Position numbers and translations under genes: made by a program
Shown here: positions 1 through 64,000 of the stretch, piece by piece
How positions within the stretch are numbered: position 1 is the first letter of the stretch
How the letters are laid out: every line of letters begins with the position of its first letter
DNA from: an uncultured Actinomycetota bacterium
Lineage (GTDB): Bacteria; Actinomycetota; Actinomycetes; BP-191
NCBI GenBank assembly: GCA_963765815.1
Contig: CAVXXT010000008.1
Location: forward strand, 370,666-434,665
Length of the DNA stretch: 64,000 nt
Direction of reading: 5' to 3'
Notes under the pieces: generated by a model
What the model was told of the DNA's origin: nothing
Databases searched by the model: none
What the model saw: the letters and a program-made list of their open reading frames with translations, nothing else

Positions 1-841
1 AGACCCAGTTGTAGCCGGGGCCGCGGAACAGCGAGCCGATGGTCGACAGGATCGCCGCCATGATCACGAACCAGGTGAACAGCATGATCGAGAACTTGCG
101 GTTGGCCGGTCGCATCGACGGGTTCTTGTCGAGGTACGGGAAGGCCATCAGCAGCACCAGGCCCACACCCGGGATGGTCACTCCCGCGATCATCGGGTGG
201 AAGTAGCGCAGCAGCTCCTGGAGTCCCAGGAAGTACCACGGCGCCTTCGACGGGTTGGGCGTCAGGTTGACGTTGGCCAGCTGCAGCAGCGGCGCGTCGA
301 CGAAGGTCGAGAACACCACGAGGAAGACGGTGCACGCCATCAGCGCGACCATCTCCTCGAGCAGCAGGTGTGGCCAGACGTTGACCTTGTCGTCCTGGGT
401 CCGCTCGACCCGCTGGATTCCCTCGGGCGGCACCATCGCCAGCAGCCGGTGCGTCATGCCCTCCGCCGTGCCGCGACCGCCGCCGGTGGCCACCGCCCCA
501 CCGCTCTTGGCCATCGCGGCGGCGACCCGCGCCTGCCGCTCGGCGGGTGAGAGCGCGGTCGGCCGGTCCATCGTCGCGGTCCCGACGGCCGCTGCCGCCG
601 GAGCGGCCGCTGCTGCTGCCGGAGCTGCGGCGGGAGCAGCCGCTGCCGCCGCGGGAGCGGCCTCTGCCGCCGGCTCCGCCGCCGCTGCCGCTGCCGCGGC
701 GCTCGGTGAGGGCACCCCTGCCGCCTTGCGCGCCTTCTTGACGGCCGCTGACTTGGCCTTGGCCCGGGCGACACGGTCGGAGTCGCCCGCGGCGATGGCC
801 GCGTCGTACGTCTCCTGGTCGGGAGTGATCTCCTCGGACAT
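1..841 (-). CDS. Cytochrome b C-terminal-domain / b6f subunit-IV-like membrane protein, 3' end truncated by the window edge. Carries an N-terminal Lys/Ala-rich helix plus an Ala/Pro linker.
   Basis: Absent from the ORF track because there is no stop in the window. Manual minus-strand translation from ATG 841..839 gives [39 protein letters not shown](Ala/Pro run)-...VNVWPHLLLEEMVALMACTVF...NPSKAPWYFLGLQELLRYFHP...FSIMLFTWFVIMAAILSTIG. GAGGA Shine-Dalgarno about 6 nt upstream. Lies directly downstream of the b6-like gene. Confidence 0.8.
   Translation of the reverse strand, partial: MSEEITPDQETYDAAIAAGDSDRVARAKAKSAAVKKARKAAGVPSPSAAAAAAAAEPAAEAAPAAAAAAPAAAPAAAAAAPAAAAVGTATMDRPTALSPAERQARVAAAMAKSGGAVATGGGRGTAEGMTHRLLAMVPPEGIQRVERTQDDKVNVWPHLLLEEMVALMACTVFLVVFSTFVDAPLLQLANVNLTPNPSKAPWYFLGLQELLRYFHPMIAGVTIPGVGLVLLMAFPYLDKNPSMRPANRKFSIMLFTWFVIMAAILSTIGSLFRGPGYNWV
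725..820 (-). other. Copy 1 of a shared 32-aa Lys/Ala-rich module ([32 protein letters not shown]) at the N-terminus of the subunit-IV-like protein
   Basis: 27 of 32 residues identical to the C-terminal module of the second NuoI (45340..45435). About 11 synonymous codon differences at identical residues. Confidence 0.85.
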
Positions 842-889
842 CGGGTCCTCGCTCGGGGCTGGTGGGTGCGGTCGCGGGTCGGGTGGTGG

Positions 890-1702
890 CTACAGCGGGC
901 CGGAGATGCCGCCGTCCTTGCGGATGCGCCAGAAGTGCACGGCCATGAAGATGACCGCGACGAACGGCAGCGCGAGCACATGGAGCACATACCAGCGGAG
1001 CAGGGTCGGCGGCCCGATCTCGACCCCGCCGAGGAGGACGAACCGGACCTCCTTACCGAACACCGGGGTGTAGCCCATCATCTGGGTGCCGACGGCGACG
1101 GCCCAGATGGCGAGCTGGTCCCACGGCAGCAGGTAGCCGGTGAAGGACAGCAGCAGGGTGAGCAGCAGCAGGATGACGCCGACCACCCAGTTGAACTCGC
1201 GAGGCGCCTTGTAGGCACCGTGGTAGAAGACCCGCGCCATGTGCAGGAACACGGTGAAGACCATGGCGTGCGCCGACCATCGGTGCAGGTTGCGGATCAT
1301 CTGGCCGAACGTCACACCGGAGGAGAGCGCCCGGATGTCGGCGTACGCGAGCTCCTGGCCGAAGCCGGCCGACGGCCGGTAGAAGAACATCAGGTAGATG
1401 CCGGTGACCGTGAGCAGGATGAAGAGGAAGAAGCTCAGCCCGCCGAGGCAGTAGGTGTACGTCAGCTTGAGCCCGTGCCGCTTCAGCTTCACCGGGTGCA
1501 GGTGGTAGAGCACGTTGTTCATCGTGGCGAGCGCGCGGTCGCGGGAGGTGTCGCGGTAGCCCGGGCGGTAGATCGAGCCCGGCCGGAAGATGGACTTCCA
1601 GACCTGGCCCTCGCGCGGGTCCCGGGGGGCCGCGAAGTCCTTGACCTGGGCCTGGACTTCCTTGATGCGGTCCTTCGGGCTCGGCCGGTCGGCCACGTGC
1701 AT
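890..1702 (-). CDS. Cytochrome b6-type protein (split cytochrome b, N-terminal haem-binding domain)
   Basis: 270-aa ORF. Two bis-His pairs: RNLHRWSAHAMVFTVFLH (13 residues between) and LHVLALPFVAVIFMAVH (14 between, the b6-type spacing). LLPWDQLAIWAV motif. Confidence 0.9.
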   Translation of the reverse strand: MHVADRPSPKDRIKEVQAQVKDFAAPRDPREGQVWKSIFRPGSIYRPGYRDTSRDRALATMNNVLYHLHPVKLKRHGLKLTYTYCLGGLSFFLFILLTVTGIYLMFFYRPSAGFGQELAYADIRALSSGVTFGQMIRNLHRWSAHAMVFTVFLHMARVFYHGAYKAPREFNWVVGVILLLLTLLLSFTGYLLPWDQLAIWAVAVGTQMMGYTPVFGKEVRFVLLGGVEIGPPTLLRWYVLHVLALPFVAVIFMAVHFWRIRKDGGISGPL

Positions 1703-1741
1703 CTCCTTCGACGTCTGCTGGTGCTCGTGCGCTCGGTGGTG

Positions 1742-2095
1742 CTACTTCTTCTTCTTGGGTGCTGCCTCGCCGATCTTGGAGTAGAAGAGCGCGTACGGCG
1801 GGCAGCGGTCGACGCAGATCCCGCAGCGCGTGCACTCGTTGTCGTCGATGATGAAGATCGCGCCGGCGGTCTCGGCCAGCGTCTTCATCTCCGGGTTCTC
1901 GGCGCCGGCCACGACGTCCGGGGACATCATGTAGATGCACTCCCACGGGCAGACGTCCTCGCAGGCCCGGCAGAGGATGCACAGCTCCGGGGCGAGCGCG
2001 ATGTGCCGCTTGGGCTTGACCCGCTCCTGCAGCCAGTTGGGGTCGACGGTGCCGAGGGTGTAGTCGTCGTAGATCTCGACCCGCGCGTCCGTCAT
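1742..2095 (-). CDS. 2x[4Fe-4S] dicluster ferredoxin
   Basis: Two CxxCxxCxxxCP motifs (CILCRACEDVCP, CTRCGICVDRCP). Start taken at the internal ATG 2095..2093, because the upstream part of track ORF 1742..2365 is Arg-rich and overlaps the next gene. ATGA overlap with the upstream ORF. Confidence 0.85.
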   Translation of the reverse strand: MTDARVEIYDDYTLGTVDPNWLQERVKPKRHIALAPELCILCRACEDVCPWECIYMMSPDVVAGAENPEMKTLAETAGAIFIIDDNECTRCGICVDRCPPYALFYSKIGEAAPKKKK

Positions 2096-2403
2096 CGATA
2101 TCCGCCCGGGTCGCGCTTGCCCTCGTCTGCGTCGGCGTTGACCGGGTTCAACCGCTGGTAGAGCGAGAACAGCAGGAACGTCACGTTCACGATCGCGCCG
2201 TGGTAGCCGATGATTCCGACGTCGCGGATGCGCGGGGCGATGTCCGGGTTGTCCTCGAGGATCGACCACTCGTCGGTCCAGGCGATCAGCGCCGACGGGA
2301 TCGCGCCGTAGAAGATCAGGAACGCGATCGTCATCAGCAGTGAGGCGACGGTCACCCGTAGCCAAACGGAGTCAGTGAGACGGGGCGGGGCCTGTCCCTG
2401 CAT
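2092..2403 (-). CDS. Small (103 aa) two-TM membrane protein, first gene of the ferredoxin/b6 operon
   Basis: C-terminal part of track ORF 2092..3225: MQGQAPPRLTDSVWLRVTVASLLMTIAFLIFYG...GIIGYHGAIVNVTFLLFSLYQRL. Its stop overlaps the ferredoxin start. No recognisable family. Confidence 0.55.
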   Translation of the reverse strand: MQGQAPPRLTDSVWLRVTVASLLMTIAFLIFYGAIPSALIAWTDEWSILEDNPDIAPRIRDVGIIGYHGAIVNVTFLLFSLYQRLNPVNADADEGKRDPGGYR

Positions 2404-2586
2404 GACACCGCTCCTCGTCGATGCGGCACGGCATGCCGTGCGTGCTGTACGTCGCGGGCAGGGGCTCCTGCTCGCTGCGATACTACGGGTGTGGGGATTA
2501 CCCCGCGAATCCAACCAGCCCCGCGCGTCGCACGTCGGACGCGCCACTCGACGACGCCGATCCGTGGCGAAGAAGGACCTCTCGGG

Positions 2587-3174
2587 ATGCGGGTCGCCGA
2601 CCGTCGACTGGTCCGCCGGACGGCTGTCGCGGTGGCCTTCCTCGTCGCCACGTCGGCCGGCTGCGAGGGGTCGCGTCGCGAGGTCGACTCGCCGGTGGGC
2701 GGCAGCGGTTTCCGGGTCGGCGACGGCACCGCGACGCTCGTCGCGGCGGAGGACCGGCGCCCGGCGCCGACCTTGCGCGGGACCACCCTCGACGGCGACT
2801 CCCTCGACGTCGCGTCGCTGCGCGGCTCCGTCGTCGTCCTGAACGTGTGGGGGTCGTGGTGCGCCCCGTGCAAGAAGGAGCAGCCGGAGCTGCAGCGGGC
2901 GGCGACCGACCTGGCCGGCGAGGGCGTCAGGTTCGTCGGCATCAACGTGCGCGATCGGACCAAGGGCAATGCCCTCGCGCACAACCGCAGGTACGACGTC
3001 ACCTACCCGAGCCTTTTCGACCCGAGCGCGCGGTTGGTCGCGCGATTCGAGGACCTGCCGCCCAGCGCGATCCCGACGACGGTCGTCATCGACCGTGACG
3101 GCCGGGTGGCCGCGCGGGTGCTGGGGGCGACGTCGTACGACGAGCTGGTCGGCCTGGTCCGGCGCATCGCATGA
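2587..3174 (+). CDS. resA: Thiol-disulfide oxidoreductase ResA/TlpA-like lipoprotein (cytochrome c maturation)
   Basis: WCAPC thioredoxin motif. Signal peptide with lipobox-like SAGC. Start at ATG 2587 (MRVADRRLVRR...). Confidence 0.85.
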   Translation: MRVADRRLVRRTAVAVAFLVATSAGCEGSRREVDSPVGGSGFRVGDGTATLVAAEDRRPAPTLRGTTLDGDSLDVASLRGSVVVLNVWGSWCAPCKKEQPELQRAATDLAGEGVRFVGINVRDRTKGNALAHNRRYDVTYPSLFDPSARLVARFEDLPPSAIPTTVVIDRDGRVAARVLGATSYDELVGLVRRIA

Positions 3175-3190
3175 GCCGTATCTCGTGAGC

Positions 3191-4009
3191 ATGGAGGTCC
3201 TGGCCGGCGTGGGCCAGACGTTCAAGGAGACGGTGCTCGACGGCCCGTTGCTGCTGGCGATGCCGGTGGCGGCGATCGCCGGGCTCGTGTCGTTCCTGTC
3301 GCCGTGCGTCCTGCCGCTGGTGCCCGGCTACCTCTCCTACATCACCGGCCTGTCCGCGGCAGACCTCGAGGCGGCCGGTCTCGACCCGTCGGGCGACGGC
3401 GACGCCGACGACCGGGTGGCGACCAAGGGGCGAGTGCTCCTCGGCAGCAGCCTCTTCGTCCTGGGGTTCTCCGTCGTGTTCGTCAGCTACGGCACGCTGT
3501 TCGGCGCAGCCGGGCGCGCGCTGCACGAGTACGAAGAGACGCTGATCCGGGTCTTCGGTGTGGTGACGATCCTCCTCGGCCTCGTCTTCGCCGGCGTGTT
3601 CACCAAGCTGTCGTTCCTCGAGCGCGACGTGCGCATCCACCGTCTGCCGTCGGCCGGCATCGCCGGCGCGCCGCTGCTCGGCGTGGTGTTCGGCCTCGGC
3701 TGGGCGCCGTGCATCGGGCCGACGCTGGGCGCGGTTCTCACTCTGGCCCTGAGCTCCGACGGCGCCGTGCGCGGTGCCCTGCTCTCATTCGTCTACTGCC
3801 TCGGGCTCGGCGTGCCCTTCGTCGTGACCGGCCTCGCCTTCCGACGGTCGATGTCGGCGTTCGCGGTCGTCAAGCGCAACTACCGCACGGTCATGCGGGT
3901 CGGCGGCGCGTTCCTCGTCGTCATCGGCGTCCTCCAGGTCACCGGGGCCTACAGCCACATCGTCACCGAGCTGCAGACCTGGTACGGCGGCTTCGCCACT
4001 GCGGTATGA
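3191..4009 (+). CDS. ccdA: Cytochrome c biogenesis thiol-reductant transporter CcdA (DsbD family)
   Basis: MEVLAGVGQTF...FLSPCVLPLVPGYLSY...GWAPCIGPTLG (two conserved Cys motifs). Polytopic. Confidence 0.9.
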   Translation: MEVLAGVGQTFKETVLDGPLLLAMPVAAIAGLVSFLSPCVLPLVPGYLSYITGLSAADLEAAGLDPSGDGDADDRVATKGRVLLGSSLFVLGFSVVFVSYGTLFGAAGRALHEYEETLIRVFGVVTILLGLVFAGVFTKLSFLERDVRIHRLPSAGIAGAPLLGVVFGLGWAPCIGPTLGAVLTLALSSDGAVRGALLSFVYCLGLGVPFVVTGLAFRRSMSAFAVVKRNYRTVMRVGGAFLVVIGVLQVTGAYSHIVTELQTWYGGFATAV

Positions 4010-5541
4010 GCGCTCGCACCTCGGCGTGGGTCAGCCTCCGGCAGAGCTGGCGCAGCCTGACCTCGATGCGCACGGCGCTCGTGCTGCTGTTCCTCCTCGC
4101 GCTGGGTGCGGTGCCAGGGTCGCTGCTGCCGCAGGAGCCGCTCGACCCGTTCGCGGTCGAGCGCTACCGCGACGCGCACCGGGTCGCCGGCCGCGTGTAC
4201 GGCGCTCTCGGGCTGTTCGACACCTTCGCCGCCCCGTGGTTCGTCGGCCTCTACGTCCTCATCTGCGTCTCGTTGGTCGGCTGCCTGACGCCGCGCATCC
4301 GGGTGCACGCGAAGGCGCTGCGCGGTCGCCCGCCGGCGCCCCCGCGGGACCTCGGCCGGCTGCCGCGCTCGGCCGAGCTGGTCACGACGGCCGCACCGGA
4401 GGATGCGCTCAAGGCGGTCGCCGCGCGACTTCGCGGCCGGCGCTGGCGCGTCGAGCGCCGCGAGCACGCCGACGGGAGCACCTCGGTCGCCGCGGAGAAG
4501 GGCTACGTCCGCGAGACCGGCAACCTGGTGTTCCACCTGTGTGTGCTCGCGATCATCGGCGGCGTCGCGGTCGGCTCGCTGCTCGGCTACGAGGGCCGCG
4601 CGATCGTCGTGGAGGGCACCGGCTTCACCAACACGGCGGTCGCCTACGACGAGCTCGTGCCCGGCCGGCTCACCGGTCCCGAGGACCTGCCCGCGTTCAC
4701 CCTCACCCTGGACGACTTCGACGCGGACTACCTCGACAACGGCCAGCCGACCGAGTTCGAGGCGTCGGTGCGATACGCCGACGGTCTGGGCGAGCCGACC
4801 CGGAGGGCCCGGCTGCGCGTCAACCACCCGCTCTCGGTCGCGGGCTCGCGCGTCTACCTGCTCGCCCACGGCTACGCCCCGCACATCGTGGTGAGAGACG
4901 TCAGAGGGGCAGTCATCTACGACGAGGTCTCGCCGTTCCTGCCGCGGGACGGCAGCTTCCTGTCGACCGGCGTCATCAAGGTGCCCGACGTCGGCGCCGG
5001 GCTGCCGCAGATCGGCGTACGCGCCGCGTTCCTCCCGACCGTGGACGTCGCCAGGGACGGGCGGCTCTACTCGCGCTTCCCGGACGCGCAGGCGCCGGCG
5101 CTGTCCTACGAGGCCTTCGCGGGCGACCTCGGGCTCGACGCGGGTGTCCCGCAGAACGTCTACGAGCTCGACACCAGCGGGCTGGTCCGCACCGGCGGCG
5201 GCTTCCTCCTGCCGGGGGAGACGAGCGGACCGCTCGCGGGCGGCGCGACCATGACGTTCGTCGGATTCCGGGAGTGGGCGAACATCCAGGTGGCTCGTGA
5301 CCCTGGACAGCGCGTCGTCCTCCTCGCGGCCGTGCTGGCGCTGACCGGGCTGGTGACCAGCCTGCGGGTTCGCCGTCGCCGGTTCTGGGTGCGCGCGCGG
5401 GCCGTCGGCGGAGGTACCGTGCTGGCGGTCGGCGGGCTGCCGCGACGTGACGCGCCGGCCTTCTCGGCGGAGTTCGACTCGCTCGTCGCCGACCTGACCG
5501 CAGCGCTCCCGGCGCCGCCGGATCCGAAGGGAACGCCGTGA
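4006..5541 (+). CDS. resB: Cytochrome c biogenesis protein ResB/Ccs1 (System II)
   Basis: ATGA overlap with the ccdA stop. N-terminus WRSLTSMRTALVLLFLLALGAVPGSLLPQ is typical of ResB. Large extracytoplasmic domain and a C-terminal TM. Confidence 0.9.
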   Translation: MSARTSAWVSLRQSWRSLTSMRTALVLLFLLALGAVPGSLLPQEPLDPFAVERYRDAHRVAGRVYGALGLFDTFAAPWFVGLYVLICVSLVGCLTPRIRVHAKALRGRPPAPPRDLGRLPRSAELVTTAAPEDALKAVAARLRGRRWRVERREHADGSTSVAAEKGYVRETGNLVFHLCVLAIIGGVAVGSLLGYEGRAIVVEGTGFTNTAVAYDELVPGRLTGPEDLPAFTLTLDDFDADYLDNGQPTEFEASVRYADGLGEPTRRARLRVNHPLSVAGSRVYLLAHGYAPHIVVRDVRGAVIYDEVSPFLPRDGSFLSTGVIKVPDVGAGLPQIGVRAAFLPTVDVARDGRLYSRFPDAQAPALSYEAFAGDLGLDAGVPQNVYELDTSGLVRTGGGFLLPGETSGPLAGGATMTFVGFREWANIQVARDPGQRVVLLAAVLALTGLVTSLRVRRRRFWVRARAVGGGTVLAVGGLPRRDAPAFSAEFDSLVADLTAALPAPPDPKGTP

Positions 5542-6512
5542 GCCAGCCCGGACTCGCCGGCCCGAGCGACACGCTGCTCGTCGCCGCCGTCGTGTCCTAC
5601 ACGGTCGCGATGGTCGGCTACGCCGCCGAGCTCGCGTTCGGCTCCCGCGACGCGGGCCTGCCCCCGATCGCGGGCGGCTCGACCGACGTGCTGCCCGAGC
5701 GCTTCGCCGGCCTGGGCGGCACGCGCACGACCGGGACCGGCTGGCCGGTGCGGCTCGGCCGGGCCGCGGTGGCCGTCACCGTCCTCGGCTGGGCTGTCCA
5801 CCTGCTGTCAGTGATCCTCCGCGGACTCGCGGTCGGGCGGGTGCCCTGGGGCAACATGTACGAGTTCTCCTCGGTGGTCTGCCTCGCGGCGGTGACCGGG
5901 TTCCTCGTCCTGATGTCACGCCAGCCGGTGCGCTACCTCGGAGCGGCCGTGATGCTCCCGGTCGTCATCTACCTCGGGCTCGGCACCACCGTCCTCTACG
6001 CCCCGGCTGCCCCTCTGGTGCCGGCGCTGAACTCCTACTGGCTGAAGATCCACGTCGCTGCGGCGGCGACCGCGAGCGGGACCTTCATGGTGGCCTTCGC
6101 GACCACCGTCCTCTACCTGGTGCAGGACGTCCGCGAACGACGTGCGAGCCCGACGCCGGAGGGCACCGCCGGCGCACCGGTCGCCCGCTTCCGCCTGCCG
6201 TCGGCGGCTTCCCTCGACGCGATTGCCTACCGCGTGACGGCGTTCGCGTTCCCCATCTGGACCTTCGCGGTCATCGCCGGCGCGATATGGGCCGAGGCGG
6301 CGTGGGGCCGCTACTGGGGCTGGGACCCGAAGGAGACCTGGGCGTTCATCACCTGGGTCCTGTACGCCGGCTACCTGCACGCCCGGCCGCTGCCGCGCTG
6401 GCAGGGCCGCCGGGCCGCCGTCGTCGGCGTGGTCGCCTTCGTCGCGCTGATGTTCTGCTACTTCGGCGTCAACCTCTGGATCTCGGGGCTGCACTCGTAC
6501 GCCGGCGTCTGA
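5538..6512 (+). CDS. ccsB: Cytochrome c-type biogenesis protein CcsB/ResC (haem-handling, WWD family)
   Basis: GTGA overlap with resB. W-rich motif WGRYWGWDPKETWAFITW. Polytopic. Confidence 0.92.
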   Translation: MSQPGLAGPSDTLLVAAVVSYTVAMVGYAAELAFGSRDAGLPPIAGGSTDVLPERFAGLGGTRTTGTGWPVRLGRAAVAVTVLGWAVHLLSVILRGLAVGRVPWGNMYEFSSVVCLAAVTGFLVLMSRQPVRYLGAAVMLPVVIYLGLGTTVLYAPAAPLVPALNSYWLKIHVAAAATASGTFMVAFATTVLYLVQDVRERRASPTPEGTAGAPVARFRLPSAASLDAIAYRVTAFAFPIWTFAVIAGAIWAEAAWGRYWGWDPKETWAFITWVLYAGYLHARPLPRWQGRRAAVVGVVAFVALMFCYFGVNLWISGLHSYAGV

Positions 6513-6606
6513 CGCGCGCGACCGCCTGGCCGAGGGCGCGCCGATTTCGCGCGGTCCCGGGTCGGATCTATACGATCGGCGCCGTCGGATCGGGTCGAGT
6601 GCGGAG

Positions 6607-8067
6607 GTGGGAGTGGCGCTGGCCACGTCGTCGTCCGCCACGGCTGCTCATGAGGCGGACAGCTCCGCCGACGCGCGCAGCTGGTCCACCCCGTCGGGTG
6701 CGGCGCTCACCTGGGTCACCGTGGGAGCGACGTTCCTGCTCCTCGGCGCACTGCTGCTCGTCCTGACCGCCATCCAGCAGGTGTCGCCCGGCTTCGCGAC
6801 GCTCGGCTCCGCCACGTCGTTCGGACGGCTGCGACCCGTCGCGACGACTCTGGTCACCTACGGCGGGCTCGGGATGATCGGCACCGGGGTCGCGCTCGAC
6901 CTCGCCCGCCGGCTCGGCCGGACGCCGCCGCGGCTCGACCTCGTGGCACGGGCCGGCGGCGCGCTGACGACGCTGTCCGTCGCCGGCGGGTCGATCGCGA
7001 TCCTGCTCGGCCACACGACCGGGCGACCGGGCCTCGAGCTGCCGCGGCCGTTCTCCGTGCCGCTCGCCGTCGGCCTGCTGCTGGCCGCCGCTGCCTACTT
7101 CCGCACGCTCGCGACCCGCGACGCCGACGAGCTGCATCCCGCGCTCTGGCACGTCAGCTCCGCCCTCGTCGCGGGGCCGCTGCTCCTCCTGATCGGGACC
7201 GTCCCGCGGGTCGCCGGCGTCAACGACGAGACCGTCCGGGTGTTCGCCACCAACGGCCTGCTGCTGCTCTGGCTGGTCTCGCTGGGCATCGGCATCGCGA
7301 CGTACGTCGTGCCGCAGGCCTGCCGGTCCGCGCTCTACAGCCGTCGGCTCGCCGCCGTCGGGTTCTGGGGCTGGATCGCTCTCGCGCCATTCGCCGGACC
7401 GGCCCGGCTGGTGTCCGGCCCGGCGCAGGAGTGGCTCGAGACGATCGGCATCACCGCGACGATCGCCCTCGCCGTCCCGGCGCTGGCCGTCTGCGTGAAC
7501 CTGGTCAAGACCTACACCCGCCGCAGCAGCCTCGCCCACCCGGCCGAGCTGCGCTTCGGCCTGCTGTGCGCGAGCCTGCTCGCCGGGGCCACGTCGCTCG
7601 GCGCCCTGACCGCGGGCCGCAACGCCGGCGACGTGCTGCACCTGACCGTCGCGGCCGACGGCGCTGCCGAGCTGATTGTCCTCGGCGTCGCGGGCGCGGG
7701 CATCGTGGCCGGCCTCTTCCACGTCCTCCCCGCTCTGGCCGGACGGCGGCAGGCCAACCCGGCGATCGCCGGGCGCGCGGCCTGGTGGCTCGGCGCGGGG
7801 ATCCTGACCGTCGCGCTCTCGCTGCTGGCCGCGGGCCTGATCGAGGGCGCGCTGTGGACCTACAGCGTGCGCGAGGGCGGCGACGCCTTCCTCGGGTCCG
7901 GGTGGCGAACGGTCGCCGACAGCATCCGGCCGCTCTTGTGGGCGCGCGTCGTAGGTGAGGTGCTGGTCGCGATCGCCGCGACCATCGTCTTCCAGCAGGT
8001 CCTGTCGACGTCGGCGTTCGGTGAGCCGATCGACGCGGACGACACCGGGACTTCGGGGAAGGCGTGA
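6607..8067 (+). CDS. CcoN-like (cbb3 oxidase subunit I-like) polytopic membrane protein that appears to lack the canonical His metal ligands
   Basis: 486 aa with about 12 or more hydrophobic helices. Collinear CcoN-type motifs: SFGRLRP, Y-VVP-x6-LYS-x2-LA-x3-FW, AGP. Only 7 His, with no HH and no HxH. Its stop overlaps the start of the CcoO-like gene. Confidence 0.7.
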   Translation: MGVALATSSSATAAHEADSSADARSWSTPSGAALTWVTVGATFLLLGALLLVLTAIQQVSPGFATLGSATSFGRLRPVATTLVTYGGLGMIGTGVALDLARRLGRTPPRLDLVARAGGALTTLSVAGGSIAILLGHTTGRPGLELPRPFSVPLAVGLLLAAAAYFRTLATRDADELHPALWHVSSALVAGPLLLLIGTVPRVAGVNDETVRVFATNGLLLLWLVSLGIGIATYVVPQACRSALYSRRLAAVGFWGWIALAPFAGPARLVSGPAQEWLETIGITATIALAVPALAVCVNLVKTYTRRSSLAHPAELRFGLLCASLLAGATSLGALTAGRNAGDVLHLTVAADGAAELIVLGVAGAGIVAGLFHVLPALAGRRQANPAIAGRAAWWLGAGILTVALSLLAAGLIEGALWTYSVREGGDAFLGSGWRTVADSIRPLLWARVVGEVLVAIAATIVFQQVLSTSAFGEPIDADDTGTSGKA

Positions 8068-8603
8068 TGAGAAGGCTCACCCTCATGCCGGTGCTGCTCG
8101 GCTCGGCCGTGCTGCTCGGCGCCGGCTTCGCGACGACCGTGGCGCTGCCGGCCGCGGACGAGGTGACGACGACGAAGACCTCGTCGACCCGGGCCTACAC
8201 CAACGGTGAGGCGTGGGGGCGCGACGTCTACGTCAACCAGGGCTGCGTCTACTGCCACAGCCAGCAGGTGCGTGACACCTACACCGACGCCGGTCTCGCC
8301 GATCGGCCGACCCGTCCGGGCGACACGCTGACCGACCGCCCCGGGAGCATGGGAGAGGTCCGCTACGGACCCGACCTGCGCTGCGTGGGTGACCGGGTCC
8401 CCGGCGCCGGCGACGGCACCGACAGGGAGGAGCTGGTCGAGGCCATGGTCGCCTACCTCCGACACCCCGACGAGGCGCACGCGGACAGCGGCATGCCGTC
8501 GTACCAGCACCTGTCGAAGAAGGACCTCGGCCGACTCGCGCAGTACCTCGTCGGGCTCCGCTGCGGTGACGAGGCCGCGGCCGATGCGCAGGTCGCGGAG
8601 TGA
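8064..8603 (+). CDS. CcoO/FixO-like membrane-anchored monohaem cytochrome c
   Basis: N-terminal TM. GRDVYVNQGCVYCHSQQVR (CxxCH at 8244..8258), YGPDL, SGMPSY. All are collinear with cbb3 subunit II hallmarks. Confidence 0.85.
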   Translation: MMRRLTLMPVLLGSAVLLGAGFATTVALPAADEVTTTKTSSTRAYTNGEAWGRDVYVNQGCVYCHSQQVRDTYTDAGLADRPTRPGDTLTDRPGSMGEVRYGPDLRCVGDRVPGAGDGTDREELVEAMVAYLRHPDEAHADSGMPSYQHLSKKDLGRLAQYLVGLRCGDEAAADAQVAE

Positions 8604-8827
8604 GCGGCCGACCGGTCTTCATCGACCCGGTGTCCGACTTCGGCGACGACGTCGGGGACGGCCGCACGCCCGCGTGGTTCGCGCTGGTCGCGGTGCTGCT
8701 GCTCGCCGCCGCGGTGTTCTACGCCTTCTCCTACCGCGAGGGTCCCTCGCTCGAGTCGCCGCACACCTTCCGCGAAGGCGCCGGCGTCGAGGTGCCCGCA
8801 GAGACGTCGACCGGGTCCGGGCACTGA
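8600..8827 (+). CDS. Small single-TM protein (CcoQ-like by position only)
   Basis: 75 aa. GTGA overlap with the CcoO-like stop. One TM: WFALVAVLLLAAAVFYAF. Confidence 0.5.
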   Translation: MSGRPVFIDPVSDFGDDVGDGRTPAWFALVAVLLLAAAVFYAFSYREGPSLESPHTFREGAGVEVPAETSTGSGH

Positions 8828-8867
8828 CCGAGCGCGGCGCCGCTCGCCGCCCGGGATACTGACCGCC

Positions 8868-10318
8868 ATGGCGTACGCCGACCTGCGCGACTTCCTGCGC
8901 CGTCTCGAGCGCGAGGGCGAGCTGCGCCACGTGTCCGCTCCGGTGGACCCGCACCTCGAGGTCACCGAGATCGTGACGCGGGTGGTTCGCGACGGCGGGC
9001 CCGCGCTGGTGTTCGACCAGCCGCAGGGCGCGAGCATGCCGCTGGCGATCAACCTGTTCGGCACCGAGCGGCGGATGGCCATGGCGCTGGGCGTCGACTC
9101 CCTCGACGAGATCGGCGACCGGATCGGCGACGCTGCTCAAGCCGGAGATGCCGCACGGCTTCGGCGGCGTCCGCGAGGCGATCGGCAAGCTCGCGTCGCT
9201 GCGCGGCGTGCCGCCCAAGATGGTGTCGCACCGCGCCGTGCCAGGAGGTCGTGAAGACCGGCGCCGACGTCGACCTGTTCGAGTTCCCCGCGCTGCACGC
9301 CTGGCCCGAGGACGGCGGCGCGTTCCTGAACCTCGGGCTGACGCACACCAAGCACCCGGAGACCGGCGTCCGCAACCTCGGGATGTACCGGCTGCAGCGG
9401 CACGACCGCAACACCGTCGGCATGCACTGGCAGATCCACAAGGACTCGACGGCGCACCATGCGGTGGCCGAGCGCCGGGGGGAGCGGCTTCCGGTCGCGA
9501 TCGCGTTCGGCTGCGACCCAGTCGTCACCTACGCCGCGAGCGCGCCGCTGCCGGGGATCGACGAGTACCTCTTCGCCGGGTTCCTCCGCGGCAAGCGGGT
9601 CGAGCTGGTCGACTGCAAGACCGTCCCGCTGCAGGTGCCGGCCAACGCGCAGATCGTCCTCGAGGGCTGGCTCGAGCCGGGGGTACGCCGTCCCGAAGGG
9701 CCGTTCGGCGACCACACCGGCTTCTACACGCCGGTCGAGCCGTTCCCGGCGCTCACCGTCGACTGCGTGACGATGCAGCGCGACCCGATCTTCCAGACCA
9801 TCGTCGTCGGCCGGCCGCCGCAGGAGGACGGGCCGATCGGCAAGGCGACGGAGCGGATCTTCCTGCCGCTCATCACGATGACGCTGCCGGAGATCGTCGA
9901 CTACGACCTCCCCGTCGAGGGCGTGTTCCACAACTGCGTGATCGTCTCGATCGACAAGCGCTACCCCAAGCAGGCGCACAAGGTGATGAACGCGATCTGG
10001 GGCACCGGACTCCTGTCGCTGTCCAAGCTGATCGTCGTCGTCGACGCCGACTGCGACGTGCACGACTACCGCGAGGTCGCGTGGCGCGCGTTCGGCAACG
10101 TCGACTACGCGCACGACCTGCTGCTCACCAGCGGGCCGGTGGACCACCTCGACCACGCGGCGTACCAGCAGTTCTGGGGCGGCAAGGCCGGGGTCGACGC
10201 GACCCGCAAGCTGCCGACCGAGGGCTACGACCGCGCGGGCGGCTGGCCGACGATGCTCGTGCAGGACCCCGACGTCGTGGCGCGGGTGGACGCGCGGTGG
10301 CGCGAGCTCGGGCTGTGA
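8868..10318 (+). pseudogene. ubiD: UbiD-family decarboxylase (menaquinone biosynthesis decarboxylase) interrupted by two apparent frameshifts
   Basis: The family-typical sequence is spread over three frames. Frame of 8868: MAYADLRDFLRRLEREGELRHVSAPVDPHLEVTEI...DEIGDRIGD. Frame of 9148: LLKPEMPHGFGGVREAIGKLASLRGVPPKMVSH. Frame of 9251: APCQEVVKTGADVDLFEFPALHAWPEDGGAFLNLGL... to stop 10318. Switches lie near 9129-9135 and 9229-9235. Confidence 0.85.
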
Positions 10319-11172
10319 GGCGCTTCCTGCGCCTGGTCGCGATCGAGCACTCGGTCTTCGCCCTGCCCTTCGCCTACATCGCGACGCTGACCGCGATGCG
10401 CGACGAGCACGGACGGGTGCTGGCCGGCGACCTCCTGCTGGTGACCGTCGCGATGGTGGCCGCGCGGACGCTCGCGATGGCCGCGAACCGCGTGATCGAC
10501 CGGGGGATCGACGCGCGCAACCCACGCACCGCGAGTCGCGAGCTGGTCACCGGAGCGCTGTCGGTGCGCGTTGCCGTCATCGGCGCCGTCGTGTCCCTGG
10601 TGGTCTTCCTCGCCGCCGCCTTCGCGCTGTCGCCGCTCTGTGGTGCGCTCGCGCCGATCGCGATCGTCCCGCTGGTCGGCTATCCCTACACGAAGCGCGT
10701 GACCTGGCTCTGCCACGCCGTGCTCGGCGTCGCGCAGGGCATCGCGCCGGTCGGCGCGTGGATCGCGGTGACCGGCCGGTGGTCGTGGACCGCGGTGCTG
10801 CTCGGCCTGGCGGTCGGCTCCTGGATCGGCGCGTTCGACCTCATCTACGCCTGTCAGGACGCCGACTCCGACCGTCGCGAGGGAGTGCAGTCGGTGCCCG
10901 CCCGCTTCGGGGTCGCCAATGCGCTGCGCGCGTCCGCCGTCACGCACGTCGGGACTGTCGCGCTGCTCGCGGCGTACGGCGTCGCCGCCGACCTGGGCCG
11001 GGGCTGGGCGGCGGGGGTGGTCGTGACCGCGCTGGCCCTGGCGTACGAGCACAGCATCGTCCGGCCGGACGACCTCTCGCGCGTCAACCGCGCGTTCTTC
11101 ACCGTCAACGGCTTCGTCGGGATCGGCCTGCTCGGCTTCGCCCTCCTCGACCTCGGGCCGGTGCTCCGGTGA
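10315..11172 (+). CDS. ubiA: UbiA-family aromatic prenyltransferase (MqnP-like)
   Basis: GTGA overlap with the ubiD stop. Polytopic. NRVIDRGIDARNPRT and YACQDADSDRREG (the two Asp-rich UbiA motifs). Confidence 0.88.
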   Translation: MRRFLRLVAIEHSVFALPFAYIATLTAMRDEHGRVLAGDLLLVTVAMVAARTLAMAANRVIDRGIDARNPRTASRELVTGALSVRVAVIGAVVSLVVFLAAAFALSPLCGALAPIAIVPLVGYPYTKRVTWLCHAVLGVAQGIAPVGAWIAVTGRWSWTAVLLGLAVGSWIGAFDLIYACQDADSDRREGVQSVPARFGVANALRASAVTHVGTVALLAAYGVAADLGRGWAAGVVVTALALAYEHSIVRPDDLSRVNRAFFTVNGFVGIGLLGFALLDLGPVLR

Positions 11173-11822
11173 GCGACGACCGGGTCCCGTGGGTCGTCGG
11201 GGTCAGCGGCGCGAGTGGCACGCCCTACGCGCGGTCCGTCATCTCCGGGCTGCTGGACGCCGGGCACCAGGTCGACCTCGTCGTCTCGCGCGCCGCGCGG
11301 CTGACCCTGCTCGATGAGACCGGGATCGGCTGGCGGGACGCGCACTGGCGCGACGACCTCGCGGTCTGGCTCGGCCGCGACGTCGACCGCGACATCGAAG
11401 GGGCGGTGCGCCACTGGACCCCGGGTGACCTGGCGGCCGGACCGGCCAGCGGCTCGTACGTCACCCGGGGGATGGCGGTCGTGCCGGCGAGCACCGCGGC
11501 GGTCGCGGGCATCGCGCTCGGGCTGAGCAAGGACCTGCTGCAGCGCGCGGCGGACGTGACTCTGAAGGAGGGGCGACCGCTCGTCGTGGTGCCGCGGGAG
11601 ACGCCGCTGGCGCGGACGCATCTCGTGCAGCTGCTCGCGCTGCACGACGTGGGGGCGGTGGTCCTGCCGGCGTCTCCGGCCTTCTACTCCGGTCCGACGC
11701 GGATCGAGGAGCTGGTGGACTTCGTGGCGGGTCGGGTGCTCGACGCCCTCGGCGTGCCGCACTCGCTCTACCGCCGGTGGACCGGGGAGCTGGGCGCCGG
11801 GCGCGAGCCCGGCCCGGGCTAG
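11169..11822 (+). CDS. ubiX: UbiX-family flavin prenyltransferase
   Basis: GTGA overlap with ubiA. VVGVSGASG...MAVVPASTAAVAGIALGLSKDLLQRAADVTLKEGRPLVVVPRETPL. Confidence 0.9.
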   Translation: MSDDRVPWVVGVSGASGTPYARSVISGLLDAGHQVDLVVSRAARLTLLDETGIGWRDAHWRDDLAVWLGRDVDRDIEGAVRHWTPGDLAAGPASGSYVTRGMAVVPASTAAVAGIALGLSKDLLQRAADVTLKEGRPLVVVPRETPLARTHLVQLLALHDVGAVVLPASPAFYSGPTRIEELVDFVAGRVLDALGVPHSLYRRWTGELGAGREPGPG

Positions 11823-12043
11823 GCGGTGCGGCTGACCAGGCGAGCGGGGGCCGGCGCGGTCGCGCGTGAGGTGTCGCCGTGGAGCAGGGCGCGGACCTCG
11901 GACTCGCGGAAGCGGCGGTGACCGCCGGGCGTGCGCACGCTGCCGATGCGGCCGGCGACGGCCCAGCGCGTGACGGTCTTCGGGTCGACCCGGAAGAGGG
12001 TCGCAACCTCGCCGGGGGTCATCAGCCGGTCGCGGTGCTCCAT
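11819..12043 (-). CDS. bldC: BldC-like small MerR/excisionase-type DNA-binding protein
   Basis: Start at the internal ATG 12043 with an AGGAGA SD. MEHRDRLMTPGEVATLFRVDPKTVTRWAVAGRIGSVRTPGGHRRFRESEVRALL closely matches the BldC helix-turn-helix core as I recall it. Confidence 0.8.
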   Translation of the reverse strand: MEHRDRLMTPGEVATLFRVDPKTVTRWAVAGRIGSVRTPGGHRRFRESEVRALLHGDTSRATAPAPARLVSRTA

Positions 12044-12190
12044 GGCCGTCTCCTGTCTGGACCGGGCGGCGGGGGGCCGCTCGGAGGTCGTTGTCGAGGG
12101 CAACGACCCACCGCGCGGAAGGTGACGGCCCGCGCAAAACCGCGCTCCGGGCGCACGAGGGTCGCAACCGGACATCCGCGGCGCGCGGAT

Positions 12191-12322
12191 CTAGTGGGCG
12201 GCGCGGTCGCGGATGCGGCGGACGGCGTCGCGGACGGCGTGCGGGCGGGCGTGGCCGGCGCGGGCGACGTCGGCGCGGACCTCCTGCTGCCTCGCGTGGA
12301 CCAGCTCGATGCTGACGATCAT
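12191..12322 (-). CDS. Candidate 43-aa small protein (unknown function)
   Basis: Below the ORF-track size cut-off. GGGAGGTGAGCATC-ATG (strong SD, 7-nt spacing). MIVSIELVHARQQEVRADVARAGHARPHAVRDAVRRIRDRAAH. Divergent from the lrp-type gene across an unusually AT-richer spacer. Confidence 0.35.
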   Translation of the reverse strand: MIVSIELVHARQQEVRADVARAGHARPHAVRDAVRRIRDRAAH

Positions 12323-12420
12323 GATGCTCACCTCCCTTGTCTGCCTTACAGATCGCTACTATACCTCACTAACAGTAACGATGTCGAAACCATTTCCCCT
12401 GCTGGACCATCGGAGGGCTG

Positions 12421-12933
12421 ATGACCCGGAACCGCCCGCCCCGGCCGCTCGACGAGGTCGACCACGTGCTGGTCGCGGCCCTGCGGTCCGACGCGCGAGC
12501 GACGTACGCCGAGCTCGCCGCCCTCGCCGGGTTGAGCGCGCCGGCCGTGCGCGACCGGGTCGCCCGGCTCGAGCAGGCCGGCGTGCTGACCGGCTACCAC
12601 GCCGCCGTCGCGCCGGCCGCGCTCGGCTTCGGCGTCAGCGCTCTGGTCGGCGTGCACCAGGCCGACGGGGTCGAGCAGGACGACCTCGCGCGCCGCCTCG
12701 AGGGGGTGCCGGAGATCGAGGACTGCTGGTTCGTCGCGGGCGACGAGGCGTTCGTCGTCAAGGTCCGGGTGCCGGACGTCGACGCGCTCGAGCACACCCT
12801 CGCCGTCCTCCGCCGGATCCCCGGCGTCGCGCGGACGCGGACCACCGTCGTGCTCTCCACCCGGTGGGAGGGACGCATCCGCATGCCGTCGAGTGCTGGC
12901 CCGACCCGTGAGGACCCAACCCGTGATGACTAG
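12421..12933 (+). CDS. Lrp/AsnC-family transcriptional regulator
   Basis: HTH region (LDEVDHVLVAALRSDARATYAELAALAGLSAPAVRDRVARLEQAGVL) followed by an RAM/ACT-like domain. Confidence 0.88.
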   Translation: MTRNRPPRPLDEVDHVLVAALRSDARATYAELAALAGLSAPAVRDRVARLEQAGVLTGYHAAVAPAALGFGVSALVGVHQADGVEQDDLARRLEGVPEIEDCWFVAGDEAFVVKVRVPDVDALEHTLAVLRRIPGVARTRTTVVLSTRWEGRIRMPSSAGPTREDPTRDD

Positions 12934-13078
12934 TGCGCAACCGGGGCAACCGGCCACCGGGACGTAGTCACCGACCAGGGGCTAAACCCCCTCATCGGGC
13001 CATGGGAAAAGTCGGGCAATGCGTCGACGCTGACACAGACCGCCGGACACCGGCCCATTCACCACACGGGAGCGCTCA

Positions 13079-14804
13079 ATGCGTTCGATTCCTCGACTTG
13101 TCGCCGCAGCAGCAGTGCTCGGCGTCGTGATTCCCACCGCGACGGCAGCCAACGCCGCCACCGCCCCGGTCAAGGCCGCCGGCGTCGCCCAGTCCACCGC
13201 CAAGCTGATCCAGGTCGACGCGTTCGGCAAGAGCGTCACGCTGGGCAGCCTCACCAGCACCGCCGGAACGAAGGACGCGCTCGACGCGATCGTCGAGTTC
13301 ACGCCCGTCGTCGTCGACGGCGTGAAGAGCGGCACGCAGTCCGTCACCCCGTCGTCGTCGCCGAAGTCGGTGCCCGCGCAGAGCACCTCCGCCGCCGGCC
13401 TCCCGTCGACGCTCCTGTCGGCGTCGTCGCCGGCAGCGCAGCTGGTCGCCTCCGTCACCAACGGCGCGCCGACGGCTGGTCTCACCGGGACGCTCGGCTC
13501 GGTGCGCCTGCTCGGGACCGACCTCCTCGGCACCAGCGGCGTCCAGGTCGGCTCCGCGGTCACCGGCGTCGGATCCGACGCGTCGAAGGCGGTGTCCGCG
13601 AAGAACATCGGGATGCCCAGCCTCGCCGACATCATCAGCGGTCTCGGGCTCGACCTCAGCGCGCTTCCGCTGCCGGTCGTGCAGGACCTGCTCCGCTCCC
13701 TCCCCGGCACGCTCGCTCCGGCGATCGAGACCGCGATGACGGGCGCGCAGTCCGCGCAGTCGGCCGTCGACTCCGCCCAGGCGCAGGTCACCGCGGCCCA
13801 GTCCCAGGTCGCTCCGGCGCAAGCGGCCGTCGCCTCGGCCACCACGGCCATGAGCCAGGCCGACGCCGCGGTCGCCGCGGCGCAGGCCCAGCTGAACGCG
13901 GCGAACGCGCTGCCGATCCCGATCCCGGCCGACATCGCGTCCGCTACTCGCCGCGCTGTCGGCGGCCCAGTCCCAGGCCAACGCGGCAGCAGCCACCCTG
14001 GCCAACGCCAACGCGGCACTCGCCGCGGCCAACGCCGCCGTGGACACCGCGCAGGCCGCGCTGAACGCGGCGCTCGCCGCGCTCAACTCGGCGCTCGACA
14101 CGGTGCTCGCGCTCGCCGCCAGCATCCTGGATGTGCCGCTCGTGTCGATCGTGTCGATCAACGTCTCGTCGCTCGCCCAGGTGGGCCCGAAGGCGACCAA
14201 CCGCACGGCCGACGTCACCGGCACCATCTCCGGCGTCTCGGTTCTCGGCGCCGACGTGCTGGCGATGGCCGGCCTCGGCTCGACGGTCGACGTCATCGGC
14301 TCGGCCAGCGCAGCGGTGAACCAGATCAACTCGCAGGTTCGTGGCGTCCTCAGCCCGGTCTTCTCGGCGCTGAACTCCGCGGTGCCCGGACTGACCGTCC
14401 CGACGCCGTCGGTGGAGTTCCTCACCAAGCAGACCGGCGTGGGCACCGACGGAGCCTTCGGCACCGCGTTCGCCGCGGTCAACGCGCTCACCGTCAAGAT
14501 CGGCGCGCTGACGATCCCGACCCTGGTGGCCCTGCCCACCCTGCCCGCGCTGCCCGGCATCACCCAGTCCGCCGCCTCGATCAGCACCGCCCCGATCGCG
14601 ATGGTGGTCGGCCAGCTTGGCGAGTCCGCTCGGTTCCGTCCGGCCTCCACGACCGGCGCGCCGATCACCCCCGGCTCGCCCGGCACCAACGGCGGCCCGA
14701 CCCTGCCCAGCACGGGCGCCCCGGTCGGCCTCGCCGTCGCCGCCCTCGTCGTGACCGGACTGGCGGTCGCCGCCCGTCGGCGCACCGCAGAGTCGATCGG
14801 CTAG
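13079..14804 (+). pseudogene. LPXTG (LPSTG) sortase-anchored coiled-coil surface protein with one apparent frameshift
   Basis: Signal peptide (MRSIPRLVAAAAVLGVVIPTATAANA) and an Ala/Gln coiled coil in the frame of 13079. The coiled coil continues in another frame from about 13944 (LLAALSAAQSQANAAAATLANANAAL...) and ends with LPSTG + TM + RRR, stop at 14804. A strong terminator follows at 14824. Confidence 0.8.
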
Positions 14805-14823
14805 CCAGAGAGCGCACCCCGGA

Positions 14824-14853
14824 GCCGGCGTACCCACTCGGGTACGCCGGCTT
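14824..14853 (+). terminator. Rho-independent terminator-like hairpin after the LPXTG gene
   Basis: Perfect 12-bp stem GCCGGCGTACCC / GGGTACGCCGGC with an ACTC loop, followed by TT. Confidence 0.6.
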
Positions 14854-14887
14854 CGGCGCGTCCGGGGTGCCGACATAAGGTCGACGC

Positions 14888-16030
14888 ATGGACACCGGCG
14901 AGCAGTCTGCGATCGAGCGCAAGGTCCTGGCCGGCGAGCGGCTCAGCTACGACGACGGCGTCGCGCTCTACGACTGCGACGACCTGGCCTGGCTGGGCGG
15001 GCTCGCGCACCACGTCCGCACCGAGCGCAACGGCGACCGGGTGATGTTCAACGTCAATCGGCACCTCAACCTCACCAATGTGTGCACGGCCTCATGCGCC
15101 TACTGCTCCTTCCAGCGCAAGCCCGGCGACGCCGACGCGTACACGATGCGGGTCGAGGAGGCGGTGCGGCTCGCGACCGCGATGCAGGCGGAGGGCCTCA
15201 CCGAGCTGCACATCGTCAACGGCCTGCACCCGACCTTGCCGTGGAAGTACTACCCGCGGGTCCTGCGTGAGCTCCGTGACGCGCTGCCCGGTGTCGCGCT
15301 CAAGGCGTTCACCGCCACCGAGATCCACTTCTTCGAGCGGCTGTCCGGCCTGTCGGCGGAGCAGATCCTCGACGAGCTGATCGACGCCGGTCTGACCTCG
15401 CTCACCGGCGGCGGCGCGGAGATCTTCGACTGGGAGGTGCGGTCGCAGATCGTCGACCACGACACCCACTGGGAGGACTGGTCGAGGATCCACCGCATCG
15501 CTCATCGGCTGGGCCTGCGCACCCCGTGCACGATGCTCTACGGCCACATCGAGGAGCCCCGCCATCGGGTCGACCACGTGCTCCGGCTGCGTGAGCTGCA
15601 GGACGAGACCGGCGGCTTCGTCGTCTTCATCCCGCTGCGCTTCCACAACGACAACAACCCGCTCGGCGCGACGACTCGGATGGCGACGGGGGCTGAGGTG
15701 CTGAAGACCTTCGCGGTGTCGCGCCTCCTCTTCGACAACATCGACCACGTCAAGAACTTCTGGGTCATGCACGGACTGTCGACCGCGCAGCTGTCGCTGT
15801 CGTTCGGCGCCGACGACCTCGACGGATCGGTGGTCGAGTACAAGATCACCCACGACGCCGACGGCTTCGGCACGCCGGACAAGATGTCGCGCGAGGGCCT
15901 GCTCGAGCTGATCCGCGACGCCGGCTTCCGCCCGGTCGAGCGGGACACCCGCTACAACGTCATCCGCGAGTACGACGGCCCCGTGCCGCTCGCCGAGAGG
16001 CGCGCTGTGCCGCAGGAGATCTCGTCGTGA
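14888..16030 (+). CDS. mqnE: Radical SAM aminodeoxyfutalosine synthase (MqnE-type)
   Basis: CTASCAYC radical-SAM motif. MqnC/MqnE family architecture. Assigned MqnE rather than MqnC from its position next to ubiD/A/X-type genes (recalled Streptomyces synteny). Confidence 0.75.
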   Translation: MDTGEQSAIERKVLAGERLSYDDGVALYDCDDLAWLGGLAHHVRTERNGDRVMFNVNRHLNLTNVCTASCAYCSFQRKPGDADAYTMRVEEAVRLATAMQAEGLTELHIVNGLHPTLPWKYYPRVLRELRDALPGVALKAFTATEIHFFERLSGLSAEQILDELIDAGLTSLTGGGAEIFDWEVRSQIVDHDTHWEDWSRIHRIAHRLGLRTPCTMLYGHIEEPRHRVDHVLRLRELQDETGGFVVFIPLRFHNDNNPLGATTRMATGAEVLKTFAVSRLLFDNIDHVKNFWVMHGLSTAQLSLSFGADDLDGSVVEYKITHDADGFGTPDKMSREGLLELIRDAGFRPVERDTRYNVIREYDGPVPLAERRAVPQEISS

Positions 16031-16548
16031 CCTGGACCGTGCCTGAGCCGGTCGAGCCGACGACGACCCACGTCGCCGGCGAACGGGAGATGCTCGAGTC
16101 CTGGCTCGACTTCCACCGCACGACGCTGCTGCACAAGTGCGCCGGGCTCACCGGCGAGCAGCTCGCCATGCGCAGTGTCGAGCCGTCGTCGCTGTCGTTG
16201 CTGGGCCTGCTGCGGCACATGGCCGAGGTGGAGCGCGGCTGGTTCCGCAAGAACATCGCCGGCGAGGACGTCCCGTGGATCTACTGCCTCGATCCCGCCG
16301 GGGACGCCGACTTCGACGACATCGACCCGGCCACGGCAGAGACCGATCACGCGCGTTTCGTCGCGGAGTGCCAGTCAGCTCGCGACGCGGTCGCGGGCCG
16401 CTCGCTCGACGACACGTTCATTCACCCTCGTCGCGGAACCACGATGAGCGTGCGCTGGGTCTACGTGCACATGATCGAGGAGTACGCGCGGCACAACGGC
16501 CACGCGGACCTGCTGCGCGAGCGGATCGACGGCCGCGTCGACGAGTAG
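16027..16548 (+). CDS. DinB-like (DUF664 / mycothiol-transferase-like) four-helix-bundle protein
   Basis: GTGA overlap with the mqnE stop. LLGLLRHMAEVERGWF ... WVYVHMIEEYARHNGHADLLRERIDG (the His triad context typical of DinB-family proteins). Confidence 0.7.
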   Translation: MTWTVPEPVEPTTTHVAGEREMLESWLDFHRTTLLHKCAGLTGEQLAMRSVEPSSLSLLGLLRHMAEVERGWFRKNIAGEDVPWIYCLDPAGDADFDDIDPATAETDHARFVAECQSARDAVAGRSLDDTFIHPRRGTTMSVRWVYVHMIEEYARHNGHADLLRERIDGRVDE

Positions 16549-18807
16549 CTACGCCGAGGTCGCCCGGAACCTGCGCAGACGCAGGCTGTTCGTGACGACG
16601 AAGACGCTCGACAGCGCCATCGCCGCGCCGGCGAGCAGCGGGTTCAGCAGGCCGAGTGCGGCCAGCGGCAGCGCAGCGACGTTGTAGGCGAAGGCCCAGA
16701 ACAGGTTGCCCTTGATGGTCTGCAGCGTCCTGCGGGACAGCCGGATCGCATCGGGCACGGCGCGCAGGTCGGACCGGACGAGGGTGATGTCGCTCGCCTC
16801 GATCGCGACGTCGGACCCGGCTCCCATCGCGATGCCGAGGTCGGACTGGGCCAGCGCCGCGGCGTCGTTGACGCCGTCGCCGACCATCGCGACCACCCGG
16901 CCGTCAGCCTGCAGTCGTCGGACGTGGTCGACCTTGTCCTCCGGCAGCACATCCGCGACTACCTCCGGGATGCCGACCGCATCGGCGACCGCACGGGCGG
17001 CCGCGGCGTTGTCTCCGGTCAGCAGGACGGGGACGAGCCCGATCCGGCGCAGGTCGGCGACCGCGTCGGCGCTGGTCGGCCTGATGGCGTCGCCGACGAC
17101 GAGCAACGCGCGGACCGCTCCGTCCCAGGCGGCCACCACCGCAGTCCGGCCCGCGGACTCGGCGGCATCCTTCGCGGCAGCGATGTCGGCCGGGATCAGC
17201 AGCCCCCAGTCGGCGACGAGCGAGGATCGCCCGACGACAGCGGCATGTCCGTCGACGATGCCTTGAACGCCCAGCCCGGCGTGGCTGACGAAGTCGGTGA
17301 CGTCGGGCAGCTCACCGAGCGCGTCGTGGGCGGCACGCGTGATCGCGCTGCCGATCGGGTGAGCCGAGCCGCTCTCGAGCGCACCGACGACGCGTAGCGC
17401 TTCGGCCTCCGTCGTACCGGGGGAGACGACGACGGCATGCAGCGTCATCACACCGGTGGTCACCGTGCCGGTCTTGTCGAGGACGACGGTGTCGACCCGG
17501 CGCGTGCTCTCGAGGATCTCCGGTCCCTTGATGAGGATGCCGAGCCGTGCGCCGCGGCCGGTTCCGACGAGCAGTGCGGTCGGCGTCGCCAGTCCCAGAG
17601 CGCACGGGCAGGCGACGATCAGCACCGCCACCGCCGCGGTGAAGGCTGCCTCCGCGCCGTGGCCGGTGACCAGCCACGCCACCAGGGTTGCCGCGGCGAG
17701 CGCGATGACGACGGGCACGAAGACGGCGCTGACCCGGTCGGCCAGTCGCTGGACCTCGGCCTTGCCGCTCTGCGCCGCCTCGACGAGCCGGCCGATCTGG
17801 GCCAGCCGGGTGTCTGCGCCGATGCGGGTCGCGCGGACGACCAGCCGGCCGCTGCTGCTGGTCGTAGCACCGGTCACCTCGTCGCCGACGACGACGTCGA
17901 CGGGGATGCTCTCCCCGGTGAGCAGGCTGGTGTCGACCGCTCCGCCGCCTTCGACCACGATGCCGTCGGTCGCGATCCGCTCACCCGGCCGGACGACGAA
18001 CTCGTCGTCGACGGCCAGCTGCTCGATCGGGATGCGCACCTCGGCCCGGCCGCGACGCACCGCGACGTCCTTGGCGCCGAGCTCGAGCAGCGCGCGCACC
18101 GCCGCGCCGGACCGGCGCTTCGCGCGCGCCTCGAAGTAGCGGCCGCCGAGCAGGAACACGGTGACGACGGCGGCGACCTCGAGGTAGATCTCGTCGTGGC
18201 CCGAGCCGCGCGACGCCGTCAGCCGCAGGCTCATGCGCATCCCCGTCATGCCGGCGTCGCCCACGAACAGCGCGTAGAGCGACCAGAGGTAGGCCGAGAG
18301 CGTGCCGACCGACACCAGCGTGTCCATCGTGGTCGCCCCGTGCCTCGCATTGGTCCACGCGGCTCGGTGGAACGGCAGAGCCCCCCACACCACCACTGGT
18401 GACGCGAGAGTGAGGGCGAGCCACTGCCAGCGGTCGAACTGCAGGGCGGGCACCATCGACATCGCGAGGACCGGGACGGAGAGCAGCGTGGAGACGACGA
18501 GGCGCTCGCGCAGCGCACCGGCCGCGTCCGGGCCGATGGCCTCTCCCGTCGCCACGGCGGGAGTGCCGGCCGTGGAGGGCACGACCGCAGTCGCGCCGTA
18601 CCCGGCTCGCGCGACGGCCGCGACGAGGTCGTCGGCAGACATCGTCGCGGGGTGGGCGACGCGCGCCTTCTCGGTCGCGTAGTTGACCGTCGCCTCGACC
18701 CCGTCCAGGCGGTTGAGCACCTTCTCGATCCGTGCGGCGCACGAGGCGCAGGTCATCCCGGTCACCGCGAGCACGGTGTCGGCAGTCAGCTCGCTGGTTG
18801 AGGTCAT
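16549..18807 (-). CDS. copA: Copper-translocating P1B-type ATPase (CopA/CtpA-like)
   Basis: Start at ATG 18807 (the upstream part of the track ORF is Arg-rich). GMTCASCAARIE metal-binding domain, CPC (VACPCALGLATP), DKTGT, SAHP, GDGVNDAAAL. Confidence 0.92.
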   Translation of the reverse strand: MTSTSELTADTVLAVTGMTCASCAARIEKVLNRLDGVEATVNYATEKARVAHPATMSADDLVAAVARAGYGATAVVPSTAGTPAVATGEAIGPDAAGALRERLVVSTLLSVPVLAMSMVPALQFDRWQWLALTLASPVVVWGALPFHRAAWTNARHGATTMDTLVSVGTLSAYLWSLYALFVGDAGMTGMRMSLRLTASRGSGHDEIYLEVAAVVTVFLLGGRYFEARAKRRSGAAVRALLELGAKDVAVRRGRAEVRIPIEQLAVDDEFVVRPGERIATDGIVVEGGGAVDTSLLTGESIPVDVVVGDEVTGATTSSSGRLVVRATRIGADTRLAQIGRLVEAAQSGKAEVQRLADRVSAVFVPVVIALAAATLVAWLVTGHGAEAAFTAAVAVLIVACPCALGLATPTALLVGTGRGARLGILIKGPEILESTRRVDTVVLDKTGTVTTGVMTLHAVVVSPGTTEAEALRVVGALESGSAHPIGSAITRAAHDALGELPDVTDFVSHAGLGVQGIVDGHAAVVGRSSLVADWGLLIPADIAAAKDAAESAGRTAVVAAWDGAVRALLVVGDAIRPTSADAVADLRRIGLVPVLLTGDNAAAARAVADAVGIPEVVADVLPEDKVDHVRRLQADGRVVAMVGDGVNDAAALAQSDLGIAMGAGSDVAIEASDITLVRSDLRAVPDAIRLSRRTLQTIKGNLFWAFAYNVAALPLAALGLLNPLLAGAAMALSSVFVVTNSLRLRRFRATSA

Positions 18808-18809
18808 GG

Positions 18810-19091
18810 TCAGCTCCGGACCAGCCGCGCGATCGCGTCGGCGGCCTCCTTGAGCTTGAGCTCCTGCTCCGTCCCGCCGGCCCGCGCGGCGTCGACGAGG
18901 CAGTGGCTCATGTGGTCGTCGAGCAGGCGCAGCGCGACTGACTGCAGCGCCCTCGTCGCCGCGGACACCTGGGTGAGGATGTCGATGCAGTAGGTGTCGC
19001 TCTCGACCATGCGTGCGATGCCGCGCACCTGACCTTCGACGCGGCGCAGCCGCGCGAGGTGCTCGTCCTTCGTGTCGGTGTAGCCAGCCAT
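18810..19091 (-). CDS. csoR: CsoR-family copper-sensing repressor
   Basis: Start at ATG 19091. DEHLARLRRVEGQVRGIARMVESDTYCIDILTQVSAATRALQSVALRLLDDHMSHC (the Cys...His-x-x-x-Cys ligand pattern). Confidence 0.9.
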   Translation of the reverse strand: MAGYTDTKDEHLARLRRVEGQVRGIARMVESDTYCIDILTQVSAATRALQSVALRLLDDHMSHCLVDAARAGGTEQELKLKEAADAIARLVRS

Positions 19092-19118
19092 GGCTGCTCC
19101 TCTCGCCGTCCACTGCTG

Positions 19119-19137
19119 TATACCCCAGGGGGGTACC
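19119..19137. promoter_or_regulatory. Putative CsoR operator (GC-tract pseudo-palindrome)
   Basis: GTATACCCCAGGGGGGTAC: TACCCC-AGG-GGGGTA inverted repeat 28-46 nt upstream of the csoR start. Resembles described CsoR boxes (TACCC...GGGTA type). Confidence 0.55.
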
Positions 19138-19189
19138 CGCCACAACAGTGTCACGGGGCCGGGCATTCCCGCGGGTTAGCCTCTTGCCT

Positions 19190-20050
19190 GTGCCTTCCCC
19201 CGCGCCAGAACCCCAGCTGCGGCGCCCGCGCGTGGGGCACATCCAGTTCCTCAACTGCCTGCCGCTCTACTACGGCCTCGTCGCGAGCGGTGCGCTGCTG
19301 GACGTGGACCTGCGCAAGGACACGCCGGACCGGCTCAACGACCGGCTGCTCTCGGGTGACCTCGACATCGGGCCGATCAGCGCCGCGGAGTACTTGCGGC
19401 ACGCCGACGAGCTGCTCGTCCTCCCCGACCTCGCGGTGGGCTCGGACGGCCCGGTGCAGTCGGTCTGCCTGGTGTCGAAGGTGCCGCTCGGCGAGCTCGA
19501 CGGCCGGCGGGTCGCGCTCGGCGCGACGTCGCGCACGTCGGTCCTTCTCGCGCAGATGGTCCTCGAGGACCGGTACGACGTCCGGCCGTCGTACTTCGAC
19601 TGCCCACCCGACCTGGCCGCGATGCTGCTCGAGGCTGACGCGGCCGTCCTCATCGGCGACGTCGCGCTGCGCGCCCGCCGCGAGTCGGCCGGCCTCGGGC
19701 TGCACTGCACCGACCTCGGCGCGGAGTGGCGCGACTGGACCGGGCTGCCGATGGTGTTCGCGGTCTGGGCGGTCCGCCGGGGCTTCGCCGAGGCGCACCC
19801 CGGTCAGGTGAAGGGCGTGCACGAGGCGTTCCGCGCCTCGCTCGACTCCTCGCTGCAGAAGGTCGACGAGATCGCGGCGCGGGCCAGCCAGTGGGAGCCG
19901 TTCACCGCGGCCGAGCTGGCGGCGTACTTCCGGGCGCTGGACTTCTCCCTCGGCCCGGCGCAGCTGGCCGGGCTGGCCGAGTTCGCCCGGCGGGCCGCGG
20001 CCCGAGGCGACCTCCCGCCGGACGTCGTCCCGGCGTTCGCGCAGGTGTGA
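19190..20050 (+). CDS. mqnA: Chorismate dehydratase MqnA (futalosine pathway)
   Basis: RVGHIQFLNCLPLYYGL... periplasmic-binding-protein-like fold typical of MqnA. The start is uncertain (TTG 19184, GTG 19190 or GTG 19232); the upstream part of the track ORF overlaps csoR. Confidence 0.8.
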   Translation: MPSPAPEPQLRRPRVGHIQFLNCLPLYYGLVASGALLDVDLRKDTPDRLNDRLLSGDLDIGPISAAEYLRHADELLVLPDLAVGSDGPVQSVCLVSKVPLGELDGRRVALGATSRTSVLLAQMVLEDRYDVRPSYFDCPPDLAAMLLEADAAVLIGDVALRARRESAGLGLHCTDLGAEWRDWTGLPMVFAVWAVRRGFAEAHPGQVKGVHEAFRASLDSSLQKVDEIAARASQWEPFTAAELAAYFRALDFSLGPAQLAGLAEFARRAAARGDLPPDVVPAFAQV

Positions 20051-20158
20051 CCCGCGGCGATCACGAACCCAGACCCTGCTCCCGGGCTCTCCGGTCATGA
20101 CCGTGTCGTCGTCACGATCGGCCGTCGTCGTGCCGGCCCTGAGCAGGAAGGACGTGCC

Positions 20159-21565
20159 ATGAGATCCGCACGGCTCGCACTCGGCGTCGCGGTGCTCGCC
20201 GCACTCGCCCCGCCGCTCGTCCACGAGGCCGCCGCGGCCGACACGACGGTGACCGCGATCGCGTTCACCTACCTGCCCGGCCAGGTGTCCATCGCGCGGG
20301 GCGACACCGTCACGTTCCTCAACCTCGACGTGGCACCGCACAACATCGTGTCGCGGCAGACGACCAAGAAGGGCGCACTGCTCTTCGGCAGCGACACGGT
20401 CACCGCCGGCGGTCAGACTGCGGTGCGCGGCGTCGCCACGCTCAAGCCAGGCTCCTATCCGTTCTACTGCTCGGTGCACCCGACGATGCTGGGCACGCTC
20501 GCGGTGCGCCCGCCGGGCAGCGCGGTCTTCGCGATGGTCCCCACCGCCGCGGTGGTGCCGACGCCGACGAGCATCACGACCTACGGCACCTCTCTGTACG
20601 TCACTGGCTACGGTGCCGGCACGGTGTCGTCCGTCCCGGTGCTGCCCGGCGGCGCGCTCGGCCCGGCGACGCCGTACGCGACCGGCCTGAGCAGCCCGCT
20701 GGGCATCGCGTTCGGGCCGGACGGCACGGCGTACGTCGCCGACTCGCACGCAGGCGAGGGCGCGGCGACCGTGGGTCGGGTGTGGGCCCTGCCCCCTGGC
20801 GGCGGTGACGTGTCTGCGGTCGGGCAGGTCGTCGTCGACAACCTCCCGAACGGGCGGCACAACACCAACGGCCTCGCGGTCCTCGGCGACCGGCTCTACT
20901 TCACCAACGGCAACTCCACCGACGACGGAGCGGCCGGCGGTCCGCCCGAGCAGCCGCTCAGCGGGACGATCCTCTCGGTGCCGCTGCGGACCCGTGGAGT
21001 GGATGCGGCGTCGTCGACGAAGGCGATCACCGTCGAGGCCCGCGGGCTGCGCAACGTCTACGACATCGCCTTCCGGCCGGGCACCACGCACCTGTGGGCC
21101 ACGTCCAACGGACCGGACACCCTCGACCCCTACGGCGAGGACCTCCTGCACAGCTTCGACGTCCGCGCCGGCACCGTCGACTTCGGCTTCCCCGGATGCG
21201 TGTACGCCGCCGGTGCCAATGGCCCGCAGCTCGGCCAGAACCCCAACGTCGCGGCGAAGTGCAATCCCCGGCACCGTGGGCCCGAGGCGCTGCTGGGGCT
21301 GCACGTGTCGGCCGACGGGCTCGCCTTCGCGCCGACCGGCGGCGGATGGTCCGGTGAGGCGGTGATCGCGGAGTTCGGGTCGTTCAGCGGCGTCACCGGC
21401 CACGCGGTCGTCGGCGTACCCGTGGTCGACGGCCGGGCCGGCGCCCCGGCGGTGCTGACGCCCGCTCCCGCGCCGTTGGACCTGGCCTTCGGGCCGCCGG
21501 GCACGGGGCTCTACGTCGCCGACTTCACCACCGGCAGCATCTCGCTGGTCCTGCCCGTCGCCTGA
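20159..21565 (+). CDS. Secreted fusion: amicyanin/plastocyanin-like type-1 cupredoxin domain + beta-propeller (sorbosone/glucose dehydrogenase- or NHL-like)
   Basis: Signal peptide. Cupredoxin ligand pattern APHNIV ... YPFYCSVHPTM (His...Cys-x2-His-x2-Met). Then repeated blade-like segments (LGIAFGPDGTAYVADS, NGLAVLGDRLYFTNG, VYDIAFRPGTTHLWATSNGPD). Confidence 0.7.
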   Translation: MRSARLALGVAVLAALAPPLVHEAAAADTTVTAIAFTYLPGQVSIARGDTVTFLNLDVAPHNIVSRQTTKKGALLFGSDTVTAGGQTAVRGVATLKPGSYPFYCSVHPTMLGTLAVRPPGSAVFAMVPTAAVVPTPTSITTYGTSLYVTGYGAGTVSSVPVLPGGALGPATPYATGLSSPLGIAFGPDGTAYVADSHAGEGAATVGRVWALPPGGGDVSAVGQVVVDNLPNGRHNTNGLAVLGDRLYFTNGNSTDDGAAGGPPEQPLSGTILSVPLRTRGVDAASSTKAITVEARGLRNVYDIAFRPGTTHLWATSNGPDTLDPYGEDLLHSFDVRAGTVDFGFPGCVYAAGANGPQLGQNPNVAAKCNPRHRGPEALLGLHVSADGLAFAPTGGGWSGEAVIAEFGSFSGVTGHAVVGVPVVDGRAGAPAVLTPAPAPLDLAFGPPGTGLYVADFTTGSISLVLPVA

Positions 21566-21603
21566 CGCCGCCGCGCGGAGGGGCTCGCCGGGTCGCGGAT
21601 ACT

Positions 21604-22776
21604 GTGGGTCGACCGCCGTACGTCGGAAGGACCACCGTGAGCGCCGTGCAGGACCTGCTCGACCGCGCCGCCTCGGGCGAGCGGATCTCCCCCGAGGAGG
21701 CCCTGGCGCTCTACGTCGACGCACCGCTGCACGCCCTCGGCCGCGCCGCGGACGCCGTACGCCGGCGCCGGTTCCCCGACGGGATCGCGACCTACCTGAT
21801 CGACCGCAACATCAACTACACCAACGTCTGCGTCACCGCGTGCAAGTTCTGTGCGTTCTATCGAGCCCCGGGACACAGCGAGGGCTGGGTGCGGGACCTC
21901 GACGAGATCCGCCGTCGCTGCGCCGAGGCGGTCGAGCTCGGCGCGACGCAGATCATGTTCCAGGGCGGTCACCACCCCGATTTCGGCATCGAGTACTACG
22001 AGGAGCTGTTCTCGACGGTCCGCGCGGAGTACCCGTCGCTCGCCCTGCACTCGCTCGGGGCCAGCGAGGTCATGCACATCACCCGGGTGTCCGGCATCTC
22101 CGTCGAGGACGCGATCACCCGGCTGCACGCCGCGGGCCTCGACTCGTTCGCGGGCGCCGGCGCGGAGATCCTGGTCGCGCGGCCGCGCACGGCGATCGCG
22201 CCGCTCAAGGAGTCCGGCGAGGAGTGGCTCGCCGTCATGGAGACCGCGCACCGCCTCGGCGTCGAGTCGACCGCGACATTCATGATGGGCACCGGCGAGA
22301 CCAACGCCGAGCGGATCGAGCACCTGCGGATGATCCGCGACGTCCAGGACCGGACAGGCGGCTTCCGCGCGTTCATCCCGTGGACCTACCAGCCGGAGAA
22401 CAACCACCTGAAGGGCCACACGCAGGCGACCTCGATCGAGTACCTGCGGATGATCGCGGTGTCGCGGCTGTTCTTCGACAACGTCGCGCACGTCCAGGGA
22501 TCGTGGCTGACCGTCGGCAAGGACGTCGGGCAGCTGACGCTCCACTTCGGCGCCGACGACCTCGGCTCGATCATGCTCGAGGAGAACGTCGTCTCGGCCG
22601 CCGGCGCGAAGCACCGCTCCAACCGGCAGGAGATCATCGAGCTGATCCGCGCGGCCGGGCGCGTGCCCGCGCAGCGCGACACCCTGTACCGGCACCTGGT
22701 GGTCCACCGCGACCCCGCGGACGACCCGGTCGCGTCCGTGCGATCGCACCTGCCGCTCGTCACCGCGTCGGCGTGA
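21604..22776 (+). CDS. mqnC: Radical SAM cyclic dehypoxanthinyl futalosine synthase (MqnC-type)
   Basis: CVTACKFC radical-SAM motif. A likely true start is GTG 21637, preceded by GGAAGGA. Position next to menG/nuo supports MqnC. Confidence 0.78.
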   Translation: MGRPPYVGRTTVSAVQDLLDRAASGERISPEEALALYVDAPLHALGRAADAVRRRRFPDGIATYLIDRNINYTNVCVTACKFCAFYRAPGHSEGWVRDLDEIRRRCAEAVELGATQIMFQGGHHPDFGIEYYEELFSTVRAEYPSLALHSLGASEVMHITRVSGISVEDAITRLHAAGLDSFAGAGAEILVARPRTAIAPLKESGEEWLAVMETAHRLGVESTATFMMGTGETNAERIEHLRMIRDVQDRTGGFRAFIPWTYQPENNHLKGHTQATSIEYLRMIAVSRLFFDNVAHVQGSWLTVGKDVGQLTLHFGADDLGSIMLEENVVSAAGAKHRSNRQEIIELIRAAGRVPAQRDTLYRHLVVHRDPADDPVASVRSHLPLVTASA

Positions 22777-24089
22777 GCGACGCGCCGGTCGGCGCGACGA
22801 CCATGCACCTGGCGACGGTCGTCCTGCCGATGACCGGTCCGCCGGTGCACGACGGCGGGGTGGTCGTCGAGGGCGACCGCATCGCCGCCGTCGGTCCCCG
22901 CGCCGCCCTGACCGCCGAGTTCCCGCACGCACGCGCCCGCGAGTGGCCTGGCGTCATGACCCCGGGTCTGGTCAACGCGCATGCCCACCTCGAGTACGGC
23001 CCGCCGTTCGCCGACCTCGCCACGTCGGGTCTGGCCTTCGCGCAGTGGATCCAGCAGATGGCCGGCCGCCGGCGTGGGATGACGGACGCGGACTGGCTCG
23101 CGTCGGCTCGTGGCAGCGTCGCCGAGCTGCTCCGGACCGGCACCACGTGCGTCGGCGACGTGGTGACCGTCGGCCCGGGCACCCAGGCGGCCGCACGCGC
23201 GTCGCTCGCCGGCGTCTCCTACCTCGAGGTCGTCGGCTGCGACGAGGCGGGCTGGCCGGCCGAGCGCGACCGGGTGCTCTCGCGGGTGGCGGCGGCGCCG
23301 AGCGGGCGGGCGCTCGGGCTATCCCCGCATGCCCTCTACAGCATCTCCGGCCCGGTGGTCACCGCCACCGCGGCGCTGGCCCGGGAACGCGGGTGGCGGC
23401 TGCACACCCACCTCGCGGAGAGCGCGGAGGAGGCGGAGTACGTCAGGTCCGGGGGCGGCGCGATCGGCGAGGCGCTGCAGCGCCTCGGGCTGGCGCACGA
23501 CCTGCTCGGCGCCGGCGCCGGAGTGTCGCCGGCCGAGCACCTCGACGCGCTCGGCGGGCTGGGCGCCGACGTGCACGTCGCCCACGGCGTCCACCTCGAC
23601 GCCGCCGACCGGGCACGGCTCCGCGACCGCGGCACGGCCGTGGCGCTGTGCGCCCGCTCGAATCAGGTGCTCGCCGCCGGAGCGCCTCCCGTCGCCGCGC
23701 TGCTCGCCGAGGGATCGCCGATCGCCGTCGGCACGGACTCGCTCGCGTCGTCGCCGTCGCTCGACCTGCTCGCCGAGGCCGCGGCCCTGCACGCGCTCGC
23801 CCTCGGCCAGGGGTACGACCACCCCGATCTCGCAGAGCGGCTGTTCGAGGCGGTCACGACCGGCGGCGCTGCGGCCATGGGACTGACCGGCCAGAGCGGG
23901 GTCCTCGCTCCTGACGTCCGGGCCGACCTCGCGGTCTTCGACGTGACGGGCCCCGACGTGTCTGGCGCGTCGCCGTACGACGCCCTCGTCACGTTGGGCG
24001 CCGGCCGCTGCGTCCTCACGGTCGTCGCGGGGCGCATCGTGCACCGTCGTGCGCCGCTCGAGGCTGTCGTGAACGGGCGACGGGCATGA
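22773..24089 (+). CDS. Amidohydrolase-superfamily protein (candidate aminodeoxyfutalosine deaminase)
   Basis: GTGA overlap with the mqnC stop (alternative ATG 22803). VNAHAHLEY metal-binding HxH. ...HLAES..., HGVHL, ...VGTDS motifs typical of cytosine/guanine-deaminase-like amidohydrolases. Confidence 0.7.
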
Positions 24090-24832
24090 CCGGTCGACGG
24101 GCGCAGCTGGACAAGACGCCGACCGACGTCGCCGCGATGTTCGACGACGTCGCGCCGCGGTACGACCGCACCAACGCGGTGCTGTCGCTCGGCATGGACC
24201 GCGGCTGGCGCACCGCCGTGGCCCGGACGGTGCGCCTCGCCCCGGGGGAGCGCGGGCTCGACCTGGCCGCGGGCACCGGCACGTCGTCGCTGGCGATCGC
24301 GAGAGATGGCGGGCAGGTCGTCGCCTGCGACTTCAGCCTCGGCATGCTGCGGGCCGGCGCGCGTCGCGGCTCGGCTCGGCCGGGTGTGTCGTTCGTCGCC
24401 GGTGACGCGCTGCACCTGCCGTTCCCGGACTCCGCGTTCGACGCCGTGTCCATCTCGTTCGGCCTCCGCAACCTGGTCGACCCTGACGCCGGGCTCCGGG
24501 AGATGCTGCGCGTGACCAGGCCCGGCGGCCGCCTCGTGGTCTGCGAGTTCAGCCACCCGACCTGGCGACCATGGCGGACGACGTACCTCAACTACCTCAT
24601 GCGCGCGCTGCCGGCGGTGGCCACCCGGGTGTCGAGCAACCCGGACGCCTACGTCTACCTGGCCGAGTCGATCCGCGCGTGGCCGGACCAGCGGGCGCTG
24701 GCCGACCGGGTCACGGCGGCCGGCTGGGCCGGCGTCGCCTGGCGGGACCTGACCGGCGGCGTCGTCGCGGTCCACCGGGCGAGGCGTGGAGGCAGCTCGG
24801 CCGAGGGGGAGTCGGGGCCGGGCCCGCTGTGA
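24086..24832 (+). CDS. menG: Demethylmenaquinone methyltransferase (UbiE/MenG)
   Basis: ATGA overlap with the previous gene. [31 protein letters not shown] motif [15 protein letters not shown]. Confidence 0.9.
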
Positions 24833-24908
24833 CAGGCTCCGGCCGTCGTCCTACACTGCTGCGCGACGCTCGTGAAACATTTCACAAGCACCGCGGGCGC
24901 ACGAGGAG

Positions 24909-26222
24909 ATGGCCGTCATGACCGTGCAGGCCGCGCACCAGGCCGACGTCATCGTGGTCGGCGCCGGGCCGGGCGGGTCGGCGGCGGCGTACCACCTCGC
25001 CCAGGCCGGCCTCGATGTGCTGGTGCTGGAGAAGTCGGCGTTCCCCCGCGAGAAGGTGTGCGGCGACGGGCTGACGCCGCGGGCCGTGAAGAGCCTGATC
25101 GGGATGGGCATCGACACGTCCGCGCCGGGCTGGCTGCGCAACGAGGGGTTGCGGATCATCGGCGGCGGCGTGCGGCTCGAGCTGCCCTGGCCGCAGCTCG
25201 CGACCTACCCGGACTACGGGCTGGTGCGCACCCGGGTCGACTTCGACGAGATCCTCGCCCGCACCGCGCAGAAGGCCGGTGCGCGGCTGCAGGAGCTGAC
25301 CGAGGTGACCGGGCCGGTCCTCGACGACGCCGGACGGATCGTCGGGGTCACCGCGCGCCGCGTTCCGGAAGAGGTGGCCGGCCGGCCGAGCCGCGAGCGG
25401 CACACCGGCGAGGAGGAGACCTACCGCGCCCGGCTGGTCATCGCCGCGGACGGCGGGTCGTCACGGCTGGCGATCTCGATGGGTCTGGCCAAGCGTGAGG
25501 ACCGGCCGATGGGGGTCGCCGTACGCCGCTACTACACCTCGCCGCGCACCAACGACACCTACCTCGAGTCGTGGCTCGAGCTGTGGCAGGGCGACACGCT
25601 GCTGCCCGGCTACGGCTGGATCTTCCCGGTCGGCGACGGCACGTCCAACGTCGGACTCGGACTTCTCAACACGTCGGAGTCGTTCCGCGCCACCAACTAC
25701 AAGAAGCTGCTGGAGTCGTGGCTGTCTGGGATGCCCGGCGAGTGGGGCTTCACCGAGGACAACGCGATCGGCGCGGTCAAGGGCGGCGCCCTGCCGATGG
25801 GCTTCAACCGCACTCCCCACTACACCCGCGGGATGATGCTGGTCGGCGACGCCGGCGGGGTGATCAACCCGTTCAACGGCGAGGGCATCGCCTATGCCAT
25901 GGAGACCGGCGAGCTGGCCGCCGAGGTGGCCGTGCAGGCGCTCTCCCGTGGCTCCGTCGGCACCCGCGGCACCGACCTCGCGCTGGCGAGGTACCCGGCC
26001 GAGCTCAAGGCGCGATACGGCGGCTACTACACGCTCGGCCGGGTCTTCGTGCACGCCATCGGCAACCCGCACGTGATGAAGATCGCGACCAAGTACGGCC
26101 TGCCGAGGCCGCTGCTGATGAAGTTCACGCTGAAGCTGCTCGCTAACCTCACCGACCCGCGGGGCGGCGACGCCATGGACAAGGTCATCAACGCGATGAG
26201 CCGCATCGCGCCGGCCGCGTGA
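24909..26222 (+). CDS. Geranylgeranyl reductase-family flavoprotein (menaquinone side-chain reductase MenJ-like)
   Basis: DVIVVGAGPGGSAAAYHLA FAD fingerprint, KVCGDGL, LVGDAGGVINPFNGEGI. Confidence 0.82.
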   Translation: MAVMTVQAAHQADVIVVGAGPGGSAAAYHLAQAGLDVLVLEKSAFPREKVCGDGLTPRAVKSLIGMGIDTSAPGWLRNEGLRIIGGGVRLELPWPQLATYPDYGLVRTRVDFDEILARTAQKAGARLQELTEVTGPVLDDAGRIVGVTARRVPEEVAGRPSRERHTGEEETYRARLVIAADGGSSRLAISMGLAKREDRPMGVAVRRYYTSPRTNDTYLESWLELWQGDTLLPGYGWIFPVGDGTSNVGLGLLNTSESFRATNYKKLLESWLSGMPGEWGFTEDNAIGAVKGGALPMGFNRTPHYTRGMMLVGDAGGVINPFNGEGIAYAMETGELAAEVAVQALSRGSVGTRGTDLALARYPAELKARYGGYYTLGRVFVHAIGNPHVMKIATKYGLPRPLLMKFTLKLLANLTDPRGGDAMDKVINAMSRIAPAA

Positions 26223-26319
26223 TCGCTTTGGTCGCGGGCAACGCCCGCCAATAGGCTGTCCCAGCCCTGCGCCCTGTCCCCGTCGGTCCCCGCGCCACTG
26301 CACAGAGAGGAGGAACCCG

Positions 26320-26679
26320 GTGCTCCGCCCCTACCTGCCGATCCTCGTCCTCTTCGTGCTCGCGGCCGGCTTCGCCGTGTTCTCCGTGGTCGCCGGTGCG
26401 CTGGTCGGGCCGCGTCGGTACAACCGGGCGAAGTCTGCGGCGTACGAGTCGGGCATCGAGCCCGAGCCGCGCCCCGACGGCATCCGGTTCCCGGTGAAGT
26501 TCTACCTGACCGCGATGCTCTTCATCGTCTTCGACATCGAGATCATCTTCCTCTACCCGTGGGCCGTGGCCTTCGAGCAGCTGGGTGTCTTCGGGCTGGT
26601 CGAGATGGTGCTGTTCATCGGCACGGTGTTCGTCGCCTACGCCTACGTCTGGCGGCGGGGAGGTCTCGAGTGGGACTAG
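26320..26679 (+). CDS. nuoA: NADH-quinone oxidoreductase subunit A
   Basis: AGGAGGA SD, GTG start. Three TMs. YESGIEP...[15 protein letters not shown]. Confidence 0.93.
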
Positions 26680-27173
26680 AGGAGAAGCTGCCGAGCGGCG
26701 TGCTCCTGACGTCGGTCGAGAAGTTCGTCAACTGGTCGCGCCAGTCGTCCCTGTGGCCGGCGACGTTCGGCCTGGCCTGCTGCGCCATCGAGATGATGGC
26801 CACCGGCGCCGGCCGCTACGACATGGCGCGGTTCGGCATGGAGGTCTTCCGCGCCTCGCCGCGCCAGGCCGACCTGATGATCGTCGCGGGCCGGGTCTCG
26901 CAGAAGATGGCGCCGGTGCTGCGCCAGATCTATGACCAGATGCCCGAGCCCAAGTGGGTCATCGCGATGGGCGTCTGCGCCAGCAGCGGCGGCATGTTCA
27001 ACAACTACGCGATCGTCCAGGGCGTCGACCACGTCGTACCCGTGGACATGTACCTCCCCGGCTGCCCGCCGCGGCCGGAGATGCTGCTCGACGCGATCCT
27101 CAAGCTGCACGCCAAGATCGGCCTCGAGCCGCTCGGCGCGCACCGCGACACCGGCGTCGGGACCGCGGTATGA
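26670..27173 (+). CDS. nuoB: NADH-quinone oxidoreductase subunit B
   Basis: GTG 26670 overlaps the nuoA end. N2-cluster motifs [28 protein letters not shown]. Confidence 0.93.
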
Positions 27174-27765
27174 CGCCGAGCGAGACCTCGGGGATGCCAC
27201 GTCACACCTCCTCCCCGCGCCCGGTCCCCGTCGTCGGCGCGATCGAGTCGCTCGACGCGTGGGCCCGCGGAGCGGTCGACCAGGTGACGGCCGCCGCAGG
27301 GGCCGGCCTCGAGCGGGTGGTCGTCGACCGCGACGAGCTGACGTTGCACGTCGACCGCGACGCACTGATCGCCGTCGCGCGAGTGCTTCGCGACGAGCTG
27401 CGGTGCGAGCTGCTCTCCAGCGTGTCCGGGGTCGACTACCTCGGCACGGACGAGCGCCGGCTGCACGCGGTCTACCACGTGACGTCGCTGTCCTACCGCC
27501 GCCGGCTGCGGCTCGAGGTCGCAGTGACCGTCGAGGACCCGCACGTCCCCAGCGTCATGGACGTCTGGCCCACCGCCGACTGGCACGAGCGCGAGACCTG
27601 GGACTTCTTCGGGATCGTGTTCGACGGTCACCCGTCGCTCACCCGGATCCAGATGCCCGACGACTGGGACGGGCACCCGCAGCGCAAGGACTACCCGCTC
27701 GGCGGCGTGCCGGTCGAGTACCACGGCGCGCAGATCCCGCCCCTCGAGGATCGCCGGGCGTGGGC

Positions 27766-27769
<4 letters not shown>
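27170..27769 (+). CDS. nuoC: NADH-quinone oxidoreductase subunit C
   Basis: ATGA overlap. [25 protein letters not shown]...DYPLGG. Confidence 0.92.
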
Positions 27770-29069
<1,300 letters not shown>

Positions 29070-29070
<1 letters not shown>

Positions 29071-29645
29071 TGGCTCTCACCGACTCCACGCGCGAGAAGG
29101 CCCGCGCGATCATCGCGCGCTACCCGAAGTCGCGGTCCGCCCTGCTGCCGATGCTGCACCTCGTGCAGGCCGAAGAGGGCTGTGTCACCCCCGAGGGCGT
29201 CGCGCTCTGCGCCGAGATGCTCGGCCTCACCAAGGCCGAGGTCGGCGGCGTCGCGACCTTCTACACGATGTACAAGCGACGTCCGGTCGGTGAGCACCTG
29301 GTCTCGGTCTGCACCAACCTCTCCTGCCAGCTGCTCGGCGGCGAGGAGGTCTACGCGCGACTGTCGGAGCGGCTCGGCGTCGGGCACGACCAGACGACGC
29401 CGGACGGCAAGTTCACGCTCGAGCACGCCGAGTGCCTGGCCGCGTGCGACTTCGCGCCCTGCCTCACGGTCAACTACGAGTTCTTCGACAACACCGACCC
29501 GGACGCGGCGGTCGCGATCGTCGACGCGCTCGCGCGGGGCGAACGGCCCACACCCACCCGGGGTGACTCGGTCGGCGACTTCCGGCAGGCGTCGCTCCAG
29601 CTCGCCGGCTTCGGCGACGGCGCCACCGACAGGGGCGACGCCTGA
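29070..29645 (+). CDS. nuoE: NADH-quinone oxidoreductase subunit E
   Basis: Thioredoxin-like [2Fe-2S] Cys pattern (VCTNLSCQ ... [11 protein letters not shown]). Confidence 0.92.
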
Positions 29646-30928
29646 TGCCGCTCACCCCGGTGCTCACCGCGCGCTGGAACGAGTCCGAGCCGTGGACGAT
29701 CGAGACCTACGAGCGACTCGACGGCTACGCCGGGCTGCGCGCCGCCCTGGCGATGGAGCCCGACGCGGTCATCCAGCTGGTCAAGGACTCCGGCCTGCGC
29801 GGGCGCGGCGGCGCCGGCTTCCCGACCGGCATGAAGTGGGGCTTCATCCCGCAGGGCGACGACAAGCCGCACTACGTCGTGGTCAACGCCGACGAGGGCG
29901 AGCCGGGCACGTGCAAGGACGCCCCGCTGATGATGACCGACCCGCACTCGCTCATCGAGGGCATCGTCATCGCGTCGTACGCCATCCGCTGCAACCACGC
30001 CTTCATCTACCTGCGCGGCGAGCTCGTCCACGCCGGACGCCGGCTGGAGAAGGCGATCGCCGAGGCCTACGCCAAGGGCTACCTCGGCAAGGACGTCATG
30101 GGGTCCGGCTTCGACTGCGAGCTGACGCTGCACCGCGGTGCCGGCGCCTACATCTGCGGCGAGGAGACGGCGCTGCTCGACTCGCTCGAGGGCTACCGCG
30201 GCCAGCCGCGCCTGCGCCCGCCGTTCCCGGCGACGCACGGCCTGTATGGCTGCCCCACCGTCGTCAACAACGTCGAGACCATCGCGAGCGTGCCGTTCAT
30301 CGTCCGCAAGGGCGCCGACTGGTGGAAGTCGATGGGCACCGAGAAGTCGCCCGGTCCGAAGATCTTCTCGGTGTCGGGTCACGTCGTGCGCCCCGGTCAG
30401 TACGAAGTGCCGCTCGGCACGACCGCGCGCGAGCTGATCATGGACATCGCCGGCGGCATCCGCGACGGCCGGTCGCTGAAGGCGTGGACCCCCGGAGGGT
30501 CGTCGACCCCGATGCTCACCGGCGAGCACCTCGACACCTCGCTCGACTTCGAGGGCGTCATGGCCGCCGGGTCGCTGCTCGGGACGGCCGCCGTCATGGT
30601 CATGGACGACACGACCTGCATCGTCAAGACCGCGCTGCGGCTCACCGAGTTCTACGCGCACGAGTCGTGCGGCAAGTGCACGCCGTGCCGCGAGGGCACC
30701 TACTGGATGACGCAGATCCTGCACCGGCTCGAGGAGGGTCAGGGGACCGAGAGCGACATCCAGACGCTGCTCGACACCTGCGACAACATCTTCGGCCGGT
30801 CCTTCTGCGCGCTCGGCGACGGCGCAACCAGCCCGATCGTCAGCTCGATCAAGTTCTTCCGCGACGAGTACGTCGCGCACTACACCACCGGCTCCTGCCC
30901 GATGCGCACTGCGGCGGTCACGGCATGA
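29645..30928 (+). CDS. nuoF: NADH-quinone oxidoreductase subunit F
   Basis: [16 protein letters not shown] (FMN/NADH site), [12 protein letters not shown] (N3 cluster). Confidence 0.95.
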
Positions 30929-33321
30929 GCGACGTCACCGTCACGATCGACGGCGTCGAGATCACGGTGCCCGCCGGCACGCTCGTCATCCGCGCCGCCG
31001 AGCAGGTCGGCGTGCACGTCCCACGGTTCTGCGACCACCCGCTGCTCGACCCGGTCGGCGCGTGCCGGCAGTGCCTCGTCGAGGTGGAGGGCCAGCGCAA
31101 GCCGCTCACCGCCTGCACCACGACGTGCACCGAGGGCATGGTCGTGCGGACCCAGATGACCTCCGAGGTCGCCCGGAAGGGGCAGGAGGGCACCCTCGAG
31201 CTGCTGCTGATCAACCACCCGCTGGACTGCCCGATCTGCGACAAGGGCGGCGAGTGCCCCCTGCAGAACCAGACGCTGACCAACGGCCCGGGCGAGTCGC
31301 GGTACGTCGACGCGAAGCGCACCTACCCGAAGCCGCTCGCCATCTCCTCCCAGGTGCTGCTCGACCGCGAGCGCTGCGTGCTGTGCGCCCGCTGCACCCG
31401 GTTCTCCCAGCAGATCGCCGGTGACCCGTTCATCGAGCTGTTCGAGCGCGGCGCGCTGGAGCAGGTCGCGATCTACGCCGACGAGCCGTTCGAGTCCTAC
31501 TTCTCCGGCAACACCGTGCAGATCTGCCCGGTCGGCGCTCTCACCGGCGCGGCGTACCGGTTCCGAGCCCGCCCCTTCGACCTCGTCTCGTCAGCGACGG
31601 CGTGCGAGCACTGCGCGTCCGGCTGCGCGATGCGGGTCGACGCGCGCCGCAACACGGTGCTGCGGCGACTCGCCGGCGTCGACCCCGAGGTCAACGACGA
31701 GTGGAACTGCGACAAGGGCCGCTGGGCGTTCACCTACGCGACCGAGCCCGATCGGCTGACCACCCCCTTGGTGCGCGACGGCGCGACCCTGCGGGAGGCG
31801 TCGTGGGCCGAAGCGCTGGAGCGCGCCGCCGGCGGCCTCAAGGCCGCGCGCGCCTCCGCCGTCCTCACCGGCGGGCGTCTCACCGCCGAGGACGCCTACG
31901 CCTACGCCAAGTTCGCCCGGGTCGCCCTGCGGACCAACAACGTCGACTTCCGCACCCGGGCCGGAACGGCTGAGGAGGACGACTTCCTCGCCGGAGTCGC
32001 CGGGTCCGGCGTCACGGTGTCGTACGACGACCTCGACGCCGCGCCGACAGTGCTGCTCGCCGGGCTGGAGCCCGAGGAGGAGTCGCCGATCGTCTTCCTC
32101 CGGCTGCGGAAGGCCGCGCGACGCGGGTCGCTCAAGGTGTTCTCGCTCACGCCGGTCGCCACGCCGAGCCTTCGCAAGCTCTGGGCGACACCGGTGCTCG
32201 TCGCGCCCGGCGGCGAGGCGAAGGCTCTCCGCGTCGTGCTCGACGGCGAGAGCGGCGAGGCCGGTGCGATGGCGTCCGCGTTGCGCGCTCCGGGCGCCGT
32301 CATCCTCGTGGGTGAGCGGCTGGCCGCGGCGCCGGGAGCTCTCGCAGCCGTGCGTGCCGTCGCCGACGCCACCGGCGCTCGAGTGGGCTGGGTCCCTCGC
32401 CGAGCGGGTGACCGCGGCGCACTCGACGCGGGCGCCTTCCCGACCCTGCTGCCCGGCGGCCGGCCGATCGCCGACGCCGGCGCGCGCGCCGACATCGAGT
32501 CCGTGTGGGGCGCCATCCCGGATGGCGCCGGCATGTCGACCACCGATGCCCTCGCCGCCGCGGCCGAAGGGCGCCTCGACGCGCTGCTCGTCGCCGGCGT
32601 CGACCCGGACGACCTGCCCGACCCGGCTGCCGCGATCGCCGCGCTCGACGCGGCGCGGTTCCTGGTGGCGCTGGACCTGCGCTCCAGCGCGGTCACCGAA
32701 CGCGCCCACGTCGTGCTGCCGGTCCTGCCGATGGCCGAGAAGTCCGGCAGCTTCGTCGACTGGGAGGGCCGCCGCCGCGAGTTCGCCGTGACGCTGCGCC
32801 CGACCGGCCAGGGGATGCCTGACCACCGGGTGCTCGACCTGCTCGCCCGCGAGATGGGGCTGGACCTCGGCATCCGCGACCCGGAGTCTGCACGCGCGGA
32901 GCTCGACCGGCTCGGACCGTGGGGCGGCAGCCGCCCGACGGTGAGCTCGGCGGGCGACAGCGCTTCCGACGGTGGTGCGCCGGCCGACGGCGAGGGGCTG
33001 CTCCTCGCGACCTGGCCGCTGCTGCTCGACCGCGGTCGGATGCAGGACGGCGAGCCGTTCCTCGCCGGCACCGCCCGGCGTACGACGGCGCTGCTCTCCG
33101 CGTCGACCGCGAAGGAGCTCGGCCTCGAGCGCGGCGCCCGCGCGATCGTCACCGGTGACCGCGGCTCGGTCACCGTGCCGGTCGACATCGCGGAGATGCC
33201 CGACGGCGTCGTGTGGCTGCCGACCAACTCGGCCGGCTGCGCGGTGCGCCGTGATCTCGCCGCCGGCACCGGCGCGCGGGTGACGGTCGTCCCCGCCGGC
33301 ACCGACGAGGTGTCGTCGTGA
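30925..33321 (+). CDS. nuoG: NADH-quinone oxidoreductase subunit G
   Basis: ATGA overlap. N-terminal Fe-S motifs ([44 protein letters not shown]) followed by a molybdopterin-like domain. Confidence 0.95.
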
Positions 33322-34502
33322 GCATCCTCGCCCAGACCCCCGGCCGGCTGCCGACGTCGCTCGGCAACGATCCGCTCTGGATCAGCATCGTCAAGGCGGT
33401 GCTGATCTTCGCGTTCCTCGTCGTGACGGTCCTGCTCACCATCTGGGCCGAGCGGCGCATCGTCGCGCGGATGCAGCAGCGCATCGGCCCCAACCGCGTC
33501 GGCCCCGGCGGGGTGCTCCAGGGTCTCGCCGACGGCATCAAGCTCGCGCTGAAGGAAGACATCCGCCCTGCGGCAGCCGACCGGTGGGTCTACGTGCTCG
33601 CGCCGATCCTGTCCGTGATCCCGGCGTTCCTCGCGTTCGCCGTCATCCCCTTCGGGCCGACGGTGACGATCCGCGGACGTGAGGTCGCTCTGCAGCTCAC
33701 CGACCTGCCGGTGGGCGTCCTGTTCATCCTGGCGATGAGCTCGCTCGGGGTCTACGGCATCGTGCTCGCCGGCTGGTCCAGCGGGTCGGCGTACCCGCTG
33801 CTAGGCGCGCTGCGGTCGGCCGCGCAGATCATCAGCTACGAAGTCGCGATGGGGCTCAGCCTCGTCGGCGTCTTCCTCTACGCCGGTTCGCTGTCGACGT
33901 CAGAGATCGTCGCGCAGCAGCACGACCAGTGGTACGTCGTCACGCTCTTCCCGTCGTTCTTCGTCTACGCCATCGCGGCGGTGGGGGAGACGAACCGCGC
34001 GCCGTTCGACCTGCCCGAGGCCGAGAGCGAGCTGGTCGCGGGATTCCACACCGAGTACTCGAGCCTGAAGTTCGCGCTGTTCTTCCTCGCGGAGTACATC
34101 AACATGGTCACCGTGTCGGCGCTCGCGACGACGCTGTTCCTCGGCGGCTGGCGGCCGCCGCCCATCCCCGGGATCTCGGGTCTCGACACGGGCGTCTTCC
34201 CGGTCGTCTGGTTCCTGCTCAAGGTGATGCTGTTCATCTTCGGCTTCATCTGGCTGCGCGGGACGCTGCCTCGCCTGCGCTACGACCAGTTCATGCAGCT
34301 CGGCTGGAAGGTCCTCGTCCCGTTCAGCCTCGGCTGGCTGATGATCGTGGCGACCGCCCGCACCGTCGTGCGCGAGAGCGCCAACAGCACCGGCGGCGAC
34401 TCCAACCTGTTCCGGGTCGGGCTGATCGCGGTGGCGCTCGTCGTCGTCGCCCTCCTCTTCTGGCCGGCCGGCCGGCCCGACGAGGAGGTCACCGGTGCTT
34501 GA
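33318..34502 (+). CDS. nuoH: NADH-quinone oxidoreductase subunit H
   Basis: GTGA overlap. [56 protein letters not shown]. Confidence 0.95.
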
Positions 34503-35072
34503 TTCAGTGAAGGGCTTCGGCCTGACCTTCGCGACGATGTTCAAGAAGGTGAACACGGTCCAGTACCCGGAGGACACGCCGCCCGACCGCAGCCGCGCTT
34601 CCACGGCCGGCACGTGCTCAACCGGCACCCTGACGGGCTCGAGAAGTGCGTCGGGTGCGAGCTCTGCGCATGGGCCTGCCCGGCCGACGCGATCTACGTC
34701 GAGGGCGCGGACAACACCGAGGCGGAGCGCTACTCGCCCGGCGAGCGCTACGGCGCCGTCTACCAGATCAACTACCTGCGCTGCATCCTCTGCGGGTTGT
34801 GCATCGAGGCGTGCCCGACGCGAGCGCTGACGATGACCAACGAGTACGAGCTCGCCGACGACAGCCGTGACGAGCTGATCTTCACGAAGGAGCGGCTGCT
34901 CGCCCCACTTGGCGACGGCATGGAGGCTCCGCCGCACGCCATGCGGCTGCCCGACCCGAAGGACTACTACCGCGGGACTCTCCTCGACCCGCGCGACGCC
35001 GACCCCGCCGCGCTCGACATCGACCTCGCGGCCATGCTCGCCACGCAGAACGACCGGCAGGAAGACACGTGA
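34495..35072 (+). pseudogene. nuoI: NADH-quinone oxidoreductase subunit I with an apparent frameshift after codon ~32
   Basis: The N-terminus [32 protein letters not shown] is in the frame of GTG 34495. The remainder [31 protein letters not shown]...[12 protein letters not shown] is in the -1 frame (track ORF 34614..35072). Two nt (AG, 34591-34592) sit where a whole codon is needed. Confidence 0.88.
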
Positions 35073-35813
35073 GCCCGGTGCTGGCGCAGATCGCGCAGAC
35101 GACGTCCGGGAACGGCGGGACCGCCGAGCAGATCCTGTTCTGGGTCCTCGCGCCCATCGCGCTGGGCAGCGCAGTGTTGATGGTTCTCAGCCGCAACGCC
35201 GTGCACGCGGCACTGTGGCTCGTCGTCGACTTCTTCTGCCTCGCCGTGTTCTACGCCGCTCTCGACGCGCCGTTCCTCGCGGCGGTGCAGGTGATCGTCT
35301 ACACCGGCGCGATCATGGTGCTGTTCCTCTTCGTGCTGATGCTCGTCGGCGTCGACCGCGAGGACTCTCTCGTCGAGACGATCCGCGGTCATCGGCTGGC
35401 TGCGCTGCTCGTCTCGCTCGGCTTCGCGGGTGTGCTGATCGGCGGCTTCGGCCGCACCATCCTGCGACCAGCCCGACGTCGGGCTCGCCGATGCCAACGC
35501 CAACGGCAACGTCTACGGGATCGCGCAGCGGCTCTTCACCGACTACGTCGTGGCGTTCGAGCTGACCAGCGCCTTGCTGATCGTCGCCGCGGTCGGCGCG
35601 ATGGTGCTCGCCCACAAGGAGACCGCACGCCGGCCGACCCAGCGGGAGCAGTCGATCGCCCGGTTCCGCGGCACCCACCCGACGCCGCTCCCCGGCCCGG
35701 GTGTCTACGCCGGCACCGCCGACACCGACGAGGCCCCGACTCTCGCGCCCGCACCCGGCGGCCCCACCGACATCGGCCTCGGCTCGACCGCGACGGACGG
35801 GAGCACGCTGTGA
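35069..35813 (+). pseudogene. nuoJ: NADH-quinone oxidoreductase subunit J with an apparent frameshift near 35459-35468
   Basis: The N-terminal ~131 codons (…[50 protein letters not shown]…) are in the frame of 35069. The C-terminus [52 protein letters not shown]... is in the +1 frame and ends at 35813 (track ORF 35550..35813). Confidence 0.88.
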
Positions 35814-36109
35814 ACCCGGGCTACTACCTCGTGCTGAGTGCAGCCCTGTTCACCATCGGGACTCTCGGCGTCCTCATCCGGCGCAACGCGATCGTCGTCT
35901 TCATGTGCGTCGAGCTGATGCTCAACGCCGTCAACCTCACCCTGGTCACGTTCTCCCGGATCAACGGCACGCTCGACGGCCAGGTCATGGCGTTCTTCGT
36001 CATGGTCGTCGCGGCCGCCGAGGTCGTCGTCGGACTGGCCATCATCGTGACCATCTTCCGGACCAGGCACTCGACCTCGGTCGACGACGCGAGCCTGCTG
36101 AAGTGGTAG
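35810..36109 (+). CDS. nuoK: NADH-quinone oxidoreductase subunit K
   Basis: GTGA overlap with the nuoJ C-terminal frame. [43 protein letters not shown]...[13 protein letters not shown]. Confidence 0.93.
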
Positions 36110-36114
36110 CCCCC

Positions 36115-38043
36115 GTGCCTGCTCTCGCCCTCCTCGAGCCGACCACCGCGGCCGGCGTGCACGACCTGCTGTGGCTGCTGATCGCGCTGCCGCTCGCCGG
36201 CGCCGCCCTGCTGCTGTTGGTCGGCCGTCGCGCCGACCCGTGGGGGCACCTGGTCGGCACCGCCGTCGCTGCGGGCACGTTCGTCCTCGCCGTCGCCAGC
36301 TTCCTGCGGCTCACGTCGCTGCCGACCGAGGAGCGGGCCGTTCTTCGGCACGTCTACTCCTACATCGGCGTCGGCCGGTTCCACGTCGACGTCGACCTGT
36401 TCCTCGACCCGCTGTCCGGCGTGTTCCTGCTGCTCGTGACCGGGGTCGGCCTGCTGGTGCACGTCTACTCGATCGGCTACATGGGGCACGACCCGCACCG
36501 ACGGCGCTTCTTCGCCTACTTGAACCTCTTCCTCGCCTCCATGCTCCTGCTCGTCCTCGCCAGCGGCTTCCTGGTGATGTACGTCGGCTGGGAGATGGTC
36601 GGGCTCTCGTCGTACCTGCTCATCTGCTTCTGGTCCTTCAAGCCGGCAGCGGCCACCGCCGCGAAGAAGGCGTTCATCACCAACCGGGTCGGCGACGTCG
36701 GGTTCGGCCTCGCCGTGATGCTGCTGTTCTCGACCTTCGGCGCCGTCGCCTTCGCCGACGTCTTCCCGCGGGCGGACGCGGTCTCGACCGGCACTGTCAC
36801 GGCCATCTGCCTGCTGATGCTCCTCGGCGCGTGCAGCAAGAGCGCTCAGGTCCCGCTGCACGTCTGGCTGCCGGACGCGATGGAGGGCCCGACGCCGGCC
36901 AGCGCGCTGATCCACGCCGCGACGATGGTGACGGCCGGGGTCTACCTGGTCGCTCGCGCGCATCCGCTGTTCGAGGCGTCGCCGGTCGCCCTCGACGTCG
37001 TGTCGTGGGTGGGGGTCATCACCGTCCTGGTCGGCGGCGCGATCGCCTGCGTGCAGGACGACATCAAGAAGGTGCTCGCCTACTCGACGATCAGCCAGAT
37101 CGGCTACATGTTCCTCGCGGTGGGTCTCGGCCCGGCGGCGTACGCGCTGGGCATCTTCCACCTGCTCACGCACGGGTTCTTCAAGGCCCTGATGTTCATG
37201 GGGGCCGGCTCGGTCATGCACGGCGTGCACGACGAGACCGACATGCGGCGGATGGGTGGGCTGCGCGCCGCCATGCCGATCACCGCGTGGACCTTCGTCG
37301 TGGGCTGGCTGGCCATCATCGGCGTTCCGCCGTTCGCCGGCTTCTTCTCGAAGGACCAGATCCTCGAGGCGGCGTTCGAGAGCGAGCACTACGCGCTGTG
37401 GGCGCTCGCACTGCTCGGCGCCGGCGTGACGGCGTTCTACATGTCACGGCTGGTGTTCATGACGTTCTTCGGCGCGTCACGGGTCAGCAAGGACGTGCAC
37501 CCGCACGAGTCCCCCTCGTCGATGACGGTCCCCCTGGTGGTGCTCGCCGGGCTCGCCGCAGTGAGCGGCGCGGCCCTGAACCTCACCAAGGACGGCCGGC
37601 TGTTCGAGTTCCTCGAGCCGGTCTTCGGCGAGCCCGAGCACGGCGAGCACACCGCCGCCATCCCGGCCTGGGGGCTCACCATCATCACCATTGCGGTGGT
37701 CGCCGCCGGTGTGCTCGTCGCGCGCAGCCGCTTCCTCCAGCGCCCGGTGCCGGCGACGGCTCCGGACGACGTGCCCGCGCCCGTGACCTGGCTGCGGAAG
37801 AAGCTCTACTTCGACTCGGTCTACGAGTCGGTCCTGATGCGTCCAGGGCAGTACCTCGCCCGCGCCCTCGTGTTCGTCGACGGCCGGGGGATCGACGGCG
37901 CGGTCAACGGACTGGCGGCCGCCGTCGGCGGCGCATCTGGTCGGCTGCGCCGTGTGCAGACCGGGTTCGTCCGCTCCTACGCCCTCGGCATGCTCGGCGG
38001 AGCCGCCGTCCTCGTCGCCACCCTGCTGCTCGTGAGGATCTGA
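36115..38043 (+). CDS. nuoL: NADH-quinone oxidoreductase subunit L
   Basis: GTG 36115. Antiporter-like (WEMVGLSSYLLICFW, KSAQVPLHVWLPDAMEGPTPASALIHAATMV) with a C-terminal lateral-helix region. Confidence 0.93.
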   Translation: MPALALLEPTTAAGVHDLLWLLIALPLAGAALLLLVGRRADPWGHLVGTAVAAGTFVLAVASFLRLTSLPTEERAVLRHVYSYIGVGRFHVDVDLFLDPLSGVFLLLVTGVGLLVHVYSIGYMGHDPHRRRFFAYLNLFLASMLLLVLASGFLVMYVGWEMVGLSSYLLICFWSFKPAAATAAKKAFITNRVGDVGFGLAVMLLFSTFGAVAFADVFPRADAVSTGTVTAICLLMLLGACSKSAQVPLHVWLPDAMEGPTPASALIHAATMVTAGVYLVARAHPLFEASPVALDVVSWVGVITVLVGGAIACVQDDIKKVLAYSTISQIGYMFLAVGLGPAAYALGIFHLLTHGFFKALMFMGAGSVMHGVHDETDMRRMGGLRAAMPITAWTFVVGWLAIIGVPPFAGFFSKDQILEAAFESEHYALWALALLGAGVTAFYMSRLVFMTFFGASRVSKDVHPHESPSSMTVPLVVLAGLAAVSGAALNLTKDGRLFEFLEPVFGEPEHGEHTAAIPAWGLTIITIAVVAAGVLVARSRFLQRPVPATAPDDVPAPVTWLRKKLYFDSVYESVLMRPGQYLARALVFVDGRGIDGAVNGLAAAVGGASGRLRRVQTGFVRSYALGMLGGAAVLVATLLLVRI

Positions 38044-38044
38044 C

Positions 38045-39595
38045 GTGCTGCCCGACCAGATCCCCTGGCTGACGCTCATCGGCGTCGCGCCGCTCCTCGG
38101 CGTGCTCGCCGTTGCCGCCGTGCCGCGCGACCAGGACGAGCTGGCCAAGCGCGTGGGCCTCGGCTTCTCGCTGCTCGCGTTGGCGCTCACCGTTGCCATG
38201 ATCGGCGACTTCGAGGTCGGCGAGGCCGGGTTCCAGCTGGTCGAGCAGCACCGCTGGATCGCGCCGCTCGGCATCAGCTACAAGGTCGGCGTCGACGGCA
38301 TCAGCCTCGTGCTCATCGCCTTGAGCACGTTCCTCGTGCCGATCGTCCTGCTCGCGTCCTGGCCCCAGGCGGTCCGGGTGCGCAGCTACGTCGGGCTGAT
38401 CCTCGCGCTCGAGACGGCGATGGTCGGCGTGTTCGCCGCACTGGACCTGATCCTCTTCTACGTCTTCTTCGAGGCGATGCTCGTCCCGATGTACTTCCTG
38501 ATCGGCTCGTTCGGCGGTGAGCGCCGGGTCTACGCCGCGGTGAAGTTCTTCCTCTACACGCTCTTCGCCGGCCTGCTCATGTTCGTCGCGATCCTGGGCC
38601 TCTACTTCCTCTCCCGCGAGCAGTTCGGCGCCGGGACGTTCGACTACGAGCGGCTGCTCGACTTGGAGATCTCCCAGGGACTCGGCCGGGTGATGTTCCT
38701 CGGCTTCTTCGTCGCGTTCGCGGTGAAGGTGCCGCTGTTCCCGTTCCACACCTGGCTGCCGGACGCCCACACGGAGGCGCCGACCGGAGGGTCGGTGCTG
38801 CTGGCCGGCGTGCTCCTGAAGATGGGCACGTTCGGCTTCCTGCGCTACAGCCTGCCGCTGTTCCCCGAGGCGTCGCGCTACTTCGCCCCGCTGATGATGG
38901 TCCTCGGCGTCGTGGGAATCCTGTACGGCGCACTGGTCGCGATGGTCCAGAAGGACATCAAGCGGCTGGTCGCCTACACGTCCATCGCCCACCTCGGCTT
39001 CATCGTGCTGGGCACCTTCGCCTTCACGACGCAGAGCGCCTCCGGCGGCGTCCTCTACATGGTCAACCACGGCATCTCGACCGGTCTGCTGTTCCTGCTC
39101 ATCGGCTTCCTCTACGACCGACGGCACACTCGCCTCATCTCCGAGTTCGGCGGTATCGCCAAGGTCATGCCGGTGCTGGCCGGCGCGTTCCTCGTCGCGG
39201 GGCTGTCCAGCCTGGCCCTCCCCGGCCTCAACGGTTTCGTCAGCGAGTTCCTCGTCCTGGCCGGCACCTTCAGCCGCAACCGGACCCTCGGCGTGCTCGC
39301 GACGCTCGGCATCGTCCTCGCCGCGCTGTACGTGCTCATCGCCTACCAGCGCACGATGCAGGGGCCCGTGACGGTCGAGGCGAACGAGAAGCTCGTCGAC
39401 CTCTCGCTCCGCGAGAAGGTCGTGATCGCGCCGATGATCGCGCTGATCGTCGGCCTCGGCGTCTACCCGAAGCCGGTGCTCGACGTGATCAACCCGTCGG
39501 TGGAGAGCGTCCTGGACCGGGTCGGCCGCACTGACCCGCCGTCGACCGTCGGCACCGGCGCCGAGGCCGAGTTCGAGATCGGGGGCGAGAAGTGA
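38045..39595 (+). CDS. nuoM: NADH-quinone oxidoreductase subunit M
   Basis: FFEAMLVPMYFLIGSFGG, KVPLFPFHTWLPDAHTEAPTGGSVLLAGVLLKMG. Confidence 0.95.
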   Translation: MLPDQIPWLTLIGVAPLLGVLAVAAVPRDQDELAKRVGLGFSLLALALTVAMIGDFEVGEAGFQLVEQHRWIAPLGISYKVGVDGISLVLIALSTFLVPIVLLASWPQAVRVRSYVGLILALETAMVGVFAALDLILFYVFFEAMLVPMYFLIGSFGGERRVYAAVKFFLYTLFAGLLMFVAILGLYFLSREQFGAGTFDYERLLDLEISQGLGRVMFLGFFVAFAVKVPLFPFHTWLPDAHTEAPTGGSVLLAGVLLKMGTFGFLRYSLPLFPEASRYFAPLMMVLGVVGILYGALVAMVQKDIKRLVAYTSIAHLGFIVLGTFAFTTQSASGGVLYMVNHGISTGLLFLLIGFLYDRRHTRLISEFGGIAKVMPVLAGAFLVAGLSSLALPGLNGFVSEFLVLAGTFSRNRTLGVLATLGIVLAALYVLIAYQRTMQGPVTVEANEKLVDLSLREKVVIAPMIALIVGLGVYPKPVLDVINPSVESVLDRVGRTDPPSTVGTGAEAEFEIGGEK

Positions 39596-41130
39596 CCGGC
39601 GCGGCACTGCCCGGCGTGCTGCTGGCGCAGGTCCGGGAGGACATCCCGGCCCCCTCGATCTCCTACCACTCGCTCGGCCCGGTCCTCGTCGTCGCAGGGG
39701 TCGCCCTGCTCGGCGTCCTGATCGAGGCGTTCGCCCCGGCGACCCGGCGCCGAGCGCTGCAGATCCCCGTGGCGCTCGCTGGCCTGCTCGGCGCACTCGT
39801 CCTCATCGCCCGGCTGTGGTCGACGGTGCGCGGTTCGGGCGAGATCGTGGCCGAGGGCGCGATCGCGCTCGACGGGCCGTCGCTGTTCCTGCAGGGCACG
39901 ATCGTGGTGCTCGCGGCGGCGTCGATCCTCCTGCTCGGGGAGCGGGGCGCGGACAGCGACCCCGATGCCGGGCCCGGGCGTGATCTGCCCACCGAGGCTG
40001 TGCCGCTCGCCATGTTCGCAGTGACCGGCATGATGCTGATGACCGCCGCGAGCAACCTGCTGGTGATGTTCGTCGCGCTCGAAGTGCTGTCGCTGCCGCT
40101 CTACCTGCTCTCCGGGCTGGCCCGGCGCAAGCGGGTGCTCAGCCAGGAGAGCGCGGTCAAGTACTTCCTGCTCGGAGCGTTCTCCTCCGCTTTCTTCCTC
40201 TACGGCCTCGCGCTGATCTACGGCTTTGCCGGGTCGGTCGACCTCGCCGACATCGCGACGGCAGCCGGCCGGGTCGACGGCAACCAGGCGTTCCTGTACT
40301 CCGGAGTCGCGCTGCTGTCCGTGGGGCTGCTGTTCAAGGTGGGCGCGGTGCCGTTCCACTCGTGGACCCCGGACGTCTATCAGGGTGCGCCGACCCCGGT
40401 GACCGCGCTGATGGCCTCCGGCACCAAGGTCGCCGCCTTCGGCGCGCTCCTGCGGGTGATGTACGTCGCCTTCGGCCCGCTCCAGTGGGACTGGCGTCCG
40501 GCGATCTGGGGAACCGCGATCCTCACCATGGTCGTCGGGGCGGTGGTCGCGGTCACCCAGCAGGACGTGAAGCGGATGCTCGCCTACTCCTCCGTCGCGC
40601 ATGCCGGGTTCATCCTCACCGGCGTGGCCGCCGCCAACGTCGACGGGCTGCGCGGCGTCATGTTCTACCTGCTCGCCTACGGGTTCACGGTCGTCGGCGC
40701 CTTCGGCATCGTCATGCTGGTCCGCGACGAGCACGGCGAGGCGACCCACCTGTCGCAGTGGCAGGGCCTGGGCAAGCGCTCGCCCCTCGTCGCCGCATCG
40801 TTCGCCACATTCCTGTTCGCGCTCGCCGGCATCCCGCTGACCAGCGGCTTCGTCGCCAAGCTCACCGTCTTCGAGGCCGCGGTCGACGGCCGGGCAACTC
40901 CGCTCGTCGTCGTCGGTGTGGTGACGAGCGCGATCGCGGCGTTCTTCTACGCCCGGGTGGTCGTGCTGATGTTCTTCCAGGAGCCGGCGGCCGACGGTCC
41001 CGAGGTAGTGGTGCCGAGTGGGCTCGCCGCCGCTGCTCTGGGCCTGTCGCTCGCGGTCACCGTCCTGCTCGGCGTGCTGCCCGGTCAGGTGCTCCAGCTG
41101 GTCGGCGAAGCGTCGCTGTTCATCCGATGA
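39592..41130 (+). CDS. nuoN: NADH-quinone oxidoreductase subunit N
   Basis: GTGA overlap. LEVLSLPLYLL, KVGAVPFHSWTPDVYQGAPTPVTALM. Confidence 0.95.
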   Translation: MTGAALPGVLLAQVREDIPAPSISYHSLGPVLVVAGVALLGVLIEAFAPATRRRALQIPVALAGLLGALVLIARLWSTVRGSGEIVAEGAIALDGPSLFLQGTIVVLAAASILLLGERGADSDPDAGPGRDLPTEAVPLAMFAVTGMMLMTAASNLLVMFVALEVLSLPLYLLSGLARRKRVLSQESAVKYFLLGAFSSAFFLYGLALIYGFAGSVDLADIATAAGRVDGNQAFLYSGVALLSVGLLFKVGAVPFHSWTPDVYQGAPTPVTALMASGTKVAAFGALLRVMYVAFGPLQWDWRPAIWGTAILTMVVGAVVAVTQQDVKRMLAYSSVAHAGFILTGVAAANVDGLRGVMFYLLAYGFTVVGAFGIVMLVRDEHGEATHLSQWQGLGKRSPLVAASFATFLFALAGIPLTSGFVAKLTVFEAAVDGRATPLVVVGVVTSAIAAFFYARVVVLMFFQEPAADGPEVVVPSGLAAAALGLSLAVTVLLGVLPGQVLQLVGEASLFIR

Positions 41131-41161
41131 GCGGCGGTCCGGCGATGAGCGGCGTACGGCG

Positions 41162-42154
41162 ATGAGCCCGACCCCGGTGCACGGCATCGTGTTCCACGAC
41201 CCCGAGCTGGAAGCGGCCGTGCGCGCCGGGCTCGACTCGGTCGAGGTGATGCTGCGCGAGTCGGTGAAGAGCGACTACCCGTTCGTCACCGAGACGTCGC
41301 GGCACCTCGTCGACGCGGGGGGCAAGCGGTTCCGTCCGCTGGTGGTCCTGCTCGCGAGCCACTTCGCCGACCCGTCGAGCGCCGCGGTCGTGCCCGCGGC
41401 CGTGGCGATCGAGCTCACCCACCTCTCGACGCTCTACCACGACGACGTCATGGACGAGGCAGTGCTGCGCCGCGGCGCGGTGTCGGCCAACAGCCGGTGG
41501 GACAACACGGTCGCGATCCTCACCGGCGACTTCCTGTTCGCCCGCGCGTCGGAGATCACCGCCGACCTCGGCACCGAGGCCACCCGGATCCTCGCCCAGA
41601 CGATCGCCGTGCTCTGCGAGGGGCAGATCCGCGAGACGGTCGGCGTCGCCGACGGAGCCGACCCGGTCGAGCACTACCTGCAGGTCGTCGCCGAGAAGAC
41701 CGGATCCCTGATCGCGACCTCCGGTCGGCTCGGCGCCCTGCTGTCCGGGGGTGACCCCGCGACGGTCGACGTCCTGAGCCGCTACGGCGCGACGATCGGC
41801 GTCGCTTTCCAGCTCAGCGACGACCTGCTCGACGTCACCAGCGAGTCCGACCAGTCCGGCAAGACGCCCGGCACCGACCTGCGCGAGGGCATCCAGACCC
41901 TGCCGATGCTCTACGCGCTGCGAAGCGACCCGCAGGGACGCCTCGCCGACCTCCTCGCCGGGGACCTGACCGGAGACGCCGAGCATGCCGAGGCGCTGAC
42001 GCTGCTGCGGGCGCACCCGGCGATGGCGGAGGCGCGGGCGACCCTCCTCGGGTACGCCGCCGAGGCCAAGGAGATGGTCGCGGGACTGCCGGAAGGACCC
42101 CCGCGCACCGCCCTCGAGGCGCTCGCGGACTTCGTCGTCGCCCGGACCGGCTGA
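41162..42154 (+). CDS. trans-Polyprenyl diphosphate synthase (menaquinone side-chain, HepS/GrcC-like)
   Basis: Two Asp-rich motifs: LYHDDVMDE and FQLSDDLLD. Start at ATG 41162. Confidence 0.9.
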   Translation: MSPTPVHGIVFHDPELEAAVRAGLDSVEVMLRESVKSDYPFVTETSRHLVDAGGKRFRPLVVLLASHFADPSSAAVVPAAVAIELTHLSTLYHDDVMDEAVLRRGAVSANSRWDNTVAILTGDFLFARASEITADLGTEATRILAQTIAVLCEGQIRETVGVADGADPVEHYLQVVAEKTGSLIATSGRLGALLSGGDPATVDVLSRYGATIGVAFQLSDDLLDVTSESDQSGKTPGTDLREGIQTLPMLYALRSDPQGRLADLLAGDLTGDAEHAEALTLLRAHPAMAEARATLLGYAAEAKEMVAGLPEGPPRTALEALADFVVARTG

Positions 42155-42262
42155 CCGCTCCGACACGCCACGACGGACGTCGGTCCGGCCGATTCCCGGT
42201 TGCCGCGTCACCCCCGTTAGGATGCCTCGACGCACCCGCTGAGACACCCCTGTAGGGGAGCG

Positions 42263-42646
42263 ATGAGCAACGACTACTTCGCCGACTACACCACGGTCGG
42301 ATCGGTCATCCTGGCCGGCCTGGCGTTTGTGGTGGTCGCCTTCACGGCGGCCCGGCTCGTGCGCCCGACGCGTCCGCGCCGGGAGAAGTACCTCACTTAC
42401 GAGTGCGGGATCGACCCGGTCGGCGTCGGCTGGTCGCAGACGCAGATCCGCTACTACGTGTTCGCTTTCCTCTTCGTCATCTTCGACGTGGAGTCGGTCT
42501 TCCTGTTCCCGTTCGCGACGGTCCTGCGGACCTTCGACGCGGCGGGCGACGGCATGGCCGTGCTGGTCGAGATGGTGATCTTCATCCTGCTGCTGGCCGT
42601 CGGGATCCTCTACGCCTGGAAGAAGAAGGTTCTCGAATGGGTCTGA
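42263..42646 (+). CDS. nuoA: Second-cluster NuoA paralogue
   Basis: [17 protein letters not shown]...[15 protein letters not shown]. Three TMs. Confidence 0.9.
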
Positions 42647-43140
42647 GCGACCAGGTCGAGGTCCCGCAGCCGATCCGCTTCGTCCTCAACTGGGGGCGCA
42701 AGTACTCGCTGTGGGTGTTCAACTTCGGGCTCGCCTGCTGCGCGATCGAGTTCATCGCGACGTCGATGGCCGAGCACGACTTCATCCGCATGGGGGTGAT
42801 CCCCTTCGCGCACGGCCCCCGGCAGGCCGACCTGATGGTGGTCAGCGGGACCCTGACGGACAAGATGGCGCCGGCCGTCAAGCGGCTCTACGAGCAGATG
42901 CCCGAGCCGAAGTACGTCATCTCGTTCGGCTCGTGCGCCAACTGCGGCGGTCCCTACTGGGACTCCTACTCCGTGGCCAAGGGCGTCGACCAGATCATCC
43001 CGGTCGACGTCTACGTCCCGGGCTGCCCGCCGCGGCCGGAGGCGCTGCTCCAGGGCATCCTCAAGCTGCAGACCAAGATCCAGAACGAGTCGCTCAAGCA
43101 GCGCTACTCGGCCGAGCCGCTGACGGTCGAGGCCGGATGA
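42637..43140 (+). CDS. nuoB: Second-cluster NuoB paralogue (N2 Cys ligands retained)
   Basis: ATG 42637 overlaps the nuoA2 end by 10 nt. [29 protein letters not shown]. Confidence 0.9.
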
Positions 43141-43640
43141 CTCCGGAAGAGCTCATCGGCCGATTCATCGCCGAGCTCGGGGACGACGTCGTCGACACCG
43201 AGGTCGCCTACGACGTCGCCACGGTGACCGTCAACGCCGCGCGCTACGCCGACGCGGCGCGGTTCGCCAAGACCACCCGCGGGCTCGACCTGACCTTCTT
43301 CGACTTCCTCACCGGTGTCGACGAGGGTGAGGCCGGCTACGGCGTGGTGACCCACCTCTACTCGCCGATCCACAAGCACCACATCCAGCTGCGCACCGTC
43401 GTGCCCAACGACGCCCCGAGCCTGCCGACGATGACCGGCGTGTTCCGCGGCGCCAACTGGCACGAGCGAGAGACCTGGGAGATGTTCGGCGTCGTGTTCG
43501 ACGGTCACCCCAATCTCGTCAAGCTGCTGCTCCCCGACGAGTTCGAGGGGCACCCGCTGCGCAAGGAGTTCCTGCTCATGAGCCGCGAGGTCAAGCCGTG
43601 GCCCGGGGCGAAGGAGCCGGGCGAGGGGGGCCACGAGTGA
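43137..43640 (+). CDS. nuoC: Second-cluster NuoC paralogue (short, 167 aa)
   Basis: ATGA overlap. [40 protein letters not shown]. Confidence 0.88.
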
Positions 43641-44635
43641 TCGGCGACGTCCTCGACTCCTATGCGTTCGAGCTCACCCTGCGCATCGTCTGCGTGCTCC
43701 TGGTCTTCCTCACGGTCCCGCTGATCGTCGGTCAGATGGAGCACAAGGCGATGGCGCACATGCAGTCGCGCCTCGGGCCCATGTACGCCGGCGGCTTCCA
43801 CGGCTGGGCGCAGCTCGTCGCGGACGGCGTGAAGTTCCTGCAGAAGGAAGACGTCGTCCCGACCAACGCCGACCCGTGGGTGTTCAAGCTGGCGCCGGCG
43901 GTGTCGCTGCTGCCGCCGATGTTCGTGCTCATCGTGATCCCGGTGGGGCCGGACCTGGTCTCCCAGGATCTCGACATCGGCCTCTTCTACGCGCTCGCGA
44001 TCAGCTCGATCAGCGTCCTCGGCATGCTCATGGCCGCGTGGTCGAGCGCCAACAAGTTCTCTCTGCTCGGCGGCATCCGCGGTGCGGCGCAGCTGATCGC
44101 CTACGAGCTGCCGCTGGTGCTCTGTGCCGCGTCGGCGGTGATGCTCGCGGGGACCATGTCGCTCACCGGCATCGTCGAGGCCTGGGAGTGGTGGTGGCTG
44201 CCGGTCCAGGCGGTCGCGCTGTTCATCTTCTTCACCGCGTCGCTCGCCGAGCTGAACCGCCCGCCGTTCGACATGCCGGTGGCCGACTCCGAGATCATCT
44301 TCGGCCACATGACCGAGTACACCGGGCTGCGATTCGCGCTGTTCCTGCTCACCGAGTACGCCGGCATCGTGGTCGCCGGCGGCCTGATCACGGCGATCTT
44401 CCTCGGCGGCTGGCGCGGCCCGTTCTGGGACTCCGTGCAGATCGGCGACGTCTACCCCCTCGGCATCGCCTACACGCTGGTCAAGGTGCTCGCGATCGCC
44501 TTCGTCGTCATCTGGCTGCGGGTCACCTACCCGCGGCTGCGCGAGGACCAGCTGCAGAAGTTCTGCTGGAAGGCTCTCATCCCCCTCTCCCTCGTCCAGG
44601 TCCTGGTGACCGGCTTCGTCACGGTGGTGAAGTAG
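43637..44635 (+). CDS. nuoH: Second-cluster NuoH paralogue
   Basis: GTGA overlap directly with the nuoC2 stop, leaving no room for nuo[56 protein letters not shown]. Confidence 0.9.
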
Positions 44636-44637
44636 CC

Positions 44638-45447
44638 ATGCCAGGAGGCACCGGCCTGCTGAAGGGCCTCACCGTCACGTTCGGCACGATGCTGAAGCGG
44701 TCGGTCACCAAGCAGTACCCCGACGTCCTGCCCGAGCTGGCGCCGCGCACCCGCGGGGTCATCGCGCTGATGGAGGAGAACTGCACGGTCTGCATGCTGT
44801 GCAGCCGCGAGTGTCCCGACTGGTGCATCTACATCGACTCGCACAAGGAGACGGTGCCGCCGAAGGAGCCCGGCGCGCGGGCGCGCACGCGCAACCTGCT
44901 CGATCGCTTCGCGATCGACTTCGCGCTGTGCATGTACTGCGGCATCTGCATCGAGGTCTGCCCGTTCGACGCGCTGTTCTGGTCCCCGGAGTTCGAGTAC
45001 TCCGAGTACGACATCCGCGAGCTGACCCACGAGATGGACCGCCTGCGCGAGTGGATGTACACCGTTCCCGCGCCGCCCGCGCTCGACCCCGACGGGGAGG
45101 AGCCGGCCGAGGTCGCCGCCGCCGCCAAGGCCGAGCCGACCTTCGTCGAAGCAGTCGGCTTCGCCGGAGCACCGGCGCTCGCCGCGGCACCGGCACCGGC
45201 CGCCCTCCCGGCGGCAGCGCCCGCGCCCGCCCCCGAAGCCGCTGCGACCGACGGCCCTGCTGCTCCCGACGGCTCCGCCGCGGCGGCACCGCCCGCCGTG
45301 GCGGCGGAGCCGGAGCACGATATTGGCGAGGTGCAGGTGGACCAGGCGACGTACGACGAGGCGATCGCGGCCGGCCTGCCCGACCGCGTGGCCCGGGCCA
45401 AGGCGAAGTCGGCCTGGGTGAAGAAGGCCCGGAAGGGGCTGCTGTGA
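44638..45447 (+). CDS. nuoI: Second-cluster NuoI paralogue with ~125-aa C-terminal extension (Ala/Pro linker + Lys/Ala-rich module)
   Basis: [21 protein letters not shown]. Two CxxCxxCxxxCP motifs ([24 protein letters not shown]). Then an Ala/Pro-rich run and a terminal [36 protein letters not shown]. Confidence 0.9.
45340..45435 (+). other. Copy 2 of the shared 32-aa Lys/Ala-rich module ([32 protein letters not shown]) at the C-terminus of NuoI2
   Basis: 27/32 identical to 725..820 (minus strand). Confidence 0.85.
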
Positions 45448-45992
45448 CGACCCTCGCCCAGGCGGCGCCCGGCTACGCCGACGTGACCGCGCAGGAAGTC
45501 ATCTTCGTGCTGATGGGCCTGGTCGCCGTCGGCAGCGCGGTTCTCGTCGTCACGACCAAGAACGTCGTGCACGCAGCGCTGTGGCTCGTCGTGACACTCG
45601 CGTCCGTCGCCGGTGGCTACCTGATGCTCACGGCCGAGTTCCTCGCCTGGGTGCAGGTGCTCATCTACATCGGCTCGATCGTCGTGCTGCTGCTGTTCGG
45701 CATCATGCTGACCAAGGCCCCGATCGGCGGCACGGCGGGACTCGACAGCGAGAACCGCATCGCCGCGGGTGTCGTCGCCACTGCTCTCGGCGCGACCCTC
45801 GTGACCCTCGTCGTCGACGCCTTCCGGCACGCCTACATCGACCTCGAGTCGTTCGAGGTCGGCGGCGCGGAGGCGACCGGCACCGCGATCTTCCGGCACT
45901 ACGTGCTGCCGTTCGAAGTCGTGTCGGTGCTGCTGCTCGCTGCGCTGATCGGGTCCATCGTGCTGTCGCGGCGCGACGAGGGAGGTCGCTGA
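45444..45992 (+). CDS. nuoJ: Second-cluster NuoJ paralogue
   Basis: GTGA overlap. [49 protein letters not shown] ... [25 protein letters not shown]. Confidence 0.9.
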
Positions 45993-45993
45993 C

Positions 45994-46362
45994 GTGCATC
46001 TGGTCTACCCGACGGTGCTCGCCGCGCTGCTGTTCGCGATCGGCGTCTACGGCGTGCTCGCCCGCCGTAACGCTGTCCTCGTCCTGATGTCGATCGAGAT
46101 CATGCTGAACGCCGTCAACATCAACCTGGTCGCCTTCAACGCGTGGCTCCAGGACTCGCTGCTCGGCGGTCAGATCTTCGCGCTGTTCGTGGTCGCTGTC
46201 GCCGCCGCCGAGGTCGGCGTCGGCCTGGCGATCGTGCTGCTGATCTACCGCACCAGCGAGTCGGTCGACATCGACACCCTCAACGAGCTCGGCGACAGCG
46301 CGTCGCCCGAGCGCTCCGCAGCGGCCCGCGCCGCCCTCCCGGCGGAGGCCCGCGTCCGGTGA
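45994..46362 (+). CDS. nuoK: Second-cluster NuoK paralogue with short C-terminal extension
   Basis: LFAIGVYGVLARRNAVLVLMSIEIMLNAVNINLVAF...AAAEVGVGLAIVLL, plus a ~30-aa hydrophilic tail. Confidence 0.9.
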   Translation: MHLVYPTVLAALLFAIGVYGVLARRNAVLVLMSIEIMLNAVNINLVAFNAWLQDSLLGGQIFALFVVAVAAAEVGVGLAIVLLIYRTSESVDIDTLNELGDSASPERSAAARAALPAEARVR

Positions 46363-48416
46363 TCGCCTCCACCATGAGCGTCCTGCTCGCTGCCGGCGAG
46401 GACGTCTCCCACCCCGTGCGGCTCGCCGGCACCGGCTTCCAGGACTACGCCTGGCTGATCCCGGTGTTCCCGCTCGTCGCGTTCGTCGTGATCCTCTTCT
46501 TCGGGAAGCGGATCCCCACCAAGGGTGCCGGCGTCGGCATCGTGGCCATCGCCGGGTCGCTGGTCGTCGCCCTCGGCGTCTTCGCCCAGGCCTACTCGCA
46601 TCCCGGGATGGTCGAGGAGAAGAAGCTCGTCCTGACCCCCTTCGGGGACGGGAACCTGACGCTCGGGATGAAGGTCGACGGCCTGGCCGCGCTGATGTTC
46701 GTGATCGTCTGCCTGGTCTCGCTGCTGGTGCAGGTCTACTCGACGTCGTACATGGACGGCGACAGCCGCTACACGTTCTTCTTCGCGATGCTCAGCCTGT
46801 TCACCACCGGCATGCTGATCGTCACGATCGCGGACAACCTCCTGCTCATGCTGGTGGGCTGGGAGATCATGGGTGTCTGCTCCTACTTCCTGATCGGGCA
46901 CTTCTGGGAGGAGACCCCCAACTCCAACGCCGCGATCAAGGCGTTCCTCACCACCCGCGTCGGCGACGTCGGCTTCATGCTCGGCATCTTCGCCCTGTTC
47001 TGGGGGGCGCACAGCTTCGAGTTCACGACGATCATCGAGCACGCCGAGTCCGGTGAGATGGCCCGCGGCTTCCTGGTCGGCGGCACGGTCCTGATCTTCT
47101 TCGGGGCCGTCGGCAAGAGCGCCCAGTTCCCGCTGCACACCTGGCTGCCTGACGCGATGGCCGGCCCCACTCCGGTCTCGGCGCTCATCCACGCCGCGAC
47201 GATGGTCGCCTCCGGCATCTACATGGTTGCCCGGCTCTACCCGGTCTTCGAGCTCTCCGGCGCCGCCCTCAACCTCATCGGGGTCCTCGCCGCGATCACC
47301 ATGACGATGGCCGCCCTGATCGCTCTCGTGCAGGACGACATCAAGAAGGTGCTGGCCTACTCCACGGTCAGCCAGCTCGCCTACATGACGGCAGGCCTGT
47401 CGGTCGGCGGCTACACCGCGGGCTTCTTCCACCTGTTCACCCACGCCGCGTTCAAGGGCCTGCTGTTCCTCGGCGCCGGGTCGGTGATCCACGCGGTGCA
47501 CAGCAACAACATGAGCGAGATGGGCGGCCTGAGGAAGTTCATGCCGCGCACGCACGCGACCTACCTGATCGGGTGCGTCGCGCTCGCCGGCCTGCCGCCG
47601 CTCGCCGGCTTCTGGAGCAAGGACGAGGTCATCCTCGACGCCTACCACGCGGCCGGGTTCGGTGAGTCCCACGAGCAGCTCGCGACCTCGCCCCTCGTGG
47701 GGAAGCTGGTGCTCGCCTCGGCCCTCCTGACTGCGGTCCTCACGGCGTTCTACGTCACCCGCATGTACTGCCTGACCTGGCTGGGGGAGTACCGCGGCAA
47801 GGGCCACCCGCACGAGTCGCCGGCCGCGATGACGGTGCCGCTGATGGTGCTGGCCGTGCCCGCGGCGCTCGGCGGCCTGTGGGGGAGCGGGTTCTGGCCC
47901 GATGGCCACAACATCCAGCGCGTGGTCGCGTTCGCCGGCCAGGGCTACCACGCCCCGGAGCTGCTGCCGGTCGTCGCGGGCACCTCGATCGCTCTCGCGG
48001 TCATCGGGGTCTTCGTCGGCTACGCGATCTACGGCAAGGGCCTGCCGGCGAAGGACCCGACGCTGAACATGGGCTTCCTCACCACGACGCTCGAGCGACG
48101 GTTCTTCCTCGACGACCTCTACCTCAACGGCATCGTCCGGCCGATGCGCGGCTCGATCGCCAACGCGGCCAACTGGCTCAACCAGAACGTGTTCGACGCC
48201 CCGCCGAACTTCGCCGGCAAGGGCGCCGTCGTCGCCGGGCGAGCGGCGTACGCCGTCGACCAGACGCTCATCGACGGGACGGTCAACGGGTCCGGCCGGC
48301 TCTCCGCGCTGGTCGGCCGGGTGCTCGCTCTCGCCCAGAACGGCAACGTCCAGGCCTACGCGACCGGCATGTTCGTCGGCGTCGTCGCGCTGGCCGTCGC
48401 GGTGGCCGCCCTGTGA
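46359..48416 (+). CDS. nuoL: Second-cluster NuoL paralogue
   Basis: GTGA overlap (alternative ATG 46374). WEIMGVCSYFLIGHFW, KSAQFPLHTWLPDAMAGPTPVSALIHAATMV. C-terminal lateral-helix-like region. Confidence 0.9.
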   Translation: MIASTMSVLLAAGEDVSHPVRLAGTGFQDYAWLIPVFPLVAFVVILFFGKRIPTKGAGVGIVAIAGSLVVALGVFAQAYSHPGMVEEKKLVLTPFGDGNLTLGMKVDGLAALMFVIVCLVSLLVQVYSTSYMDGDSRYTFFFAMLSLFTTGMLIVTIADNLLLMLVGWEIMGVCSYFLIGHFWEETPNSNAAIKAFLTTRVGDVGFMLGIFALFWGAHSFEFTTIIEHAESGEMARGFLVGGTVLIFFGAVGKSAQFPLHTWLPDAMAGPTPVSALIHAATMVASGIYMVARLYPVFELSGAALNLIGVLAAITMTMAALIALVQDDIKKVLAYSTVSQLAYMTAGLSVGGYTAGFFHLFTHAAFKGLLFLGAGSVIHAVHSNNMSEMGGLRKFMPRTHATYLIGCVALAGLPPLAGFWSKDEVILDAYHAAGFGESHEQLATSPLVGKLVLASALLTAVLTAFYVTRMYCLTWLGEYRGKGHPHESPAAMTVPLMVLAVPAALGGLWGSGFWPDGHNIQRVVAFAGQGYHAPELLPVVAGTSIALAVIGVFVGYAIYGKGLPAKDPTLNMGFLTTTLERRFFLDDLYLNGIVRPMRGSIANAANWLNQNVFDAPPNFAGKGAVVAGRAAYAVDQTLIDGTVNGSGRLSALVGRVLALAQNGNVQAYATGMFVGVVALAVAVAAL

Positions 48417-48482
48417 CCGCCATGAGTGCCATCAGCACATGCCCCCGTATGGCCGCGTCAAGACTCGAGAGGGACCGCCGAG

Positions 48483-50033
48483 ATGGATGAGTTCTGGCAC
48501 GACTGGGCGCTGACGCTGTCGGTGCTCGTGCCGCTGCTTGGCGCGATCGTCATCGCGGTCACCCCTGCGGCGCAGGAGCGTGCCGCGAAGGGCCTTGCCG
48601 TCGCCTTCTCGCTCGCGACGTTCCTGGTCACCCTCGGCATCCTCGTGGGCTACGACTACGACTTCGCGTCGAAGAGCAGCGACTACCAGTACGAAGTCGA
48701 CTACCAGTGGATCGACGCGATCAACTCGCGCTTTCACCTCGGCATCGACGGGATCTCGCTGCCGCTGGTCGTCCTGAGCGCGCTGCTCACGTTCCTGTGC
48801 GCGATCTACTCGCTGAAGACCATCCCGAACCCCGGCAAGCCTCGGGCGCTGCTCAGCCTGATGATGCTGCTCGAGGTCGGCATGATCGGCGCCTTCGTGT
48901 CGCTCGACCTGCTGCTGTTCTTCGTGTTCTTCGAGGTCGTCCTCGTCCCGATGTTCTTCATGATCGCGATCTGGGGCGGTCCCAACCGCGCCTACGCCAG
49001 CATCAAGTTCTTCCTGTTCACGCTGTTCGGCTCGGCGTTCCTGCTGCTGTCGTTCCTCGCCCTCTACTTCAAGGCGCCGGCCGGCCAGGAGACGTTCGAC
49101 ATGGTCGAGCTGGCGCGCATGGGCGGGGCTGGCGCCTTCGCGGGTGACTTCGGCCTGATCTGCTTCGCCGGGCTGTTCCTGGGCTTCGCGGTCAAGGTGC
49201 CGATGTGGCCGCTGCACACCTGGCTGCCGGACGCGCACACCGAGGCGCCGACCATCGGGTCGGTCCTGCTGGCCGGCATCCTGCTGAAGTTCGGGACCTA
49301 TGGCTTCGTGCGGATCGCGCTGCCGATCCTGCCCGAGGCGGCACACGACTACGCGCCGTGGATCGCGGTGCTGGCCGCGATCGCGATCGTCTACGGATCG
49401 CTCTGCTGCCTGGCCCAGAAGGAGATGAAGCGGATGATCGCCTTCTCCTCCGTCGGGCACATGGGCTTCGTGATGCTCGGCATCGCGACGATGACCCCCA
49501 CCGGCATCAACGCGGCGCTGTTCGGCAACATCAGCCACGGGGTCGTGACGGGCATGCTGTTCTTCATCGTCGGCTCGGTGAAGGACCGCTACCACACCGG
49601 TGACATCGCCGAGATCGGCGGCGGCATGCTGGTGAAGATGCCCTACCTCGCCTCGCTGCTGACGTTCACCGCCATCGCCTCGCTGGGCCTGCCCGGGCTC
49701 GCCGGCTTCTGGGGAGAGGTGTTCTCGCTGCTCGCCGCGTTCGAGCCGGCCGCGGGCCTCAACGTCGCGCTCTTCCGCACGGTCATGGTGTTCGGCGCCA
49801 TCGGCACCGTGCTGACCGCGGGCTACTTCCTCTGGCTGCTCCAGCGGGTCAACCTCGGCGTCGTCCCGGATCGCTGGCGCACCGAGCGGTTCAGCGACGT
49901 GATGGGCATCGAGCTCGCGGCGTGGACGCCGCTGCTGGTGCTGATCCTCGCGCTCGGCGTGTACCCGAAGTTCATCTTCGGCATCACCGACGGCGCGGTG
50001 CAGCACCTGATGACCTCGATCGGCGTCGGGTAG
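48483..50033 (+). CDS. nuoM: Second-cluster NuoM paralogue
   Basis: Start at ATG 48483 (MDEFWHDW...). FFEVVLVPMFFMIAIWGG, KVPMWPLHTWLPDAHTEAPTIGSVLLAGILLKFG. Confidence 0.9.
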   Translation: MDEFWHDWALTLSVLVPLLGAIVIAVTPAAQERAAKGLAVAFSLATFLVTLGILVGYDYDFASKSSDYQYEVDYQWIDAINSRFHLGIDGISLPLVVLSALLTFLCAIYSLKTIPNPGKPRALLSLMMLLEVGMIGAFVSLDLLLFFVFFEVVLVPMFFMIAIWGGPNRAYASIKFFLFTLFGSAFLLLSFLALYFKAPAGQETFDMVELARMGGAGAFAGDFGLICFAGLFLGFAVKVPMWPLHTWLPDAHTEAPTIGSVLLAGILLKFGTYGFVRIALPILPEAAHDYAPWIAVLAAIAIVYGSLCCLAQKEMKRMIAFSSVGHMGFVMLGIATMTPTGINAALFGNISHGVVTGMLFFIVGSVKDRYHTGDIAEIGGGMLVKMPYLASLLTFTAIASLGLPGLAGFWGEVFSLLAAFEPAAGLNVALFRTVMVFGAIGTVLTAGYFLWLLQRVNLGVVPDRWRTERFSDVMGIELAAWTPLLVLILALGVYPKFIFGITDGAVQHLMTSIGVG

Positions 50034-50037
50034 CCCG

Positions 50038-51528
50038 ATGCTGCAGACCATCGACTACCACGCGATCGCTCCGGAGCTCGTGCTGCTCGGCACGGCCATG
50101 GTGGTGCTGATAGTCGACCTCTTCCTGGCTCCCGAGCGGCGCTGGCTGGCGATGCCGATCTCGTTCGTCGGCGTGCTCGGGTCGCTCGCTGCGGTGATCA
50201 CGATGACCGACGGGCGGGTGCGCGGGACCTTCTGCCTGGACGACGGCAGCTGCTCGTTCGTGGTCGACAACTACGCCGTGCTGTTCAAGGTGATCTTCCT
50301 CGGCGCGGCGCTTGTCGTGCTGCTGCTCTCCCTCAACTACTTCGAGGAGGGTCGCTACTACCAGGGCGAGTACTACTTCCTGCTGCTGTGCTCGTTCTTC
50401 GGCATGCTGCTGATCGCCTCGAGCCGTGACCTGATCATGCTGTTCATCTCCCTCGAGCTGGTCTCGGTGCCCGCCTTCGTCATCGCCGGATTCCGCAAGA
50501 CGGACAGCCGCTCGGCGGAGTCGGCGATCAAGTTCTTCCTGATCGGCGTCCTCGCCACCGCCGTGATGCTCTTCGGCATGAGCCTCGTCTACGGGCTCAC
50601 CGGCTCTCTTCAGCTCGTCACGATCGGCGAGCGCTTCGGCGACGTCGGGCGCACCCCGGCCGGCGCCGCCGCGGTCGGCCTGGTCATCGTCGGCTTCGCC
50701 TTCAAGGTCTCCGCCGCGCCGTTCCACTTCTGGGCCCCGGACACCTACCAGGGTGCGCCGGTGCCGGTCGCCGCGTTCCTCTCGGTCGCCTCGAAGGCGG
50801 CCGGCTTCACCGGGCTGCTGACCGTCTGCTACGTCGGCTTCCCGGCCTACAGCGACGTGTGGGCGCCGCTGCTCGCGATTCTCGCCGCGATCACGATGAC
50901 GCTCGGCAACCTGGTCGCCATCCAGCAGCGGCACATGGTGCGTCTGCTCGCCTACTCGTCGATCGGGCAGGCCGGCTACATCCTGGTGCCGCTCGGCGTC
51001 GCCGCCTCGGCCGGGCCGGCGGCGATGCGCACGGCGTTCGCCGCGACGCTCTCCTACATCGCGATCTACGCCGTGATGAACCTCGGCGTGTTCGCCTGCG
51101 TGACCGCGGTGGCCCGCCGTACGCCGCGGAACATGATCGCCGACTACCGCGGGCTGGTCCGCAGCTCGCCGCTGCTGGCGGTGACGTTCGCGTTCTTCCT
51201 CTTCTGCCTGGCCGGTGCACCGCCCGGCCTGGCTGGTCTCTTCGCCAAGATCCAGGTGTTCCGCGCGACGATCGACGGCGACATCGTCTGGCTGGGCGTC
51301 GTCATGGCGGTCAACACGGTCTTCGCCATGTACTACTACCTCCGCGTCGCGTTCAGCCTCTTCGCCGGTGCGGGCGAGCCGGTGGGGGAGTCCCCGCTCG
51401 AGCCGGTCAGCGTCCCTGCGCCGATCCTGGCCGCGATCGCGATCACCGCACTCGCCGCGATCGCGATCGGCTTCTACCCCGACATCGTGCTGCACTTCAC
51501 CCCGCTGTCGGTGCTCGCCGCCCCCTGA
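50038..51528 (+). CDS. nuoN: Second-cluster NuoN paralogue
   Basis: LELVSVPAFVIAGF, KVSAAPFHFWAPDTYQGAPVPVAAFL. Confidence 0.9.
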   Translation: MLQTIDYHAIAPELVLLGTAMVVLIVDLFLAPERRWLAMPISFVGVLGSLAAVITMTDGRVRGTFCLDDGSCSFVVDNYAVLFKVIFLGAALVVLLLSLNYFEEGRYYQGEYYFLLLCSFFGMLLIASSRDLIMLFISLELVSVPAFVIAGFRKTDSRSAESAIKFFLIGVLATAVMLFGMSLVYGLTGSLQLVTIGERFGDVGRTPAGAAAVGLVIVGFAFKVSAAPFHFWAPDTYQGAPVPVAAFLSVASKAAGFTGLLTVCYVGFPAYSDVWAPLLAILAAITMTLGNLVAIQQRHMVRLLAYSSIGQAGYILVPLGVAASAGPAAMRTAFAATLSYIAIYAVMNLGVFACVTAVARRTPRNMIADYRGLVRSSPLLAVTFAFFLFCLAGAPPGLAGLFAKIQVFRATIDGDIVWLGVVMAVNTVFAMYYYLRVAFSLFAGAGEPVGESPLEPVSVPAPILAAIAITALAAIAIGFYPDIVLHFTPLSVLAAP

Positions 51529-51618
51529 GCCCGACCTCGGGAACGGCAGCACCGCGTGCCGCGTTGACCAGTCGGGTCGCCCCGCACGGCCCGCCGGGTC
51601 CGAGGAGGGCCCACCCCG

Positions 51619-52494
51619 ATGGAGAACCACCACAACAACGGCCTCAAGACGGCGATGCTGCTCGGGCTGATGTCCGCGCTGATCCTGGTCGCCGGCGAGC
51701 TGATCGGCGGTCGCGGCGGTCTGCAGACCGCGCTCGTCATCGCGTTCGTGGTCAACGGGATCGGCTACTTCTTCAGCGACAAGATCGCGCTGCGCTCGAT
51801 GCGTGCCGTCCCCGTGAGCGAGGCCGAGGCGCCGGAGCTCTACGCGATCGTCGCCGAGCTGGCCCAGTCGCAGCGGATGCCGATGCCGCGGCTCTACGTC
51901 TCGCCCACCATGCAGCCGAACGCCTTCGCGACCGGCCGCAACCCACGCAACGCGGCCGTCTGCTGCACCCAGGGGATCCTGTCGTTGCTCGACGCCCGCG
52001 AGCTGCGTGGAGTGCTCGGCCACGAGCTGGCACATGTGTACAACCGGGACATCCTGATCAGCTCGGTCGCCGGCGCGCTGGCCACGGTGATCATGTTCCT
52101 GTCGCGGATGGCCTTCTTCGGCGCGATGTTCGGCGGCCGGTCCGACGACGACGAGGGCGGCGGCGCCTTCGGCGCGATCCTGCTGATGATCCTCGGGCCG
52201 ATGGCGGCCGGCATGGTCCAGATGGCGATCTCCCGCCGGCGCGAGTTCGCCGCCGACGCGACGGGCGCCCGAGTGACCGGGGACCCCCTCGCCCTGGCCA
52301 GCGCGCTGCGCAAGCTGCACGCCGGCACGCAGGCGATGCCCCTGCCTCAGGAGCAGTCGCTGATCGCGACCAGCCACCTGATGATCGCCAACCCGTTCCG
52401 CGGTGGTGGCATGGCGAGGATGTTCTCCACCCACCCGCCGATGGAGGAGCGCATCGCCGCCCTCGAAGCGATGTCCGGCACGCACCTCCCGTAG
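51619..52494 (+). CDS. htpX: Zinc metalloprotease HtpX
   Basis: GAGGAGGG SD. Four TMs. HELAHVYNRD zinc motif. C-terminal MFSTHPPMEERIAAL. Confidence 0.92.
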   Translation: MENHHNNGLKTAMLLGLMSALILVAGELIGGRGGLQTALVIAFVVNGIGYFFSDKIALRSMRAVPVSEAEAPELYAIVAELAQSQRMPMPRLYVSPTMQPNAFATGRNPRNAAVCCTQGILSLLDARELRGVLGHELAHVYNRDILISSVAGALATVIMFLSRMAFFGAMFGGRSDDDEGGGAFGAILLMILGPMAAGMVQMAISRRREFAADATGARVTGDPLALASALRKLHAGTQAMPLPQEQSLIATSHLMIANPFRGGGMARMFSTHPPMEERIAALEAMSGTHLP

Positions 52495-52593
52495 CCCGCC
52501 GGGCACGTGGTCAGGTGGTTCACCCCGAGCGCGGCCGGTGTGCGCCGACGTCAGGCGACCGCCGGGAGCCCGCTCATGCGCGTTCCTTATGCT

Positions 52594-53085
52594 CTACCGG
52601 TAGTTGGTGAACTGCAGCGGGATCCCGAAGTCGCTTGCCTTGAGCAGCGAGATCACGGCCTGCAGGTCGTCCTTCTTCTTGCCGGTGACGCGCAGCTGGT
52701 CGCCCTGGATCGAGGCCTGGATGCCCTTGGGCCCCTCGGCCTTGATCTTCTTGGCGATCGCCTTGGCCTTGTCATCGGCGATGCCCTGGTTGATCTCGAC
52801 GGTCAGCTTGACCGTGCTCCCGCCGGCCGGCTGCGGGTCGCCGTGCTGGAGGCACTTGAGCGACACATCCCGCTTGATCAGCTTCTCCTTGAAGACCTCT
52901 AGCACCGCCTTGGCCCGCTCGTCGGCGTTGCTCTTGATCTCGACCTTCTCCCCGGCCCACTCGATGGCTGATCCGGTGTCCTTGAAGTCGTACCGCGTGC
53001 CGATCTCCTTCGCCGCCTGGTTCAGCGCGTTGTCGACCTCCTGGCGGTCGACCTTGCTCACGATGTCGAAGGACGGGTCTGCCAT
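52594..53085 (-). CDS. yajQ: YajQ-family (UPF0234) nucleotide / c-di-GMP-binding protein
   Basis: [37 protein letters not shown]...[22 protein letters not shown]. 163 aa, typical family length. Confidence 0.88.
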
Positions 53086-53154
53086 ACCTGGTGAGCTCCT
53101 CCGCTAGCGATCCGTTATCCTGCTCCCCGTTCGTCGGTCACCCGGCGAGTGTCC

Positions 53155-53239
<85 letters not shown>

Positions 53240-53342
53240 CCTCCGCACGGCAGGACTCCGGCATCCCCGGGGCCTGCCGTGCGGCGGTTACGGCGCCGAC
53301 GGAAGGCTGGACCGGGTAGGGACTGTCGTGTAGGACTGGTGT

Positions 53343-55880
53343 GTGCCGGTCGGTGAGCGTCGAGCAGTTCTCGACATCAGCGCAGTCCTCGGGCTGACCG
53401 CGCTCGGCGTCTACGGCGCCGGCGTGGTGGGGCTCGAACCGCTGCCGTCCCCGGTCTCGGTGCCCTGGTGGGTGCTCGCGCTGCTGTTCGCGGCGACCGA
53501 CGCCGCCGCCGTGCACATCGAGGTGCGCCGCGAGGCGCGGACCATCTCGCTGTCCGAGGTCTTCCTCGTCCTCGGGCTCTTCGTCGCCGACCCGGTCCTG
53601 GTCGTCCCCGCGCGCGTGCTGGGTGCGCTGGTGCCGGCGGTCCTGCGTCGGCGGCCGCTGTCCAGCCTGGCGCTCGAGCTGTCTCAGGCGGCGCTGTCGG
53701 CGGGCGTGGCCGTCGTCATGTTCCGCGCCGTCGGGGGCGGCGTAGCGACCGGTCCCCGCGCGTGGGTCGCCGGGGTCGCGGCCGCGTGCGCCGCCGAGCT
53801 GCTCGCCGGCCTGGTGGCGGTCACCACCCGTTTCGACGACGACGAGCAGCCCTGGTGGGTCAACTGGCTGGCGGCCGTCGGCGTGACGCTGACGATCGCG
53901 ACGTTCGAGGGCACGATCGCGCTGGTGTCGGTCGTGACGCTGCAGGCCGACGAGCGGGCTGCGTGGCTGCTCGCCCTGATCGCCGCGGTCATCCTGCTCG
54001 CCTATCGCGGCTACGGGGGGCTGGGGGAGCGGCACGCCAACCTGGAGCGGCTCTACACGTTCAGCCGCGCCGTGGAGGACATCCGCGACGCGAGCGACGC
54101 GACGCAGGCGCTGCTGCTGCACACGCGCGACCTGCTCCGAGCCGCCGGGGCGGAGGTCGCGCTTCGCGACGAGTCCGGCGACGGCAGCTTCCTGCGGGTC
54201 TGGCTCGACGACGACGGCTCGATCAGCAGCTACTACGTCGATGCCGCGGAGGCCGAGGAGTGGCCGTGGCCGGACGTGTGTGCGAGCGGGGAGTCGCGGC
54301 TGGTGCCGCACGGCACCCGTGACCCCGCGGCCCGGGCGCTGCTGACGCGATACGAGGCCCGCGAGCTCTTGATCGCCCCGCTGCTGCGCGACGGCAGCAT
54401 CGCCGGGACGATCGCGGTGACCAGCCGGCGCACCGACCTGCGCACCTTCGGTCGCGAGGACAAGCGCTTCTTCGAGGCGCTCGCGACCCACGCGAGCGTC
54501 GCCCTCGAGAACGAGCGGCTGATCACCCGGCTGCGCCAGGAGGCGATGCAGGACACGCTGACGGGATTGGGCAACCGCACCTACTTCAGGCGGCGCGTGG
54601 CCGACGCGATCGCCGTCGCCAAGGGCCGCGAGCAGCAGCTGGCCGTGATGATCATGGATCTGGACCGGTTCAAGGAGGTCAACGACACCCTGGGCCACCA
54701 CAACGGCGACGTCCTCCTCCAGGAGATCGGCCTACGGCTCACCTCGACGCTCGGTGCGCGGGTGACCATCGCCCGACTCGGCGGCGACGAGTTCGCGCTC
54801 CTCGCGCCGTTCGTGCTCGACGACCTCGATGCGGTGCAGACCGCGAGCCTCGTCCAGGGCGCTCTCGAGCGGCCGTTCGTCATCGACGACCTCAACCTCG
54901 ACGTCTCCGGCAGCGTCGGCGTCGCGATCTACCCGCAGCACGGCGTGGATCCAGAGGCGCTGCTGCAGCGGGCCGACGTCGCGATGTACGCCGCCAAGGC
55001 CGGGACGCGGTCGATCGAGGTCTACGCCAGCGAGCGCGACCAGTACAGCCCGCGCCGGCTCGCGCTGATCGGGGAGCTGCGGCGGGCCATCGAGAGCGAC
55101 GAGCTCATGCTGCACTTCCAGCCGAAGGCGGTGCTGCGCACCGGCGAGGTCATCGGCGTCGAGGCTCTGCTGCGCTGGCAGCACCCGCAGCACGGCCTGC
55201 TCTCGCCGGACGAGTTCGTGCCGCTCGCCGAGCACACCGGGCTGATCCGCGGCCTCACCCAGTGGGTCCTCCGCTCCGCGCTCCAGCAGTGCGCCGCGTG
55301 GCAGCACGCCGGGCTCGACCTGACCGTCGCGGTCAACATCTCGGTCCGCAACCTGCTCGACCCCGACCTGCCGGACGACATCGCGCGTCTGCTCGACCGG
55401 ACCGGGGTCCCGGCCGGGATGCTGGTGCTGGAGATCACCGAGAGCAGCGTCATGGCCGATCCGGCCCGCACGATCGGCGTGCTGCAGCGGCTGGCCGGGA
55501 TGGGCGTCGGCGTCTCCGTCGACGACTTCGGCACCGGCTACTCGTCGCTGTCCTACCTCAGCCGGCTGCCGGTGGACGAGATCAAGATCGACAAGTCCTT
55601 CGTGCAGGGCATGCTGCGCGACCGCAACGACTCGGTCATCGTCGAGACGATCGTCGACCTCGGGGCGAGCCTCGGGCTGCGGGTCGTTGCCGAGGGCGTC
55701 GAGGACGAGGCGACCTGGGACCGGCTGGCCGGGCTCGGATGCGCGGTGGCGCAGGGCTACTTCCTCAGCCGTCCGGTCGCGGCCGCGGCCCTCACCCGGT
55801 GGCTGGGCGAGCGTCCCCCGCCCACCGGCAGCGGCAGCGAAGGTGACACCGGCCCCCGCCGCATCCGCCGGGTCGTGTGA
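53343..55880 (+). CDS. Membrane-anchored GAF-GGDEF-EAL signalling protein (diguanylate cyclase / c-di-GMP phosphodiesterase)
   Basis: N-terminal multi-TM region and a GAF-like segment. GLGNRTYFRRR...RLGGDEFALL (GGDEF). VEALLRWQHP...EITES...DDFGTGYSSLSYL (EAL domain). Confidence 0.9.
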   Translation: MPVGERRAVLDISAVLGLTALGVYGAGVVGLEPLPSPVSVPWWVLALLFAATDAAAVHIEVRREARTISLSEVFLVLGLFVADPVLVVPARVLGALVPAVLRRRPLSSLALELSQAALSAGVAVVMFRAVGGGVATGPRAWVAGVAAACAAELLAGLVAVTTRFDDDEQPWWVNWLAAVGVTLTIATFEGTIALVSVVTLQADERAAWLLALIAAVILLAYRGYGGLGERHANLERLYTFSRAVEDIRDASDATQALLLHTRDLLRAAGAEVALRDESGDGSFLRVWLDDDGSISSYYVDAAEAEEWPWPDVCASGESRLVPHGTRDPAARALLTRYEARELLIAPLLRDGSIAGTIAVTSRRTDLRTFGREDKRFFEALATHASVALENERLITRLRQEAMQDTLTGLGNRTYFRRRVADAIAVAKGREQQLAVMIMDLDRFKEVNDTLGHHNGDVLLQEIGLRLTSTLGARVTIARLGGDEFALLAPFVLDDLDAVQTASLVQGALERPFVIDDLNLDVSGSVGVAIYPQHGVDPEALLQRADVAMYAAKAGTRSIEVYASERDQYSPRRLALIGELRRAIESDELMLHFQPKAVLRTGEVIGVEALLRWQHPQHGLLSPDEFVPLAEHTGLIRGLTQWVLRSALQQCAAWQHAGLDLTVAVNISVRNLLDPDLPDDIARLLDRTGVPAGMLVLEITESSVMADPARTIGVLQRLAGMGVGVSVDDFGTGYSSLSYLSRLPVDEIKIDKSFVQGMLRDRNDSVIVETIVDLGASLGLRVVAEGVEDEATWDRLAGLGCAVAQGYFLSRPVAAAALTRWLGERPPPTGSGSEGDTGPRRIRRVV

Positions 55881-55937
55881 CTCCAGAACGCTTTTGGCAC
55901 GGCCGCTAGTTGTCGTCTACCCTCACCGAGCGGTGCC

Positions 55938-56010
55938 GCCCCCTTAGCTCAGTCGGCAGAGCGTCTCCATGGTAAGGAGAAGGTCTACGGTTCGATTCCG
56001 TAAGGGGGCT
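55938..56010 (+). tRNA. thrT: tRNA-Thr (GGU)
   Basis: Acceptor GCCCCCT/AGGGGGC. Anticodon loop AUGGUAA. TTCGATT T-loop. 73 nt. Confidence 0.88.
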
Positions 56011-56035
56011 CTCTCCGGCCGAACGTGGCCGGCTC

Positions 56036-56109
56036 GGCGGTGTAGCTCAGCCTGGTAGAGCAAGCGGCTCATAATCGCTGTGTCGCCGGTTCAAGTCCGG
56101 CCACCGCTA
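56036..56109 (+). tRNA. metT: Elongator tRNA-Met (CAU)
   Basis: Acceptor GGCGGTG/CACCGCT (G1-U72). Anticodon loop CUCAUAA. No GGG/CCC anticodon stem, so not an initiator. A lysidine tRNA-Ile2 cannot be excluded from sequence alone. The thrT-metT-rpmG order matches mycobacterial synteny as I recall it. Confidence 0.8.
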
Positions 56110-56217
56110 CGCGCACGACCCCGGCGTACGCCGACCGGCTTCGACAGCGGTGCGGCCCGTCGGCTACCCTTCTAGGGTTGCTCTCCCGACCCCCGATGCC
56201 TGTGAGGACGCTCCGCC

Positions 56218-56382
56218 GTGGCCAAGAACGACGTACGCCCGAAGATCACTCTGGCCTGCACGGAGTGCAAGGAGCGCAACTACATCACCAAGAAGAACCG
56301 GCGCAACGACCCGGACCGCATGGAGCTGTCGAAGTTCTGCCCGCGCTGCCGCGCCCACCAGGCGCACCGCGAGACGCGCTAG
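56218..56382 (+). CDS. rpmG: 50S ribosomal protein L33 (zinc-ribbon C+ form)
   Basis: Below the track size cut-off. GAGGA SD, GTG start. [54 protein letters not shown] (CxxC...CxxC). Confidence 0.92.
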
Positions 56383-56401
56383 CAGCTCCGCTGTCGCATC
56401 A

Positions 56402-56427
56402 GGCCGGTCCCTCGCGGGGCCGGCCTT
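56402..56427 (+). terminator. Rho-independent terminator-like hairpin after rpmG
   Basis: GGCCGGTCCC-TCGC-GGGGCCGGCC: 10-bp stem (one G-U pair) followed by TT. Confidence 0.55.
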
Positions 56428-56506
56428 CGTGCGTCCGGGGCCGGTTTGCTCCGGCGCGAACCGCTCACTAGCGTCGCGGAACCGCATTCGGTGCAAGTGA
56501 GAGGGA

Positions 56507-57325
56507 GTGCTCGTGGGGCGTCTCGAGGACCGCGTGGCGATCGTGACCGGCGCCGGCCGGGGAATTGGCCGGGCGACGGCGCTGCGGCTGGCCGCTGACG
56601 GCGCGAAGGTCGTCGTCAACGACGTCGACAGCGAGCCCGCGCACGAGACCGCGGATCTGGTGAAGGCGGCCGGCGGCGAGGCGAGCGTCAGCCTCGCCAA
56701 CACCGTCGACCTCGCCGCCGCGAAGGAGATGGTCGAGGCGACCGTCAAGACCTTCGGCAAGCTGGACATCGTGGTCAACAACGCCGGCATCACCCGGGAC
56801 AAGACGTTCCACAACATGGACGACGAGATGTTCGACCTGGTCATCGACGTCAACCTGCGGACCGCGTTCCACACGACGCTCGCCGCGATGCCCTACCTGC
56901 GCGAGGTGGCGAAGGCCGAGCTGAAGGAGAAGGGTGCGGTCGCCTACCACCGCAAGATCACCTTCACGTCGTCGGTCGCCGCGCTCACCGGCAACCCCGG
57001 TCAGTACAACTACACGGCGGCGAAGGGCGCGATCATCTCGACGACGAAGACGCTCGCCCGCGAGCTCGGCCCGTTCCGCATCAACGTCAACGCGGTCGCG
57101 CCCGGATTCGTCGAGACGCGCCTCACCGCGGCGAAGACCGGCGACAGCGACCTCGGCGTGCCGGAGGCCCTGCGCAACATGGCGGTCGCCCTGATCTCGG
57201 TCGGCCGCGCCGGCCAGCCCGAGGACATCGCCAACGTGCACGCGTTCCTCGTCTCGCCGGACGCCGACTTCGTCTCCGGCGTCACGATCCCCGTGACGGG
57301 CGGCCAGTTCGGCGGGATGGGCTGA
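56507..57325 (+). CDS. Short-chain dehydrogenase/reductase (FabG-like 3-oxoacyl reductase)
   Basis: TGAGRGIG Rossmann motif, NNAG, YNYTAAKGA (YxxxK). Start is GTG 56507 or, with better SD spacing, GTG 56513. Confidence 0.85.
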   Translation: MLVGRLEDRVAIVTGAGRGIGRATALRLAADGAKVVVNDVDSEPAHETADLVKAAGGEASVSLANTVDLAAAKEMVEATVKTFGKLDIVVNNAGITRDKTFHNMDDEMFDLVIDVNLRTAFHTTLAAMPYLREVAKAELKEKGAVAYHRKITFTSSVAALTGNPGQYNYTAAKGAIISTTKTLARELGPFRINVNAVAPGFVETRLTAAKTGDSDLGVPEALRNMAVALISVGRAGQPEDIANVHAFLVSPDADFVSGVTIPVTGGQFGGMG

Positions 57326-57795
57326 TGCCGCTCAACCCGGCCTTCGTCGGCCGCTCCTTCCCGCCGTCGGAACCCTACGAGGTGGGCCGCGAGAAGATCC
57401 GCGAGTTCGCCGACGCGATCGGCGACCACCACCCGGCGTACCGCGACGCCGAGGCGGCCAAGGCGCTCGGCTACCGCGACGTCATCGCCCCACCCACCTT
57501 CCTGACGGTGATGGGCTTCCGCCGGCCCAACGGCGCGATCACCGACCCCGACCTCGGTGTCGACTACAGCAAGCTGGTCCACGGCGAGCAGCGGTTCACC
57601 CATCACCGTCCGGTGCACGCCGGCGACCGGCTGGTCAGCACCTCGACCATCACCGACATCCGCGTGGCCGGCCGCAACGAGCTGCTGACCGTCGCCAACG
57701 AGATCACGACCGTGGAGGGCGAGCAGGTCGCGACGGTCACGAGCGTCGTCGTCATCCGCGGCACCGCTCCGCAGCACGAGGGGGAGGGCACATGA
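57325..57795 (+). CDS. MaoC-like hotdog protein, N-terminal-type (HadA-like dehydratase subunit)
   Basis: ATGA overlap. Position after rpmG, as for hadA in mycobacteria. REFADAIGDHHPAYRD...APPTFL. Confidence 0.75.
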   Translation: MPLNPAFVGRSFPPSEPYEVGREKIREFADAIGDHHPAYRDAEAAKALGYRDVIAPPTFLTVMGFRRPNGAITDPDLGVDYSKLVHGEQRFTHHRPVHAGDRLVSTSTITDIRVAGRNELLTVANEITTVEGEQVATVTSVVVIRGTAPQHEGEGT

Positions 57796-58220
57796 GCACG
57801 CCGCTCGCCTACGCCGACGTCGAGGTCGGCGCCGAGCTGCCGTCGCAGACGATGACGGTGCAGCGCTGGAACCTGATCCAGTACGCCGGCGCCTCCGGCG
57901 ACTTCAACATCATCCACTGGAACGAGCGCATCGCGACGATGGTCGGCCTGCCCAACGTCATCGCGCACGGCATGTACACGATGGCGGTCGCGGCCAGGGT
58001 CGTGACCGACTGGACCGGCGACCCGGGCGCGCTCGTCGACTACCAGGTGCGGTTCTCACGCCCGGTCGTCGTCGCGGACGACGAGTTGGGCGCGTCGGTC
58101 GTCATCTCCGGCCGCGTCGAGGAGAAGCTCGACGGCGGTCTCGTCGTCGTGGTGCTGACCGCCGAGTGCGACGGCACCGGTGTGCTGAGCGGAGCGCGGG
58201 CGACCGTCCGGCTGCGCTAG
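57792..58220 (+). CDS. MaoC-like (R)-specific hydratase/dehydratase (HadB-like catalytic subunit)
   Basis: ATGA overlap. YAGASGDFNIIHWNERIA (G-D-x-N-x-x-H hydratase motif), IAHGMYT. Confidence 0.8.
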   Translation: MSTPLAYADVEVGAELPSQTMTVQRWNLIQYAGASGDFNIIHWNERIATMVGLPNVIAHGMYTMAVAARVVTDWTGDPGALVDYQVRFSRPVVVADDELGASVVISGRVEEKLDGGLVVVVLTAECDGTGVLSGARATVRLR

Positions 58221-58225
58221 GAGCC

Positions 58226-59428
58226 CTAGGCGATCTCCCGCAGGAGCGCGCCGAGCCGGATCACGCCGGTCTCGAGGTCCTCGTCGCCGAGCGCGTAGGA
58301 CAGCCGGGCGTAGCCGGGCGCGCCGAACGCCTCGCCAGGCACGACCGCGACGCCCACCTCGTCGAGCACGATCTCGGCCAGCTCGGCGGTCGTCGCCGGC
58401 GTACGCCCGCGCAGCGGCCGGCCGAGCACGCCGTGCAGCGACGGGAACGCGTAGAACGCGCCGGTCGGCTCCTCGCAGACGACGCCGGGGATCTCGTTGA
58501 GCATCCGGTGCATGGTCAGCCGCCGGCGGTCGAACGCCGCGCGCATCTCCGCGACCGCGGACAGGTCGCCGGAGACGGCGGCGAGCGCAGCAGCCTGCGC
58601 CACGTTGCAGACGTTGCTGGTCGCATGCGACTGCAGGTTGCTCGCACCGGCGATGACGTCCGGCGGGCCGAGCAGCCAGCCCACCCGCCACCCGGTCATC
58701 GCGTAGGTCTTCGCGACGCCGTTGACCACGATGCAGCGGTCGGCGATCGCCGGCACGACGACCGGCATCGACACATGCCGGGCTTCCCCATAGGTGAGGT
58801 GCTCGTAGATCTCGTCGGTGATGATCCAGATGCCGTGCTCGGCCGCCCACAGCCCGATCGCCTCGACCTGCTCGGGCGGGTAGACGGACCCGGTCGGGTT
58901 CGACGGGGAGCAGAACAGCAGCGCCTTCGTCCGCGGGGTGCGCGCGGCCTCGAGCTGCTCGACGCTGACGCAGAACGCGCTCGAGGTGTCGGTCTCGATC
59001 GCCACCGGCACGCCGCCGGCGAGCGCGATCGCCTCCGGATAGGTCGTCCAGTACGGCGCGGGCAGCAGCACCTCGTCGCCCGGGTCGACGATCGTCGCGA
59101 ACGCCTGGTAGACCGCCTGCTTCCCGCCGTTCGTGACGAGGACCTGGCCGGCCGCGACGTCGTAGCCGCTGTCGCGCTTGGTCTTGTACGCGATCGCCTC
59201 ACGCAGCTCGGGCAGGCCCGGGGTCGGCGTGTACTTGTGGAAGCGCGGGCTGCGGCACGCCTCGACCGCCGCCTCGACGATCGCGGCCGGCGTGGGGAAG
59301 TCCGGCTCGCCGGCGCCGAACCCGATGATGTCCCGGCCGGCCGCCTTGAGCGCCTTGGCCTTCGCGTCCACGGCGAGCGTGGCCGACTCGGCGATCGCGC
59401 CGACGCGCGCGGAGATCCGGGAAGCCAT
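58226..59428 (-). CDS. Aspartate/aromatic aminotransferase (class I PLP enzyme)
   Basis: Start at ATG 59428 with a [42 protein letters not shown] (PLP-Lys motif). Confidence 0.9.
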
Positions 59429-59524
59429 GTGTTGCCCTTCCGACTGGGGTCGACCTGCGAGAGGCTCCGCGACAGCGGTCCTCACCGGTGAGGTAACCCG
59501 AAAGCCCCGAGGGAGTCCAATCAG

Positions 59525-60130
59525 ATGATGGACGTCGACCCTGAGGTCGTCCGGGCGTGCCAGCGTGGCGAGCCCGGCGCCCTCGATGCCCTCATCAGGG
59601 CGTCGTACGCCGACGTCTACTCCCTCGCGCTGCGGCTGGTCCGTGACCGCGAGGAGGCCGCTGACGTCACGCAGGAGGTCTACGTGCGGGTGCTCCGCTC
59701 GGTCGCCGGGTTCCGCGGTGAGTCGAGCTTCGGCACGTGGCTGCACCGCATCACGGTCAACGTCGCGCTCACGTCCATGCGCAAGCGCTCCCGGCGGCCG
59801 ATGCTCGGCATCCACGCGGTCGGCGCGCCCGGCGACGACTCCTACGACACCGTGGCCGACGCGGCGCCCGGGCCGGAGGAGCGGGCCGAGCGGGCCGAGC
59901 TGCTCAGCCGCGCCCAGGCTGCGGTGGCGGCGCTGCCCGAGTCGTCGCGAACGATCGTGATGCTGCGCGACGTCGAGGGGATGTCCACCGCCGAGGTCGC
60001 CGCGCTCACCGGCCTGTCCGAGACCGCCGTCAAGGTCCGGCTGTTCCGCGCCCGCGAGCGCCTGCGCGCCTCCCTGTCCGACGACACTGTGACCCGGCTT
60101 CCCCGTCGGGCGAGGAAGGGCACCGCATGA
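59525..60130 (+). CDS. ECF-type RNA polymerase sigma-70 factor
   Basis: Region 2 ([33 protein letters not shown]) and region 4 HTH ([28 protein letters not shown]). Confidence 0.9.
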
Positions 60131-60555
60131 GCACCCACAGCACCTCCGCCGACCGTGTGACCTGCGCGGCCGTCCGCCCGGACCTGCCCGGGCTCGACGG
60201 CCATGAGCTGTCGACCCGGCGGGCGACCGAGGTGCGCGCTCATCTCGCCGACTGCCCGGAGTGCGCCGAGGTCGCGGCGGGCCACCGCGCCGTACGCCGG
60301 ACTCTCGCCGAGCTCGCGCTCGTGCCGGCGGCCCCGCCCGACACGCTGCTGCCTTCGCTGCTCGCCGCTGCCGCAGAGCCCGGCGCCCGCGAGCGGGTCG
60401 CCGTCTACGGCCGCGGCGTCGTCAGCGGCGCGCGTCCCGGTGTCGCCGCAGCGTCGGCCGGGGTCGGCGCCGTCGCCGCGGCCGGTCTGGGCGTGCTGGC
60501 CTGGCGGGCGCTGCGCTCCCGGCGTACGCCGGTCGCCGTGGGCGAGTCCCGCTAG
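60127..60555 (+). CDS. zf-HC2 anti-sigma factor, single C-terminal TM
   Basis: ATGA overlap with the sigma gene. H-x3-C-x2-C (HLADCPEC). [17 protein letters not shown]. Confidence 0.8.
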
Positions 60556-60576
60556 CCGCCCCCCTTCGGCTGGAGG

Positions 60577-61785
60577 TCAGGCCGGGAGGGTCGCGAGGAA
60601 CTCGCGCACCAGCCGGTGCGTCTCGGTCGGCTGCTCGAACTGCGGCACGTGCCCGCAGTCGGGGAGCACGACCGACTGGGCACCGGGCACGGCGTCGACG
60701 ACGTGCCGCGCGAAGCCGGCCGGCACCAGCCGGTCGCGGTCGCCCCACACGAACAGCGCCGGCGCCGACAGGGCGGGCAGCCTGGTCCAGAAGCCCTCGG
60801 TGCCGAATGCGTCGTCGAGGTAGATCGACCGCAGGGCGCTGAAGAACGCCACGCGGTGGCGGCGGCTGCGGTAGACGCGCACGAACTCGCCGGCGGCGGC
60901 GTCGTAGGACTGCGGGGTCAGCCGGTCCGGGCGGGAGAACATCCCGCGCACCGCGCGCTGCGCTATCCCCTGCGTCATCGGCAGCGGCAGCGCGGCGGCT
61001 TCCGGGCGGAGCAGCCGCACGAGCGGCACGAACTGGCGCAGCCGCCGGAACGCGACCGCGGGCGAGAGCAGCACGAGCCCCGCGACCCGCTCGGGTGCCG
61101 CGAGGGCGACCTCCAGAGCGACGCGCCCACCGAGGCTGTTGCCGAGCAGGACCGCCCGGTCGATCTCCCGGTCGTCGAGGAACGCGGTGAGCCACTCGGC
61201 GAAGAACCGCGCGTCGTACCGCGCGAGTGGCGCGGCACTCGCACCGTGCCCCGGCAGGTCGGGGGCGACCACGTGGTGGTCGGCCGCGAGGTCCCACACG
61301 GTCGGCAGAAGGGACGCGTTCGTCGCGCCGAGCCCGTGCAGGCCGACGACCGGCAGCCCGCCCGGCTCACCCGCCTCGAGGTACGCCGTGCGCACCCCGC
61401 GGGCCCGGGTCATCCCTCCGCGCGGGAACCGGGCCGGGCGCTGCGCCGCGGGGTCGAACAGGCCGTCGAGCTGCAGCGACAGCGCGAGGTTGCCGTCGAC
61501 GGCGATGCGCCGCTGCAGGAACGCCTCGATGCCCGAGGTCTCCCCGCTGACCACGGCGAGCAGCGTCGCGGCGTCGCCGCGGATGCGCGTCGTCGGATCG
61601 CCGAGCGCTCCTGCGTGCACTGACACGGAGCCGCGGTCGAGGTCGACCGTGCAGGCGTCGGCGCCGCCGTCGAGCACGACGCGGGCCCGGATGCCGACGA
61701 GCGCGGGCCCGAGCTCGTCGCGCACGCGTCGGCGTACCGCCTGCTCGAGCAGGCCGGTCGCGGAGGCCAGGTCCGGCTCACCCAT
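60577..61785 (-). CDS. SCP2-like lipid-binding domain fused to an alpha/beta hydrolase
   Basis: N-terminal ...IRGDAATLLAVVSGETSGIEAFLQRRIAVDGNLALSLQLDGLF. C-terminal HGLGAT, GNSLGG nucleophile elbow, ...DCGHVPQFEQP. Confidence 0.8.
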   Translation of the reverse strand: MGEPDLASATGLLEQAVRRRVRDELGPALVGIRARVVLDGGADACTVDLDRGSVSVHAGALGDPTTRIRGDAATLLAVVSGETSGIEAFLQRRIAVDGNLALSLQLDGLFDPAAQRPARFPRGGMTRARGVRTAYLEAGEPGGLPVVGLHGLGATNASLLPTVWDLAADHHVVAPDLPGHGASAAPLARYDARFFAEWLTAFLDDREIDRAVLLGNSLGGRVALEVALAAPERVAGLVLLSPAVAFRRLRQFVPLVRLLRPEAAALPLPMTQGIAQRAVRGMFSRPDRLTPQSYDAAAGEFVRVYRSRRHRVAFFSALRSIYLDDAFGTEGFWTRLPALSAPALFVWGDRDRLVPAGFARHVVDAVPGAQSVVLPDCGHVPQFEQPTETHRLVREFLATLPA

Positions 61786-63158
61786 CGAGCGCGGCCTCCA
61801 GACCGCTCAGCTCCGCTTCGAGGTGCGTCAGCAGTCGCTGCAGGTGCGGCACGGTGCGGCGGCAGCCGACGATCCCGAACTGCAGCTCGCCGGTGTAGCT
61901 GCACGACCGTGATGTTCATCGCCTGCCCGTGCAGCGGGATGGACAGCGGGTAGAGGCCCTGCAGCCTCGCGCCGCGCCAGTAGAGCGGGTCGCGCGGCCC
62001 GGGCACGTTCGAGATCACCAGGTTGAACGGCGGCGGGCTCACCCGGTGCAGCCCGAGCAGGGAGTTCAGCCCGAGCGGCGCCATGATCACGGCGCTCAGC
62101 GCCGTCGCCTGCGTCTGGTTCAGGCCGGCGAAGGCGGCCTTGCCGGCGCGCATCGACGCCTTGACCGCCTCGAGCCGCTCGGTCGGCGACTCCCGGTCGG
62201 TGCCGAGGTGGCACAGGATCGTGCCGACCGCGTTGCCGGCCTCGCCGTCGTCCGGTACGTCGTCGCTGCGCAGGGACACCGGGGTCATCGCCACCAGCGA
62301 CGCGTCCGGCAGCGCGTCCTGCTCGATCAGGTAGGTGCGCAGGGCGCCCGAGCACATCGCGAGCATGACGTCGTTGATCGTCGCGTCCGCGCGCTTGGCG
62401 ACACCGCGGATCCGCTCCAGCGACCACGACTGCGCGGCGAAGCGCCGACTTCCGGTGATGCCGAGGTTGAACATGCTCTTCGGCGCCTGCCCCGGCAGCG
62501 CCGTCGCCTGGTGCCGCAGCCCCTGCTCGGCCATCCGCGCCATCGTCGGGAGCACGCCGACGAGGTCGCCCGCGAGCCGAAGCCCGGCCATCGGCAGCGC
62601 AGTCAGGCCGCCCCCGTCGCGGTCCGCTCGCTCGCGCTTGGGCCGGATGTTGCCCCACGGCATCGGGGTGGTCAGGTCGTCGGGGTCGGTCGAGAGACTC
62701 CGCTGGAGCAGCCGCATCCCGGACACCCCGTCCAGCAGCGCGTGGTGCATCTTGCTGTAGATCGCGACCCGGTTGTCGGACACGCCCTCGATCAGGTGCG
62801 TCTCCCAGAGCGGCCGGTGCCGGTCCAGGAGCGTGCCGTGCAGTCGTGAGGTCAGGGCGAGCAGCTCGCGGATCCGGCCGGGGCCGGCCAGCGCCGAGTG
62901 CCGCACGTGGTGCTCGAGGTCGACGTCGCGCTCCTCCACCCAGGTCCACTGCCCGAGGGTGAGAGGCGAGCGGTGCGCGCGCTTGCGGAACAGCGGCGCG
63001 ACCTCCTCGACCTCGACCGACTCGCGGTAGAGCTCGGCGACGTGCTCGGGCCCGGCGCCGGCCGGCAGCTCGAAGATCTGCAGGCTCCCCACGTGCATGG
63101 GCTGCTCGCGCGACTCGGTGAGCATGAAGGCGGCGTCGGTGACCGGCATGAGTCCCAT
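61778..63158 (-). pseudogene. Wax ester synthase / diacylglycerol acyltransferase (WS/DGAT) with an apparent frameshift near 61898-61904
   Basis: HHALLDGVSG (HHxxxDG) and full-length family collinearity up to ...GQAMNITVV. The conserved C-terminus SYTGELQFGIVGCRRTVPHLQRLLTHLEAELSGLEAALDG* is in another frame and stops at 61780..61778, overlapping the ATG of the next gene. Confidence 0.85.
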
Positions 63159-63304
63159 CGGGGTACTGCATCACGGACGGGGGGCGGCCCGCCACGCGGC
63201 CGGCCGCGGGTTGGCCGGTCCGGGCGTCCGACGTACACTGCTCATTCTGGGCGCGATCGTGTCCCTGCCACGGCGTGCCCGCGGCCGGGTCGGGCCGCGC
63301 TCGG

Positions 63305-63377
63305 AGGGCAGTGGCTCAACTGGCAGAGCTCCGGTCTCCAAAACCGGCGGTTGGGGGTTCGAGTCCCTCCTGCCCTG
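63305..63377 (+). tRNA. trpT: tRNA-Trp (CCA)
   Basis: Acceptor AGGGCAG/CTGCCCT. Anticodon loop CUCCAAA. TTCGAGT T-loop. 73 nt. Precedes secE as in other actinobacteria. Confidence 0.9.
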
Positions 63378-63441
63378 CACTGTGTTCGCGTCACCGCGTC
63401 CCGTGTCACCCGTTTCTCGACTGCGAAGAGGTACGACCCAC

Positions 63442-63714
63442 GTGAGCAGCACCACCACGGCCGAGTCGCCGGTCCCGGCCCCCGCCGCGGGCGGCAAGGG
63501 CGCGGGCCGTCGCGGCAAGCGCCGCGGCCCGTTCGCGCGCACCGCGCTGCTCTACCGCGAGGTCGTCGCCGAGCTCCGCAAGGTCATCTGGCCGACCCGG
63601 CGCGAGCTGATCGGCTACACCACCGTCGTGCTGGTGTTCGTCACCTTCATGGTCGCCCTGGTCGCCCTGTTCGACTTCGGCTTCGTGAAGTTCGTCGGCG
63701 CGCTGTTCGGCTAG
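63442..63714 (+). CDS. secE: Preprotein translocase subunit SecE
   Basis: GTG 63442 after AAGAGG. FARTALLYREVVAELRKVIWPTRRELIGYTTVVLVFVTFMVALVALFDFGF. Confidence 0.9.
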   Translation: MSSTTTAESPVPAPAAGGKGAGRRGKRRGPFARTALLYREVVAELRKVIWPTRRELIGYTTVVLVFVTFMVALVALFDFGFVKFVGALFG

Positions 63715-63765
63715 GGCCGCACCCGCACCCCGCCCCGACGGCCAACCACTAAGGAATCGCATCCC

Positions 63766-64000
63766 GTGTCCGACAACTCCCTGACCTTCGACGAGCGCGA
63801 CCCGCAGGACGCGCCGGTGGCTGACGAGGCCCCCGGCTCGGCGCCTGCCGGCGACGCGTTCGACGAGCTGCTGCGCCGCGCCGAGGCGGGCGACCTGCCC
63901 GACGGCCTGGCGGAGGCGCCGGACGAGACCCCCGCGATCGACCTCACCGCCGGGTCACCCGCCGAGGAGGCTGATGACGACGACACCGGTCTCCTGGCCG
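63766..64000 (+). CDS. nusG: Transcription termination/antitermination factor NusG, 5' part only (acidic actinobacterial N-terminal extension)
   Basis: AAGGAA SD, GTG 63766. The acidic low-complexity N-terminus (VSDNSLTFDERDPQDAPVADEAPG...) runs off the window. Assignment rests mainly on the conserved secE-nusG synteny. Confidence 0.6.
   Translation, partial: MSDNSLTFDERDPQDAPVADEAPGSAPAGDAFDELLRRAEAGDLPDGLAEAPDETPAIDLTAGSPAEEADDDDTGLLA

Follow-up and report, generated by a model that had tools for sequence, protein, structure and literature searches.

A split cytochrome b6 operon with a conserved dicluster ferredoxin gene in an uncultured actinomycetote

The stretch of DNA analysed here (the window, 64,000 nt; G000:C8:370666-434665) begins with a group of minus-strand genes in which a small two-cluster ferredoxin precedes a split cytochrome b, and the window itself holds no Rieske gene. 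This raises the question of whether we are dealing with a Rieske-less cytochrome b module or with a conventional complex III, and of what a ferredoxin might do in either of them. We find that the locus is very probably a complete respiratory complex III operon, judging from its gene content and motifs, with the ferredoxin as a conserved component. The sole unusual feature of the operon is this tightly conserved gene for a small Fe-S ferredoxin.

Gene content across the window edge

The features on which the argument rests are the following, the last two lying to the left of coordinate 1:

1..841 (ORF 2-841), minus strand: subunit IV, first 280 of 291 codons in the window (PF00032, E 9e-10 to 4e-10)
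890..1702, minus strand: cytochrome b6, 270 aa (PF00033, E 3e-42)
1742..2095, minus strand: 2x[4Fe-4S] ferredoxin, 117 aa (Pfam Fer4 families)
2092..2403, minus strand: small membrane protein, 103 aa, first gene of the operon (open reading frame)
2404..2490, no strand: spacer with presumed promoter(s), separating the operon from the divergent resA-like gene
2491-3174, plus strand: resA-like thioredoxin gene, product matching AhpC-TSA/Redoxin
L002:14388-14948, minus strand: Rieske protein, 186 aa, 16 nt after subunit IV (PF00355; CAHLGC/CPCHGS; Tat motif RRDFF)
68 nt after the Rieske gene, minus strand: membrane-anchored monohaem cytochrome c, 223 aa (PF00034; single CARCH)

The first-pass annotation had described a minus-strand set of four genes, for the small membrane protein, the ferredoxin, cytochrome b6 and subunit IV, and all are present in the window. 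Most of its reading stands: the 103-aa gene runs from 2403 to 2092 with its stop overlapping the ferredoxin start as ATGA, both CxxCxxCxxxCP motifs of the 117-aa ferredoxin can be read and are accompanied by Fer4 matches, and the four His and the PWDQ of a b6-type cytochrome b were located in the ORF 890-1702. Its remark that no Rieske gene is in view holds inside the window only. The contig carries on leftwards past coordinate 1, the subunit IV gene ends at L002:14965, 35 nt beyond that point, and genes for a Tat-Rieske protein, a monohaem cytochrome c and another membrane protein follow. The "missing" Rieske is thus a window-edge artefact, because the Rieske and cytochrome c genes sit just left of coordinate 1, and the idea of a ferredoxin standing in the place of the Rieske protein, in a Rieske-less complex with a different electron input or output, fails on the same downstream neighbours.

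Coordinates 1-2403 consequently represent the 5' half of a seven-gene minus-strand operon in the order small membrane protein, ferredoxin, b6, subunit IV, Rieske, cytochrome c and last membrane protein, with the ATGA overlap followed by gaps of 39, 48, 16, 68 and 29 nt. Three consecutive genes, those for the ferredoxin, b6 and subunit IV, share one reading frame, with TAG stops between them. A Shine-Dalgarno sequence (GAGGAG) lies 7 nt ahead of the ATG of the first gene. A search for a sigma-70 consensus and a Rex-type box near the operon, including the spacer 2404..2490, found neither, and inside the operon we found no sigma-70 consensus and no convincing terminator.

Cytochrome b6 holds its haem-b ligands in the His pairs H140/H154 and H241/H256, with PWDQ at residue 193, and starts with a basic N-terminal extension of 80 residues. 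It also has a feature overlooked by the first-pass annotation, a CxGG motif (YCLGG, residue 85) in helix A, which is the motif for a covalent haem cn and would predict this cofactor here. The closest solved relatives are chloroplast and cyanobacterial b6 (PetB chains, E 1e-44). Subunit IV, whose ORF includes APWYFLGLQELL, is built from a Lys/Ala-rich N-terminal module (seen in 50 related loci), an Ala/Pro linker and a core of three helices that carries the Qo motif APWY (SKAPWYFLGLQELL, aligned to the PEWY of a solved cytochrome b). The first-pass annotation had rightly identified the gene and an altered PEWY, but its "Glu replaced by Ala" has to be corrected, as Pro takes the place of Glu, and Ala that of the first Pro. 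The four-helix cytochrome b with two His pairs, the separate Qo-loop subunit IV, the co-encoded Rieske protein and the CxGG motif together are the marks of the b6 type. The Rieske protein is PetC-like, with 58 bits on the NCBIfam PetC model, which is under that model's cut-off.

The small membrane protein has no match in Pfam or NCBIfam, and its family is conserved yet fast-evolving, sharing GGY[RK] at the C-terminus and, within a TM helix, G-[AIV]-IPS-x-W. Homologues of 128-223 aa (L008, L009, L011, L093, L094, L099, L101, L102) sit upstream of the ferredoxin gene or, where an operon lacks that gene, immediately ahead of b6.

The b6 of the window is the sole PF00033 match, and the only cytochrome b, found in the genome, which is 83.9% complete and could therefore be missing a second one. 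An aa3-type oxidase is present too, with a COX1 match (548 bits) on contig C1. Based on the established Rieske/cytochrome b mechanism, the operon would encode the organism's menaquinol:cytochrome c oxidoreductase, of the b6 type with split cytochrome b and haem cn, and with an APWY quinol-oxidation motif. Quinol would be oxidised at Qo, from where one electron would pass via the Rieske protein and cytochrome c to the aa3-type oxidase, and the other would reach the quinone site of the n-side via haems bp, bn and cn.

The ferredoxin and its linkage to cytochrome b6

The cluster ligands of the ferredoxin lie in two motifs, C39-x2-C-x2-C-x3-CP and C88-x2-C-x2-C-x3-CP. The protein has a pI of 4.9 and neither signal peptide nor TM segment, and is therefore expected to be cytoplasmic. 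It is NuoI/polyferredoxin-like, and Pfam shows dicluster domains only, with no NAD(P)/FAD domain. NuoI itself was considered and rejected (38 bits on TIGR01971 against a cut-off of 113, in the gene context of a bc operon). In the family alignment, a ninth Cys (C53) is invariant, as is a non-ligand N-terminal motif (Y12, V17, D18, W21, L22).

Relatives of the ferredoxin occur in 401 species genomes of the public collection that was scanned, at least one of them from an isolate (Salsipaludibacter albus, L083), and in 125 of the 301 genomes of a phylum sample. Wherever the contig continues, b6 comes directly after the ferredoxin (81/81 related loci), which bears out the conservation with b6 that the first-pass annotation had proposed to profile across relatives, and in all 17 long-contig genomes that were cross-checked the two genes share a strand, with the ferredoxin gene 60-250 nt upstream of b6. 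Gene order, from the ferredoxin through b6, subunit IV, Rieske and cytochrome c to the last membrane protein, is kept in 84/84 loci, each judged as far as its contig runs. Sampled genomes from other orders of the same class have QcrB-type matches only and lack the ferredoxin.

It is quite possible, if short of probable, that the ferredoxin gene is a passenger on the complex III transcript, its product being an Fe-S housekeeping protein or a carrier free in the cytoplasm that never binds the complex or exchanges electrons with it, as could be expected of a small, acidic, soluble protein without TM segment. The position just upstream of b6, kept across several classes, argues against such a passenger, and so does the phylum sample, in which, contig-edge cases aside, every ferredoxin match stronger than E 1e-20 adjoins a b6 gene. 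Its degree of conservation points the same way: across 49 loci, all outside the window's family, median identity is 78% for b6, 69% for the ferredoxin, 63% for the subunit IV core, 47% for the Rieske protein and 37% for cytochrome c, which places the ferredoxin second in the operon behind b6, with the non-ligand N-terminal motif among its conserved parts. What speaks for a free carrier is that the gene is absent from the operon in four of the six sampled genomes of one family (f53), where the b6 N-terminal extension and CxGG were checked for changes and none were found; the core enzyme can therefore do without the ferredoxin. No fusion of the ferredoxin to a membrane protein was found in the long open frames around its matches, which also suits a free carrier; the frames of 268-1508 aa that might have passed for fusions are spurious Arg-rich sequence in the wrong frame, ahead of normal ATG starts.

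Fold predictions with AlphaFold2 were uninformative about docking; they gave no interface evidence that would speak against a free carrier. The ferredoxin alone yielded a poor model (pLDDT 48), too low for a fold search, while a read-through chain of ferredoxin, b6 and subunit IV (TAG read as Gln, 698 aa, block alignment of 135 rows) reached a pLDDT of 61 and a pTM of 0.45. Within this chain the pLDDT of the ferredoxin rose to about 58-89, a rise that cannot be separated from the effect of the deeper alignment. Among solved Rieske/cytochrome b structures in the PDB, none holds a relative of the ferredoxin.

A paralogous operon (L095) offers a comparison with the ferredoxin gene, and stands against a free carrier. 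Here, the genes for b6, subunit IV (APWY), Rieske and cytochrome c come after that for a GltD-like NAD(P)/FAD/FeS protein; this 599-aa arm protein occupies the same position upstream of b6 as the ferredoxin, and its C-terminal dicluster domain is 39% identical to the ferredoxin over 82 aa, so that a homologue of the ferredoxin is covalently part of the arm. L095, like the window operon, has a b6-type core with subunit IV in common with the NAD(P)-linked complexes of anammox bacteria (Kuenenia Kuste4569-4574 and Kustd1480-1485), of which it is an actinobacterial counterpart; modelling places the arms of the anammox complexes on the n-side, connected to haems bn/cn by a chain of Fe-S clusters (PMC12954380). 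In all of these, as in the window operon, an Fe-S module for the cytoplasmic side is encoded alongside the complex. The window operon differs in that it lacks the NAD(P)/FAD domain and has the two-cluster module as a separate 117-aa protein; the cytoplasmic NAD(P)/FAD and Fe-S subunit that typifies the anammox complexes is thus absent from it, whereas L095 encodes the full arm. Furthermore, its cytochrome c is monohaem where the anammox complexes have multihaem cytochromes, and its b6 keeps the CxGG Cys that is absent from the b6 of L095.

Based on this homology, we tentatively propose that the ferredoxin may be the surviving membrane-proximal Fe-S module of an NAD(P)-linked arm, which would sit at or visit the n-face near haems bn/cn and exchange electrons there, between the cytoplasm and the n-side site and in either direction. 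A link of the ferredoxin to the n-side (Qi) of the complex is plausible, and the idea becomes more concrete because the ferredoxin is homologous to the NAD(P)-linked arm of the paralogous complexes. The evidence pointing to a possible physical association with b6 and subunit IV is genomic linkage. That the ferredoxin would be a true n-side subunit, wiring bn/cn to the cytoplasmic low-potential pool as a third electron port, goes further and appears rather unlikely.

Class of the complex and relation to known clades

The actinobacterial bcc complex (QcrCAB) comes from the same phylum and does the same overall job, menaquinol:cytochrome c reduction, but it has a long, unsplit QcrB, a dihaem QcrC, the gene order qcrCAB and no ferredoxin, unlike the window operon. 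Extending the contig leftwards with a Pfam search confirmed the adjacent Rieske and cytochrome c genes that the first-pass annotation had allowed for; the "ordinary Qcr-type" operon that it had expected in this case did not materialise, as b6 scores 106 bits on the actinobacterial QcrB model (NF050120) against a cut-off of 500. QcrCAB was rejected on these grounds, on a QcrA score of 28 against 275, and on the single CARCH of the cytochrome c where a dihaem QcrC is needed. Three other genomes of the same order have an additional long QcrB-like frame.

The name that NCBIfam gives to b6 suggests another class, an Ext-type module for selenite/tellurite reduction or extracellular electron transfer like Geobacter ExtOPQ, since b6 reaches 295.4 bits on cytb_ExtP (NF040969), barely above the cut-off of 290. 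We consider this very improbable. Subunit IV stays at 50 bits on the ExtQ model (cut-off 150), and the organism, which encodes an aa3-type oxidase, has yielded no other cytochrome b. The Geobacter Ext cluster has as its hallmarks a porin, a rhodanese and cytochromes with 4 to 12 haems (PMC5877670), whereas the window operon has one monohaem cytochrome c and lacks porin, rhodanese and multihaem cytochromes; a Pfam search of the operon and the downstream ORFs to about L002:6600 detected no ExtKL/M/N/S, no porin ExtI and no rhodanese ExtH. Gene callers will name this b6 "ExtP, selenite/tellurite reduction operon", which is misleading here. Weakest of all, and practically discounted, is the Rieske-less, ferredoxin-driven cytochrome b module of the first-pass annotation, in which the ferredoxin heading the cluster would replace a Rieske protein not seen in the window: the Rieske and cytochrome c genes directly follow subunit IV on the same strand, and both are present in every related locus that is long enough.

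The closest group appears to be the APWY clade (Kao & Hunte 2014, PMC4122944), a placement suggested by the motifs and, beyond them, by the 295 bits on the Geobacter-derived ExtP model. Subunit IV carries the Qo motif that defines this clade, and a split cytochrome b, Pro at the Glu position and a short b6 with CxGG are common to the clade and the window operon. The clade probably overlaps with "subfamily G" of Dibrova et al. 2017 (PMC5600118). Among the entries that these papers give as independent of actinobacterial QcrB are split, PEWY- or APWY-bearing cytochromes b of Rubrobacteridae and Ilumatobacter (PMC4122944, PMC5600118). Kao & Hunte propose reverse operation for the APWY clade (PMC4122944), whereas the window operon encodes the only complex III found in a genome with an aa3-type oxidase. 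The clade is thus already catalogued in print, but a published description of its ferredoxin was not found: a small dicluster ferredoxin gene in such operons is unmentioned in PMC4122944 and PMC5600118, and our literature search, which covered sources other than the operon figures of Dibrova et al. 2013 (PMC3839093), returned nothing specific on it. With the b6f complexes of cyanobacteria and chloroplasts and the b6c complexes of Bacillota and heliobacteria, the window operon shares the split b6 and subunit IV, CxGG and a PetC-like Rieske protein; it differs from them in lacking cytochrome f, in having APWY instead of PEWY or PDWY, and in its two extra membrane proteins and ferredoxin gene.

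Implications for electron entry at the n-side

The main value of this analysis lies in the correction that the absence of a Rieske gene was an edge effect. Beyond this, research on cyclic photosynthetic electron flow has long asked how, or whether, electrons at ferredoxin level enter b6-type complexes through haem cn; for b6f an input of this kind is a hypothesis only, involving free ferredoxin or FNR. It is just as undecided whether the anammox complexes pass electrons out to NAD(P). The operon represents a stripped-down natural case, with a b6 core carrying CxGG and, as its only cytoplasmic partner, a dedicated two-cluster protein, and nature supplies the comparisons: the complete NAD(P) arm is found in paralogous operons, and one family has lost the ferredoxin. 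If the ferredoxin were indeed a third port, this would amount to ferredoxin-dependent reduction of menaquinone at Qi, a route ("FQR") long hypothesised for b6f, or alternatively to quinol-driven ferredoxin reduction as proposed for the anammox complexes, and the operon would then provide a minimal version of either route in cultivable aerobes.

A complete b6-type complex III operon

The genes at the left edge of the window belong to a complete complex III operon of the b6 type, typical of its clade. The window (G000:C8:370666-434665) lies on a contig of 824 kb, of which the 15 kb to the left were examined as part of locus L002. The four minus-strand frames of the first-pass annotation (small protein, ferredoxin, b6 and subunit IV) are present at the positions it gave, and left of coordinate 1 a Rieske gene and a cytochrome c gene follow directly downstream, so that the absence of a Rieske gene, central to that annotation, was an artefact of the window edge and the main reading built on it is refuted.

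Genes of the operon, with coordinates in the window or distance from the preceding gene
2092-2403, minus strand: small membrane protein, 103 aa, open reading frame with a GAGGAG ribosome-binding site
1742-2095, minus strand: ferredoxin, 117 aa, two CxxCxxCxxxCP motifs, Pfam Fer4 families
890-1702, minus strand: cytochrome b6, 270 aa, PF00033 (E 3e-42)
2-841, minus strand: subunit IV, PF00032, frame running off the window edge; full length 291 aa, ending 35 nt outside the window (contig sequence)
16 nt after subunit IV, minus strand: Rieske protein, 186 aa, PF00355, CAHLGC...CPCHGS, Tat motif RRDFF
68 nt after Rieske, minus strand: membrane-anchored monohaem cytochrome c, 223 aa, CARCH, PF00034
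29 nt after cytochrome c, minus strand: last membrane protein, without family match

The stop codon of the small membrane protein overlaps the ferredoxin start (ATGA), and no terminator-like site was found inside the operon on its own strand. Cytochrome b6 carries the His pairs H140/H154 and H241/H256, a PWDQ motif and, as a feature absent from the first-pass description, a CxGG motif (YCLGG), which in b6f binds haem cn. The PEWY loop of subunit IV is altered as had been proposed, with its Glu replaced, but by Pro rather than Ala: APWY aligns with PEWY of a solved cytochrome b such that Glu becomes Pro and the first Pro becomes Ala.

A Rieske and a cytochrome c gene at this place had been expected to mark an ordinary Qcr-type operon; both are present, yet the operon's proteins fall well short of the thresholds of the actinobacterial NCBIfam models (QcrB, 106 bits versus 500; QcrA, 28 bits versus 275). 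The closest solved relatives of the b6 are PetB chains. Since the window b6 is the single PF00033 match in the genome (83.9% complete), the model scores are of a non-Qcr kind, and an aa3-type COX1 is encoded on contig C1 of the same genome, the operon most likely encodes the menaquinol:cytochrome c reductase of this organism, menaquinone itself being the presumed quinone.

Several local features were also observed. The N-terminal module of subunit IV, rich in Lys and Ala (window 680-820, minus strand, residues ~8-55), is matched in 50 related loci (tblastn) and is confidently predicted by AF2 as helices (pLDDT 86-94). The Rieske stop lies within three tandem 15-nt copies (CGGCTGTGTTGGAT.., L002:14345-14395) in the Rieske-cytochrome c spacer; the copies end in TGA, TAA and TAG, so that three stops stand in one frame, seemingly through a tandem duplication of the final codons. 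The last membrane-protein frame is 392 aa long and continues through ~120 additional Arg/Ala/Pro-rich codons (L002:12440-12840), whereas close relatives stop ~20-25 residues past the last TM helix; probably a stop was lost here or the assembly carries a frameshift.

Conservation of the ferredoxin and distribution of the operon

Scanning a single genome for each species gave 401 ferredoxin relatives, and a word-indexed search delineated a tight family (113-133 aa) with an invariant N-terminal non-ligand motif. Among the best 80 of these 401 plus three long-contig contexts, b6 comes next after the ferredoxin in all 81 loci whose contig continues, followed by subunit IV, Rieske, cytochrome c and the last membrane protein; all three contexts run from the small protein and ferredoxin through b6, subunit IV and Rieske to cytochrome c. 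The ferredoxin occurs in 125 of the 301 genomes of a phylum sample, and lies 60-250 nt upstream of b6 in each of 17 cross-checked long-contig genomes. In 49 loci from outside the window's family, the ferredoxin ranks second in conservation among the operon's products, with a median identity of 69% (b6, 78%; subunit IV core, 63%; Rieske, 47%; cytochrome c, 37%). The small membrane protein encoded upstream forms a conserved family too, but has diverged beyond the reach of tblastn. These genomic comparisons mark the ferredoxin as a constant member of the cassette.

A ninth Cys of the ferredoxin, Cys53 (window 1937-1939), sits in CPW[EDN]CI directly after the first cluster motif and is invariant across the family. 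The ferredoxins of some lineages (loci L097, L098 and L099 in genomes G133, G160 and G238) carry at the C-terminus a conserved aromatic tail (...DTGxRDxKNGYxYGxRW); that of the window lacks this tail and ends in KKKK.

The window's GTDB order comprises 17 MAG species in one family, of which 15, not counting the window's own genome, encode a full-length b6 of the window type. Sampled genomes from other orders of the class gave QcrB-type matches only, and the ferredoxin was absent. Weak QcrB-type matches were also seen in three genomes of the order (G316:C4:4304-4873, G309:C188:9849-10412 and G314:C173:4586-5068). Those of G316 and G309 lie inside long open frames (555-565 aa), alongside a full b6-type match; that of G314 lies in a 209-aa frame and is the only match there. 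They may reflect two complex III types in some relatives, or bin contamination.

Paralogous operons and a possible electron port

A second, paralogous b6 (~54% identity) was found in 16 genomes of the 301-genome sample, and in all 12 cross-checked cases a 600-900-aa open frame upstream of it is weakly matched by the window ferredoxin. One such operon (L095:4813-11039, Actinomycetota genome G157) was read for domain and gene content. Its NAD(P)/FAD/Fe-S arm protein, encoded ahead of b6, combines Fer4_20, pyridine-nucleotide/FAD and C-terminal dicluster domains, the last being 39% identical to the window ferredoxin over 82 aa, inter-cluster insert included. There follow a b6 without the CxGG Cys, a subunit IV (APWY), Rieske, a monohaem cytochrome c and a 741-aa multi-cupredoxin protein with repeated sulfocyanin-like domains. 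This design matches that of anammox complexes, for which models place an NAD(P) reductase at the n-side, an Fe-S chain leading to it from haems bn/cn (PMC12954380). Proteins of this sort were noted alongside cytochromes b of subfamily G (Dibrova et al., 2017, PMC5600118). Because of its same position and its homology, the small ferredoxin is likely the counterpart of the arm's membrane-proximal end.

Linkage, conservation and homology also support a ferredoxin that docks on the complex or serves as a working electron port, a reading that we hold only tentatively and consider rather less probable than its contrary. In four of six sampled genomes of the family f53 the ferredoxin is cleanly absent and the small membrane gene adjoins b6 directly; the N-terminal extension and CxGG of b6 are intact in these genomes. 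No ferredoxin-membrane protein fusions were seen among the cases examined, and the ferredoxin is acidic and soluble. AlphaFold2 gave a poor model of the ferredoxin alone. Ferredoxin, b6 and subunit IV share one reading frame, and their TAG-read-through chain, folded as a pseudo-complex, gave a global pTM of 0.45, which favours neither reading. The secondary first-pass suggestion, that the ferredoxin connects to the n-side, may still hold.

Relation to described clades

Judged by its motifs, the operon would belong to a clade already in print, the APWY clade, for which split cytochromes b were named in Rubrobacteridae and Ilumatobacter (Kao and Hunte, 2014, PMC4122944) and which probably overlaps subfamily G of Dibrova et al. 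Neither study, nor the other literature searched, contained a description of a small ferredoxin in such operons. The b6 (window 890-1702) narrowly passes NF040969 (cytb_ExtP, 'selenite/tellurite reduction operon'; 295.4 bits versus a cut-off of 290). The Geobacter Ext cluster has multihaem cytochromes, a porin and a rhodanese as its defining members and lacks a ferredoxin (PMC5877670), whereas the window operon has the ferredoxin and none of these other components. Automatic annotation as ExtP would give a respiratory b6 a misleading, Geobacter-specific name. The clade itself being known, it is the conserved ferredoxin, for which we found no printed description, that stands as a real feature of these operons.

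Follow-up and report, generated by a model that had tools for sequence, protein, structure and literature searches.

We found that two short Lys/Ala-rich peptides, encoded in a 64,000-nucleotide stretch of DNA from an uncultured Actinomycetota bacterium (the window) and attached to subunits of two different respiratory complexes, are copies of a previously undescribed, independently folding domain of about 33 amino acids. This identification is well supported, and a docking role for the module is plausible. On the basis of genomic context and charge complementarity, we tentatively favour a fly-casting docking unit for a shared acidic redox partner, probably a ferredoxin. Whatever its function, the family is new, being absent from Pfam and NCBIfam. 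The relevant features of the window are as follows:

1..841, minus strand: PetD/subunit-IV-like gene with the N-type module, cut by the window start (Pfam Cytochrom_B_C, E 9e-10)
506..553, minus strand: second short conserved motif of the N-terminal extension, LSPAERQARVAAAMAK (translation)
554..724, minus strand: Ala/Pro-rich flexible linker of 57 aa, after the N-type module (translation)
725..823, minus strand: N-type module copy, 33 aa, residues 7-39 of the subunit-IV-like protein (translation; HMM E 7e-21)
890..1702, minus strand: cytochrome b6-type subunit of the subunit-IV operon (Pfam Cytochrome_B, E 3e-42)
1742..2095, minus strand: acidic 2x[4Fe-4S] ferredoxin, NuoI-like, 117 aa, with a C-terminal KKKK tail (Pfam Fer4 families)
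42260..51528, plus strand: second nuo cluster, nuoA2-B2-C2-H2-I2-J2-K2-L2-M2-N2 (ORF lists)
44638..45447, plus strand: NuoI2 gene, 269 aa, comprising a 2x[4Fe-4S] core, a linker and the C-type module (translation; Pfam Fer4)
45058..45336, plus strand: acidic Ala/Pro/Glu-rich linker of 93 aa between the NuoI2 core and the module (translation)
45337..45435, plus strand: C-type module copy, 33 aa, residues 234-266 of NuoI2 (translation; HMM E 1e-22)

The first-pass annotation had aligned by hand a 32-aa peptide from each protein, one at 725..820 on the minus strand (residues 8-39 of the PetD/subunit-IV-like protein) and one at 45340..45435 on the plus strand (residues 235-266 of the 269-aa NuoI-like protein). 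Translation of both segments confirmed that 27 of the 32 residues are identical without gaps; at the DNA level, 76 of 96 bases are identical. Synonymous codon differences occur at exactly 11 of the 27 identical residues, where about 11 had been estimated. The same codon is used at the other 16, compared with 17.5 ± 2.1 expected from independent codon draws from the window's codon usage, indicating that synonymous sites are saturated between the two copies, so that recent copying or conversion and misassembly are all ruled out. The proposed conservation at the peptide level was thus borne out. When the window was translated in all six frames and searched with an HMM built from the two copies, these two alone were matched (E 1e-22 and 7e-21), and the next-best match had an E-value of 0.55.

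The module has the consensus [IV]DQE[TV][YF]DxLIAxGxSERxARAKAKAA[WYF]VKK, with D2, G13, R17, A19, R20, K22, A23 and K24 invariant. Both window copies contain all family-defining residues (these and an aromatic residue at position 6), together with the predicted 33-aa helix-turn-helix and the terminal position on a disordered linker that mark the family. Two subtypes were distinguished, Pro1/Ala27 on subunit IV versus Ile/Val1 with Trp/Tyr/Phe27 on NuoI; P0121, the sole subunit-IV protein with Ile1, also has Phe27. AlphaFold2 modelling of the N-type module with a 50-sequence alignment gave a mean pLDDT of 84.8, above 90 in the core of the hairpin, with helices at residues 9-17 and 22-40. The fold is therefore confidently predicted to be a helix-turn-helix hairpin, and the single amphipathic helix suggested earlier was not borne out. 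When three tandem modules were modelled, each was confident, the linkers were below 60 and the pTM was 0.33; tandem modules would accordingly look like beads on a string, and a cis-bundle of them was unsupported.

Helix 1 is acidic (-3), helix 2 carries a charge of +7 with Lys/Arg distributed all round the helix, and every copy has a net charge of +3 to +4. The hydrophobic moment of helix 2 is 0.02-0.19 and its mean hydrophobicity about -0.5; reference values are 0.27 and -0.10 for the MinD MTS, and moments of 0.35-0.45 for melittin and magainin. The near-absent hydrophobic moment makes membrane insertion as an amphipathic anchor, one of the roles first put forward for this segment, unlikely.

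A word-indexed homologue search with a 42-aa module query returned two short proteins only, and an exhaustive search of representative proteins was used instead. Against 1.84 billion representatives (50% identity clusters), the module profile gave 92 matches at E<=1e-3, with the best E-values reaching 1e-36. In 89 of them the module-specific positions are kept, placing the motif above generic Ala/Lys low-complexity matches; the three exceptions (P0045, P0070 and P0072) are eukaryotic or TPR-like repeat proteins. The N-terminal module, at residues 7-40, was present in 115 of 115 N-terminally complete PetD/subunit-IV-like orthologues, and the C-terminal module in 120 of 120 best NuoI2 homologues, with 1-3 copies and usually 2-3 in tandem. 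Its presence in all complete orthologues examined indicates that the module is no lineage-specific accident, and the mirrored placement on flexible linkers, N-terminal in one protein and C-terminal in the other, proved to be both real and general. Several thousand proteins with the module were seen, and the soil Actinomycetota that have it number in the thousands.

Further carriers are NuoC, small membrane proteins and proteins with weak, sub-threshold similarity to PPOX/F420-oxidoreductases. At least one cultured bacterium, Salsipaludibacter albus, has the module on both NuoC and NuoI, which makes experiments feasible. In its NuoC the module is followed by an extremely acidic tail of about 350 aa, and the Pfam label ArfC (PF27542) on this protein appears to mark a further domain at the C-terminus rather than the module. 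P0089 (PPOX-like), P0085 (a small membrane protein) and P0073 (a distant subunit-IV protein) were found on short contigs only, and no respiratory neighbours were seen on the contig with P0050. In the homologous b6 locus of Latescibacterota and Gemmatimonadota, Rieske and ferredoxin-like proteins carry a putative partial version that matches helix 2 alone (profile positions 21-42; 19-29 bits versus a shuffle maximum of 8), with a shorter VDLSxFDxI in place of helix 1. One Latescibacterota locus has this element twice on the Rieske protein and once on the ferredoxin-like protein.

We compared the module with known families. Pfam gave only noise over the module (SHOCT, E 0.041; DUF7218, E 0.12), and its matches on the carriers (Cytochrom_B_C, Fer4 and Complex1_30kDa) all lie off it. 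No NCBIfam model matched the module, coverage being limited to the NuoI core; a profile search of PDB sequences gave only noise at E 1.9, and Foldseek against the PDB with the pLDDT-85 model returned one match at E 8.2. A full-text literature search with module strings found no paper, and nothing specific was found in the literature on the RnfC/RsxC repeats, the FpoI extension or nuoA2/nuoI2. SHOCT (PF09851) is similarly an approximately 28-aa helix-Gly-turn-helix at protein termini with Lys in the second helix, but its match covers 13 residues and is not significant, its conserved positions differ and it is not associated with respiratory subunits. The two-module protein P0008 weakly matched (E 0.019) the extension of the Bacillus-type NuoC model NF005832/PRK07735, which is Lys/Ala-rich and N-terminal; this match is far below threshold and of low complexity. 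The Bacillus nuo operon, too, is not known to contain nuoEFG.

The module had also been likened to the Ala/Lys repeats of RnfC/RsxC. Such repeats were confirmed in the C-terminus of E. coli K-12 RsxC, but the module profile scored them at shuffle level (best repeat, -1.6 bits; shuffled C-terminus, mean -1.7 and maximum 5.8), and homology was rejected. What remains is a likeness in design: the VDPRKAAVEAAIARAKARK repeats are also tandem short Ala/Lys/Arg-rich helical units with polar spacers between them, are found in a membrane redox complex, at the cytoplasmic C-terminal end of one of its Fe-S subunits, and share the hexapeptide ARAKA[KR] with the module. The RsxC unit, however, is a single 18-19-aa helix without the DQETYD..G half of the hairpin.

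The carrier complexes in the window are a complex I without NuoEFG and a haem-cn-type b6c complex that has its own NuoI-like ferredoxin. The full subunit-IV-like protein, P0095 (291 aa), was recovered at 100% identity. Between its module and the membrane domain lies a 91-aa region with an A+P fraction of 0.58 and a net charge of 0; among orthologues the linker varies in length and sequence while the module is fixed. The LSPAERQARVAAAMAK motif of this extension recurs as L[ST]PEER.ARVAAA in distant orthologues (e.g. P0020, P0024, P0029 and P0073) and may be a degenerate helix-2-like element. The adjacent b6-type subunit has its best PDB sequence matches in chloroplast and cyanobacterial cytochrome b6 (E 1e-44), and the haem-cn-binding Cys is kept (YTYCLGG), the window Cys aligning with b6 Cys35. 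In relatives, a Rieske gene (TAT signal, CxH..CxxH) and a CxxCH cytochrome gene follow downstream; the window ends before both. The carrier complex is thus a haem-cn b6-type Rieske/cytochrome b complex, with split b6 and subunit IV, the Cys35 equivalent and, in the relatives, the Rieske and c-type genes.

The ferredoxin gene directly upstream of cytochrome b6 is conserved in relatives and heads the operon in Actinomycetota, and Latescibacterota and Gemmatimonadota have a ferredoxin-like gene in the same b6 locus. The best NCBIfam match of the operon ferredoxin is TIGR01971 (NuoI; E 1e-9, below cut-off). With the tail excluded, it has a net charge of -9 and a pI of 4.4.

The second nuo cluster lacks nuoD, nuoE, nuoF and nuoG; the only NuoD of the window is in cluster 1 (27874..29067). 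The order A2-B2-C2-H2-I2-J2 is the same in eight related loci (tblastn). NuoI2 matches NCBIfam NuoI models below their cut-offs and over the NuoI core alone, and its linker has an A+P fraction of 0.58 and a net charge of -13. In the window, in eight relatives and in S. albus, the module-bearing nuo clusters lack nuoEFG, indicating that this complex I needs a non-NADH donor docking at NuoI/NuoC.

In the mechanism we tentatively favour, disordered Ala/Pro(/Glu) tethers at cytoplasm-facing termini would let the basic hairpin sweep a large volume, capture an acidic soluble redox partner and bring it to the site where electrons enter the complex. This partner would most likely be a ferredoxin, for example the acidic NuoI-like 2x[4Fe-4S] protein at the head of the b6c operon, whose charge of -9 complements the +7 of helix 2. 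In the NuoEFG-less complex the entry site would be the exposed NuoI/NuoC face, where the N-module normally sits; in the b6c complex it would be the cytoplasmic face near haem cn, a proposed acceptor of electrons from ferredoxins (PMC5600118). Both complexes would carry the same module because both use the same partner, and the 2-3 tandem copies on NuoI would add avidity.

The variation of the module across carriers bears on a shared partner. Within a lineage-signature group, modules from different carriers are 0.78-0.80 identical, more than modules from the same carrier in different groups (0.60-0.68), in a comparison that is partly circular because the groups were defined from module residues. 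Such concerted variation is the pattern expected from a shared, co-evolving partner. Direct same-contig pairing covers one lineage (5 contigs) and the NuoC/NuoI pair of S. albus, and within genomes no strict residue-by-residue co-variation between the two copies was seen when looked for. Other observations count against a ferredoxin: the PPOX-like and small membrane carriers have no obvious need for one, and the invariant residues are all explicable by hairpin stability, so that a distinct binding epitope is not evident. A helix-2 version on the ferredoxin-like protein itself, as in Latescibacterota and Gemmatimonadota, fits a ferredoxin receptor poorly.

Comparable arrangements have been proposed in other complex I relatives. 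The flexible Lys-rich C-terminus of NdhS in cyanobacterial and chloroplast NDH-1 is proposed to fly-cast ferredoxin towards NdhI and to hand the captured acidic ferredoxin to the first Fe-S cluster (PMC13249358). Like the module, it is a basic flexible element beside NdhI/NuoI in a complex I without NuoEFG. The two have no sequence relationship, and NdhS forms an SH3-like subunit of its own whose tail is short, whereas the module is a folded 33-aa hairpin that is fused to NuoI/NuoC by linkers of 60-100 aa, often comes in 2-3 copies and is also found on the b6c complex. For FpoI, Welte and Deppenmeier (2011) are said to have proposed a Lys-rich C-terminal extension as a docking site; FpoI has no sequence match to the module, and the NCBIfam FpoI model covers the Fe-S core of NuoI2 alone. 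FpoF-less Fpo of Methanothrix, in which FpoB or FpoI is proposed to accept electrons from ferredoxin (PMC10470525), resembles module-bearing Nuo in being a complex I relative of 11 subunits that has no dedicated input module and would take ferredoxin electrons at the NuoI/NuoB homologues.

The main competing explanation, unlikely in our judgement yet the strongest of the alternatives, is that modules dock to each other. The N-type module on subunit IV would bind C-type modules on NuoI2, NuoC and others, much like the N- and C-terminal docking domains of assembly-line enzymes. The resulting flexible supercomplex or cluster would keep quinone-reducing enzymes tethered to the b6c complex, which oxidises quinol. 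The mirrored orientation on the two complexes, the two systematic subtypes at positions 1/27 and the tracking of the terminal NuoI module by the subunit-IV module within lineage groups are all consistent with such pairing. So is multivalency, given 2-3 copies on NuoI; b6c complexes, moreover, are dimers. The Rieske and ferredoxin-like proteins of one Latescibacterota locus sharing the helix-2 element would likewise suit a like-binds-like contact. Against this, a net charge of +3 to +4 on every copy disfavours self-association, and in the AlphaFold model of a single chain with three C-type modules these take up no fixed positions relative to one another (pTM 0.33). At a finer scale, the subunit-IV change DQETYD -> DPEVLA has no counterpart in the accompanying NuoI module, whether compared within a genome or within a contig, and the difference at positions 1/27 is explicable as an intramolecular contact, as the pairing of Ile1 with Phe27 in P0121 suggests.

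Less likely again is a non-specific polyanion binder, in which the basic hairpin would sit on anionic lipid head groups, nucleoid DNA/RNA or polyphosphate, thereby fixing where the complexes lie, gathering them into clusters or holding soluble carriers at the membrane surface. The charge of helix 2 all round its circumference would suit this, and binding of this kind would bring the soluble carriers (the PPOX-like proteins and, in Latescibacterota, the ferredoxin-like protein) close to the membrane. There is also precedent in actinobacterial proteins for Lys/Ala-rich tails that bind DNA, such as the PAKKA repeats of M. smegmatis Ku (PMC3553676). However, helix 2 offers no membrane-inserting face and integral membrane carriers need no membrane anchor; the strict conservation of the hairpin (D2, Y/F6, G13 and others) and its lineage-specific concerted changes also exceed what a generic charge patch needs.

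We consider it improbable that the hairpin is an intramolecular regulator, folding back as a gate or stabiliser onto the acidic linker or tail to which it is joined, or onto an acidic patch in the complex that carries it. The acidic NuoI2 linker (-13), the Glu/Asp-rich linkers that follow NuoI modules and the acidic tail after the S. albus NuoC module would provide such surfaces, but the subunit-IV linker is neutral, AlphaFold showed no confident packing of module on linker, and near-identical modules on two different complexes would be left unexplained. An artefact or accident (recent duplication, gene conversion, misassembly or a chance Ala/Lys match) has practically no chance: although in contig L001 the b6 operon runs into nuoJ at a junction lying right within the module, this reading is refuted by the saturated synonymous sites, the presence of the module in all complete orthologues checked and profile E-values down to 1e-36 against 1.84e9 proteins, and both copies lie in intact, syntenic genes of one 824-kb contig.

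A wider reading, speculative and in our view unlikely, makes the hairpin the connector of a tether-based respiratory network. The hairpins of NuoI/NuoC, of subunit IV (or, in other phyla, of Rieske) and of soluble redox proteins would then bind either to one another or to a single ferredoxin that all of them share, forming a flexible multivalent assembly that holds quinone-reducing and quinol-oxidising machines together with a low-potential carrier. If so, both complexes would be ferredoxin-linked menaquinone enzymes, which would answer what feeds EFG-less complex I in Actinomycetota and provide a bacterial model for the long-debated route from ferredoxin to haem cn.

The module touches two open questions, namely the electron donor of the many bacterial complex I relatives without NuoEFG and the entry of ferredoxin electrons into haem-cn b6-type complexes from the cytoplasmic (stromal) side. 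The same undescribed domain on both kinds of complex, with a putative partial version in two other phyla, suggests that the complexes share a partner or are physically linked, and the module offers a small, defined handle on that idea.

A side observation concerns assembly. In the metagenome contig L001, the fusion of the b6 operon to nuoJ falls within the module itself, indicating that the module repeat is able to mislead assemblers or to recombine, and that it can chimerise metagenome assemblies.

We located two copies of the module, a basic two-helix peptide of about 33 residues, on two respiratory proteins of the window. The N-type copy lies near the protein start in a minus-strand frame (through 2..892) and is followed by an Ala/Pro-rich stretch and a membrane domain matching Pfam Cytochrom_B_C, i.e. 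PetD/subunit IV; the full-length carrier was recovered from the database (P0095, 291 aa, on an 823,905-bp contig). The C-type copy lies at the C-terminus of NuoI2, the NuoI paralogue of the second nuo cluster.

start 841, running off the window start, minus strand: subunit-IV-like gene (translation and Pfam)
506..553, minus strand: LSPAERQARVAAAMAK, second conserved motif of the subunit-IV N-terminal extension, between the Ala/Pro linker and the membrane domain
44638..45447, plus strand: NuoI2 gene (269 aa), with a NuoI-type 2x[4Fe-4S] core, a 93-aa Ala/Pro/Glu linker and the C-terminal module
45310..45336, plus strand: EHDIGEVQ, acidic motif before the C-type module, conserved in NuoI homologues

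The 32-aa cores of both copies agreed at 27 residues and at 76 of 96 bases, and exactly 11 identical residues used different codons, in agreement with the first-pass count of about 11. With eleven confident window genes as codon usage reference, the same codon occurred at 16 of the 27 shared residues, against 17.5 ± 2.1 expected for two independently drawn codings, indicating that synonymous sites are saturated. Selection on the peptide thus holds the identity, as the first-pass annotation had proposed, and an artefact or recent duplication was excluded. An HMM search of the six-frame translation found no third copy in any frame of the window.

A four-sequence profile was then run exhaustively over 1.84 billion representative proteins, yielding 92 matches at E ≤ 1e-3, of which 16 reached E ≤ 1e-10 and 3 reached E ≤ 1e-30. 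Such a search had been suggested in the first-pass annotation; apart from three repeat-protein false positives among the 92, the matches shared the specific pattern [IV]DQE[TV][YF]DxLIAxGxSERxARAKAKAA[WYF]V[KR]K. Among the 120 best subunit-IV homologues, all 115 N-terminally complete proteins carried the N-type module at residues 7-40, and all 120 best NuoI2 homologues carried the module, as one copy in 9, two in 58 and three in 53, so that the single copy of the window NuoI2 is a minority state. The module is therefore not missing from the complete orthologues examined, the circumstance that would have marked it as a lineage-specific accident. D2, G13, R17, A19, R20, K22, A23 and K24 were invariant in both carriers. 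Named sources were uncultured Mycobacteriales, Frankiaceae and 'Actinomycetes' MAGs, Nitriliruptor and the cultured Salsipaludibacter albus. The module had no match in Pfam, NCBIfam, PDB sequences or Foldseek, its strings were not found by full-text literature search, and no described family includes it. Docking elements that are flexible and charged are a known kind on respiratory complexes; what is new here is a domain family with an unusual distribution over two complexes.

In the three-copy NuoI proteins (P0253-P0334), each tandem copy keeps position-specific identities across genomes (first ..SKAKAAYVKK[EQ]KA, second ..[PT]ERMARAKAKAAYVKKEKA, third ..SKAKAAWVKK[KR]KQ), indicating that the copies are old and individually constrained, not recently expanded. 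In most lineages of the same homologues a short acidic motif, (D/E)[VI]HVE[GA].G, precedes the C-type modules; it is coil in the AlphaFold model and may belong to the functional unit.

We modelled window subunit-IV residues 1-45 by AlphaFold2 with a 50-sequence alignment. The results showed two helices, 9-17 and 22-40, with an AGDS turn between them (mean pLDDT 84.8; 26 residues reached ≥90). For a naturally occurring NuoI tail with three modules, every module was a confident hairpin (pLDDT 90-97), with linkers at 38-60 and a pTM of 0.33, indicating that each module acts as a separate bead on a flexible string. Helix 1 is charged -3 and helix 2 +7. The first-pass reading as a positively charged amphipathic helix held for the charge of helix 2; its hydrophobic moment is only 0.02-0.19 and its mean hydrophobicity about -0.5, which speaks against a membrane-inserting amphipathic helix, and a two-helix hairpin is predicted. 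The open end of the hairpin consistently tells the two subtypes apart: N-type modules have Pro at position 1 and Ala at 27, and C-type modules Ile/Val at 1 and Trp/Tyr/Phe at 27. The sole subunit-IV protein with Ile1 (P0121) has Phe27, consistent with intramolecular contact between these positions.

The modules grouped by lineage signature (AAIAxG..DRVAR, RLIAAGESERTAR or LIAEGKSERIAR), not by carrier. Mean identity was 0.78-0.80 between subunit-IV and terminal NuoI modules of the same group, against 0.60-0.68 between subunit-IV modules of different groups, a comparison that is partly circular because the groups were defined from module residues. In both homologue searches, the groups followed the order of the carrier proteins when ranked by window similarity, and five same-contig pairs confirmed that both carriers co-occur in the window's lineage. 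Mirrored fine-scale changes between copies within genomes were not seen. Together, the lineage pattern and codon saturation indicate either episodic old conversion or co-evolution, mutually or with a common partner.

The gene context of both carriers was as follows.

1..2095, minus strand: part of the b6c operon in the window (also at related loci L005, L015 and L016)
1742..1759, minus strand: ..GEAAPKKKK, basic C-terminal tail of the operon ferredoxin
27874..29067: only NuoD of the window, belonging to the complete first nuo cluster
42260..51528, plus strand: second nuo cluster, nuoA2-B2-C2-H2-I2-J2-K2-L2-M2-N2, without nuoD, E, F or G

The A2-B2-C2-H2-I2-J2 order, without D, E, F or G, was kept in eight related MAG loci (L006-L013). 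NuoD forms the quinone site, and either it is common to both clusters or the second cluster encodes no quinone reductase of the usual type. The subunit-IV gene follows those for a ferredoxin and cytochrome b6, and in relatives with continuing contigs a TAT-type Rieske protein, a CxxCH cytochrome and a membrane protein come after it. The b6 subunit is closest to chloroplast and cyanobacterial b6 (E 1e-44) and the haem-cn-binding Cys is kept; the operon encodes a b6c-type complex. To our knowledge, a ferredoxin as a fixed member of a Rieske/b6 operon is unusual. This 2x4Fe-4S protein has NuoI as its best NCBIfam model (E 1e-9, below cut-off) and is acidic (net charge -9 outside the KKKK tail); relatives' ferredoxins end in similar tails (PKKK, PKKR, AKKH). 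Head-to-head with the operon lie ResA/CcdA/ResB-type cytochrome c maturation-like genes, recognised by motif only (about 2491..6512, plus strand). The LSPAERQARVAAAMAK motif, L[ST]PEER.ARVAAA in distant subunit-IV orthologues, loosely resembles helix 2 of the module.

Beyond subunit IV and NuoI, the module was found at the C-terminus of NuoC (P0028, P0046, P0051, P0059, P0093), at the same end of soluble proteins weakly similar to PNPOx / PPOX-F420 (P0050, P0087, P0089) and on small membrane proteins (P0054, P0068, P0085, P0090). The S. albus nuoA-B-C-D-H-I-J-K-L-M cluster, which lacks nuoEFG, bears one module on NuoC and two on NuoI. A genome scan revealed helix-2-like 16-aa elements in Latescibacterota and Gemmatimonadota, at loci with b6/subunit-IV genes clearly homologous to those of the window. 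There, the Rieske protein carries two copies ahead of its twin-arginine signal, and a nearby divergently encoded 2x[4Fe-4S] protein carries one and shares a ..K(R/P)(P/K)RHIA.. lead-in with the actinobacterial ferredoxin. These elements scored 19-29 bits with the module profile against a shuffle maximum of 8, aligning over helix 2 only. The basic element is thus tied to this b6-complex clade across phyla; its carrier changes while the association persists, which points to a role tied to the complex and not to any single subunit.

By established topology, NuoI and NuoC form part of the cytoplasmic arm, and PetD and Rieske have their N-termini on the n-side. What the data show is a conserved basic hairpin, autonomous and borne on disordered tethers, at those termini of subunits in two menaquinone-linked complexes that face the cytoplasm. 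With NuoEFG missing, complex I would require an alternative donor at the NuoI/NuoC face; the ferredoxin gene that accompanies the haem-cn b6 complex suggests n-side electron exchange; and the acidic ferredoxin and the +7 helix complement each other in charge. We tentatively propose that the module captures, by fly-casting, an acidic redox partner common to both complexes, probably ferredoxin. The missing NuoEFG, the n-side ferredoxin context and the charge fit favour this, as do three precedents: the flexible Lys-rich tail of NdhS in NDH-1 (PMC13249358), by analogy the closest in function as a tethered electrostatic recruiter; FpoF-less Fpo, where FpoI or FpoB is thought to be the ferredoxin entry point (PMC10470525); and ferredoxins as proposed electron donors to haem cn (PMC5600118). 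Direct docking of N-type on C-type modules, linking both complexes, is the main rival and would better explain Latescibacterota, where the ferredoxin-like protein itself bears the element. It is doubtful; C-type modules did not associate in cis in the AlphaFold model, and self-association is disfavoured by their like charges. Non-specific polyanion binding is improbable, and intramolecular regulation via the acidic linkers slightly more so. The RsxC/RnfC repeats to which the first-pass annotation loosely likened the module are real and alike in appearance, but bear no statistical relation to it, and homology was rejected.

A 2.6-kb MEGAHIT contig (L001; ENA ERZ27286124 k141_862314) reads ferredoxin-cyt b6-[42-aa hybrid ORF]-nuoJ-nuoK. 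The hybrid ORF (1658-1786) joins a subunit-IV N-terminus to a NuoI C-terminus, switching at the module start, and from base 1679 on the contig matches a nuoI-nuoJ locus at 91% identity. Chimeric assembly across the repeat is the probable cause, and a genuine recombinant is less likely. The S. albus NuoC (L027 8001-9881, GCA_019798055.1; 626 aa) comprises a 30-kDa domain, one module, ~350 extremely acidic residues and a short C-terminal segment (..GPYGPGSAHPREDGSGPDGHPVKATTDGNVFVTQDSHQW..AWFVDEDAARAAGFEHWD), to which, we think, the precomputed Pfam label PF27542 'ArfC' refers. P0057 (477 aa), with a weak, sub-threshold match to Pfam Polyketide_cyc2 (SRPBCC-type; E 5e-5, 24.1 bits vs cut-off 27.4), contains four degenerate helix-2-like repeats (..DRVQRAKAKSALVKAKR..) with Pro-rich spacers between, suggesting that the basic helix is present on further carriers.

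Follow-up and report, generated by a model that had tools for sequence, protein, structure and literature searches.

The closest described systems are the cbb3 oxygen reductases, CcoNOQP (3MK7/5DJQ, 8SMR, 6XKW). The locus studied here is a trio of genes within a 64,000-nucleotide stretch of actinobacterial DNA (hereafter the window, meaning the whole stretch that was analysed). It resembles cbb3 operons in the order N, O and third gene with overlapping stop and start codons, in the 12-helix subunit I fold (TM 0.85-0.89) and structural motifs of N, and in its CcoO partner, which is anchored at the N-terminus and carries CxxCH, GPDL and MPSY. Unlike them, the trio lacks the six His ligands, the cross-link Tyr, several other canonical invariants and a dihaem CcoP, its N and O fall far below the NCBIfam equivalog cut-offs, and it is found in Actinomycetota MAGs. 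The three genes are:

6607-8067, plus strand: N gene (CcoN-like, 486 aa), a 12-helix membrane protein without the six haem/Cu His ligands and the cross-link Tyr
8064-8603, plus strand: O gene (CcoO-like membrane-anchored monohaem cytochrome c, 179 aa), with a FixO match
8600-8827, plus strand: gene for a 75-aa single-helix peptide, probably a CcoP membrane-anchor remnant without haem domain

Altered active sites are familiar among haem-copper oxidase (HCO) relatives. In the passages considered from the survey by Murali et al. 2024 (PMC11214002), cNOR, qNOR and the newer HCO families (eNOR, sNOR, gNOR, nNOR, NOD and "N2O red"), like the trio, derive from oxygen reductases and have changed active sites, and in the C-family branch the second subunit is likewise a cytochrome c. 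In the cNOR and qNOR sites described there a high-spin haem and a metal with His ligands remain, whereas N keeps no ligand; for gNOR the sole substitution reported in those passages is a single Asp for His. In qNOR a NorC-like domain lacks the haem c motif and the complex persists. The loss in the trio is the mirror image of this arrangement, with the catalytic subunit emptied and the haem of the cytochrome c kept. No ligand-less family appears in those passages of the survey.

Supercomplexes of bc1 and cbb3 exist in Proteobacteria, as in Pseudomonas aeruginosa (8SMR, PMC10556555) and Rhodobacter capsulatus (6XKW, PMC7876108). There a cbb3-type module is coupled, physically as well as functionally, to a Rieske/cytochrome b complex, and in many lineages trio-type genes similarly adjoin a Rieske/b6 operon. 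However, the cbb3 part of the supercomplexes is an active oxidase, whereas the trio has no catalytic centre and its putative physical association is suggested by gene neighbourhood; its Rieske/b neighbour also differs in having a split b6 and an additional 2x[4Fe-4S] ferredoxin subunit.

Core1 and Core2 of mitochondrial bc1, kept as structural subunits, are related to the matrix processing peptidase but inactive. Like N, they are enzyme homologues without catalytic residues retained under selection; unlike N, they belong to a different protein family, and N is optional across lineages, with a structural role that is only proposed. Pseudoenzymes are the subject of a review (PMC10211241).

The CcoN-like subunit and its former ligand positions

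The N protein matches the Pfam profile PF00115 (COX1) with an E-value of 3.1e-28 (residues 33-452, profile positions 3-435 of 436) and P. stutzeri CcoN (3mk7_A) with an E-value of 1.2e-17 in phmmer. Its TIGR00780 score of 95.8 bits is below the equivalog cut-off of 583.15. The AF2 model (pLDDT 86, pTM 0.87) has 12 long helices, and its best Foldseek matches are the cbb3 CcoN chains (3MK7) at TM 0.85-0.89, with NOR chains well behind (E 1e-10 vs 1e-18). An earlier note on this DNA had called N collinear with cbb3 subunit I, and the full-length profile match and the Foldseek result agree with it; among the motifs that it had listed as shared, GRLRP, Y-x2-P...YS...FW and AGP are common to N and CcoN. 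The profile and structure comparison proposed there as a check returned a highly significant relationship. Judged by profile and by model, N is a CcoN homologue and not a case of chance similarity.

The ligand columns were located by HMMER pairwise alignment to 3mk7_A, by MAFFT alignment with the canonical CcoN P0050 and by profile alignment, all in P. stutzeri numbering. For the haem ligands we assumed the numbering of Buschmann et al. (2010), taking His60 and His347 as ligands of haem b and His345 as ligand of haem b3. The CuB ligands of CcoN are His207, His257 and His258 (PMC3578206). At these columns N reads as follows:

6841-6843, plus strand: A79, at the column of haem b ligand His60; Ala or Gly in every family member
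7252-7254, plus strand: N216, at the column of CuB ligand His207; N, S or A in the family
7384-7386, plus strand: A260, at the column of the cross-linked Tyr251; Ala invariant in the close family
7402-7407, plus strand: A266-R267, at the columns of CuB ligands His257 and His258; R267 in 98% of the close family
7663-7671, plus strand: A353-A354-E355, at the HxH column; A353 (7663-7665) corresponds to His345 and E355 (7669-7671) to His347

None of the six metal-ligand His is present in N, and the cross-link Tyr is gone as well, so that the central claim of the earlier note, loss of the ligands, stands. Its assignments of the haem b position (RPVATT, with Ala for His60) and of the CuB His pair (GPAR, now A266 and R267) were correct. 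Its Thr at the remaining CuB position (T215, 7249-7251) was one residue off, His207 aligning to N216, and its LHLT for the HxH motif (7639-7647) lay eight residues from the true columns A353 and E355; the His of LHLT, H345, aligns to the conserved non-ligand His337 of CcoN. As that note had counted, N contains seven His (residues 15, 136, 177, 182, 311, 345 and 372), with no HH and no HxH.

The losses extend beyond the ligands. Of 51 positions conserved at 85% or more in canonical CcoN, the close family retains 29, mostly Gly, Pro, Trp and Arg. Besides the six His and Tyr251, canonical residues lost include E122 (P141 in N), Y158 (H177), T215 (V224), Y223 (T232) and Y317 (L325); some of these lost invariants are presumably Ca2+/propionate-ligand and proton-pathway residues. 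The family has invariant residues of its own at H177, R240, R267, E278, R306, E355 and R447. For E355 the close family shows a single exception, an Asp, but the wider ligand-less group does not share this near-invariance. Because N lacks the ligands of haem b, haem b3 and CuB together with the Tyr, a protein of this sequence cannot be an O2 or NO reductase by the known mechanism. The combined loss of the ligands and of the equivalents of E122, T215, Y223 and Y317 likewise argues against O2 reduction and proton pumping.

The survey of distribution that the earlier note had suggested shows the window N to be one branch of a large ligand-less group and not a single oddity. Among 274 related proteins scored after an exhaustive profile search, the six His are all absent from 196 and all present in 32, and a few relatives carry partial sets (for example HHAQYHH in P0180 and HEVAPHH in P0199). 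Many of the ligand-less proteins are N-O fusions in Acidimicrobiia. Canonical N-O fusions exist in nature as well as ligand-less ones, and one CxxCH is kept in all of the latter. These ligand-less fusions are only 28-29% identical to the window N, so the ligand-less state is old. An AF2 model of a natural N-O fusion (pTM 0.88 for the whole chain) is compatible with a cbb3-like packing of O on N. In a crude neighbour-joining tree of 252 sequences with the ligand columns removed, canonical and ligand-less proteins are not cleanly separated, the canonical sequences falling into at least two groups. One locus (L018) carries an OEP/TolC-like gene, a hint of spread outside Actinomycetota. By their sequences the ligand-less CcoN proteins are a large and previously unrecognised group; no description of them was found in the literature searched, which leaves out most subscription journals, so that an earlier mention is possible.

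Could N still be catalytic, or bind a haem, a metal or quinol, through residues other than the canonical His (E355, R267, H177 or H372, for example) and so have its own redox or transport activity? Invariant polar residues, R267 and E355, do occupy two former ligand positions in the close family, His at 177 and 372 are family-specific, part of the ligand set is kept in a few related proteins such as P0180 and P0199, and the presence of N without an O gene in one locus (L100) suggests a role of its own. However, none of the four residues is conserved in the wider group, where E355 gives way to Q, W, T, L or A and only 31% of the proteins have R267. The counterpart of H177 in canonical CcoN is a conserved Tyr that directly follows the basic R-K-x-K segment, in a region that probably lies near the cytoplasmic surface, and two His are too few to hold two haems plus a metal. 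Also lost are Tyr251 and the presumed proton-pathway positions, and AF2 confidence in N is lowest at residues 266-270, across one of the former ligand sites. We regard such a new form of catalysis or cofactor binding as highly improbable.

Partner genes, orthologues and selection

In the O protein the haem site is intact. O matches PF02433 (FixO) at an E-value of 1.3e-18 (67.7 bits vs a gathering score of 29.6) and CcoO chains in the PDB at 6e-12 to 1.6e-10, and its TIGR00781 score of 55.9 bits, below the equivalog cut-off of 200.65, marks it as a divergent member. Its hydrophobic N-terminus reads MPVLLGSAVLLGAGFATTVAL, and the motifs that follow are those of CcoO:

8244-8258, plus strand: CVYCH, the haem c attachment motif of O (residue 61)
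8364-8378, plus strand: YGPDL motif of O
8493-8495, plus strand: Met144 of MPSY, presumably the sixth ligand of haem c, aligned to R. capsulatus CcoO (6xkw_o)

The Met of MPSY is conserved across the O alignment, and in every partner of a ligand-less N that was examined CxxCH is present, whether O is a separate gene or a fused domain. The statement that O keeps the CcoO hallmarks is therefore correct as to CxxCH, GPDL and MPSY, and by its motifs O retains a single c-type haem site.

The third gene is a different matter. The earlier note had taken the peptide as CcoQ-like and the trio as having no CcoP, and this reading did not survive: FixQ (PF05545) matches the peptide at an E-value of only 0.043 (14.2 bits, below the gathering score of 29) and is hit by one of nine orthologues, and FixP_N (PF14715) is matched by five of the nine (best E 0.0029). 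We accordingly dropped the CcoQ identity. A profile of the peptide aligns, at 9-19 bits, to the anchor helix (P-x-W...Y...GP) in the CcoP-like cytochromes encoded downstream of N-O in L010, L012 and L014-L016, and also to the third genes of L017, L019 and L100, which are haem-less. The signal to the CcoP anchor is weak but consistent and positional. The peptide has no CxxCH, nor any Cys, and the two c-type haem domains of CcoP (TIGR00782) are absent. Since it combines the lack of a haem motif with a weak likeness to the CcoP helix, we read the peptide as a CcoP cut down to its anchor, which is more likely than a CcoQ.

The open reading frames and the overlaps described earlier hold, both the N/O and the O/peptide junctions being GTGA, and the distance given as about 95 nt from the System II genes is 94 nt from the end of resC to the start of N. 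The three genes have a GC3 of 0.93-0.95, the same as resC. A scan of 6300-9000 found no promoter or terminator, and no ccoGHIS genes were seen adjoining the trio.

Orthologues of N number about 50, at 51-77% identity, in Frankiaceae and Mycobacteriales MAGs (those at 74% included), and all lack the six ligands. The trio is intact and collinear in all nine genome loci compared (L001-L009), and no frameshift or stop was found in N, O or the peptide in these loci or in about 50 protein clusters down to 51% identity. In the closest pairs dN/dS of N is 0.14-0.32 in six of seven and 0.43 in the seventh (L004-L007), and that of O is 0.16-0.39 in the seven; resB and resC give 0.19-0.41, and N and O are on a par with the neighbouring resB, resC and ubiA. 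For the peptide dN/dS rises to 0.7-1.1 in some pairs. This was the check for decay that the earlier note had put forward, and the low ratios of N and the intact orthologous frames speak for maintenance. Codon comparisons thus show purifying selection on all three genes in the window clade, and on its time scale the operon is not dying. With its cofactor residues gone, purifying selection acting on it and conservation across species, N is by sequence a pseudoenzyme.

A neutral relic, that is a functionless cbb3 operon decaying while it is carried along in a conserved neighbourhood, would account for a patchy distribution in which N-O is missing from most loci with an orthologous Rieske/b6 operon, for lineage-specific losses of the P haem domain (window clade, L017 and L019), of O (L100) or of N-O (L073-type loci), and for the elevated ratios of the peptide. 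It would also fit the pace of N, which evolves much faster than cytochrome b6 in the same genomes (51-77% vs 89-98% identity). Against it stand the unbroken frames just described, ratios of N and O that equal those of resB, resC and ubiA and not 1, the family's own invariant residues in N, the CxxCH kept in every O partner, and the age of a ligand-less state common to fusions 28-29% identical to the window N. A relic is thus very unlikely.

Gene neighbourhood and possible roles

Upstream of the trio lie the cytochrome c maturation genes and, divergent from them, the start of a ferredoxin-Rieske/cytochrome b6 operon:

2-2514, minus strand: start of the ferredoxin-Rieske/cytochrome b6 operon, divergent
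2-841, minus strand: subunit IV-like gene of the b6 operon, cut by the window edge
890-1702, minus strand: cytochrome b6
1745-2095, minus strand: 2x[4Fe-4S] ferredoxin of the b6 operon
about 2098-2514, minus strand: small membrane protein of the b6 operon
2491-6512, plus strand: System II cytochrome c maturation genes, syntenic in L001-L007; context and not part of the trio
2491-3174, plus strand: resA
about 3191-4009, plus strand: ccdA
about 4009-5541, plus strand: resB
5538-6512, plus strand: resC

The Rieske and cytochrome c genes of the b6 operon lie beyond the window, and the full operon is present in L003. ResB and Cytochrom_C_asm Pfam matches occur in the related loci.

Proximity to the maturation genes could mean that N-O handles haem or apocytochromes together with the maturation system, without electron transfer. 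N starts 94 nt after resC in the window and 30 nt after it in L019, System II genes adjoin N-O in the window clade, L012, L016 and L019, and in L017 and L100 its neighbours belong to the unrelated System I (ccmE/F/H, ccmABC), a notable association with two different machineries. However, L010, L014 and L015 have no maturation genes within 10 kb, their b6 operon being directly divergent from N. In L004 resC and N are kept apart by two genes on the opposite strand, and in L005-L007 by gaps of 0.8-1.7 kb. We therefore dropped an operon coupling of N-O to System II, on the evidence of L004 and of the res-free loci. Many genomes have resABC in the same place without N-O, which argues that maturation is independent of N-O; examples with resABC beside the b6 operon and nothing N-like are L024, L030, L034, L044, L050, L053 and L062. 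N without haem ligands has no obvious way to bind haem, and O is itself a maturation substrate, a simpler cause of the clustering. A biogenesis role is quite unlikely; most simply, the trio would be a set of c-type cytochrome genes co-located with the maturation machinery.

Ligand-less N has a ferredoxin-cytochrome b6 operon at a distance of no more than 10 kb in the window, L001-L007, L010, L012, L014-L016, L020, L021, L099 and L100, and in L010, L012, L014-L016, L099 and L100 this operon is orthologous to that of the window. Every N locus with enough flank had a b6 operon, from which arose the idea of N-O as its obligatory partner. We dropped it, as only two of 27 metagenome loci with orthologous cytochrome b6 and at least 6 kb of upstream flank have an N-like gene there; L099, with a shorter flank, also has one. 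L073-type loci keep a CcoP-like cytochrome c and an FAD protein without N-O, and in L100 the gene after a ligand-less N encodes the anchor protein without haem, an O gene being absent from the 10 kb around. In the loci compared the Rieske/b6 complex usually occurs without N-O. Part of the synteny could also be explained by the ancestral actinobacterial gene order hemL - res - men/mqn - nuo.

We tentatively favour reading the trio as the leftover of a cbb3-type (C-family) oxygen reductase operon, ccoN-ccoO-ccoP, turned into a pseudo-oxidase scaffold and an optional haem-c accessory module. N would be a cofactor-free membrane scaffold that holds and stabilises the CcoO cytochrome c at the outer membrane face. 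This role is proposed because canonical CcoO needs CcoN for stability: loss of CcoN usually costs both c-cytochromes, and assembly proceeds via a CcoNO subcomplex (PMC8267372). The module, as its gene neighbourhood suggests, would be an optional accessory of the ferredoxin-Rieske/cytochrome b6c complex, serving either as a docking subunit left from a former bc-cbb3 supercomplex or as a one-haem relay from the complex's cytochrome c to a putative terminal acceptor encoded elsewhere. The proposal of the earlier note, an HCO scaffold without catalytic centre that is kept with an intact CcoO-type cytochrome c and implies a non-oxidase role, is supported.

In L100, where O is missing, N can evidently persist without the cytochrome that it supposedly scaffolds, which hints at ligand-less N as an independent subunit. 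Ligand-less CcoN proteins would then be fossils of an ancient Actinomycetota bc-cbb3 supercomplex, now an integral cofactor-free subunit of the ferredoxin-containing Rieske/b6c complex with a function independent of the CcoO haem, for which proton conduction, quinone or lipid binding and supercomplex docking are options. We consider this unlikely.

Implications for annotation and for actinobacterial respiration

All source names met in the searches for ligand-less proteins read "cbb3-type cytochrome c oxidase subunit". Descriptions of MAGs take these names to mean a high-affinity terminal oxidase (for example PMC8357290, whose genes may or may not be of the ligand-less kind), and for the ligand-less group, to judge from its sequences, this is very probably wrong. 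A corrected annotation alters predictions of microaerobic respiration for soil, freshwater and marine Actinomycetota. The analysis also draws attention to a ferredoxin-Rieske/cytochrome b6c complex that is uncharacterised but very common and very conserved in Actinomycetota, and for which N-O is a candidate accessory module. In the trio an enzyme central to bioenergetics would have become a cofactor-free scaffold while its cytochrome c partner stayed intact, a clear-cut case of such a change, and the trio is evidence for a cbb3-type oxidase in the ancestors of these actinobacterial lineages, with several stages of the oxidase's dismantling preserved.

Subunits and ligand positions of the trio

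The three genes lie on one strand and are joined by overlapping stop/start codons (GTGA at both junctions), as the earlier note had described. They begin 94 nt after resC, in line with its estimate of about 95 nt behind the cytochrome c maturation genes, and their GC3 (0.93-0.95) is similar to that of resC.

Genes of the trio
6607-8067, + strand: N, CcoN-like protein, 486 aa
8064-8603, + strand: O, CcoO-like protein, 179 aa
8600-8827, + strand: peptide, 75 aa

The Pfam COX1 profile was covered in full by N (E 3.1e-28), and phmmer against Pseudomonas stutzeri CcoN (3mk7_A) gave E 1.2e-17. An AF2 model of N contains twelve long helices (pLDDT 86, pTM 0.87), and its top Foldseek matches were all cbb3 CcoN chains (TM 0.85-0.89, 21% identity), with NOR and A- and B-family oxidases ranked behind them. 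The score against the CcoN equivalog model was 95.8 bits, far under the cut-off of 583. The relationship to CcoN is significant, and none of the six ligand columns holds a His in N; pairwise HMMER alignment to 3mk7_A, MAFFT alignment with the canonical CcoN P0050 and the profile alignment were concordant on this.

Residues of N at the ligand positions of CcoN (P. stutzeri numbering first)
His60: A79
His207: N216
Tyr251: A260
His257 / His258: A266 / R267
His345: A353
His347: E355

The earlier note had located A79 and A266/R267 correctly, whereas its T215 was one residue off (N216 is correct) and its 'LHLT' eight residues off (A353/E355 are correct). H345 of N pairs with the conserved non-ligand His337 of CcoN. 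A residue count bears out that N has only seven His in total, with no HH and no HxH. Canonical CcoN has 51 positions conserved at 85% or more, of which the close family, some 50 orthologues of N, keeps 29, mostly Gly, Pro, Trp and Arg; among those gone are the six His and Tyr251, along with the counterparts of E122, Y158, T215, Y223 and Y317. In CcoN we take E122 to be the Ca2+/propionate ligand, and T215, Y223 and Y317 presumably line the proton pathway (both as reportedly described by Buschmann et al. 2010). N therefore keeps the fold but neither the ligand positions nor several other canonical invariants, and haem b, haem b3 and CuB cannot be held by it in the known way.

Its partner O matches FixO (E 1.3e-18) as well as solved CcoO chains. 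It has the CVYCH, YGPDL and MPSY motifs, the CcoO hallmarks noted before, and retains the haem c site. The peptide, previously likened to CcoQ, did not hold up as such: it reached no better than E 0.043 against FixQ, whereas five of nine peptide orthologues matched FixP_N, which is the anchor domain at the N-terminus of CcoP, with a best E of 0.0029. A peptide profile also aligned, with weak scores, to a transmembrane helix (motif P-x-W...Y...GP) shared by the CcoP-like cytochromes of 270-290 aa encoded after N-O in loci of the Acidimicrobiia type and by the haem-less third genes of three related loci (L017, L019 and L100). Because of these resemblances, weakly scored as they are, we read the trio from its sequence as a putative N-O-P in which P would have been cut down to its anchor.

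Conservation, selection and the wider ligand-less group

A word-indexed search returned 49 proteins at 51-77% identity to N, after which the next match falls to 24%. Those with organism names come from Mycobacteriales or Frankiaceae MAGs, and all six His are absent from every close-family protein found. Gene order is the same in nine genome loci; N and O are intact in all nine and the peptide gene in eight, the sequence of the ninth (L009) stopping before its position. Substitution rates (Nei-Gojobori) were compared for the seven closest pairs.

dN/dS in the seven closest pairs; extreme GC3 compresses dS, so values are meaningful only relative to neighbouring genes
N: 0.14-0.32 in six pairs, 0.43 in L004-L007
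O: 0.16-0.39
resB, resC: 0.19-0.41
ubiA: 0.18-0.45
cytochrome b6: 0.03-0.08

Within the window clade all three trio genes are under purifying selection, with N resembling resB, resC and ubiA rather than approaching 1. That the trio might be a neutral relic is quite unlikely, as its intact reading frames, a dN/dS level with that of neighbouring genes and invariant residues specific to the family all contradict it. The earlier picture of an oxidase scaffold emptied of its catalytic centre and kept together with a c-type cytochrome is thereby upheld, and it is close to certain that the trio is not an oxidase, yet is maintained.

When 1.84 billion representatives were searched exhaustively by profile, 1258 matched at E <= 1e-3; just three clusters among these are the close family, and the rest begin at 224 bits. 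Ligand columns were scored in all 274 alignable proteins collected, and the distribution of His counts is bimodal.

Ligand His per protein among 274 relatives; the sample is skewed to ligand-less proteins, the query profile being itself ligand-less
0 His: 196 proteins
1 His: 24 proteins
2 His: 16 proteins
3 His: 1 protein
4 His: 3 proteins
5 His: 2 proteins
6 His: 32 proteins

Sampling skew notwithstanding, ligand-less CcoN-like proteins amount to hundreds of 50%-identity clusters, and the source names seen for them are always cbb3-type cytochrome c oxidase subunit. Natural N-O fusions, 625-710 aa long and all with exactly one CxxCH, are numerous among them; an AF2 model of one such fusion gave a whole-chain pTM of 0.88, and the two fusions with organism names come from an Acidimicrobiia member and an 'Actinomycetota bacterium' MAG. 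A new cofactor or chemistry supported by E355, R267, H177 or H372 of N is very improbable, since these residues are not conserved across the wider ligand-less group.

A few relatives keep part of the ligand set (P0180, P0199, P0258, P0261, P0298, P0249 and P0128) and might represent intermediates or forms with another specialisation. In P0199 (HEVAPHH) the haem ligands remain without any CuB His, in P0180 (HHAQYHH) they remain together with one CuB His, and P0258 and P0298 each lack one His and the Tyr. A further ligand-less N type, 493 aa long with the pattern TRSGSVL (L101, 8087-11945), has as its partner a class I cytochrome c of 152 aa that does not resemble FixO. A gene for a 383-aa cytochrome b lies divergently to the pair, and the surroundings look actinobacterial and include GT87 and zf-HC2 anti-sigma genes.

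Genomic neighbourhood

On the same strand, resA, ccdA, resB and resC (System II) lie 5' of the trio, and a divergent operon lies beyond them.

The divergent operon (2-2514, - strand)
~2098-2514: small membrane protein
1745-2095: 2x[4Fe-4S] ferredoxin
890-1702: cytochrome b6
2-841: subunit IV-like gene, truncated at the window edge

L003, a related locus, has the operon in full (1122-5790), and there genes for a Rieske protein, a monohaem cytochrome c and one more membrane protein come next. Its product is an unusual Rieske/cytochrome b complex, in which cytochrome b is split into b6 and a long subunit IV; among Actinobacteria, split cytochrome b was described in Rubrobacteridae and one Acidimicrobidae strain only (Kao & Hunte 2014, PMC4122944). 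Within the clade, cytochrome b6 shares 89-98% identity, compared with 67-70% between the window and the N-O fusion loci.

In five such loci (L010, L012, L014, L015 and L016) the fusion is followed by a CcoP-like cytochrome c, an FAD/geranylgeranyl-reductase-like gene and nuo, and adjoins the counterpart of the window's divergent operon (small protein, ferredoxin, cytochrome b6, subunit IV, Rieske and cytochrome c). Compared with the L010 and L012 fusions by tblastn, the window N region in L020 and L021 reaches only 28-29% identity. The res genes lie between fusion and operon in L012 and L016, and are missing there in L010, L014 and L015. In L017 (1-8247) and L100 (3704-9927) the same island has System I ccm genes at the place of the res genes, so that the maturation system is swapped in place; both carry a ligand-less N and the FAD gene, and L100 also the Rieske/b6-ferredoxin operon and nuo. 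In L004, resC and N are kept apart by two genes of the opposite strand. From the res-free loci, the ccm loci and this insertion, it follows that the trio is its own unit within a 'c-type cytochrome island', bound to no single maturation system. Its presence beside System I as well as System II would suit a cytochrome c biogenesis factor, a role we consider unlikely because L010, L014 and L015 have N-O with no maturation genes inside 10 kb and N-O is missing from most genomes that have resABC, as it is from several b6-operon loci with resABC.

The L004 insert (7642-9904, - strand), present in one sub-clade, consists of a lipoprotein-like gene and one for a secreted protein that bears an HEMGHxxxLxH zinc-protease motif; a DinB-like gene also lies between the L004 peptide and UbiD.

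In the reverse direction, scanning metagenomes with a cytochrome b6 profile brought up no fewer than 585 relatives. An N-like gene lay upstream of b6 in only 2 of the 27 loci with at least 6 kb there, and also in the shorter-flanked L099. In L073-type loci, which lack N-O, the ferredoxin-b6 operon has the CcoP-like cytochrome c and the FAD gene as its immediate divergent neighbours. In L100 (10001-11982) a ligand-less N of 458 aa is directly followed by a 201-aa haem-less protein with a CcoP-anchor-like helix, and no CcoO-like gene was found within 10 kb of that N. The states seen are therefore N-O fusion with haem-bearing P; N, O and P anchor, as in the window; N and P anchor; and P alone. 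Given this variety and the reverse test, N-O is no core part of the Rieske/b6c complex and would be an optional accessory.

Beyond the trio in the 3' direction are futalosine-pathway/UbiD-UbiA-UbiX-like genes and, further on, a copper P-type ATPase, a cupredoxin protein and nuo.

Other features of the window
8868-10318, + strand: UbiD-like gene (menaquinone/futalosine pathway), directly 3' of the trio
13079-14804, + strand: secreted Ala/Ser/Thr-rich surface protein, apparently frameshift-split
16549-19254, - strand: heavy-metal P-type ATPase with HMA domain, CopA/CcoI-like
20159-21565, + strand: 468-aa protein with plastocyanin/azurin-type cupredoxin domain
26932-41130, + strand: nuo (complex I) operon
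46143-50033, + strand: second antiporter-like set (three Proton_antipo_M genes), some 5 kb past the nuo operon

The UbiD-like gene is spread over three reading frames, changing near 9126-9132 and 9215-9225, and its L001 and L003 orthologues are single 480-aa ORFs; it reflects either assembly indel errors or a pseudogene. The surface protein has its signal peptide in the frame of ORF 13079-14878 and ends, in the frame of ORF 14040-14804, in a sortase signal (LPSTG, hydrophobic helix and RRR tail). That both genes are split suggests indel errors in the assembly. The P-type ATPase and the cupredoxin protein place copper handling and a possible blue-copper electron carrier near an oxidase remnant that binds copper no more. 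The nuo 49-kDa subunit ORF of 712 aa, whose domain is confined to the C-terminal 290 residues, could be a fusion or the result of calling the ORF too long.

Proposed role and classification

N may serve O as a scaffold free of cofactors. Canonical systems that lose CcoN usually lose both c-type cytochromes as well, and their assembly proceeds via a CcoNO subcomplex (PMC8267372); such dependence would be a simple reason to keep N once O was useful. The conserved neighbourhood, together with the existence of bc1-cbb3 supercomplexes (PMC10556555), leads us to propose that the N-O module might dock to, or draw electrons from, the ferredoxin-Rieske/b6c complex and could pass them on to a real terminal acceptor encoded elsewhere. 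A scaffold for O that is also an accessory of this complex is the explanation we tentatively favour, at somewhat under even chances; a role purely as scaffold for O fits poorly with the presence of N without O in L100 and with the weak reverse association.

We found no description of a ligand-less CcoN in the literature, where our coverage largely lacks subscription journals, so that this is absence of evidence. None appears in the passages covered of the broad haem-copper oxidase survey by Murali et al. (2024); its family table extends from the A, B and C families and the NORs to NOD and 'N2O red'. The trio is classed as a cofactor-less, cytochrome-c-retaining derivative of the C-family oxidases.

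Follow-up and report, generated by a model that had tools for sequence, protein, structure and literature searches.

Gene organization of the nuo2 cluster

The analysed stretch of DNA (the window, 64 kb) carries ten plus-strand genes at 42263-51528 in the order A2-B2-C2-H2-I2-J2-K2-L2-M2-N2, as defined from the GC3 frame plot and the translations together with domain scans against Pfam and NCBIfam. These genes (nuo2) are contiguous, mostly overlapping, and located 3′ of a canonical nuoA-N operon (nuo1), from which they are separated by a polyprenyl diphosphate synthase gene (41018..42154, + strand; Pfam polyprenyl_synt, E = 7e-62) that joins the two clusters. A sequence-only reading had described a ten-gene set without D, E, F and G, and both the ORFs and the domain scans confirmed this content. 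Pfam E-values of the ten subunits ranged from 1e-9 (I2) to 1e-102, those of the other nine starting at 1e-27.

The first three genes are nuoA2 (42263..42646; 127 aa; Oxidored_q4, E = 3e-33), nuoB2 (42637..43140; 167 aa; Oxidored_q6), which encodes a PSST-type carrier of cluster N2 and scored above the cut-off for the NCBIfam NuoB subfamily, and nuoC2 (43137..43640; 167 aa; Complex1_30kDa, E = 2e-36), a short 30-kDa subunit. They are followed by nuoH2 (43637..44635; 332 aa; NADHdh, E = 7e-102), an ND1-type quinone-channel subunit, nuoI2 (44638..45447; 269 aa), with a Fer4 dicluster core for two [4Fe-4S] clusters, nuoJ2 (45444..45992; 182 aa; Oxidored_q3, E = 7e-36) and nuoK2 (45994..46362; 122 aa; Oxidored_q2, E = 5e-27). 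Three genes with Proton_antipo_M domains complete the cluster: nuoL2 (46359..48416; 685 aa), antiporter-like with a long C-terminal region (NCBIfam NF005141 NuoL, 590 bits against a cut-off of 556), nuoM2 (48426..50033; TIGR01972, 546 bits), of 535 aa from GTG 48426 or 516 aa from ATG 48483, and nuoN2 (50038..51528; 496 aa; TIGR01770, 366 bits, above cut-off). The GTGA at 43637-43640, in which the C2 stop overlaps the H2 start, was present as previously read, and the pairs A2/B2, B2/C2, I2/J2 and K2/L2 also overlap.

A gene for an M48 (HtpX-like) membrane peptidase (51619..52494, + strand; Peptidase_M48, E = 3e-35) lies 3′ of nuoN2, as in most loci extending that far, from Nitriliruptorales to Streptomyces. 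Members of the nuo2 family were found in every one of the more than 80 Actinomycetota loci fetched. The order nuo1, synthase, nuo2 recurs in a close relative (L001) and in a Nitriliruptorales locus that keeps a nuoD2 gene (L086), the latter sharing with the window the identical layout of nuo1, prenyl synthase, nuo2, M48 and DUF520. The arrangement nuo1, polyprenyl diphosphate synthase, nuo2 is the ancestral layout.

Sequence features of the Nuo2 subunits

All the Fe-S ligands of the Nuo2 subunits are intact. NuoB2 has all four N2 cysteines together with GCPP and is about 60% identical to mitochondrial PSST, and NuoI2 has both CxxCxxCxxxCP motifs; the earlier assignment of these ligands thus stands. 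Both membrane glutamates are kept in NuoK2 (MSIEIM and AAAEVG), whose C-terminal tail is likewise present, at about 25 aa instead of the roughly 30 aa first given. NuoL2 has the WE, GKSAQFPLHTWLPDA and HAAFKGLLF motifs, NuoM2 conserves the TM5 Glu and the TM7 and TM8 Lys in an alignment to Paracoccus NuoM, and NuoN2 has the LE, AFK and ASK motifs. The Nuo2 proteins are just 30-54% identical to their nuo1 paralogues (33% for NuoA2 and NuoA1), indicating an old paralogy rather than a recent duplication.

Three subunits show peculiarities. NuoI2, for which the NCBIfam NuoI models were the best matches yet scored under their cut-offs, consists of the core, a linker rich in Ala and Pro, and a C-terminal motif rich in Lys and Arg. 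The previously noted extension is real, forming a tail of about 125 aa with no Pfam match. Its motif, beginning DQ.TYD, also occurs in the basal nuo2 clusters, whereas Streptomyces and Streptosporangiales have lost it. NuoH2, which scored best with NdhA, has an altered TM5-6 loop relative to NuoH1, Val/Ile replacing a conserved Glu; nearly all H2 sequences (about 80) share this replacement, and the loop signature is identical in D-containing and D-less clusters. The C-terminal motif of NuoC2 is family-wide and was invariant in the 13 diverse members aligned, and in one D-containing cluster (L059) KEWEGREEPG stands in its place.

NuoD2 in related genomes

With NuoD1 and a NuoD2 as tblastn queries, nuoD1 (27766..29070, + strand; NCBIfam NuoD, 577 bits) was the only NuoD gene recovered in the window, and no D gene was found within 10 kb of 81 D-less clusters. 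The absence of nuoD thus holds for the cluster itself, but the proposal of a module working without its own NuoD is probably wrong, since relatives possess a dedicated NuoD2 family, encoded either in the cluster or as an orphan. In deep-branching relatives (Nitriliruptorales, Egibacteraceae and several MAGs), nuoD2 lies between C2 and H2, and the complete order A-B-C-D-H-I-J-K-L-M-N followed by the M48 peptidase was seen in MAG L059, Egibacteraceae L083-85, Nitriliruptorales L086 and L096/97. Retention of nuoD2 at this position in deep-branching relatives indicates that the ancestor had 11 genes.

In Nonomuraea, D2 is an orphan flanked by panC and folK, and the divergent orphans of three metagenomic lineages (P0357, P0533 and P0351) occupy the same slot (panC ... 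folK-folB-folP-folE-ftsH). Co-occurrence of D2 with a D-less cluster was scanned in one complete genome, that of N. gerenzanensis. Here the korBA/nuo2 locus, at 1.21 Mb, has no D gene, and the only D2-type gene is at 0.47 Mb, about 740 kb away; the chromosome has exactly two NuoD-like and two NuoC-like places. Among the Nonomuraea sequences returned, one of them from strain CA-141351 with its D-less cluster (L027), the orphan D2 shows 91-99% conservation. Orphan and in-cluster D2 share NRHDW and HRGxE and are 57% identical, compared with 39% to D1, while certain orphans are very divergent (28-36% identity to D1) with altered GPQ motifs. The lineage of the window was placed between the basal and crown groups, and D-unlinking seems to have occurred at least twice. 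Therefore, the Nonomuraea pattern need not hold for the window. Even so, the genome probably encodes a D2 outside the window.

Comparison with known systems

The sequence-only reading had pointed to a similar partial set in Streptomyces. Such a set exists, corresponding to SCO4599-SCO4608 of S. coelicolor (nuoA2, B2, H2-N2) with nuoD2 elsewhere, and its function has been called unclear (PMC9239103); a separate nuoD2 has already been named in Streptomyces papers, as an annotation only. We found no biochemical description of this set (PMC9239103; PMC3765725). It shares with the window the ten-gene order with C2 immediately 5′ of H2, the lack of NuoEFG, the H2 loop, C2 motif and B2 Thr signatures, and the 3′ M48 peptidase. 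However, nuo2 follows korAB and a two-component system in Streptomyces, whereas it follows nuo1 and the prenyl synthase in the window; the long ancestral basic I2 tail is kept in the window and lost in Streptomyces, and the disordered tail of 250-300 aa on Streptomyces C2 is lacking in the window. The 11-gene clusters (L086, L083, L059 and L096) encode orthologous subunits with the same I2 tail motif (B2 72-79% identical to that of the window) but keep nuoD2 between C2 and H2, where the window has the 4-bp overlap.

The 11-subunit nuoABCDHIJKLMN operon of the Bacillus cereus group also lacks NuoEFG and has a Lys/Ala-rich extension on a Q-module subunit. D2 is of the short type like Bacillus NuoD (47% identical), its best NCBIfam model being the 366-position NF008974. 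In contrast to nuo2 of the window, the Bacillus operon includes its D gene; the NuoD it encodes keeps the canonical Tyr (DRMDYLS), and the NuoH loop is likewise canonical. Compared with canonical 14-subunit Nuo (nuo1, M. smegmatis and T. thermophilus), nuo2 has homologous subunits with the same Fe-S ligands and antiporter motifs, and differs, beyond its low identity to nuo1, in lacking E/F/G, in the unlinked D, in a swapped B/D Arg, and in the D2 Trp for Tyr and H2 Val/Ile for Glu.

Electron input

No NuoEFG genes were found in any of about 90 nuo2 loci. korAB, which the window lacks, precedes nuo2 in divergent orientation in about 45 of 80 loci, and this adjacency favours ferredoxin as the donor, although the synteny could reflect inherited gene order instead of a functional link. 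Reduced ferredoxin is thus the favoured, though tentative, candidate. The ferredoxin-dependent NDH-1 of cyanobacteria and chloroplasts and the Methanosaeta Fpo-like complex likewise have an 11-subunit core without the NADH module, and a ferredoxin donor with a basic docking tail would be analogous to these systems; the tail of FpoI is lysine-rich. Nuo2 nevertheless has no NdhS, NdhO or NdhV-type subunits, no ferredoxin-binding subunit was identified for it, its scores against the NCBIfam Ndh and Fpo models are far under the cut-offs, and NdhH retains the Tyr that is Trp in D2.

Alternatively, Nuo2 with NuoD2 might dock the single NuoEFG of nuo1, which would make it a second NADH:menaquinone oxidoreductase, distinct in its pumping and quinone module. 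Adjacency of nuo1 and nuo2 in the window and basal lineages is compatible with this sharing, but in most Actinomycetes nuo2 is distant from nuo1 and beside korAB. Moreover, the 11-gene D2-type cluster of L096/97 has no NuoEFG within 10 kb and may be the organism's only complex I, and the basic I2 and C2 tails would replace surfaces that NuoG is expected to cover. We consider such docking unlikely.

The partner of NuoB2

NuoB2 has Thr at the position, beside cluster N2, of an Arg in NuoB1 (26670..27173, + strand) that aligns with T. thermophilus Nqo6 R83; Thr occupies this site in 85 of 85 B2 sequences. NuoD1 also has Thr (HTGIEK), and its quinone Tyr is the canonical one (RMDYLS). In every D2, this Thr is replaced by Arg (HRG) and the quinone-binding Tyr by Trp (NRHDW). 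B and D thus covary, as B1 Arg/D1 Thr versus B2 Thr/D2 Arg. An Arg is required for cluster N2 and is supplied by Nqo6 R83 in T. thermophilus, and in Yarrowia its loss beside N2 abolishes N2 and quinone reductase activity (PMC8042128). Since B2 and D1 both have Thr whereas D2 has Arg, the predicted partner of NuoB2 is D2 and not D1.

This bears on the possibility, raised by the sequence-only reading, that Nuo2 without its own NuoD recruits the NuoD1 of the adjacent nuo1; the product would be an alternative complex I isoform. With nuoD1 on the same strand just 13 kb upstream, sharing would be easy in the lineage of the window; several basal D-less clusters also lie directly 3′ of nuo1, and hybrid assembly has been proposed for Streptomyces (PMC9239103; PMC3765725). 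However, pairing B2 with D1 would leave the second sphere of N2 without an Arg, the subunits of the two clusters have diverged as described above, the H2, C2 and B2 family signatures are unaltered once the linked D gene is lost, and in the whole genomes open to inspection a dedicated D2 is retained and strongly constrained. Borrowing of NuoD1 is therefore improbable.

A machine of ten subunits with no NuoD homologue, for example one that translocates ions and has a re-purposed or vestigial Fe-S stub, or one in which an unrelated partner replaces D, would agree with the 81 clusters without a nearby D gene, and lineage-specific C2 and I2 extensions could in principle fill the space. Nevertheless, the ligands of N2 do not vary, the Arg missing from B2 is one that only a partner of the D2 type provides, and D2 and a D-less cluster occur together in the complete genome scanned. 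To our knowledge, NuoC has no role beyond clasping NuoD in established structures. Such a machine is thus very unlikely.

The nuo2 genes evolve under purifying selection: their dN/dS against L001, a relative 90-96% identical, is 0.07-0.15 (0.10 for nuoA2), equal to or below that of the nuo1 genes. In Streptomyces, nuo2 is transcribed and its proteins have been detected. Although four of the 14 canonical genes are absent, a non-functional leftover of a duplicated operon is contradicted by this constraint and by the conservation of the cluster in at least 80 Actinomycetota genomes, and it can hardly be credited given also the intact, translationally coupled ORFs and the expression in Streptomyces.

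Proposed function of Nuo2

The cluster is the actinobacterial nuo2, and its product is probably an 11-subunit complex I-like, redox-driven proton pump without the NADH module and with an unlinked dedicated NuoD2. The ten genes would provide the membrane arm (A, H, J, K, L, M and N) and three of the four connecting subunits (B, C and I). The eleventh subunit would be NuoD2, presumably encoded ancestrally between C2 and H2 and, in most Actinomycetes, relocated to the fixed panC/folK housekeeping slot. Ferredoxin, reduced for example by the 2-oxoacid:ferredoxin oxidoreductase KorAB, may dock on the basic I2 and C2 tails, and electrons would enter via N6a/N6b of NuoI2 and pass to N2 on NuoB2. The likely acceptor is menaquinone, in a pocket of B2, D2 and H2, and the reaction would power proton pumping through L2, M2 and N2. 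This pocket would depart from the canonical one in that D2 has Trp instead of the head-group Tyr and H2 has Val/Ile instead of the loop Glu, two replacements that look new; the Trp could mean a non-quinone acceptor. The missing NuoD of the window is most likely encoded by a dedicated, unusual nuoD2 elsewhere in the genome.

The nuo2 cluster and its surroundings

Ten contiguous plus-strand genes in the order nuoA2-B2-C2-H2-I2-J2-K2-L2-M2-N2 (42263-51528; hereafter nuo2) were delimited in the window, which has a G+C content of about 70%, by a GC3 frame plot, translations and profile searches. This bears out the sequence-only reading of ten adjoining genes without D, E, F or G. The complete canonical nuoA-N operon (nuo1; about 26.3-41.1 kb) and a polyprenyl synthase gene lie upstream. 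Directly downstream is an M48 (HtpX-like) peptidase gene (51619-52494), and after it come a DUF520/YajQ gene on the minus strand (52594-53085) and a gene for a GAF-GGDEF-EAL protein on the plus strand (53343-55880). YajQ also follows the M48 gene in a Nitriliruptorales locus (L086), so this downstream synteny is old. Five nuo2 gene junctions overlap by 4-10 bp each, and the C2 stop and the H2 start share GTGA (43637-43640), an overlap that had been read from the sequence and that leaves no room for a hidden gene between the two. Scanning 40.9-53.4 kb for promoters and terminators gave no informative result.

NuoE, NuoF and NuoG are absent from nuo2, and the ligands of the Fe-S clusters N2, N6a and N6b and the Lys/Glu residues of the antiporter-like subunits are intact. 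NuoB2 retains the four N2 cysteines, NuoI2 both CxxCxxCxxxCP motifs, NuoK2 both membrane glutamates, and NuoL2, NuoM2 and NuoN2 the TM5 Glu and the TM7, TM8 and TM12 Lys motifs, in agreement with what had been noticed earlier for the Fe-S and membrane subunits. Each nuo2 protein shares 30-54% identity with its nuo1 paralogue. Neutral evolution, which the sequence-only reading had considered, is contradicted by a dN/dS of 0.07-0.15 against L001, a metagenomic relative of the same layout (90-96% identical); the constraint on nuo2 is no weaker than that on nuo1.

Near the other end of the window, a minus-strand ORF for a membrane protein (890-1702), which looks cytochrome b-like from its translation alone, adjoins a minus-strand ORF for a 2x[4Fe-4S] ferredoxin-like protein with a KKKK tail (about 1742-2080), a weak tblastn match of NuoI2.

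Membership and distribution of the nuo2 family

The name nuo2 is used in Streptomyces papers for the SCO4599-4608 cluster. According to them it is without the N-module and its genes are co-transcribed, and a conserved antisense RNA lies opposite nuoL2/M2 (PMC3765725, PMC8388888). The same papers state that a Streptomyces nuoD2 exists and is encoded separately, and the Streptomyces case rests on these two. The function of nuo2 was termed unclear and a hybrid assembly with nuo1 was proposed (PMC9239103), and Nuo2 proteins were detected by proteomics (PMC9739823). The earlier statement that Streptomyces genomes are annotated with a similar partial nuoA2-N2 set was thus correct, and no biochemical study of nuo2 was found in the literature. 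The window agrees with SCO4599-4608 in gene order, in the M48 gene directly downstream and in the family signatures, namely the H2 loop PFDMP[VI]A[DE]SE, a C2 motif and a Thr in B2 at the position of Thermus thermophilus Nqo6 R83 (Nqo6 and Nqo4 being the counterparts of NuoB and NuoD). The nuo2 observation is real and largely explained by membership of a known actinobacterial kind of cluster.

A scan of species-representative genomes with the C2 alignment gave more than 600 matches, of which the best 80 loci were examined. All 80 are from Actinomycetota, including Streptomyces, Actinomadura, Spirillospora, Nonomuraea, Microbispora, Micromonospora, Kribbella and Embleya as well as a Solirubrobacterales MAG and Mycobacteriales MAGs; Mycobacteriales and Frankiaceae MAGs are the nearest C2 relatives of the window. 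A look-up with the exact sequence of the window C2 matched no record. A tblastn map showed the order A2-B2-C2-H2...N2 without nuoD (D-less), usually with the M48 gene next, in 79 of these best 80 loci. Some clusters are interrupted. In Micromonospora nuo2 is broken at B2-C2 by a 461-aa ORF without assigned function (L044:7452-8837 and other loci), and in many Streptosporangiales loci inserts of 1-9 kb split it at H2-I2, the Spirillospora insert being a reverse-strand HHH_3 gene. A Spirillospora NuoB2 is called as 397 aa (L002:8811-10004), with a candidate N-terminal extension (about 230 aa, no Pfam match) that may be a start-codon artefact.

Unlike the canonical 14-subunit NADH:quinone oxidoreductase, the window nuo2 and all related nuo2 loci lack NuoE, NuoF and NuoG, which the window encodes in nuo1 only. 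Other relatives of complex I were rejected. An F420H2 dehydrogenase (Fpo) is contradicted by the absence of FpoF and by scores far under the cut-offs of the NCBIfam Fpo models (FpoH 242 vs 475; FpoL 395 vs 1050). For a group 4 [NiFe] hydrogenase (Mbh, Mbx/MBS, Ech, Hyc) the cluster has no large subunit with [NiFe]-binding cysteines; B2 scores 187 bits with PSST vs 103 with MbhJ and 90 with HycG, and NuoD2, the dedicated NuoD described below, scores 355 bits with Nqo4 vs 145 with MbhL. An Mrp-type antiporter (MrpA-G) does not fit, as L2, M2 and N2 pass the NuoL/M/N cut-offs while the Mrp models fall far below theirs, and the cluster encodes the Fe-S subunits B2 and I2.

A dedicated nuoD2, displaced in relatives

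Searched by tblastn with both D1 and D2 queries, the 64-kb window yielded no NuoD gene besides nuoD1. A concealed or decayed nuoD, at the C2-H2 junction or close by, was rejected, since neither query matched such a gene at E ≤ 1 in the window or across the 81 D-less loci searched. In Streptomyces, what looks like a C2-H2 "gap" of 0.6-1.2 kb is no relic of D but the disordered Ala/Pro/Arg tail of C2. Such C-terminal tails, Ala/Pro/Arg/Ser-rich and 200-300 aa long, occur in Streptomyces (L071:9900-11314) and Micromonospora (L044:9992-11053) after the family C2 motif and PPGVP..WGP; the window C2 ends right after the family motif. The use of this motif as a marker of D-less clusters was dropped, as Egibacteraceae carry both the motif and D2.

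In several relatives the cluster has eleven genes. Locus L059 encodes a 394-aa NuoD between C2 and H2, and context look-ups revealed the same arrangement in Egibacteraceae (L083-85), Nitriliruptorales (L086) and a heliorhodopsin-bearing organism (L096/97). The synteny of L086 is exactly that of the window (nuo1 - polyprenyl synthase - nuo2 - M48 - DUF520), plus D2. In a neighbour-joining tree of B2+H2+M2, D-containing clusters are basal, the window comes next and the crown (Streptomyces, Streptosporangiales, Micromonospora) is D-less; L001, L026 and L051, whose M2 is off the contig, were misplaced and ignored. The ancestral nuo2 cluster contained nuoD2. Besides the crown group, a second group without D nests next to L059, so D seems to have been unlinked at least twice.

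The unlinked gene can be seen in Nonomuraea. The 11.85-Mb chromosome of N. gerenzanensis, scanned from PLSDB (where it is listed as a "plasmid"), contains two NuoD-like and two NuoC-like loci and no others. A D2-type gene lies at 471 kb, 57% identical to the D2 of L059 vs about 39% for D1, and a D-less korBA/nuo2/M48 locus lies at 1.21 Mb. This orphan D2 shows 91-99% conservation among the Nonomuraea sequences retrieved, including strain CA-141351, so that an unlinked nuoD2 (with NRHDW and HRGxE) accompanies a D-less nuo2 (L027 in CA-141351) in the same genome in both organisms. More distant D2-type representatives, which share 45-50% identity with the Nonomuraea protein, are orphans too; the representatives are mostly metagenome proteins, and named members include Dermatophilaceae and "Actinomycetales" MAGs. 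These orphans all occupy the same slot, between panC/DUF2520 and DUF3180-folK-folB-folP-folE-ftsH-hpt-tilS, which suggests a single ancient move after which the gene was long kept in place. SCO6560 and SCO3392, candidate nuoD2 locus tags, had no literature match. In the genomes that could be inspected, D2 has been relocated rather than lost. Of the earlier view of a module without its own NuoD, the absence of D from the cluster and the window stands, but relatives possess a dedicated D2, either orphan or in the cluster.

On the metagenomic contig of L096, the 11-gene D2-type cluster is 1.2 kb from the heliorhodopsin gene (L096:6291-7094). As no nuo1 is found within 10 kb, Nuo2 may be the sole complex I of this organism.

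The predicted NuoD partner of NuoB2

In complex I, an Arg beside N2 has one of two sources: NuoD, in the HRGxE motif whose Arg NDUFAF7 dimethylates, or, as in T. thermophilus, Nqo6 R83 combined with a Thr in Nqo4. When this Arg is mutated, N2 is lost and quinone is no longer reduced (PMC8042128). The window nuo1 has the Arg in B1 and a Thr in D1 (HTGIEK). A Thr occupies the Nqo6-R83 position in the window B2 and in all 85 B2 sequences, and HRGxE is found in every D2, in-cluster or orphan. A hybrid of B2 with the D1 of nuo1 would thus be without such an Arg, and from its B2 the cluster is predicted to use a D2-type partner. Signatures of H2, C2 and B2 are identical in D-containing and D-less clusters, which argues that the partner stayed the same when the D gene moved. 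Ten of the eleven core subunits are encoded in the window cluster; D2 is found in relatives and predicted here from the covariation of B2 Thr and D2 Arg. Most likely, the window nuo2 specifies an 11-subunit enzyme whose nuoD2 has been displaced. It is very improbable, though the unlinking of D on at least two occasions leaves some room for it, that this lineage is without any NuoD2 and that the ten subunits run with an unrelated replacement or no NuoD-type subunit; if true, the module would be the first relative of complex I to do without the [NiFe]-large-subunit fold.

Genes of PF02636 (Methyltransf_28, the NDUFAF7/MidA family) occur next to or near nuoD2 (L087:6646-7647, L088:3371-4450, L094:2188-3123, L096:18385-19338), both beside orphan nuoD2 and within an 11-gene cluster. 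A profile of the NDUFAF7-like methyltransferase gave no match in the window or in the surroundings of any D-less nuo2 cluster. In mitochondria, the HRGxE Arg is dimethylated by NDUFAF7. This proximity and the HRGxE Arg of D2, where NuoD1 has Thr, suggest that D2 may be Arg-methylated.

The quinone module

Nqo4 Y87 is a strictly conserved ligand of the quinone head group (PMC8119997). In the alignment, D1, Mycobacterium smegmatis NuoD, NdhH and the NuoD of the Bacillus 11-subunit complex have Tyr at this position. The partner family D2 lacks it and has Trp in all 236 scorable sequences (116/116 L059-like and 120/120 orphan-like), with His38 (HPxxHG) retained. D2 is also of a short type without the insertion of about 41 aa found in D1. 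In nearly all H2 sequences the TM5-6 loop reads PFDMP(V/I)A(D/E)SE vs the canonical PFDLPEAE(S/T)E. The D2 Trp, the H2 loop change and the short type of D2 were not found described in the literature.

Proposed electron donor and basic tails

None of the nuo2 loci examined encodes NuoEFG, FpoF or hydrogenase subunits. In about 45 of the best 80 loci, korAB (2-oxoacid:ferredoxin oxidoreductase) is divergently upstream of nuo2, sometimes with a HisKA_3/GerE two-component system in between. These loci span Streptomyces, Streptosporangiales, Embleya and some Mycobacteriales MAGs (e.g. L002:1962-4875, L095:6107-8984); korAB is absent from the window. By analogy with ferredoxin-dependent 11-subunit enzymes, we tentatively favour Nuo2 as a ferredoxin:menaquinone oxidoreductase, at somewhat less than even chances. 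The main alternative, that Nuo2 shares the NuoEFG of nuo1, appears unlikely.

The C-terminus of NuoI2 in the window (45070-45447) and in all basal nuo2 clusters has a conserved motif, about DQ(E/A)TYD..(L/I)A.G...RVA...AKAAA, followed by K/R-rich residues. The motif also occurs in L059, L083, L086, L004, L013, L016, L026, L029, L030, L051 and L068 and has no Pfam match; Streptomyces and Streptosporangiales have a short EEPKE(I/L)AAARKAAEK tail instead. Similar tails are found on some C2 proteins. In the 11-subunit complex of Bacillus thuringiensis, NuoC (L089:7842-8993) has about 220 aa of N-terminal Lys/Ala-rich repeats (AAAAKAKAAALAKQKREG...), and their composition resembles that of these actinobacterial I2 and C2 tails.

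Implications

Nuo2 is found across soil Actinomycetes, including antibiotic producers, and is expressed. Read as an 11-subunit enzyme with a displaced NuoD gene, it no longer poses the false puzzle of a D-less complex and gives concrete questions. For genome mining this is a warning that operon-based calls of an "incomplete complex I" in Actinomycetota overlook a subunit encoded hundreds of kilobases away. The lasting interest of Nuo2 lies in its uncharacterised function and non-canonical quinone site. Is it a ferredoxin:menaquinone proton pump tied to KorAB, and what is the role of a Trp in place of the "strictly conserved" quinone Tyr and of a hydrophobic residue in place of the conserved ND1-loop Glu?
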